This document shows, in pieces, positions 1-26,319 of a stretch of DNA of 26,319 bases. Both the position numbers and the translations under genes were made by a program. The stretch lies in NCBI GenBank assembly GCA_043753995.1, contig JAYUVP010000008.1, positions 1 to 26,319 on the forward strand. Direction: 5' to 3'. The notes beneath the pieces are model-generated. The model was not told the DNA's origin and did not search any database. It saw only the letters and a program-made list of their open reading frames with translations. The stretch is from Fibrobacterota bacterium (GTDB taxonomy: Bacteria > Fibrobacterota > Fibrobacteria > UBA11236). Every line of letters starts with the position of its first letter. Within the stretch, counting starts at the first letter, position 1.

Positions 1-1
1 G

Positions 2-655
2 AAAAGATTATTGCATACCTCTACCAGCGAGGTTTATGGCACGGCGCAGCGCGTTCCGATTGATGAGAATCATCCTCTGCAAGCGCAGTCGCCTTATGCC
101 GCAAGCAAGGTGGGGGCCGATCAATTGGCGCTCTCGTATTGGCGCAGCTTTGCTTTGCCCGTCACCGTGATTCGACCTTTCAATACCTATGGGCCGCGGC
201 AATCCAATCGCGCCGTCATTCCCGCCATTATCGCGCAAATCGCGGCCGGAGTAAGCCGCTTGCAACTCGGGCAATTGGATAGCACGCGCGATTTTAATTA
301 TGTGGGCGACACCGTGGCCGGGTTTTTGGCCGGAGCCTTGGCGCCGAAAGAAGTCGAAGGCGAAGTTTTCAATTTGGGAACGGGTTATGAAATCAGCATC
401 GGTGATTTAGCGCGTGAAATCGCGGGGCTCATGGGCAAGCCCATTGAAATCGATGTGCAAGAAGAAAGATTGCGTCCCGAAAAAAGTGAAGTAATGCGGC
501 TATTGGCAGATGCGAGCAAGGCCCGTAATCAATTGCATTGGCATCCCGCCGTGGAAGGCCGCGATGGTTTGCGACAGGGATTGCGACAGACCATTCAATG
601 GTTTTTGGATCCCAAAAACTTGGCGGCTTACAAGGCCACCCGATACATGGTTTAA
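2..655 (+). CDS. legB: NAD-dependent NDP-GlcNAc 4,6-dehydratase, LegB-like (5'-truncated by window edge)
   Basis: The frame is open from base 2 (KRLLHTSTSEVYG). Motifs TSTSEVYG, YAASK (SDR YxxxK), RPFNTYGPRQS, TRDFNYV and RLRPEKSEV are typical of LegB. It lies directly upstream of a LegC-type aminotransferase. Confidence 0.88.
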   Translation, partial: KRLLHTSTSEVYGTAQRVPIDENHPLQAQSPYAASKVGADQLALSYWRSFALPVTVIRPFNTYGPRQSNRAVIPAIIAQIAAGVSRLQLGQLDSTRDFNYVGDTVAGFLAGALAPKEVEGEVFNLGTGYEISIGDLAREIAGLMGKPIEIDVQEERLRPEKSEVMRLLADASKARNQLHWHPAVEGRDGLRQGLRQTIQWFLDPKNLAAYKATRYMV

Positions 656-658
656 GCG

Positions 659-1849
659 ATGAAGGAGATGATGGATTCAAACAGGGTGGCTTCCCTTCTC
701 GATCGCATCGCTTCCTGCCTACCTGAGGGCCGCACGGTGGGAGCTTTGCATGAACCGCTTTTCGCCGGCAATGAAAAGGCCTATCTCAGCGAATGCATTG
801 ATACCACTCTGGTGTCGAGCGTGGGTCCTTTCGTCGATCGCTTCGAACGCGAGCTTGAGCGAATTACCGGCGCCAGTAAAGCCGTAGCCGTAGTCAATGG
901 CACGGCGGCCTTGCATTTGGGCCTAATGCTGGCGGGCGTGAAACCCGGCGATGAAGTGCTGGTGCCGGCCATGACCTTTGTGGCCACGGCCAATGCCGTC
1001 AGCCATTGCGGTGCTATTCCGCATTTTGTCGAGGTGTCGCCAACCACATTGGGACTCGATCCAGCGTCCTTACGCGCCTATCTCACGGAAATCGGCAAGC
1101 GTAGCGAAAAGGGATTTCTGAATCGTCGCAGCGGTAAATTCATACGTGCCTGTGTGCCCATGCACACATTTGGATTTCCCGTGAATATGGAGCCCTTGCT
1201 CAGTCTCTGCGAAGAACTGGGCATACAGGTAGTCGAAGATGCTGCCGAAGCCCTGGGTAGCTATTGGCATGGAAAGCATGCCGGTACTTTTGCGCCCATC
1301 GGCGTTTTGAGTTTCAACGGCAATAAAATCGTTACCACCGGCGGCGGCGGGGCGCTTTTGTTTCGCGATGTCAAGCTAGGGGAGAGGGCCAAGCATCTCT
1401 CCACAACGGCGAAAAAACCTCACCCCTATGCGTTTGAGCATGATGCCATCGGATACAACTATCGCATGCCCAATTTGAATGCGGCCTTAGGCGTGGCGCA
1501 ATTGGAAAGACTCGAAATATTGCTGGCGGCCAAGCGCCGATTGGCCCAGCGCTATCAGCAAGCCTTTCAAGGCGACTCGAAGGCTGTTTTTCTATCCGAG
1601 CCCTCAGGAAGCCAAAGCAATTATTGGTTATGCAGTCTGGCCTTGCGCGGCGTTCAGGACGGTGCGCGTGATGCCGTGCTCGAAGCCGCCGTAGCACGCA
1701 AGATACCACTGCGGCCACCTTGGAAAATTCTGTATGAACTCCCCATCTATGCCCAGGCGCAGCGCATGCCTTGTCCGGTGGCTGAAGGTTTGGCGGCTAG
1801 TCTAATCCAATTGCCCAGCGGCCCGGCTTTGGCGCCGGAGGCCGTATGA
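659..1849 (+). CDS. legC: LegC-family PLP-dependent sugar aminotransferase (DegT/DnrJ/EryC1/StrS)
   Basis: Motifs LHEP, VSSVGPFVDRFE, NGTAALH, EDAAEALGS, SFNGNKIVTTGGGG (PLP lysine) and GYNYRMPNLNAALG. The exact start among the Met codons at 659-671 is uncertain. Confidence 0.92.
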   Translation: MKEMMDSNRVASLLDRIASCLPEGRTVGALHEPLFAGNEKAYLSECIDTTLVSSVGPFVDRFERELERITGASKAVAVVNGTAALHLGLMLAGVKPGDEVLVPAMTFVATANAVSHCGAIPHFVEVSPTTLGLDPASLRAYLTEIGKRSEKGFLNRRSGKFIRACVPMHTFGFPVNMEPLLSLCEELGIQVVEDAAEALGSYWHGKHAGTFAPIGVLSFNGNKIVTTGGGGALLFRDVKLGERAKHLSTTAKKPHPYAFEHDAIGYNYRMPNLNAALGVAQLERLEILLAAKRRLAQRYQQAFQGDSKAVFLSEPSGSQSNYWLCSLALRGVQDGARDAVLEAAVARKIPLRPPWKILYELPIYAQAQRMPCPVAEGLAASLIQLPSGPALAPEAV

Positions 1850-2487
1850 AAACCCGCCGGCCCGTTTTGCTGGTCGGTGCGGGAGGCCATTGCCGCGCCG
1901 TCATCGATGCGCTGGAGGCCGAGGGTAGTTATTCCATTCAAGGATTGTTGGATCCTCATTTGGCCGAGGGAGCGGAAATATTTGGCTACAAGGTATTGGG
2001 GGGGGATGATGTTTTGGAAGCTTGGCGTGGGCGCGCCGTGCAAATTTTGATTACGGTGGGGCAATTGAAAAATGCCACGACTCGACGAGGCTTGCGGGAA
2101 AAAACCTTGGCCTTGGGCTTTGAGTTTGCGACTGTAATTTCGCCGAAGGCCTTGGTTTCCGAGCGCGCGACCGTGGGTCCAGGTACCGTGGTCTTACCGG
2201 GCGCAGTGGTGAATGCAGGAGCCCGAATCGGTTGCAATGTCATCCTCAATTCACAAAGCTTGGTGGAGCATGATGCCGTGATTGGCGACGATACTCACAT
2301 CGCCACTGGAGCCATAGTGAATGGGACATGCCGGGTCGGCGATCGCTGCCTGATCGGCAGCGGAGCGGTTTTGCTGCAAGGCGTAAGCGTGGCTTCGGAC
2401 TGCGTCGTGGGCGCGCTTTCCCTCGTTCGGAAAAACTTGGATCAGCCCGGCATTTATGCCGGTAATCCTCTGCGGAGATGGACATGA
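1846..2487 (+). CDS. NeuD/PglD/LegH-like hexapeptide-repeat sugar acetyltransferase
   Basis: N-terminal GAGGH, left-handed beta-helix hexapeptide repeats, VEHD and C-terminal AGNP. ATGA overlap with the legC stop. Confidence 0.9.
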   Translation: MKTRRPVLLVGAGGHCRAVIDALEAEGSYSIQGLLDPHLAEGAEIFGYKVLGGDDVLEAWRGRAVQILITVGQLKNATTRRGLREKTLALGFEFATVISPKALVSERATVGPGTVVLPGAVVNAGARIGCNVILNSQSLVEHDAVIGDDTHIATGAIVNGTCRVGDRCLIGSGAVLLQGVSVASDCVVGALSLVRKNLDQPGIYAGNPLRRWT

Positions 2488-3488
2488 AAAGGGTTTTTGT
2501 GATTGCTGAAGCGGGAGTCAATCACAATGGTGATTTCGCCATGGCCTCCCGTCTCATCGAGGCCGCGGCGCAAGCGGGTGCCGACGCCGTGAAATTTCAG
2601 ACTTTCAAGAGTGACAGGCTGGTGGCGGCGCGCGCGGGCAAGGCCGAATATCAGATCGCCAATGGCGTCACCGAAGATTCGCAATTAGCCATGTTACGCA
2701 AATTGGAAATGCCCGAAGATTGGCATTTTCGCCTGCGCGATCAGGCTGAAGCGCTGGGACTGATTTTTCTTTCGACGCCTTTCGATATCGAGAGCGTGCA
2801 TTTTCTGGCACAAATGGGAATGTCGATATTCAAGGTGCCTTCTGGCGAAATTGTGAATTTGCCTTTGCTGCGAGTGGTGGCCAAGCTGGCGAAGCGCATT
2901 ATCCTGTCCACCGGCATGTGCGATTTGGACGAAGTGCAGGCTGCGGTTTCGGCCTTACAAAAGGCAGGCATGAAGCGGGATCAAATCACGGTTTTGCACT
3001 GCACTACGGAATACCCCGCTCCCATCGGCGAAGTGAACTTATTGGCCATGAAGGCCATGGGCGAAGCAATGGGAGTGGCCATGGGTTATTCCGACCATAC
3101 CGAAGGCATTACCGTGCCGGTAGCGGCGGCGGCCCTGGGGGCGACGGTCATTGAAAAGCATTTCACTTTGGATCGCAACTTGCCCGGACCCGATCATCGC
3201 GCTTCTTTGGAACCCAAAGAATTGGAGGCCATGGTGAAGGCCATTCGCCAAGTCGAAATGGCCTTAGGCGACGGGCACAAACGCGTGACGGCTTCAGAAA
3301 TGAAAAATCGCCTTCCGGTGCGGCAAAGCATCGTGGCCAAAACCCGTATTCGCTACGGCGAGATTTTCTCCGAAAGCAATCTCACCACCTTGCGTCCTGG
3401 CGACGGTATCTCTCCCATGCTTTGGGACTCCTTGCTGGGTCAAAATGCGAAACGTGATTTTGAAGCCCATGAAGCCATACAAACCTAG
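2484..3488 (+). CDS. neuB: N-acylneuraminate/legionaminate synthase (NeuB/LegI) with C-terminal SAF/AFP-like domain
   Basis: Motifs IAEAGVNHNGD, ADAVKFQTF, STPFD, KVPSGE, LHCTTEYP, GYSDHT, IEKHFTLD and GPDH. Start placed at the ATGA overlap (2484); 2478 is an alternative. Confidence 0.95.
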   Translation: MKRVFVIAEAGVNHNGDFAMASRLIEAAAQAGADAVKFQTFKSDRLVAARAGKAEYQIANGVTEDSQLAMLRKLEMPEDWHFRLRDQAEALGLIFLSTPFDIESVHFLAQMGMSIFKVPSGEIVNLPLLRVVAKLAKRIILSTGMCDLDEVQAAVSALQKAGMKRDQITVLHCTTEYPAPIGEVNLLAMKAMGEAMGVAMGYSDHTEGITVPVAAAALGATVIEKHFTLDRNLPGPDHRASLEPKELEAMVKAIRQVEMALGDGHKRVTASEMKNRLPVRQSIVAKTRIRYGEIFSESNLTTLRPGDGISPMLWDSLLGQNAKRDFEAHEAIQT

Positions 3489-4653
3489 CGCATCGCCTCG
3501 CCGCCGCATCGCGGTCGTGACGGGCACGCGTGCCGACTATGGCTTATTGAAGCCATTGATGACGCGATTGCAAAACGATGGCCGCGCAGAATTGCAATTG
3601 TGCGCCACCGGATCGCATCTCTCCGCACGACATGGACGGACGGTGAATGCCATCAAGGCCGATGGTTTTAAGCTTTCAGCCGAAGTCCCTGCACGGTTGG
3701 GCAAAGACGATGCCGCTGGCTTGGCCATGTCCTTGGGATCTGTCATTCAAGGATTCGCTAAAGCCTTTGGCCAACTGCATCCTGACATGGTGGTTTTGCT
3801 TGGCGATCGCTGGGAAATGCTGGGAGCCGCCTCGTCGGCTTTGATGTTACGTCTACCCATGGCCCATATTCATGGCGGCGAAGCGACCGAAGGTTTAATC
3901 GACGAAGCCATTCGCCACAGTCTGACCAAGATGGCGCATTTGCATTTCGCCGCTGCTCCGGTATATCGCCGCCGCATTCTTCAATTGGGTGAATCCCCGC
4001 GTCGCGTTTTCACGGTGGGTGGGCTGGGCGTGGATGCTATGCAAACCACACCGATTTTGTCGCGAAGTGATTTGGAAAAGCGTCTGGGCTTGGCCTGGCG
4101 CAAGGAAACCTATGTCGTGACTTTTCATCCCGTGACCTTGCGGCCTGAAACGGCGAAGCGAGACATGCTAGCCTTGCTTTCGGCTTTGGCCGAACGCAAG
4201 GATGCAGCCTTTGTTTTCACCTTGCCTGGGGCCGAAGCGGAGTCGCAGGAAATTGTTCTAGCCATACAGGCCTTTGTTGCGGCGCATCCCGGACATGCCG
4301 TGGCACACGCATCCTTGGGCATGCCGGCCTATGTTTCGGCAATGAGGCATAGTTATGCTGTGGTGGGGAATTCCAGCAGTGGCTTGCTGGAGGCTCCGAG
4401 CTTGGGAATTCCCACTATCAATATCGGTGACCGGCAAAGGGGGCGATTGCGAGCGAAAAGCGTCATCGATTGTTCGGCCTCCCTATCGTCGATAAGGCAA
4501 GCCCTGAATCAAGCCAGCCAGGCCGCCTTTCGCCGCAGCTTGGGCAAAGTGAAAAATCCCTATGGAGATGGCGGTGCGGCTAAGCGCATTGCAGAAACGC
4601 TTTTAACCTTTCCTCTGAATAATTTGCTCGATAAGAGGTTTCACGATTTATGA
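3469..4653 (+). CDS. neuC: Hydrolysing NDP-sugar 2-epimerase (NeuC/LegG)
   Basis: Motifs VVTGTRADYG, TGSHLS, LGDRWE, HIHGGE, DEAIRHSLTK, TFHPVT, GNSSSG, IGDRQRGR and NPYGDG. Start at 3469 or 3445; both overlap the neuB 3' end. Confidence 0.93.
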   Translation: MKPYKPSASPRRRIAVVTGTRADYGLLKPLMTRLQNDGRAELQLCATGSHLSARHGRTVNAIKADGFKLSAEVPARLGKDDAAGLAMSLGSVIQGFAKAFGQLHPDMVVLLGDRWEMLGAASSALMLRLPMAHIHGGEATEGLIDEAIRHSLTKMAHLHFAAAPVYRRRILQLGESPRRVFTVGGLGVDAMQTTPILSRSDLEKRLGLAWRKETYVVTFHPVTLRPETAKRDMLALLSALAERKDAAFVFTLPGAEAESQEIVLAIQAFVAAHPGHAVAHASLGMPAYVSAMRHSYAVVGNSSSGLLEAPSLGIPTINIGDRQRGRLRAKSVIDCSASLSSIRQALNQASQAAFRRSLGKVKNPYGDGGAAKRIAETLLTFPLNNLLDKRFHDL

Positions 4654-5549
4654 CCTTACGTATAGCCTTTATCGGTACAGTGCAATTCTCTTTGGCGGCC
4701 TTGGAGGAGGTGCAGGCGGTGTCGCCAAGCTGCGGAGCTCAAGTCGTGGCCGTGATTGCCGGAGCCGGAGGTGCGGGCAATGCCGATTATGCTGACTTAT
4801 CCAGCTATTGCGCTACTCATCATCTGCCATGCCTGAGCACCGACAATGTGCATGATGAAAAATCGCTGGCCTGTTTGCGAGCCAGTCGTCCCGACATTGT
4901 TTTTTGTTTTGGCTGGTCACGACTGTTGAAAAAAGAAATCCTGACCGTGGCACCCTTAGGTGTATTGGGCTTTCATCCAGCGGCGCTTCCCGCGAATCGT
5001 GGTCGTCATCCCTTGATTTGGGCCTTAGCCTTGGGTTTGACCGAGACCGCCTCCACCTTTTTCTTCATGACCGAAGGCGCGGATGCGGGAGACATCCTTT
5101 CCCAAGAACGCGTACTTATCGCCAATGAGGACAATGCCGCAAGCCTATACGCCAAAATCATCGCGCAAGCCCGTAAACAAATCCGTCAATTTTTGCCTGA
5201 ATTGTCCGAGCGCGAATTTCAAACCAAGGCCCAAAACCCACTCTATGCCAATAGTTGGCGCAAACGCACCGTTGAGGATGGCCGTTTGGATTTTCGCATG
5301 GGATCGAGGGCTTTATACAATCTCACGCGGGCCCTAGCGAAACCCTATCCTGGTGCCCATGTGCAATGGCATGGCAAACCCTGTCCGGTTTGGCGTTTGC
5401 GCGAGGCGGGTGCCGAACCTCAGAATTTGGAACCCGGTTTGGTCGTGGGTGTGGAAGGTGGCGTGATTCGAGTGAAAACCTCGGATGGCGCCGTGGAAAT
5501 TCTCGAACATGAAATTGAGCCTCTGCCGCAACCTGGGAGTTACCTATGA
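4650..5549 (+). CDS. Sugar N-formyltransferase (Fmt-like, N- and C-terminal domains)
   Basis: Motifs IAFIGT, GWSRLL, GFHPAALPANRGRHP (HxSLLPxxRG-like), DAGDI, RALAKPYPGA and VKTSDG. ATGA overlap with neuC. Confidence 0.88.
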   Translation: MTLRIAFIGTVQFSLAALEEVQAVSPSCGAQVVAVIAGAGGAGNADYADLSSYCATHHLPCLSTDNVHDEKSLACLRASRPDIVFCFGWSRLLKKEILTVAPLGVLGFHPAALPANRGRHPLIWALALGLTETASTFFFMTEGADAGDILSQERVLIANEDNAASLYAKIIAQARKQIRQFLPELSEREFQTKAQNPLYANSWRKRTVEDGRLDFRMGSRALYNLTRALAKPYPGAHVQWHGKPCPVWRLREAGAEPQNLEPGLVVGVEGGVIRVKTSDGAVEILEHEIEPLPQPGSYL

Positions 5550-6214
5550 GAAAAGTCTTGGTGGTGGCTCCTCATCCGGATGATGAAACTCTGGGATGCG
5601 GTGGCGCTTTGCTCCGTCATCTCCATGAGGGCGATGTCCTGTTTTGGTGCATTGCCACGGAAATGTCCGGACTCCCAGGTATAGCTGCGACCCGCCTGGC
5701 CGCGCGTGAAAAGGAAATCCAGTCCGTGGCTAAAGCATTTGGCTTTCAAAAGGTTTTTCGCTTAGGCTTTCCCGCGGCGGGCTTGGACCAAATTCCGCAG
5801 AGAGAATTGCATGCCGCCATGGCCAAGACCTTGCAATCTTCCAAGCCTGACTTGGTTTATGTTCCGCATCCCGGCGATGTGCATGGAGATCATGCCGCGA
5901 CCTTTGCTGCAGCTTGGTCGGCCTGTAAATCCTTTCGCGCGCCTTTTGTACAGGAAGTTCGCGCCATGGAAATTGCCAGTGAAACCGAGCAATCACCGCC
6001 GAATTCCACTTTTCCTTTCGCTCCGAATTGTTTTGTGAATATCACGTCATACTTACAGCAAAAGTTAAAGCTGCTATCGCTATGGAAAGGCGAAATGGGC
6101 CAACATCCTTTTCCCCGCAGCCGCAAAGCGGTCCAGGCCTTGGCTTTATGGCGGGGAGCCCAGGCGAATTATTCGGCAGCGGAAGCCTTTCAAATTCTCA
6201 AGCAACGCTATTGA
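5546..6214 (+). CDS. PIG-L/LmbE family N-deacetylase
   Basis: VVAPHPDDETLGCGG metal-binding motif, DVHGDH, SET, HPFPRS and AEAF. ATGA overlap with the formyltransferase. Confidence 0.92.
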   Translation: MRKVLVVAPHPDDETLGCGGALLRHLHEGDVLFWCIATEMSGLPGIAATRLAAREKEIQSVAKAFGFQKVFRLGFPAAGLDQIPQRELHAAMAKTLQSSKPDLVYVPHPGDVHGDHAATFAAAWSACKSFRAPFVQEVRAMEIASETEQSPPNSTFPFAPNCFVNITSYLQQKLKLLSLWKGEMGQHPFPRSRKAVQALALWRGAQANYSAAEAFQILKQRY

Positions 6215-6321
6215 TTCCCCAATCACTTTGATAATTCGGTTTCTCGGCGGAATTCAAGATTGAGCGGCTGGGAGCCGATATCCCTCATGGGCGTCTTCCG
6301 TTTTTCGCCTGAGGAGCCAGC

Positions 6322-7482
6322 ATGGCCTTGCATGAATCCAATAAAAACATCGCTGAGTTGTTTACGACCGTGGATGAAGCCTATAATCGCCTCAGTCCAC
6401 CTCCATCCAATCTGCATACCATGACCCCACGCCTTTGGCAAAAGGCCATACTCAGCCCCAAGGATTCCATTCTCACGGCGATTCGCATCATCGATTCTGC
6501 CATGACTCAAATGGCCATGGTGGTGGATGCCGGCCAAAAATTGGTAGCCACGGTTACGGATGGCGACATACGCCGGGCTCTGCTTCAGGGCATAGGCCTC
6601 GATCAGCCCATAGCCAAGGCCATGAACAAAAAATTCCATTCCCTTGCCATGGGCACGGCGCGCACGGACATTCGCCGTTACATGTTGCAAAACCGCATTC
6701 GCCGATTGCCGCTCCTCGATGATGGCGGTCATGTGGTCGATATGCTTTTTCTCGAAGCCTTGGTAGAAGGCGGCCGCAAGGACAATTGGGTTGTAGTCAT
6801 GGCGGGTGGACTCGGCACACGCTTGCGCCCGCTCACCGATCATACGCCCAAACCCTTGGTGAAAGTCGGCGAGAAGCCCATACTCGAAACCCTTTTGAAT
6901 GGTTTATGCGAGCAAGGCTTTCACAAAGTTTGCCTGGCGGTCAATTATAAAGCCGACATGATACGCCAATACTTCAAAGACGGCAGCCAGCTCGGCATGG
7001 AAATTCGCTATGTGCAAGAGCAAAAGAAGATGGGCAGCGCCGGAGCCCTGGGCCTCATGCCCGAAAAACCCACTTCGCCTTTCCTTGTTTTGAATGCGGA
7101 TTTGCTGACCACGGTAGCCTTTTCTCGATTGCTCGACTATCACCTGGATCAACGCGTGCAAGCGACCATGTGCGTGAAGGAATATCAATTTCAGGTTCCT
7201 TATGGTGTGGTCAAGGCGCAAGACAATCGGTTGGATTCCATCGAAGAAAAGCCACTGAAAAAATTCTTCGTTAATGCGGGCATTTATGTATTGGAGCCCA
7301 ATGCCTTGGATTTGGTTCCTCGCAATCAGGCCTCGGACATGACCACCTTGCTGGACTCGTTGGCGACAAAGGAAGGCGGGGTCGCCTTATTCCCAATACG
7401 CGAGTATTGGTTGGACATCGGCAAGAAAGAGGACTTTGCGCGCGCCAATCGAGAGGTACGCTACTTGGGGCAAGACGATTGA
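6322..7482 (+). CDS. CBS-domain sugar-1-phosphate nucleotidyltransferase (PtmE-like)
   Basis: N-terminal CBS pair (TVTDGDIRRALL), then MAGGLGTRLRPLT, PKPL, VNYK, NAD, EEKP, NAGIYVL and YWLDIG. SD GAGGAG at 6311-6316 supports the ATG at 6322; recognisable homology begins near the ATG at 6421. Confidence 0.9.
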   Translation: MALHESNKNIAELFTTVDEAYNRLSPPPSNLHTMTPRLWQKAILSPKDSILTAIRIIDSAMTQMAMVVDAGQKLVATVTDGDIRRALLQGIGLDQPIAKAMNKKFHSLAMGTARTDIRRYMLQNRIRRLPLLDDGGHVVDMLFLEALVEGGRKDNWVVVMAGGLGTRLRPLTDHTPKPLVKVGEKPILETLLNGLCEQGFHKVCLAVNYKADMIRQYFKDGSQLGMEIRYVQEQKKMGSAGALGLMPEKPTSPFLVLNADLLTTVAFSRLLDYHLDQRVQATMCVKEYQFQVPYGVVKAQDNRLDSIEEKPLKKFFVNAGIYVLEPNALDLVPRNQASDMTTLLDSLATKEGGVALFPIREYWLDIGKKEDFARANREVRYLGQDD

Positions 7483-7501
7483 ATAGAGAATAGAGGTGAT
7501 T

Positions 7502-8455
7502 ATGGCGATGACGTCGAATGCCGAAGAAGTATTGCGCTCCGCACTGGAGCTGTGGTGGTTGCGTCCCGAAAATGGCCTAGCGCTGGCATCTTATGTCATT
7601 CGTGGAACGTCTTTATTGCCTGCCCCAGGCGAAAAAGCCATTGAATATGCCTGTGGCGATGGAGTGAACACCTTTTTCAAATGCGGTGGTCGTTTCGATC
7701 CCCGCTATGATCTATTTGTTTCCGGGATTCGCAGCGAAGATGCGGCCACCGTGGCCGAGAAAAGCCTGGATGTCTTTGATCATTATGAGGAAGGCTATCA
7801 ACCCTTAATAGCGAAGCACCCCGTGCATGGCTATGCTGCGGGCACTGATCACAAAGCCACCTTGCTTCGCAAAGCGTCAGCCCTGAAATTTTTCGATCGT
7901 TTGCATGAAGCTGATTTAACGGCCGATATACCCGAGACCGAGTCCAGCCTCGACCTTATTTATTGCAATAGCCTTTATTGGGTAGCACAACCGCATCAGG
8001 CCTTGGCCCTGATGAAAAAAAAGCTCAAGCCACAAGGTCGAGTAGTGCTCGACGTTTTCACCACGGCGAAAGCGCAATTGGATTTCCGCAAAGCCCTGCC
8101 TGGACTTCCGTCCTATTGGCAGGAGTGGATGAATCGCGGGCGCCAAGAAACCAATCCCGGCTTGCAGTCACCCAAAGGATGGGAAGATGTCTTTGCGGGT
8201 TGCGGTTTTACTATCAGCGAGAAACGGGACATTTTACCTGCGGGCCTGACCTGGCTATGGAATGTGGGCTTGCGCCCTTTCTTTCCGGCTTTGCAAAAAT
8301 TGGCCAGTCATGTACACGGAGAGGATCGTGTCGCCGCCAAGGCGGAATGGGTGGACACCTGGCTGCGCTTATTGCTGCCCTTGCTGCAAAACCCCGAAGC
8401 CCTCATGGCCAATACCGAACCGTATCGACTGCAATACGTTTTGCGGAACAAGTAA
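7502..8455 (+). CDS. Class I SAM-dependent methyltransferase
   Basis: Motif I variant IEYACGDG, acidic motif GTDH, SLDLIYCNSLYW and LKPQGRVVL. SD GAGGTG precedes the ATG at 7502. Confidence 0.8.
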   Translation: MAMTSNAEEVLRSALELWWLRPENGLALASYVIRGTSLLPAPGEKAIEYACGDGVNTFFKCGGRFDPRYDLFVSGIRSEDAATVAEKSLDVFDHYEEGYQPLIAKHPVHGYAAGTDHKATLLRKASALKFFDRLHEADLTADIPETESSLDLIYCNSLYWVAQPHQALALMKKKLKPQGRVVLDVFTTAKAQLDFRKALPGLPSYWQEWMNRGRQETNPGLQSPKGWEDVFAGCGFTISEKRDILPAGLTWLWNVGLRPFFPALQKLASHVHGEDRVAAKAEWVDTWLRLLLPLLQNPEALMANTEPYRLQYVLRNK

Positions 8456-8456
8456 C

Positions 8457-9461
8457 ATGCGTGTTTCTCTACGCCAAGTAGACCATCGTCCGGTTCTCGC
8501 CTTGGAACGGAATGGCGACAGCGCGGCTTGGCATGTCACCGCCTGTGCAAGGCGGCTTTTGCAGGAAGGCAAAATAGCCGCAGCGGCCATACCGAATTTG
8601 GCGAATCCCTTGTATTCCGATGCGGAATTACTGTCCAATTTTTTGGGCATTGAACAGCTTTGGCAAGAACTGCAAACTGTGAATAAAGCCTTGCTCGAAA
8701 GTGCTTGGGCTTATGTGGACAATCTCGGCCTTCCCTCGGGCTCGCCTTATTTGCCGCTCATCGGCGCACCGCCCTTGCTTTTCGGGCTCGCAGGGAATTG
8801 CCCCATGACATGGAGGGCAAGCTCCACACCCATACCCGTCTATCCCGTGGGATATACCCGGACGCCGCATACGGTGACGGCCCATCAAGGCCGCGTGACT
8901 CTCCCCGCCGACGTCACCAGCTTTCGCTGCGCCGTGGAATTAGGCGTGATTCTAGGACGCAATGCCGAGCGCGTGCCGCGCGACAAGGCCTTGGACTATG
9001 TCGCCGGCTTTACTGTGGTGAATGACATGATTTCCAATCACTGGAAGGATTTCGCGTCTGCGCATCATCCTGAGCATAAGCCAACCTTTTTGGAATTGCT
9101 TGTCACCAGCTATTATGGCCGAGGCACGCGCGGTTTCGCTCCCATAGGCCCTGCCTTGGTTTCCCGCGATGAAGTCGGTAATCCCTATGACTTGATGATG
9201 TACTCGCGCATCAATGGCAAGACCTTGGATCGCTCGCATAGCAATGCCATGGTAGTGGGTATTGAGGCTGCCATAGAATACCTCAGCAGTTTCATGACCT
9301 TGCCCGCCGGATCGGTGCTGCATATGGGCACCATGGGCTTAGACGGAATCACCGTGGCGGGAGACAAAAAATTGTCTGAGGGCGATTGCGTCGAGTTGGA
9401 AATTGAAAAAGTCGGAAGCCTGCGCACTTATTTTCGCGATGAAAGAAGGAGCGCCTCATGA
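8457..9461 (+). CDS. Fumarylacetoacetate hydrolase (FAH) superfamily protein with atypical active site
   Basis: Motifs VELGVILG, DYVAGFTVVND, FAPIGPALV, YLSSFMTLPAGSVLHMGT and GDCVELEIEKVGSLRT. The ATG at 8457 is 1 nt after the MTase stop, so it is preferred over the track's 8262 start. Confidence 0.85.
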   Translation: MRVSLRQVDHRPVLALERNGDSAAWHVTACARRLLQEGKIAAAAIPNLANPLYSDAELLSNFLGIEQLWQELQTVNKALLESAWAYVDNLGLPSGSPYLPLIGAPPLLFGLAGNCPMTWRASSTPIPVYPVGYTRTPHTVTAHQGRVTLPADVTSFRCAVELGVILGRNAERVPRDKALDYVAGFTVVNDMISNHWKDFASAHHPEHKPTFLELLVTSYYGRGTRGFAPIGPALVSRDEVGNPYDLMMYSRINGKTLDRSHSNAMVVGIEAAIEYLSSFMTLPAGSVLHMGTMGLDGITVAGDKKLSEGDCVELEIEKVGSLRTYFRDERRSAS

Positions 9462-10087
9462 ATACTCTTTGGTTGCAGTTCGGGAATACCGCTTTGGCCC
9501 ATCAGCGTTTTCAAGTTCCGCGCCTGGATTATCCTCTGGCTTTCAATTTGCCCGGCCTTTCCTGGAAGGATGAGCCGACCTCATTGAGACTTCGTCATGG
9601 CTCGCGTTCTTATGAATTGCATGTCGATGTGGTGATGGAATTGGCGAAAGATTTGAATGGGGATCAGCCTGTTCTGGACGAGTCGCATATCGCGGGATTT
9701 CGACTCTGTCTCGGTTTATTCGACAAATCCTTTGCCGAGTCCCTGCCTTTGCCGAGCGTGAGAGATAGAGGCGTATGCGACTACTATGCCCGCTGGCCCG
9801 ATGCTTCGAATGCCCTGGGGCCTTTGTGGAAAATGAGTTGGGAAGAAATTCATCGCCAGCCACTGTCCCTAGCCTTGTCCGCCGGTCGCCAACAATGTCG
9901 CATTGAAACGGATTTAGAGCCGCTTGCAATGTTGAAATTCATGCAACCCTTCAATCAATTTTGTGCTGGAGATAGACTGTCTCTTGGCACTTTTTTGATT
10001 GCCGAATCGCCAATGAGCGGCAAGGTGCGTTTGGAATTAGGCACGCACTATTGGAATTTGGAAATCGCGGACGCGGCAAGCACGTGA
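9458..10087 (+). CDS. Hypothetical protein; probable degenerate FAH-fold paralog
   Basis: Overlaps both neighbours (ATGA at 9458, TGATG at 10085). Four blocks are collinear with the upstream FAH protein: HVDVVMELAK, HIAGF, YYAR...LGP and AGDRLSLGT. Confidence 0.7.
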   Translation: MNTLWLQFGNTALAHQRFQVPRLDYPLAFNLPGLSWKDEPTSLRLRHGSRSYELHVDVVMELAKDLNGDQPVLDESHIAGFRLCLGLFDKSFAESLPLPSVRDRGVCDYYARWPDASNALGPLWKMSWEEIHRQPLSLALSAGRQQCRIETDLEPLAMLKFMQPFNQFCAGDRLSLGTFLIAESPMSGKVRLELGTHYWNLEIADAAST

Positions 10088-10800
10088 TGGAAAGGCGCGC
10101 CATCGCCGTCATTCCCGCCCGTGGCGGATCGAAGCGGTTTCCTCGCAAGAATATGGCCTTGCTCGGCGGCCGACCGCTTTTGCAATGGACCCTGGAGGCG
10201 GCCTTAGCCAGTGAATGCTTTCATTCCATTATTGTCAGTAGCGATATGCCCGAAGCTTTGGAATTGGCGGGCCAATACGGAAATGCGGTTCGCGCCATGG
10301 CCAGGCCCGGTAATCTCGCGGGCGATACAGCCACAACACCTCAAGTCGTGGCGGATTTGGCCCGCAGGGAGCAATGGGTGGAGCATGACTATAGCGAAGT
10401 CTGCCTGTTATTACCCACCGCACCCTTGCGCACGTCTACTTCTATAGTCCAGGGGCGTGAATGCTTGACTGAAACATTGGATAGCGTGGTGGCCATGTCT
10501 GCTTATGGCGTGCCACCTGAGTGGGCATTCCGCTCGAATGCGGATGGTCATTGGGAAAAAGTGATGGCCGATTCCGGTTTAGCTCAAGGCCGTACGCGCA
10601 CACAAGGTCTTGCACCCGCCTACCATCCCAACGGAGCTTTCTATTGGGGTTGGTTACCGGCTTTTCTCGCTTCCGGCTCTTTTTTTTCAGGACGAATGCA
10701 CGGTTTCGTTTTGCCCATGGCCGAAGGATTGGACATCGATTACCCGGAAGATTTAGCCATGGCGGAAGGTTTATTGCATTGGCGCCAAGCCTTACCTTAA
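10087..10800 (+). CDS. neuA: CMP-nonulosonic acid synthetase (NeuA/LegF/PseF-family acylneuraminate cytidylyltransferase)
   Basis: Motifs AVIPARGGSKRFPRKN, VSSD, RP..LAGD, LLPTAPLR, NGAFY and LDIDYPED. TGATG coupling with the upstream gene. Confidence 0.92.
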   Translation: MERRAIAVIPARGGSKRFPRKNMALLGGRPLLQWTLEAALASECFHSIIVSSDMPEALELAGQYGNAVRAMARPGNLAGDTATTPQVVADLARREQWVEHDYSEVCLLLPTAPLRTSTSIVQGRECLTETLDSVVAMSAYGVPPEWAFRSNADGHWEKVMADSGLAQGRTRTQGLAPAYHPNGAFYWGWLPAFLASGSFFSGRMHGFVLPMAEGLDIDYPEDLAMAEGLLHWRQALP

Positions 10801-10815
10801 CAAGACCTTAGCCAT

Positions 10816-11550
10816 TTAAATCAATTCAAAACCCAGCAGCACCGATTTGGCGAAACCCTGATTGGTGTATTCGTAGGGGTGACGCCAATTTTCCATGGCC
10901 TTGACCTTCATGCCGCATTCTGGCGCCAAGGTCTGAAAAAAATCCAGCGCATAATACCAGTTATGCAATTGCTTTTGCACTATGCCCTGATCGATTCGGG
11001 ATATTGAAGCGTAAAAAATAGAATCACCGTGCATGAAGCGTTTCAAGTTTCCAAGAATGTCGCGAATGACATCCGGAGGGCAATGGGTGAAAACAGACTG
11101 GGCCCAAATCACGTCGAAAGTCAGCCCTTCGATGGCCTGGAGAGATCCATTGGGGATGTGATGCAAAACCGGTCCACGCTTATGCAGTCCTTCTCTTTGC
11201 AAAATATCCCAGGCCACTTGTATGGACTTTTCGGAAATATCCACTCCCACGTATTTTTGTGGCTGCAAATAATCAATCACGTATTTGCCGGCCGAGGCGG
11301 TGCCGCATCCATAATCGAGAAAACGATGCTTCTGGGATAATCCATTGCGCACCAGCCAGTCGATTTGAAAACGGCGATCGGTTTTTTCCCAGGTGTCTGG
11401 ATCGGCCGTGATAATATTGTCCTGCCTTTCCGCATAGAATTGCACGTAGGCCGCATCGCCGGGGGCCTTTTGGCGATTCAGAAGTTGCTGATCGGCTTCG
11501 AGGGCTTCAGGATTTTCAACTATGCGATCGATGGCATAATTCAGGCGCAT
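10816..11550 (-). CDS. Class I SAM-dependent methyltransferase
   Basis: FLDYGCGTASAG (motif I), YVGVDIS (motif II) and FDVIWAQSVFTH. SD GGAG just upstream of the start. Confidence 0.87.
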   Translation of the reverse strand: MRLNYAIDRIVENPEALEADQQLLNRQKAPGDAAYVQFYAERQDNIITADPDTWEKTDRRFQIDWLVRNGLSQKHRFLDYGCGTASAGKYVIDYLQPQKYVGVDISEKSIQVAWDILQREGLHKRGPVLHHIPNGSLQAIEGLTFDVIWAQSVFTHCPPDVIRDILGNLKRFMHGDSIFYASISRIDQGIVQKQLHNWYYALDFFQTLAPECGMKVKAMENWRHPYEYTNQGFAKSVLLGFELI

Positions 11551-11561
11551 GATAGCTCCGA

Positions 11562-12377
11562 TTAAGCGAGTTGAAGGTCTAGGGGAATGGCCTCGGCGTT
11601 TTTCATGAAAGCCATGCTGCTTTCCTTACCCGCCATGTGCCGGAAATAATCGACATAGGCCGGGACATGGCGGTCACGCGCCATGGCTTTCAGGGAAATC
11701 AGAAATTTTCGGGGAATGCGGGGGTCGCGTGGCGGCTCTGCCAGGTATAGATTGTCCATGGGTCCGAGCAGGGAAGGCCAGGTTGCGGCATGATTGAGGC
11801 GCACATCGAATACGATCAAGTCTCCAGCGCGGCTCGGAACGCGATGAGTGCGTTCCTTATCATAGGTCGATTCTCCCAGGCGGACCTTGCCTGATCCAAG
11901 GTCCTGTTCGCCATATCCATGTTGATCGGCTTCAAGATGGGAGCCCGGCACGACGCTGATGCCTCCGCCCAATTCTTCAGAATTATCTTGCAAATAAAAA
12001 ATTACCGTGGCCGCGCGAAAATCATGGGCGCGCTGAAATACAAAGCCTTCCTTTTCCTGTCCATGAATGTCTTTATGCCATCCGGAGTAACGTCGATCAC
12101 AAAGACTATTGGAGGGCAGTAAAACCATGTCAGTGCCGAATATCGAAGCAAGGCGCTGCCTCACGCCCCATTGCAAGATGGCATGCTTCAAAAGTGAATA
12201 ACGCTCCAGTGGTTCACAACGAACATAGCGCGTATCTCCCTTGCTTTCCTCCGGAGGCACTTGATCGAAAACCTCTTCGGCCAGTCGGCGTAATCGATCC
12301 ACCTCATAAGGCGATAAAACGCCAGGGAAAAGCACAAAACCGTCTTGATCGAAGGCGGAACGGGCATCAAGGCTCAT
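11562..12377 (-). CDS. Phytanoyl-CoA dioxygenase (PhyH) family Fe(II)/2-oxoglutarate oxygenase
   Basis: FDQDGFVLFPGVLS..EV N-terminus, WHKD (HxD), YLQD...GGISVVPGSH and AGDLIVFD.RLNHAA (distal His). SD GGAG before the ATG at 12377. Confidence 0.85.
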   Translation of the reverse strand: MSLDARSAFDQDGFVLFPGVLSPYEVDRLRRLAEEVFDQVPPEESKGDTRYVRCEPLERYSLLKHAILQWGVRQRLASIFGTDMVLLPSNSLCDRRYSGWHKDIHGQEKEGFVFQRAHDFRAATVIFYLQDNSEELGGGISVVPGSHLEADQHGYGEQDLGSGKVRLGESTYDKERTHRVPSRAGDLIVFDVRLNHAATWPSLLGPMDNLYLAEPPRDPRIPRKFLISLKAMARDRHVPAYVDYFRHMAGKESSMAFMKNAEAIPLDLQLA

Positions 12378-12437
12378 GGCAGACTCCAGCAAGGCTTTCC
12401 GTGGCTATCGGCTTTTCATAACTCTAGCTTGAGCCTT

Positions 12438-14642
12438 TTATAGAGGCATCCCGCGGCCAGCTAATATGGGGTCGAGACGGCGGGTAGGGGAGTGCAATCG
12501 CAACATATCTCGATAGGCTTCACGATCCGGTAATTCATGTCGACTGCGGCCTTCGAGAACCCGCAAAATATCGCCGTCATTGGCGACCTTTTCCCAGGCC
12601 GAGGTGGCGGGATTGAACAATTTGATGACGCGTGCCGGGGTACCCGCGACCACGCTAAAGGGTGGCACGTCTTCTAAAACAACGCTATTGGCAGCCACCA
12701 CGGAGCCACGACCAATCACCAAATTACCACTCACCACGGTATTGATGCCTAGCCAGCAATTTTCCTCCACCGTGATACACCGGCCTAAAGTGGCACCTTG
12801 ATCCATGTAAGGTCGGTAAATATCGGTGAAGACATGATCGGCGTCGGAGACATAGACCCTAGGCGCGAATAAGCAATAGTCACCAATTTCCAAATCACCA
12901 CCGGTGGAAATCATGCCATTGCGGCCTATCAAGACGCAGCGGCCGATGCGCAGGCGTTTACGACCGTCGCGTTCACATACATTGACCCAACTGTGATCGC
13001 CAATGCAGCTTCCTTCCCCAATTTCGGTTTCACGCAATCCAAGTATTTGCACACCGTCCCCGAAACTCACGGTTGGGAACTGGGATTCCCAAGCGGGTCG
13101 GGTTGCCGTCGAGGCATTTGATGAGGAGGGTGGAAGCGCGGTCATGCGGGGAGCCTGGGTTAAGGACGATTGGTGTTGCAACCAGGCCACTGGAATATCC
13201 TCCCAAAGGCCATGGCAAAGTCGCTGAAATCCAGTATCTGAAAGGACTTGTCTGAAATCACGCTTGACCCAGGCCTCAAAGGCTTCCGGCATGCCGGTGA
13301 CCTCAGTGAAGACGCGATTATGCACTTGACTGAAGTAATACTGCAGCCAGGCGGCTTCGGTGTCGACTTGAATCAAGTCTTGAGAGGAAATACCCAGGGC
13401 TCGATCAATGGCTCGCCAATAATCAGATTGAGATTCTGCCCGGATTACGCCTGGTAAATCCGAATAATAAACCGGGCAATCCAAGGCCACGGGACGGCCA
13501 AGACAAAGAGCTTCTAAACCGACCGTACTGGTCGAAGGCAAAACGAGTTTTGCCTGCCTTAAGAGGTCATAGGTGTTGATGGCTTCTTCGGCGGCGATGA
13601 ATCGAAATCGAGGATGGGTTCCATGAGCCGCGGCAAGCGATGCGCGCAGGGGATTGAGATAGCTGAATTTCGATTCCCATAGACTTTCTCGGGGATGTTG
13701 GCGCACGGCTACGGTAGCCTGGGTATGTCGTAGCAAATACGTTACCGTTGCTTCAGCCCATTCTTTACCGTCGCGGAAGGCCGTATGGCGGCCAAGTGCT
13801 GCGGTATCCCATGGCACATTCAAGGGCAGCACAACATCCCATCGGCCCTGCACCGGATGAAGACCGCTGGCGGCTTTTTGAAATCGAAATGCATCGTCTC
13901 CGCTTTCCCGTTTGGCGAATTCAAGTCGGCCAATCGCGGCGAATTTTGCCTTTTCCTCGGGGGTGAGGTCCGTGGCCCTTTCTTTCCAAAGGCGACCGAT
14001 ATCTTCTAGGTGTCCCGCAATTCCACGAGAGCCGCCAATTATGAATCCCGGGCCGCAATCGTAGGTAGCGACGCGAAGACCTTTTTGGCGGCCCAGGCGA
14101 AGCCATAATCCGGTGCCGCCATTGAGACCTCCCGGCACCAGCAAGGTGCCTCGCAAGCCTTCTAGAGTGGCCGCAATAAGCGGAGCCTGCCTTTGAAAGC
14201 CTGCCAAAAAACTATCGGCCAAGGGTCCATCCCCTGATGCGGATCCGGCTCCTCGTTCTTTCCATATGGCATTCCATCGAGATAAATCACGCCAATCCAT
14301 GGAATCCAAACCTTGGGCGGGCGCGGCATATTGGGAGACGCGTCGCCATGGCAATTCGGATTGTAAAATCGGTAACAAAGTGGCGATGGCCTGATTTTCT
14401 GCCTCCGGACTTTGACCAGGATGCCAGGCGCAGTCATCCCATATCAAATAAACCGGCCGGCCTTGGTGTCGAGCTGCGATAGCGATGAGCAAAGAAAAAA
14501 AAGGAATCGGCGTACCGTGCCAAGGCGTTATCAGGACATGCAGGGGTGCGAATCGGGTCTGCACCGGCTGGGCGCCTGTCCAGAGGCCTTGGCCCAAGAA
14601 AGCGCGAAAAGCGCGGGACATATCGGAAAACGAAGCATTCAT
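12438..14642 (-). CDS. Fusion protein: capsule-synthesis/KpsS-like GT-B domain plus C-terminal hexapeptide (LbH) acyltransferase
   Basis: The N-terminal part has VRQHPRE, INTYDLL and TSTVGLEALCLGRPV (capsule-synthesis-like C-terminal lobe). A Ser/Pro linker lies at about 13090-13170. The C-terminal part has hexapeptide repeats, DADH, WLG and DVPPFSVVAGTPARVIK. Confidence 0.78.
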   Translation of the reverse strand: MNASFSDMSRAFRAFLGQGLWTGAQPVQTRFAPLHVLITPWHGTPIPFFSLLIAIAARHQGRPVYLIWDDCAWHPGQSPEAENQAIATLLPILQSELPWRRVSQYAAPAQGLDSMDWRDLSRWNAIWKERGAGSASGDGPLADSFLAGFQRQAPLIAATLEGLRGTLLVPGGLNGGTGLWLRLGRQKGLRVATYDCGPGFIIGGSRGIAGHLEDIGRLWKERATDLTPEEKAKFAAIGRLEFAKRESGDDAFRFQKAASGLHPVQGRWDVVLPLNVPWDTAALGRHTAFRDGKEWAEATVTYLLRHTQATVAVRQHPRESLWESKFSYLNPLRASLAAAHGTHPRFRFIAAEEAINTYDLLRQAKLVLPSTSTVGLEALCLGRPVALDCPVYYSDLPGVIRAESQSDYWRAIDRALGISSQDLIQVDTEAAWLQYYFSQVHNRVFTEVTGMPEAFEAWVKRDFRQVLSDTGFQRLCHGLWEDIPVAWLQHQSSLTQAPRMTALPPSSSNASTATRPAWESQFPTVSFGDGVQILGLRETEIGEGSCIGDHSWVNVCERDGRKRLRIGRCVLIGRNGMISTGGDLEIGDYCLFAPRVYVSDADHVFTDIYRPYMDQGATLGRCITVEENCWLGINTVVSGNLVIGRGSVVAANSVVLEDVPPFSVVAGTPARVIKLFNPATSAWEKVANDGDILRVLEGRSRHELPDREAYRDMLRLHSPTRRLDPILAGRGMPL

Positions 14643-14774
14643 GCGTTAAATCCCATGCTGGGATTCTAGGACGCTGGGCCAGGGAATTTCAAGGCAGTCG
14701 AATCCAGGCACAAGACATTTGCATGCAGGCCTCATGGCATTCGATAATGCAATGGAAACTCGAAAGGATAGCGC
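14643..14774. promoter_or_regulatory. Divergent promoter region between the minus-strand trio and the TPR/GT operon
   Basis: 132-bp gap between divergent starts. Possible sigma70-like TTGCAT(14719)-N18-GATAAT(14743) on the + strand. Inverted repeats at 14649-14665 and 14733-14754. Confidence 0.45.
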
Positions 14775-15815
14775 ATGGATGAGGCCAATGCCCTAAAACA
14801 GGCCCTAGCCTTGATGGAGGCCGGACGCTTTGCCGAGGCTTTAACGGCTTTGGAAGAGGCGGAAACCCGATTAGGTCGCAACGAAGACCTTCGTTATGCC
14901 CGTGCTCTTGCCCTCATGCAATTGGATAAAAAACACGAGGCACGGGCTGTCTTGCAAGACGTGCTTGAAAAGAAACCATCGCATCGTCTAGCCTCCGAAA
15001 CCTTGGCCTCTATGCCCAAAACCGGAGAAGCCTCCGCCTGGGTTCCTCGTCCTGCCGCGGTGGCTCTACCTTTTGCTGCCACGACTTTGCCAAACCATCG
15101 CATGACGGGGCCTTATGGCGTCGTCGCCCCGAATCCATTGACCCTCCTAGCCTATGCCTTATCCGACGAGGCTTGGAATGAAATCCTGAGTTTTCATTCC
15201 CTGCTGGCCACGGACGAATATGTGAAAGGAGTCGATGCCTATTATCGCGAGTGTCGTAGCCGTTACGGGAAACATTGGCATTACCTCGACGCCGTAAATA
15301 CCCTGTATGCCGCCGCGAAATTGATTAAGCCAGAACATTATTTGGAAATTGGTGTTCGGCGCGGCCGTTCGGCCTGCACCGTTGCGCGGGCCTGCCCTGA
15401 TGTCACCCTTCACGCCTTTGACATGTGGATTCAGGGTTATGCGGGTATGGACAATCCCGGTCCGGCCTTTGTGCGTCAGGAATTACAGAAACATGGGCAT
15501 CGCGGACAAGTGACCTTCACCGACGGCGACAGCCATCGCACTGTACCGGAATACCTGGCTCGGAATCCGAATTTGCAATTCGATCTTGTTCTGGTGGACG
15601 GCGATCACAGCGAAGACGGAGCCTATGACGATTTGCGAAATGTGCTTCCGCGAATACGAAGTGGAGGCATGGTGATTTTCGACGACATCACCCATCCCGC
15701 GCATCCTTATTTGCTCAAGGTTTGGCGCAAGGCCATGGATGCCCATCCTGGTTTCATGGCCCACGAATTCACGGAGTCAGGATATGGCATTGCCTTCGCC
15801 GTCAAAAAAGGCTAA
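14775..15815 (+). CDS. TPR-domain class I SAM methyltransferase (Methyltransf_24-like)
   Basis: About 80 N-terminal aa are TPR-like (AGRFAEALTALEEA; YARALALMQLDKKHEARAVLQDVL..P). Then YLEIGVRRGRSA, FDMW, FDLVLVDGDHS and GGMVIFDD. SD AAGGA. Confidence 0.85.
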   Translation: MDEANALKQALALMEAGRFAEALTALEEAETRLGRNEDLRYARALALMQLDKKHEARAVLQDVLEKKPSHRLASETLASMPKTGEASAWVPRPAAVALPFAATTLPNHRMTGPYGVVAPNPLTLLAYALSDEAWNEILSFHSLLATDEYVKGVDAYYRECRSRYGKHWHYLDAVNTLYAAAKLIKPEHYLEIGVRRGRSACTVARACPDVTLHAFDMWIQGYAGMDNPGPAFVRQELQKHGHRGQVTFTDGDSHRTVPEYLARNPNLQFDLVLVDGDHSEDGAYDDLRNVLPRIRSGGMVIFDDITHPAHPYLLKVWRKAMDAHPGFMAHEFTESGYGIAFAVKKG

Positions 15816-16812
15816 GGCCTCACCCGGTCGAATTCTGGTCACTGGCGCGGGCGGCTTTCTTGGTTCGCATATTTGCCGACATTTCGGAAAAAAGGGCTGG
15901 CAGGTCGCCGCCGTGGGCCGATTTCATGCCACCTTGAGTTTAGCGGAGTCTTATCCCAATCTCGTGATTTTGGGCGGCATGACCCTTCCCGATGCGGCGT
16001 TCACTCGATTGGTTGCACAATTCCAACCGCATTTGGTGATTCACGCCGCAGGCACGGCTTCGGTGGGTGATTCGGTGAAAGAACCCTATGGTGATTTTCA
16101 AAGGACGGTGGATGTCTGCGCCTTTACCTTGGAAACCTTACGTAGGCATGCTCCTGGCGCGCATTTCATTTTACTCTCCAGCGCTTCCATCTACGGTAAT
16201 CCCGAATCCCTGCCCATTGGTGAAGGCGCTGCGATAAAGCCAATATCCCCGTACGGATTTCACAAGGTCATGTGTGAGGATTTGGTGCGCGAATACCAAA
16301 CCCTGCATGGATTGACCACCACCTGTGCCCGTATTTTTTCGGCCTATGGCGAGGGCTTGCATAAGCAAATCGTACATGACTTATGCGCCAAGCTTTTGGT
16401 GGCAAAGGAAAGAGTCATTGAATTGCATGGGACCGGTGAAGAGAGCCGTGATTTCATAAACGGAAAGGACGTAGCCTATGCCTTGGAAATCATTCATCAC
16501 CAAAAAGCCAATGGCATATTCAATCTCGGCAGCGGTCAAGAAACCACAATTCGTGATTTAGCCCAACTCGTGATAAAGGTCTTACGCGTCGATAAAGTCA
16601 TACAATTCAATGGGAAAGTTCGCCCAGGGGATCCTTTGCAATGGCGCGCCGACATTAGTGCCTTAAGTCAATTGGGATATGTAACACAAATATCACTTGC
16701 GCAAGGTGTGAAAGCCTATGCCTCCTGGTATCAACAGCAAGCGCGTGAAATGTCGACTTCGGAGAGTTGGGTTCCCGCTCCAGCAGCGCGCGTTTACGAG
16801 GTGCATGGATGA
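15784..16812 (+). CDS. NAD-dependent nucleotide-sugar epimerase/dehydratase (extended SDR)
   Basis: Motifs ILVTGAGGFLG, HAAG, SSASIYG, YGFHK (YxxxK), RIFSAYG, GTGEESRDFI and FNLGSG. Start placed at ATG 15784 after GGAG/AGGA. Confidence 0.88.
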   Translation: MALPSPSKKAKASPGRILVTGAGGFLGSHICRHFGKKGWQVAAVGRFHATLSLAESYPNLVILGGMTLPDAAFTRLVAQFQPHLVIHAAGTASVGDSVKEPYGDFQRTVDVCAFTLETLRRHAPGAHFILLSSASIYGNPESLPIGEGAAIKPISPYGFHKVMCEDLVREYQTLHGLTTTCARIFSAYGEGLHKQIVHDLCAKLLVAKERVIELHGTGEESRDFINGKDVAYALEIIHHQKANGIFNLGSGQETTIRDLAQLVIKVLRVDKVIQFNGKVRPGDPLQWRADISALSQLGYVTQISLAQGVKAYASWYQQQAREMSTSESWVPAPAARVYEVHG

Positions 16813-18311
16813 AAAATCGACTGCGCGTCGGCATACCCATTATCGGCAGTCGCGGCTGGATGGGTGGCGTCTCCTATGTGGAATTGCTGGCGAAATCCCA
16901 GGCCCTTTTAGGTGAGCAAAGCGGCCTTAGTTTAGCGTTGATTATAAAGCCCGACTCCCTCTCCAGCCTGGATTTGCATACCGCCATAGTGCCACTTTTT
17001 GATCAAGTGATTTTCTGGGTGCCGCATGGTGTGCGGCCGCAAACCGAAAGTGCCAAGGTCCGGATTTGCCATGATCAGGCCGAGCTATTTCGCGCTATCG
17101 ACGTTTATTTTCCCTTGCCATGGGACGCTTGGCCCGCATGGCCCGTTGCCAGTTGGTTGCCGGATTTTCAACATCGGTTTCTTCCCCAATTTTTCAGCCC
17201 CGAAGAAATCGTCAATCGGGATCGGGATATCGGTAAGGTGGCGGAACAGTCTCCCTTCGTTGTTTTGAGCAGTCGAACGGCCGAGGAGCATTTTCGCTAT
17301 TTCTATCCGCAAAGCCAAAGCATCACCCGGGTTTTGCCTTTTCATGCTCTCGTCGATGAGACTGCCTTTGAGCGTGACGCCGCCCAGGTCGCCTCGCGCT
17401 ATGGTCTTCATGAGGATTATTTACTGTGCTGCAATCAATTTTGGAAACACAAGGATCATGAGACTTTGTTTCGGGCTTTAGCCCTTTGCGCGGCGCAGGG
17501 AAAGCGGTTTCTACTAGCCTGTACAGGAGCTATGGAAGACTACCGTCATCCCAATCATATGCGCGACCTGAAGGCCTTGATTCAAAACCTGGGACTTGGA
17601 ACGCAAGTTCGGCTGCTCGGAACGGTTCCGCGTGAAGATCAAATGCAATTGATTCGCCGCGCTACTGCCATGGTGCAACCTTCGCTTTTCGAAGGATGGA
17701 GCACCGTGGTTGAAGATGGTCGCGCCTTAGGAAAATTGCAAGTCTTGAGTGACTTACCTGTGCATCGCGAACAAGCTCCGGAGCCTTGCCATTTTTTCCG
17801 CGCGGGAGATGCCCAAGCCTTGACGGAAGCCTTGCTCGCCGTCGCTCCGCAATTGCGGGCCGGGCCAGATATTCAAGCCGAGAAGAAAGTCCGCCAAGCC
17901 TCGATTCAGCGTGTGAAGGCCTATGGCTTGCGCTTTGAGCAAATCATGCGCGAATGTTTGCGAGTAAAACAAGGCGAGATTTTGCCAAAAACTATCCGCG
18001 ATTCCGAAATGCTAGGAACCAAGGTCGAAAGCCAGGTTGATGCCGAAGCGAAGCGGCGCAATCAGGCCTTGCTCGCCTTTCGCGCAGGCGATTTTGAGGC
18101 CGCAGAAACCCTTTTGCGCCAGGCCTTGCAGTTCGATCGCAGCGCCTTGCTTTGCAATGATTTGGGCGTGGTATTGGTCGCTACTGGCCGGCATGAAGAA
18201 GCGAAGCGGCATTTCGGTGAGGCCTTGCTTTTGGATATGAATCACGAGCGCGCCTCGGATAATCTGTTCGCCGTTTTGCATGCCTCTTTAGGACAAGGAA
18301 ATCCCGCATGA
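16809..18311 (+). CDS. GT4-family glycosyltransferase with C-terminal TPR
   Basis: Motifs WMGGVSY, WLPDFQH, NQFWKHKDH, QPSLFEGWSTVVED and LSDLPVHREQ. TPR-like tail (AGDFEAAETLLRQAL; NDLGVVLVATGRHEEAKRHFGEAL). ATGA overlap at 16809. Confidence 0.87.
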   Translation: MKNRLRVGIPIIGSRGWMGGVSYVELLAKSQALLGEQSGLSLALIIKPDSLSSLDLHTAIVPLFDQVIFWVPHGVRPQTESAKVRICHDQAELFRAIDVYFPLPWDAWPAWPVASWLPDFQHRFLPQFFSPEEIVNRDRDIGKVAEQSPFVVLSSRTAEEHFRYFYPQSQSITRVLPFHALVDETAFERDAAQVASRYGLHEDYLLCCNQFWKHKDHETLFRALALCAAQGKRFLLACTGAMEDYRHPNHMRDLKALIQNLGLGTQVRLLGTVPREDQMQLIRRATAMVQPSLFEGWSTVVEDGRALGKLQVLSDLPVHREQAPEPCHFFRAGDAQALTEALLAVAPQLRAGPDIQAEKKVRQASIQRVKAYGLRFEQIMRECLRVKQGEILPKTIRDSEMLGTKVESQVDAEAKRRNQALLAFRAGDFEAAETLLRQALQFDRSALLCNDLGVVLVATGRHEEAKRHFGEALLLDMNHERASDNLFAVLHASLGQGNPA

Positions 18312-21300
18312 TATCGGTTCTCGTCTATGGCCGCAATGACGCGCATGGCTATAATCTTCACAAGCGCGCCGCTATTTTCTTCAATACCATGGGACGTCAA
18401 CTCACGGCACCAGGCGACGAAATTGTTTTTGTCGACTGCAATACCCACGATGCTTTGCCGACCTTCCCCGAAGCCTTGCAGGATTTGCTCACCCCCGAGG
18501 CGCGTGCCTTGGTGCGTGTATTGCGAATTAGGCCCGCGACATTCCGAAAGGCCTTGCCCAATACCCGCCTGCCGGTGACCGAAGCGCTTTCCCGCAATGT
18601 GGGATTGCGCCGCACCCTGCCCAGCAACCGGTTCGTTCTAAGCACCAATAGCGACATGGTCTTTGTGGCTAAACGCGGGCATAGCCTCAGCCAAGCAGCC
18701 GCCAATGCGCCAGAGCATCATCATTTTTTGCCGCGCTTTGACGTCCCCGAATGGCTTTGGGAAGCGATGGATCGCCGCGATCCCGAAAGTGTCGAAAAAG
18801 CCTTGGCCGACTGGTCGACGCGCTTTCACCTCAATGAAATATGCCGACATAAGGAAGACATTGCCTTTGATTCTCCAGGTGATTTTCAGCTTATGCCGCG
18901 CTCTTGGCTTTTCGCCATTCACGGCTTTGACGAACGCATGAATTTGGGTTGGCATATCGATGCCAATATCGCGCGTCGCCTCTGGCTCAAATACGGCCAG
19001 CCTCGTGATTTCGCCGAGGATTTCGAAGGATTTCACCTCAATCACAATTTGCAGCACAATGCCCTGCATGATGAAAATCTTACGCGCAATGACTTGAAGC
19101 GATTTTGTTTCGACTTGAGGGTGGCGGACATTCCCGAGCAGGCCGAAACCTGGGGCTTGGCAGGAGAGGACATCGAAGAAATACGCTTACCTAGCCGGCG
19201 CTTTCTGTCCTTTAAACAGGCCTTGGAAAGTGCTCAGCCTGCGGCACCGGCAACGCCTGCGACTAGCTGGTGCACTACCGACTCCTATAATGAAAACCTT
19301 TATTATGACGTCCCCCACGTATTTCCCTTTGTCGCCAATTTTTTGGCGGGTTGCGCGCCGGGAACTCAAGTTGGTTTTTGGGGGCTGAATCCACCCATGG
19401 CCAAGGCCATCGCCAAATTGCTGGCGGAAATGGGGGAGGGGCGCAAACTTTTAGTCAGCCAGGAATTGGCCAAGCTCGACAAGGGCATGATGGAAATTCA
19501 AGGTGCCAGCGATTTGGTTTCAGTGGCAGACTTGGCTGTGAAAAGCGACATCTTTCTCATCGACTTTCACATGGGCCTATTCGAAACCGTGCAAAGCGAT
19601 CGCGGCATGCGTTCCCCTGCCGATAAAGAGCGCAATCGAGTCTATGGTTCTGCGCTTTCTTCCGGCGTCATGGAATTGGCCAAGCTCGATAGGCAGCGCA
19701 TGGCTTCGGGGCAAGCGTCTACGCGTCTATTCGTCTTCGTGGGATTTCAAAACACCTTATTCGAAGACATCGTCACCTTTGAATTCACATTGACCATGGG
19801 TGCTTTCGCTTCGCATGTGCATCATGGCACCGTACGTAAGCATTCCAAATTCGATCCGGTGCGTGGCACCCCGCCGGCACCCGAGGCCTTGGCACCTAAT
19901 CCCTCCGAGGGTAATGCCTCCTCCTCCGGATCCGCCATTCCCGCTTGGTCGCCTGCGCCGCGCGATAAAAGCCTGGGCTTCAATGTGATTGGCTATTTGA
20001 CCAGTCATACTGGCTTAGGTGTTGCGGCTCGCAATACCATGCACCTTTTGCAGAGCAAAGGTTATCCCGTAGTTGGCTTGGACATCGACCCCGGCTTGGG
20101 GCGCACCAATCAAGATCATACGGTGCGTCACCTCTTGGCCGATCCCAATCAGCCTTTGCCGCATCCCGTCAATATTTACCACATGAATCCTTGGGAAGTT
20201 GCGGTGCTATTGCGCCAGGGCCATCCCGCCATTCAAATCGCAGGTCACATGAATGTGGCTGTGCCTTTTTGGGAGCTTTCCCGCATACCGAGCAATTGGG
20301 TGCCCGTGCTTGCCTCTATGGATTTGGTTTTGGCTCCCACGCGTTTCGTGCAGGATGCCATTGCTTCCCAGGTGGGCGGCACGGCGGTGAGGCATTATCC
20401 CCAGGCGGTCAGCATACCTGAGGACATCAAACCGAATCGTGCGCGATGGAATTTGCCAGAAGACGCCGTGGTATTCGGGTTCAGCTTTGATTTCACCAGC
20501 GTCATTGAGCGCAAGAATCCTATTGGGGTGATACAGGCCTTTCTCAAGGTATTTCAAGGCCGTAGCGATGTGCATTTGGTGGTCAAGATGAATCACAGTG
20601 CGACCTTGGATGCCTATACCAAGGCGGCCGCGCGCTTCAAGGAAATGGAAATCCATCATCGCAATATCCACGTGATAGATGCCTCCTTGCCTTATCGTGA
20701 TGTTTTGGAAATCATGGCGGGTTGGGATGTCTATGTCTCCTTGCATCGCGCCGAAGGCCTGGGGCTGGGTTGCATGGAATGCATGACCATGGGCAAGGCC
20801 GTCATGGCCACGGGTTGGTCCGGCAATATGGATTTCATGCATGATGCCAATTCGATTCTGGTATCGCATAAGCTCATCGGCATTGATCCGAATAGCGTCT
20901 ACAATTCTTGCCTCAATGGCGAAAAAGGTCATGTTTGGGCCGATCCTGACGTAGAAGAGGCGGCTCTGTGGATGAAGCGGCTCGGCGAAGACGCTGATTT
21001 ACGCCGCCAACTCGGGAAACGTGCGCGTTACGACATGGCTCGTCTGCGTGAAGAAGTGGCCAAGGGCGATTCCTTCGTGCAAATCGAAAGCTTTTACAAG
21101 CAATGGGTGTATAAACGGGTTGCTCGCATCGGTTCCATGGATGCCTTGGCCAGTGGTGCCCAAGCCACCGCCTCGGCGGGTATACGCGTCATGGCAGAAA
21201 GGGCCGGCAGGCCGGTGCCTGCCGATGTGAATAGGCCCATAGCCTCCACGGGAAGTCCGGTTGGAAATTCGGGAATCCCCGGTCCTAGGGGTGCTCAGGG

Positions 21301-22411
21301 TCTCAAAGTTTTAATTCAGAATCGATCTTCGGCCGATGTGGCTCCCGGTGGAGACACGGTGGTGATGGAAAAGTATCGCAGTCATTTAGAGGCAGCAGGT
21401 TTGCGCGTGGTGGTGGATCACGATCCGAAAACCAATCGCATGCCTTATGACTTGATTCACCTCTTCAACCTGGTTTTACCTCAGACCATAGAGCCTTTGG
21501 CGCGCTTGGCAAAAGATGCGGGCAAACCCTTTGTGGTCGAAGCCTTTCAGGAAAATCAGGCTTTGTACTTAGGGCGCAGTATTGCCTTTTACCGTCTCAT
21601 TCTCGCCTATTTACAGCAGGGCCAAAAACGAGAAATGCTGCCCAAGCTGCTCGACTTGATGCGCATGGCCGAATCGACACCGACCGACACTTCGGCTTTC
21701 ACCGCCAATGAGGCCGCAGCCGTCATCACCAGCAGCCGCGAGGAAAGCGATTACTTGCGCAGCCTTCATCCCGAAGCCCGTACCGTGGCCATTCCCCATG
21801 GCGCCGACATCGAACCCGTAGACGAAGGTCCTGAGGCATTTGAACGTGCTTTTGGCGTCAAGGATTTCGTGCTATGCGTGGGTCGATTGGAAACGCGTAA
21901 AAATCAATTGGCTTTACTCACTGCCCTTGAAGATGAAGACATGCCCATTGTTTTCGCCGATGGAGCGGTTTGCTATGCACCTGATTACAGTACGGCTTGC
22001 CGCGTTTTCCGGCGACGAGGCCAAACCCTATTCACTGGACGGCTTTCCAAGGCCATGCTGGTGTCGGCCTATCGTGCCGCGCGTGTGCATGCCTTACCAA
22101 GCTGGTATGAATTACCTGGGCTCGTCACCCTAGAGGCTGCACTTTATGGTTGTCCGGTTGCCGCCACTTTGGCCGGTGGCATTCGTGAATATTTGGGGGA
22201 CACCTGCGCCTATTTTGAGCCAGGTGACGTGAATGGCTTGCGGCAATTGATTCGCCAGATCTATGCTAAGCCGCGAACCACCGAAGCCATGGCCCGGGCT
22301 AAACGCTATACCTGGGAGTCTGCGGTGGGGCAGGTGATACAAGTTTATCAGGATGTTCTGGAAGGCCGTTCGGTCCAAAGGGCTGAGCGCTTTTCCCTGG
22401 TGACGGCATAA
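18308..22411 (+). CDS. Multidomain glycosyltransferase: GT-A (GT2-like) + unknown domain + GT4 + GT4
   Basis: GT-A part: GRND, EIVFVD, RNVGLRR, STNSD and GFDE. First GT4: ERKNP and EGLGLGCME (EX7E). Second GT4: GGD, VGRLETRKNQ and ELPGLVTLE (EX7E). Pro/Ser/Gly linkers separate the modules. Confidence 0.88.
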   Translation: MISVLVYGRNDAHGYNLHKRAAIFFNTMGRQLTAPGDEIVFVDCNTHDALPTFPEALQDLLTPEARALVRVLRIRPATFRKALPNTRLPVTEALSRNVGLRRTLPSNRFVLSTNSDMVFVAKRGHSLSQAAANAPEHHHFLPRFDVPEWLWEAMDRRDPESVEKALADWSTRFHLNEICRHKEDIAFDSPGDFQLMPRSWLFAIHGFDERMNLGWHIDANIARRLWLKYGQPRDFAEDFEGFHLNHNLQHNALHDENLTRNDLKRFCFDLRVADIPEQAETWGLAGEDIEEIRLPSRRFLSFKQALESAQPAAPATPATSWCTTDSYNENLYYDVPHVFPFVANFLAGCAPGTQVGFWGLNPPMAKAIAKLLAEMGEGRKLLVSQELAKLDKGMMEIQGASDLVSVADLAVKSDIFLIDFHMGLFETVQSDRGMRSPADKERNRVYGSALSSGVMELAKLDRQRMASGQASTRLFVFVGFQNTLFEDIVTFEFTLTMGAFASHVHHGTVRKHSKFDPVRGTPPAPEALAPNPSEGNASSSGSAIPAWSPAPRDKSLGFNVIGYLTSHTGLGVAARNTMHLLQSKGYPVVGLDIDPGLGRTNQDHTVRHLLADPNQPLPHPVNIYHMNPWEVAVLLRQGHPAIQIAGHMNVAVPFWELSRIPSNWVPVLASMDLVLAPTRFVQDAIASQVGGTAVRHYPQAVSIPEDIKPNRARWNLPEDAVVFGFSFDFTSVIERKNPIGVIQAFLKVFQGRSDVHLVVKMNHSATLDAYTKAAARFKEMEIHHRNIHVIDASLPYRDVLEIMAGWDVYVSLHRAEGLGLGCMECMTMGKAVMATGWSGNMDFMHDANSILVSHKLIGIDPNSVYNSCLNGEKGHVWADPDVEEAALWMKRLGEDADLRRQLGKRARYDMARLREEVAKGDSFVQIESFYKQWVYKRVARIGSMDALASGAQATASAGIRVMAERAGRPVPADVNRPIASTGSPVGNSGIPGPRGAQGLKVLIQNRSSADVAPGGDTVVMEKYRSHLEAAGLRVVVDHDPKTNRMPYDLIHLFNLVLPQTIEPLARLAKDAGKPFVVEAFQENQALYLGRSIAFYRLILAYLQQGQKREMLPKLLDLMRMAESTPTDTSAFTANEAAAVITSSREESDYLRSLHPEARTVAIPHGADIEPVDEGPEAFERAFGVKDFVLCVGRLETRKNQLALLTALEDEDMPIVFADGAVCYAPDYSTACRVFRRRGQTLFTGRLSKAMLVSAYRAARVHALPSWYELPGLVTLEAALYGCPVAATLAGGIREYLGDTCAYFEPGDVNGLRQLIRQIYAKPRTTEAMARAKRYTWESAVGQVIQVYQDVLEGRSVQRAERFSLVTA
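19462..19689 (+). repeat. 18-bp exact direct repeat GGAATTGGCCAAGCTCGA (19462-19479 and 19672-19689)
   Basis: Both copies read directly from the sequence. They are 210 bp apart, in frame, and each encodes ELAKLD. Confidence 0.85.
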
Positions 22412-22412
22412 A

Positions 22413-22437
22413 AAAAGGCGGCCAAGCGCCGCCTTTT
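22413..22437. terminator. Bidirectional rho-independent terminator
   Basis: AAAAGGCGGC-CAAGC-GCCGCCTTTT is a perfect 10-bp inverted repeat with A and T tails, between convergent genes and directly after the GT stop. Confidence 0.85.
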
Positions 22438-22463
22438 CTATTCAAGCTATCCCTCGAATGCTA

Positions 22464-23066
22464 TCAAAACCAGAAACGAGCGCCTATACCGCCATTGACG
22501 TCGAAATCCGGTCCCGGCAAAACATAAAGTACCGGAGCGAGTTCAAAGAAAAAATCAAAGGGTATGGCTCTCGGCATGATGGCTATGCCAACCGTGCCAC
22601 GCCCGCCTATCCAGCTTTGATCTCCCCACCAACGTCGATATTCGTATTGCACGCCACCACCGAAATAGAGCGGAATCGGTACGCTGGCGCGAATAATATC
22701 GAAGCGATGAACTAAGTAATCGATGTGAAAGTGAAAATTGGACCAGCCATTGTCGCCACCGCGGCGGTAATAAACCCCTTGGCAGAAATTCCAATTCGCA
22801 TTTCGGAAACCGGGATCGTCGCATCGACCATCACCGTAATAACGACCGTAATAGTTGTCGTTATTGTATCCCCAGCTATTCCAACCGACCACGAAGTCCA
22901 AGGCGGTTCGGCTCGACAGCCAATACTTCAGATTAATTCCGGTCGGATCGCCCAATTCCAAGCCGATGCCGAGCTTACCGGCCTGAGCATCTGAAATCGT
23001 TTCCTTGGGGAAAGCCAGAAAGGCTAAGCCCGCCAGGGCTAAAACAGGGAGAGAAAATTTTCGCAT
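22464..23066 (-). CDS. Small outer-membrane beta-barrel protein (DUF3996-like)
   Basis: Signal peptide (MRKFSLPVLALAGLAFLA...), LGIGLELGDPTGINLKYWL, alternating amphipathic strands and a C-terminal GIGARFWF aromatic BAM-type signal. SD GGAGG. Confidence 0.75.
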   Translation of the reverse strand: MRKFSLPVLALAGLAFLAFPKETISDAQAGKLGIGLELGDPTGINLKYWLSSRTALDFVVGWNSWGYNNDNYYGRYYGDGRCDDPGFRNANWNFCQGVYYRRGGDNGWSNFHFHIDYLVHRFDIIRASVPIPLYFGGGVQYEYRRWWGDQSWIGGRGTVGIAIMPRAIPFDFFFELAPVLYVLPGPDFDVNGGIGARFWF

Positions 23067-23186
23067 GAAACCTCCGAATGGAGTGATTGGTATTCAATCC
23101 CGAAGCTCGGGTTGCCGGTTCGCCTTGGCGTCCCAAAATTAGGCGTTCACCGTCACGAGGAAACTCGCCGGCCAACGCCAGTCAAG

Positions 23187-24419
23187 TCAGTCTTTCAAGC
23201 GAGTGCGAATGCGCTCGACAGCCGCAATCACATTGTCGCGCAGGCCGAAAGCCGAGAGACGGAAATAGCCCTGTCCACAACTGCCGAAGCCGCTTCCGGG
23301 TGTTCCGACGACATGGGCCTGGCTCAGTAATTTATCGAAAAAGGCCCAGCTGTCCAAGTTACCAGGGGTTTGCAGCCAAATGTATGGGGCATTCACCCCA
23401 CCGAATACCGTATAGCCCAGCCCTTTTAAGCCTTCGCGGATGATGCGGGCATTTTCCATGTAATAGGCGATGGTTTCACGCATGGCCTTTTGCCCCTCGG
23501 GCGAAAATACGGCTGCAGCGGCCCTTTGAATAGGGTAGGAAACACCGTTGAACTTGGTGGTTTGTCGGCGCATCCAGAGGCTATGCAGGGAGACCTTTTC
23601 GCCTTTGTCATTGAGGGCCATGAGGCTCTTTGGCACCACGGTATAAGCGCAACGTGTTCCGGTAAATCCTGCGGTCTTGGAAAGGCTGCGGAATTCGATG
23701 GCGACTTCGCGGGCACCGGGAATTTCGAAAATGCTGTGGACGGCACCAGGTTCAGTAATGAACGCCTCATAGGCTGCATCGAATAGAATGAGGGTGCCAT
23801 TTTTGCGAGCATAATCCACCCACTTCGTCAGCGAAGCTCGGCTCATCAGAGCTCCGGTCGGATTATTGGGAGAGCAGAGATAGACGATGTCCACGGCCTT
23901 GTCTGGCAAAACCGGATCAAAGCCGTTTTCTGCTGTGGTCGGCAAATACACGAGGCCGGCATAACGTCCCGTAGCATCCATGCTACCTGTACGCCCGGCC
24001 ATGACATTGGTGTCGACATAAACCGGATAAACAGGGTCGGTTACCGCGATGACATTGTCGAGCCCGAAAATTTCTTGGATATTGGCCGTATCGCATTTGC
24101 TGCCATCGGAGACGAAAACCTCGTCGGCATCGACCTCGGCGCCTTGTCCGCGAAAATGGGCGGCTATGGCTTGAAGTAAAAAGTCATAGCCTTGCTCGGG
24201 GCCATAGCCTTTGAAGGTTTCTCGTTTGCCCAAGTCGTCCGCGCCTTGTTTCAGGGCGGCAATCAGGGGTTCGGCCAAGGGCAAAACCACGTCGCCAATC
24301 CCCAACCGAATGATGGAGGCATCGGGATTTTCTTGCTGAAAAGCTTTGACGCGGCGGCCGATTTCGGGAAAGAGATAGCCAGCTTGCAGCTTTTGATAAT
24401 GGGAGTTGATCTTGGCCAT
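23187..24419 (-). CDS. dapL: LL-diaminopimelate aminotransferase
   Basis: [78 protein letters not shown] and TPGSGFG. The homologous start is the ATG at 24419, not the track's 24494. Confidence 0.96.
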
Positions 24420-24652
24420 GCGACTTTGGGGGTAAGGGGGAGGTGACGGCGAGCACTTAGGGCCAGGCAAAGTACCCGGGCCTTGGGCTACCACCGTTTT
24501 TTGAGATCTTAAAGACCGATCTGATGGGTCGCTAAGGTAATTAATTGGGGTCTTGACCCTCCTTTGTTGGGTCTATCCAAGACCACCCTTGCGTTTTTAG
24601 TGTTTCAGCGGCACGATCAGGGTACAATGATCACATAACCTGGGAGCGTAGA

Positions 24653-26319
24653 ATGTCCGAGGAAAAGCCCGACTTTCAATCCATCATCAACGAAAAGCGT
24701 TCCAAGGCGGAAAAAACCAGCTGGACCGGCTCCGTCGTGGAATATCTCGAAAAAGTGCGTGAGAATCCCGCCTTGGCCATGCCAGCGCCGGGGCGACTCT
24801 ACAACATGATCATCAATCAGGGCAGTTCTCCTGCGCAGGAGAAGCATGCCTTACCAGGCTATGAAGATTTGGTCCGCTATAATTTTTTCGAAGACCAGAT
24901 TTTCGGAGCCGAGGAAAGCCTGCATGACATGGTCAAGTTTTTCCATGCGGGCGCTCGCCGTACCGAAACCGGCAAGCGCATCCTCATACTTGTGGGGCCG
25001 GTGTCCTCAGGCAAGAGTTCCATTTCTTCGCTGCTAAAGCGAAGGTTGGAAGAGTTCAGTGCTACCTCACCTCTCTTCGCCATTGACGGTTGCCCCATGC
25101 AGGAAGACCCTCTGCATTTGATCCCGCGCCACGATCGCGATCACTGGGAAAAAATCCTGGGCGTGAAAGTGGAAGGTGACCTTTGTCCGATATGCCGACA
25201 TCGCCTATTGAATAATCCGGATTACCGCGACGAGAAGGCCAATATTCTTTGGGAAAAATTCCCGGTGAAACAGCTTACCCTAAGCGAGCGTGGGCGCCGT
25301 GGCATCGGCACCTTTCAGCCTAGCGACCCTAAGAATCAAGACATTGCCGAACTCATCGGCCATGTCGATTTCAGCAAACTCACCCAGTTCGGAGAAACCG
25401 ATCCGCGAGCCTATAATCTCGACGGTGAGCTTGAAATCAGTAATCGCGGGCTTATCGAATACATCGAGATTTTGAAATGCGATATCAAGTTCCATTACGT
25501 GCTTATCACGGTGGCTCAAGAGCAGCTTATCAAGGCACCTGGTTTCCCCCAGATTTACACCGACTTGGTCATTCTCTCGCATACCAATCAAACCGAATTC
25601 GATAAGTTCAAGTCGAATAAGGAAAATGAAGCGCTACACGATCGCATGTATCCGATTTACGTGCCTTATAATCTTAAGGTCGACGAAGAAGTGCGCATAT
25701 ACAAGAAAATGATTGCCGCCTCGCAATTCGCCCAAATGGAATTGGCGCCTTATACCTTGGAAGTGGCCGCCATGTTCGCGGTGCTGACCCGCCTTTCGGA
25801 TTCGGCACTCTGCCCCGACATCATCAAGAAAATGAAGTACTACAATGGCGAGGCGGTGATGGAGGCCGAGAAGGATCCGGTCGACGTCAAGGCGCTACGC
25901 CTAGAAGGCAAGAAAAAGGGCGAAGGCATGAGCGGCATTTCGCCCCGCTTCGTGGTGAATGCCATCAATGTGGCCTTGTCGGAACGTGAAAAAGAAGGCG
26001 GCCTTATGCCGCTGGATGTCATTCGCGCCTTGCGCCACAATTTTGGCCATCATATTGGCTTTTCGGAAGAAGAAGCCGACCGCTATTTGCGCATGCTCCT
26101 GGCCGACAAGAGCAGCGTCACAGCCGAGTATCGAGAAATCGCCAAGAAGGAAGTCAATCGTGCCTTCCTATTCGCCTATGAAGATCAGGCCCAATCCCTT
26201 TTCGACAATTACATCAAGAACACAACGTGCTTTTGCCTCAAGAAGAAAATCGTCGACCCCATAACCGGCGAAGAGCGTGATGCTGACGAAAAGCTGATGC
26301 GCTCTATCGAAGAAATGAT
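24653..26319 (+). CDS. prkA: PrkA/YeaG family serine protein kinase (AAA+), 3'-truncated by window edge
   Basis: Manual translation from ATG 24653 (SD GGGAG): MSEEKPDFQSII...LVGPVSSGKSS (Walker A), GCPMQEDPL, GDLCPICR, GIGTFQPSDPKNQD, DPRAYNLDGEL..SNRG and EALHDR. No stop before the window end. Confidence 0.93.
   Translation, partial: MSEEKPDFQSIINEKRSKAEKTSWTGSVVEYLEKVRENPALAMPAPGRLYNMIINQGSSPAQEKHALPGYEDLVRYNFFEDQIFGAEESLHDMVKFFHAGARRTETGKRILILVGPVSSGKSSISSLLKRRLEEFSATSPLFAIDGCPMQEDPLHLIPRHDRDHWEKILGVKVEGDLCPICRHRLLNNPDYRDEKANILWEKFPVKQLTLSERGRRGIGTFQPSDPKNQDIAELIGHVDFSKLTQFGETDPRAYNLDGELEISNRGLIEYIEILKCDIKFHYVLITVAQEQLIKAPGFPQIYTDLVILSHTNQTEFDKFKSNKENEALHDRMYPIYVPYNLKVDEEVRIYKKMIAASQFAQMELAPYTLEVAAMFAVLTRLSDSALCPDIIKKMKYYNGEAVMEAEKDPVDVKALRLEGKKKGEGMSGISPRFVVNAINVALSEREKEGGLMPLDVIRALRHNFGHHIGFSEEEADRYLRMLLADKSSVTAEYREIAKKEVNRAFLFAYEDQAQSLFDNYIKNTTCFCLKKKIVDPITGEERDADEKLMRSIEEM

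Follow-up and report, generated by a model that had tools for sequence, protein, structure and literature searches.

What do FAH-fold proteins do in an operon for a nonulosonic acid? Flagella, capsules, LPS and S-layers bear nonulosonic acids, which shape phage and host recognition, and the known tailoring of these sugars comprises N-acyl exchange, O-acetylation and methylation. The question is raised by a contig of a Fibrobacterota bacterium (JAYUVP010000008.1 of assembly GCA_043753995.1), which was analyzed in its entirety (26,319 nucleotides, hereafter the window). Three coupled genes (7502-8455, 8457-9461 and 9458-10087), encoding a methyltransferase and two proteins termed FAH and FAH', lie there between the genes for a nucleotidyltransferase that we take to be PtmE-like and a CMP-sugar synthetase. 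A sequence-only reading had described them as a methyltransferase-FAH-FAH cassette and a candidate new tailoring module. Our literature searches found no paper linking FAH proteins with nonulosonic or legionaminic acid pathways and none treating nonulosonic acids together with radical SAM and methyltransferase gene clusters; in the portions of the literature on nonulosonic acids and hydratases that were available, nothing relevant was found.

Gene content and coupling of the operon

The names LegB/C/H/G/I/F and PtmE of the canonical legionaminic acid (Leg) pathway come from work on C. jejuni. All genes considered here are on the forward strand. The window opens with a gene for a LegB-like NDP-sugar 4,6-dehydratase (2-655; TIGR04180 LegB, E 2.2e-83; PF16363 and PF01370), which is cut at its 5' end by the contig end, so that its TIGR04180 score falls under the cut-off. 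It is followed by genes encoding a LegC-family aminotransferase (659-1849; TIGR04181, 493.7 bits for a cut-off of 420), a NeuD/PglD-type N-acetyltransferase in the LegH role (1846-2487; TIGR03570, 204.2 bits, cut-off 160.8), a NeuB-type nonulosonate synthase in the LegI role (2478-3488; TIGR03569, 479.8 bits, cut-off 399.65; PF03102 and SAF) and a NeuC-type hydrolysing NDP-sugar 2-epimerase in the LegG role (3445-4653; TIGR03568, 438.4 bits, cut-off 235.9). An Fmt/ArnA-like formyltransferase (4650-5549; PF00551 and PF02911) and a PIG-L/LmbE-family de-N-acetylase (5546-6214; PF02585, E 6.9e-25) have orthologues with 47% and 48% identity, respectively, in the Leg cluster of locus L006. The CBS-domain sugar-1-phosphate nucleotidyltransferase (6322-7482; PF00571 and PF00483) has orthologues in L006 (44%) and L003 (53%). 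Beyond the three coupled genes, a CTP_transf_3 protein in the LegF role is the CMP-nonulosonate synthetase (10087-10800; PF02348, E 1.6e-21); it scores 162.1 bits with the PseF model, less than the cut-off of 205.7.

With LegB, LegC, N-acetyltransferase, 2-epimerase, NeuB-type synthase and CMP-synthetase, the operon classifies as a complete Leg-type pathway, an assignment made by gene content, as the stereochemistry of the sugar is not readable from sequence. All core steps of the canonical pathway are thus represented; that pathway is not known to contain an FAH-fold protein. A Leg cluster that includes a formyltransferase gene has a precedent in Halorubrum sp. PV6, with its 5-N-formyl-Leg cluster (PMC6137143), which is not known to contain an FAH-fold protein either.

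The arrangement and tight coupling of the three genes are as the sequence-only reading described them. After a 19-nt gap downstream of the nucleotidyltransferase gene, the methyltransferase gene ends with TAA (8453-8455) and is separated by a single base (8456) from the FAH gene, the end of which overlaps the start of the FAH' gene as ATGA; the CMP-synthetase start at 10087 overlaps the end of the FAH' gene as TGATG. The gene starts match the N-termini of homologues. A consensus scan of positions 6000-11800 returned 4 promoter-like sites (4.3 expected by shuffle) and 5 terminator-like sites (8.1 expected); since neither number exceeds the shuffle expectation, the scan is consistent with a single transcription unit. 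The absence of a PtmG/PseA-type amidotransferase, also remarked on in that reading, was borne out by a domain scan of the 21 window ORFs. No RNA dataset covering 6300-10800 was listed; the only matches were two DNA runs, both belonging to a single sediment-metagenome study and possibly the source of the contig.

A conserved pair with a variable neighbor

Loci carrying the FAH subfamily were located by two collection scans using peptide patterns of FAH itself. They yielded 8 further distinct loci in other lineages, or 9 with the window; L009, 99.99% identical to L001, is not a separate locus. The contexts compared are those of these loci, in a subfamily that has some 15 further members, and of a minority of the FAH' homologues. 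A CTP_transf_3 CMP-ulosonate synthetase gene accompanies FAH in 9/9 loci, and so does FAH', which in the L001 genome lies across a contig break, directly 5' of a CMP-synthetase::NeuB fusion. NeuB is present in 6 of the 9 loci, i.e. on every contig long enough, the other three contigs measuring 3.1-5.3 kb. Since all 8 other loci have the CMP-ulosonate synthetase and none is a catabolic operon, the proposal of a candidate new tailoring module stands. FAH was not found in the 40 relatives or in the other 295 phylum genomes searched.

The upstream pathways to which the pair is attached differ. The window and L006 share the Leg-type pathway with formyltransferase and PIG-L protein; L002 has a HAD phosphatase, a short NeuB and a radical SAM protein; in L008 NeuB is fused to an AP_endonuc_2 domain, which in L007 is encoded by a separate adjacent gene. 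Across loci, FAH is the best-conserved protein (37-63% identity), compared with 29-39% for the synthetases. We rejected the possibility of special conservation among the CMP-synthetases linked to FAH, because their identity to that of the window is like that of the relatives' enzymes (30-36%). By comparison of these loci, the unit that is conserved consists of FAH, FAH' and the CMP-synthetase. Gene order is compatible with an action of the pair on either side of CMP activation.

The methyltransferase behaves differently. The product of 7502-8455 is a divergent class I SAM methyltransferase (termed type A) with a weak Methyltransf_11 match (25.8 bits, cut-off 21.2) and a best PDB profile match of only E 1.9e-06, and its glycine-rich SAM motif C51-G52-D53-G54 is invariant or nearly so among 32 homologues. 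We recovered 65 homologues, some of them from named isolates (Hydrogenovibrio, Thiomicrorhabdus, Thalassospira and Pelagibius). Among the 8 other loci, type A was seen again in L004 alone, where a 51% orthologue adjoins the FAH pair; its place in the remaining loci is taken by other methyltransferase families or radical SAM enzymes, and methyltransferases or radical SAM methylases adjoin the pair in 7 of the 9. Types A, B and TylF being mutually unrelated, the methyltransferase was rejected as an obligate third member of the module. The three-gene cassette first proposed therefore holds for the two FAH-fold genes, joined by the CMP-synthetase gene, but not for the methyltransferase, which, judged from the genes found at its place, is a variable accessory exchangeable between clusters.

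The two FAH-fold proteins

FAH (8457-9461), presumed to be the catalytic subunit, belongs to the FAH superfamily (PF01557 FAA_hydrolase, E 1.1e-41), and its structure model (pLDDT 86.6) has as best full-length matches YisK of B. subtilis (8sky/8sut) and LRA6 (8gsr), an L-2,4-diketo-3-deoxyrhamnonate hydrolase, with Foldseek E values of 1.7e-23 and 1.0e-22 and TM values of 0.68-0.79. The three proteins have in common an N-terminal domain and the FAH barrel, and the positions of the second metal Glu and of the Asp match in the alignment. However, FAH is only 19-22% identical to YisK and LRA6, carries an extra insertion with the sequence TSYYGR, and is paired with a degenerate paralogue, which they are not. 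The ESM Atlas returned generic FAH clusters only. The closest folds, YisK, LRA6 and HpcE, are all enzymes of 2-oxo acids, which favors a 2-oxo-acid ligand.

We recovered 24 sequences of the FAH subfamily and aligned them, taking the roles of the aligned active-site residues in FAH and FAH' to be those known for FAHD1 and HpcE. The canonical metal triad Glu-x-Glu...Asp is incomplete: the first Glu is replaced by Ala159 in 24/24 sequences, whereas the second (E161) is retained in 24/24 and the Asp (D190) in 23/24. The catalytic Lys of the K-x-x-D-x-F-x-P-x-G-P segment is R222 throughout (24/24). The lid motif N-Y-x-x-H-x-x-E is absent; the aligned segment reads N114-C-P-x-T118-W119-R120, with T at the position of the lid His in 20/24 sequences and a variable residue at that of the lid Glu. 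T292 of the ancestral 2-oxo-acid site is retained, like E161 and D190. There are 46 invariant columns, many of them charged and located around the ancestral active site; R157 and C158 are invariant in 24/24, and the new invariant residues comprise these two and R120, R135, H143, R222, D258, R259, H289 and D296. FAH represents a distinct subfamily that is rare and whose active site has been remodelled. It has neither the lid His and Glu nor the first metal Glu nor the Lys; with these four residues of the canonical catalytic set gone, textbook FAH or KdaD chemistry as such is unlikely. The same losses leave enolate chemistry of the known type not assured, and the invariant R120, R135, R157, R222 and R259 would go better with a substrate more anionic than a free nonulosonate, e.g. 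a CMP-sugar.

KdaD/XylX enzymes (PDB 2q18 family) are FAH-fold 2-keto-3-deoxy-pentonate dehydratases; their substrate, a 2-oxo-3-deoxy-4-hydroxy sugar acid, has the head group of a nonulosonate, and they had for this reason been put forward as a model for the pair. No specific kinship of FAH with them beyond the shared fold was found. KdaD matched FAH in phmmer with E 7.9e-07 over residues 226-330 only (the C-terminal third; rank 17 of 22) and ranked 47th in Foldseek (TMq 0.54), whereas HpcE, YisK and LRA6 gave far closer matches. FAH does not conserve the metal triad and Lys on which KdaD relies, and it also lacks the lid His/Glu; the KdaD mechanism does not simply carry over with the analogy.

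FAH' (9458-10087) on its own has no Pfam, NCBIfam or PDB phmmer match. A word-indexed search yielded 3 homologous proteins and an exhaustive HMMER search 42, of which 23 match PF01557; the family profile aligns with that of FAH with 98.5% probability (hhalign, E 2.8e-15), and the structure model (pLDDT 95.1) matches FAHD1 (Foldseek E 5.1e-12, TM 0.79). By profile comparison and predicted structure, FAH' is therefore a degenerate FAH fold, and the label 'FAH-like' given earlier to both genes is correct. Of the metal site, FAH' preserves just the second acidic residue (D/E57 in 39/42), while the residue at the first position varies and the Asp position is Gly in 33/42; the position of the catalytic Lys is R112 in 39/42. 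The canonical catalytic set is thus mostly lost in FAH' and replaced in FAH. FAH' had been counted as a second FAH enzyme; its residues make it look like a non-catalytic partner subunit instead.

The complex of FAH and FAH' was modelled with an ipSAE of 0.87 (0.86-0.87 in three runs), compared with 0.00 for the best of 3 controls; solved complexes reach the mark used in 116 of 157 cases and mismatched pairs in 2 of 215, and the score may echo solved structures known to the model, namely FAH homodimers and two-domain HpcE. The runs share at least 85% of contacts, with a partner pLDDT of at least 87. The predicted interface involves homologous surfaces (FAH 210-225 and 279-283; FAH' 100-115 and 164-167) and contains most of the conserved residues of FAH'. 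In addition, natural FAH::FAH' fusions (P0028, P0088 and P0029) contain both domain types. The two proteins are thus predicted to form a pseudo-symmetric heterodimer. The fusions resemble the two-domain layout of HpcE/HpaG, a bifunctional isomerase/decarboxylase (1gtt/1i7o) with two cooperating FAH domains that is the top profile match of both families (E 1e-37 for FAH, 7.3e-14 for FAH'). Unlike HpcE, FAH and FAH' are encoded by separate, translationally coupled genes, one of them is degenerate, and their context is biosynthetic rather than aromatic-catabolic. Another precedent for a hetero-complex is 4-oxalocrotonate decarboxylase/vinylpyruvate hydratase of the catabolic meta-cleavage pathway, in which adjacent homologous FAH-superfamily genes encode the subunits; both of these are active.

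Candidate reactions and their alternatives

The FAH/FAH' module is probably a sugar-tailoring step of the nonulosonate pathway that has not been described before. Our preferred reading, which we hold tentatively, is that the pair is a heterodimeric tailoring enzyme dedicated to CMP-ulosonic-acid biosynthesis, with the sugar acid's 2-oxo-3-deoxy head as its target. Because the 2-oxo-3-deoxy-4-hydroxy head produced by NeuB is the sole commonality of the clusters, the pair would most likely bind the open-chain sugar acid after the NeuB-type synthase step and ahead of CMP activation. C3-carbanion (enolate) chemistry would follow, the most likely reactions being C4 epimerization via elimination and re-addition of water or via retro-aldol/aldol steps. 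Arg157 and Arg222 may partly replace the metal/Lys machinery that was lost, FAH' may supply its conserved D103-Y109-Y110-R112 segment at the pseudo-dyad interface, and the adjacent methyltransferase could decorate the product.

The pair could instead act once the sugar has been activated, its substrate being the CMP-linked form or some other polyanionic intermediate of the pathway, with the FAH fold as a scaffold for an arginine-rich site and non-enolization chemistry. The strict linkage to the CMP-synthetase gene (9/9 loci) and the exchange of four canonical catalytic residues for new invariant ones would fit; however, C2 is locked in the CMP-ketoside, which deprives the fold of its usual free 2-oxo acid ligand, while E161, D190 and T292 of the ancestral site are retained, and we know of no FAH fold acting on a nucleotide sugar. 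We regard this alternative as unlikely. Quite unlikely, in our view, is that the pair and the methyltransferase make or trim a keto-acid-derived substituent (acyl, lactyl or pyruvyl-type), e.g. for the de-N-acetylated amine. Known FAH enzymes do cleave, decarboxylate or tautomerize small 2-oxo and 2,4-dioxo acids (according to PDB titles), methyl-transfer enzymes adjoin the pair in 7/9 loci, and the window encodes a de-N-acetylase; but the latter is found in only 2/9 loci (window and L006), the pair is without a conserved companion gene for acyl transfer or ligation, it lacks the hydrolytic His/Glu dyad, and re-acylation in the window is already explained by the formyltransferase.

A pseudoenzyme complex, binding the sugar acid or scaffolding or regulating the CMP-synthetase or NeuB, would account for the loss of canonical residues in both proteins and for the location of most conserved FAH' residues at the predicted interface. 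We consider it very unlikely, given that the 46 invariant columns of FAH include many charged residues near the ancestral active site and that FAH is the most conserved protein of the cluster, as is typical of a catalyst. That an ordinary catabolic pair of the HpcE, acylpyruvase or oxaloacetate-decarboxylase type came into the operon by chance is hardly credible: the top NCBIfam and PDB matches are indeed the catabolic HpaG, LRA6 and YisK, but all such matches fall under family cut-offs, the catalytic residues of these enzymes are absent, the same context recurs in 9/9 loci, the genes are translationally coupled within the operon, and the subfamily was not found in the 40 relatives or the other 295 phylum genomes searched.

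The preferred reading, an enzyme acting on the 2-oxo-3-deoxy head, can be extended further, to a version that seems to us rather unlikely: FAH and FAH' would be a new kind of enzyme, an obligate heterodimer in which an FAH barrel with a re-invented, largely metal-free and Arg-based site is joined to a pseudoenzyme paralogue, and would perform an undescribed C3/C4 backbone modification of free ulosonic acids, as a module spreading by gene transfer between phyla. If so, the products would be C3/C4-modified, e.g. 4-epi, 4-deoxy/3-ene or C3-substituted sugars, capped by the neighboring methyl-transfer enzymes, and the module would mark an unrecognized class of modified sialic-acid-like sugars.

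New here, relative to the literature searched, is that FAH-fold proteins are tied to nonulosonate pathways. For the superfamily, FAH is a clear case of an FAH barrel without the classical catalytic residues that is nevertheless strongly constrained. For nonulosonate biosynthesis, the recurrence of one conserved module with the CMP-synthetase, in ulosonate pathways that are unrelated to each other, suggests that a step of the biosynthesis is missing. 4-epi-Legionaminic acid is a C4 epimer of unexplained origin, and the module is a candidate for the step from which such C4 epimers may arise.

Three genes within a legionaminic acid-type operon

The contig, 26.3 kb and entirely covered by the window, carries a tightly packed + strand operon from base 2 to 10800, as judged from the ORF list and domain scans. 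Its first gene, encoding a LegB-like dehydratase, is cut by the contig end, and further genes encode a LegC-family aminotransferase (TIGR04181, 493.7 bits against a cut-off of 420), a NeuD-type N-acetyltransferase, a NeuB-type nonulosonate synthase (TIGR03569, 479.8 against 399.65) and a NeuC-type hydrolysing 2-epimerase (TIGR03568, 438.4 against 235.9). Taken at its longest, the NeuC ORF shares 44 bases with the end of the NeuB gene (3445-3488), and the real NeuC start may lie further downstream. A formyltransferase gene and then a PIG-L de-N-acetylase gene occupy 4650-6214. A CBS-domain nucleotidyltransferase gene directly precedes the genes for a methyltransferase (MTase, 7502-8455), an FAH protein (8457-9461) and a small FAH-like partner (FAH', 9458-10087), and the operon closes at 10800 with a CTP_transf_3 cytidylyltransferase gene (CMP-synthetase).

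The junctions of these genes are exactly as the sequence-only reading described them: a single nucleotide separates the MTase stop (8455) from the FAH start (8457), FAH and FAH' overlap in an ATGA (9458-9461), and FAH' and the CMP-synthetase gene overlap in a TGATG (10085-10089). In a consensus scan of 6000-11800, internal sites resembling promoters or terminators were not in excess. That reading saw no PtmG/PseA-like amidotransferase, and indeed no amidotransferase domain was found among the 21 window ORFs scanned. The operon is otherwise a standard legionaminic acid (Leg)-type pathway. The presence of a formyltransferase and a PIG-L protein suggests an exchange of N-acetyl for N-formyl, with N-formyl legionaminic acid as the product, the same product type as that of Halorubrum sp. 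PV6 according to PMC6137143. Counterparts of both proteins (47-48% identity) occur in the Leg cluster of L006, one of the other FAH loci described below.

Other window genes may also concern the glycan. The 734-aa protein encoded at 12438-14642 (- strand) combines a Capsule_synth (KpsC/KpsS-like) segment with a hexapeptide acetyltransferase at its C-terminus and is a candidate fusion of CMP-ulosonate transferase and O-acetyltransferase. Genes for another class I methyltransferase (244 aa) and for a Fe/2-oxoglutarate dioxygenase of the PhyH family (10816-12392, - strand) converge on the operon end; both enzymes may add to the tailoring, and the other FAH loci contain no homologue of either. The TPR-Methyltransf_24 protein, SDR epimerase, GT4 protein with C-terminal TPR repeats and 1367-aa GT4 protein encoded at 14775-22411 (+ strand) include TPR-linked glycosyltransferases, which are reminiscent of flagellin or protein glycosylation systems. 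At 24653-26317 (+ strand), the contig end cuts a gene for a PrkA-family serine kinase that bears no relation to the glycan genes.

An FAH fold with a remodelled active site, and its predicted partner

The MTase (317 aa) matches Methyltransf_11 at 25.8 bits (cut-off 21.2), keeps a glycine-rich C-G-D-G motif in an alignment of 32 homologues and reaches only E 1.9e-06 for its top profile match in the PDB; it is a divergent class I SAM methyltransferase. The second gene clearly encodes an FAH-fold protein (334 aa; PF01557, E 1.1e-41), whose predicted model (pLDDT 86.6) is closest to YisK and L-2,4-diketo-3-deoxyrhamnonate hydrolase (TM 0.68-0.79), with which it has an N-terminal domain in common. 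FAH' (209 aa) alone gave no match in Pfam, NCBIfam or PDB sequence searches. An exhaustive HMMER search collected 42 relatives, 23 of which individually match PF01557, and the family profile aligns with the FAH family over 174 columns (98.5% probability, E 2.8e-15) and with HpcE, YcgM and FAHD1 in the PDB. Together with a predicted model (pLDDT 95.1) that superposes on FAHD1 (TM ~0.8), these matches place FAH' in the FAH fold, so the label "FAH-like" given to it from sequence was correct.

Residues were counted per column in an alignment of 24 FAH family sequences to solved FAH enzymes, the canonical catalytic roles being those established for FAHD1 and HpcE. The lid motif N-Y-x-x-H-x-x-E is replaced by N114-C-P-x-T118-W-R120, which lacks the His and has no conserved Glu. 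The first Glu of the metal-binding E-x-E is Ala159 and the catalytic Lys is Arg222 (both 24/24), with an invariant Arg157 two residues before the first metal Glu position; the second Glu (E161, 24/24) and the canonical Asp (D190, 23/24) are retained. New invariant residues are R120, R135, H143, C158, D258, R259, H289 and D296. The FAH' family keeps only the second acidic residue of the canonical site (D/E57, 39/42) and has Arg at the Lys position (R112, 39/42). By its catalytic residues, the pair thus falls outside the canonical FAH enzymes. Both families share an insertion ending in Y-Y-x-R (TSYYGR in FAH, CDYYAR in FAH') that canonical FAH enzymes lack, which points to a duplication inside their own lineage.

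When modelled together, FAH and FAH' gave an ipSAE of 0.87 (0.86-0.87 in three runs, with at least 85% of contacts in common and partner pLDDT of at least 87), against a best value of 0.00 for three controls; of 157 solved complexes 116 attain the mark applied, as do 2 of 215 mismatched pairs. FAH and FAH' are thus predicted to form a heterodimer, though the pass may echo solved FAH homodimers or two-domain HpcE rather than the pair's own binding. The predicted interface (FAH 131-138, 210-225 and 279-283; FAH' 27-35, 100-115 and 164-167) is pseudo-two-fold, since homologous surfaces of both chains are used. Nearly all conserved FAH' residues (Y25, P26, L27, P32, D103, Y109, Y110, R112) lie on it, and for this reason we read FAH' as a putative non-catalytic partner. 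Three database proteins, P0028 (487 aa), P0088 and P0029, carry an FAH-type and then an FAH'-type domain in a single chain and lend the pairing independent support. In P0028 and P0088, the two fusions checked, the first domain still has the canonical Lys, and such fusions may therefore represent a sister family that is less derived. In its two-domain logic the pair is similar to HpcE, and its predicted hetero-complex of paralogues has a parallel in the 4-oxalocrotonate decarboxylase/vinylpyruvate hydratase complex.

Recurrence of the pair in ulosonate clusters

The FAH subfamily is rare: one genome per species from 185,579 species yielded 2 loci and a metagenome scan 7, and because L009 is 99.99% identical to L001, 8 distinct loci stand beside the window. 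Their gene orders are as follows: in L002, HAD phosphatase, short NeuB, two radical SAM/SPASM proteins, TylF MTase, FAH, FAH', CMP-synthetase and MTase; in L003, nucleotidyltransferase, FAH, FAH' and CMP-synthetase; in L004, FAH, FAH', an MTase 51% identical to that of the window and CMP-synthetase; in L005, Capsule_synth protein, FAH, FAH' and CMP-synthetase; in L006, a full Leg cluster with formyltransferase and PIG-L, nucleotidyltransferase, CMP-synthetase, FAH, FAH' and B12-radical SAM; in L007, NeuB, GNAT, TIM-barrel isomerase-like protein, CBS-DegT, FAH, FAH', MTase, CMP-synthetase and sulfotransferase; in L008, CBS-NeuB-TIM fusion, MTase, FAH', FAH and CMP-synthetase; and in L001, a split FAH', CMP-synthetase::NeuB fusion, radical SAM, TylF MTase, FAH and radical SAM. 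The Capsule_synth proteins of L005 and the window (12438-14642) show no similarity detectable by BLAST.

Two of the fusions are unusual, namely the 576-aa CMP-synthetase::NeuB protein (L001, 147-1877) and a 766-aa CBS-NeuB-SAF-xylose-isomerase-like TIM barrel protein (L008, 2223-4523). In genome G296 an assembly break splits the FAH' gene between L026 (1-657), a second contig, and L001 (1-160); the peptides encoded at the two ends overlap, so the contigs join, and the resulting cluster contains an ATP-grasp protein, a DegT protein, three B12-radical SAM enzymes and several MTases.

The neighbourhood search proposed in the sequence-only reading thus bore out the link to nonulosonate genes: with the window counted, a CTP_transf_3 gene is present in 9/9 loci and NeuB in 6/9, the other three being contigs of 3.1-5.3 kb. 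An FAH' HMM built from database proteins, locus sequences excluded, recovered the partner in the window and L002-L008 (E 3e-42 or better). FAH is the best-conserved protein across clusters (37-63% identity; FAH' 22-36%, CMP-synthetases 29-39%). Among 41 genomes the subfamily occurs in the window's own and in none of 40 relatives, nor was it found in the other 295 genomes of the phylum examined, and its named matches come from two MAGs, one of Proteobacteria and one of Zixibacteria. It therefore looks as if the module travels with ulosonate clusters between lineages.

The proposed MTase-FAH-FAH-like cassette holds in part. FAH and FAH' occur together in all nine loci, while L004 is the one other locus with an MTase of the window's type, and the MTase is not a fixed member of the module. 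Its family (65 proteins, named isolates included) is wider than the FAH subfamily, and four further co-locations with FAH, on host contigs of equal size, are only a hint. An MTase of ~250 aa that is unrelated to the window's lies beside the pair in L002, L007 and L008, TylF-type MTases occur in L001 and L002, and a B12-radical SAM enzyme in L006. It is notable that methyl-transfer enzymes of one kind or another recur beside the pair, although they are common in glycan clusters.

Possible roles of the pair

Our functional statements draw on synteny, conservation and predicted structures, with eight other contexts inspected. The clusters differ in their aldose-making steps and share the NeuB product, a 2-oxo-3-deoxy-4-hydroxy acid, and CMP activation. 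To our knowledge, every characterised FAH-fold enzyme binds a 2-oxo or 2,4-dioxo acid and stabilises a C3 carbanion or enolate. On these grounds, our leading yet tentative proposal is a heterodimeric tailoring enzyme that would bind the open-chain sugar acid ahead of CMP activation and then act on C3/C4 by enolate chemistry, most plausibly epimerising C4 via water elimination and re-addition or retro-aldol/aldol. Loss of the His/Glu dyad disfavours hydrolysis, and with one metal ligand and the Lys gone the mechanism is not transferable from KdaD or FAHD1; the pair shows no special kinship to KdaD.

The five invariant arginines of the FAH family would suit a more anionic substrate such as a CMP-sugar, which we hold to be unlikely, though less so than the other alternatives to tailoring of the free acid. 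It is doubtful that the pair makes a small substituent derived from a keto acid, and slightly more doubtful that it is a non-catalytic scaffold, while a catabolic enzyme placed in the operon by coincidence is very improbable. We leave some weight unassigned, since an unlisted explanation is still possible.

Full-text searches, over a literature that leaves out most subscription journals, turned up no paper in which an FAH term occurs together with nonulosonic or legionaminic acid. What appears to be new, from sequence comparison and modelling, is an FAH-fold subfamily and a predicted hetero-complex with a new biosynthetic association, for which tailoring of the free ulosonate is a proposed function.
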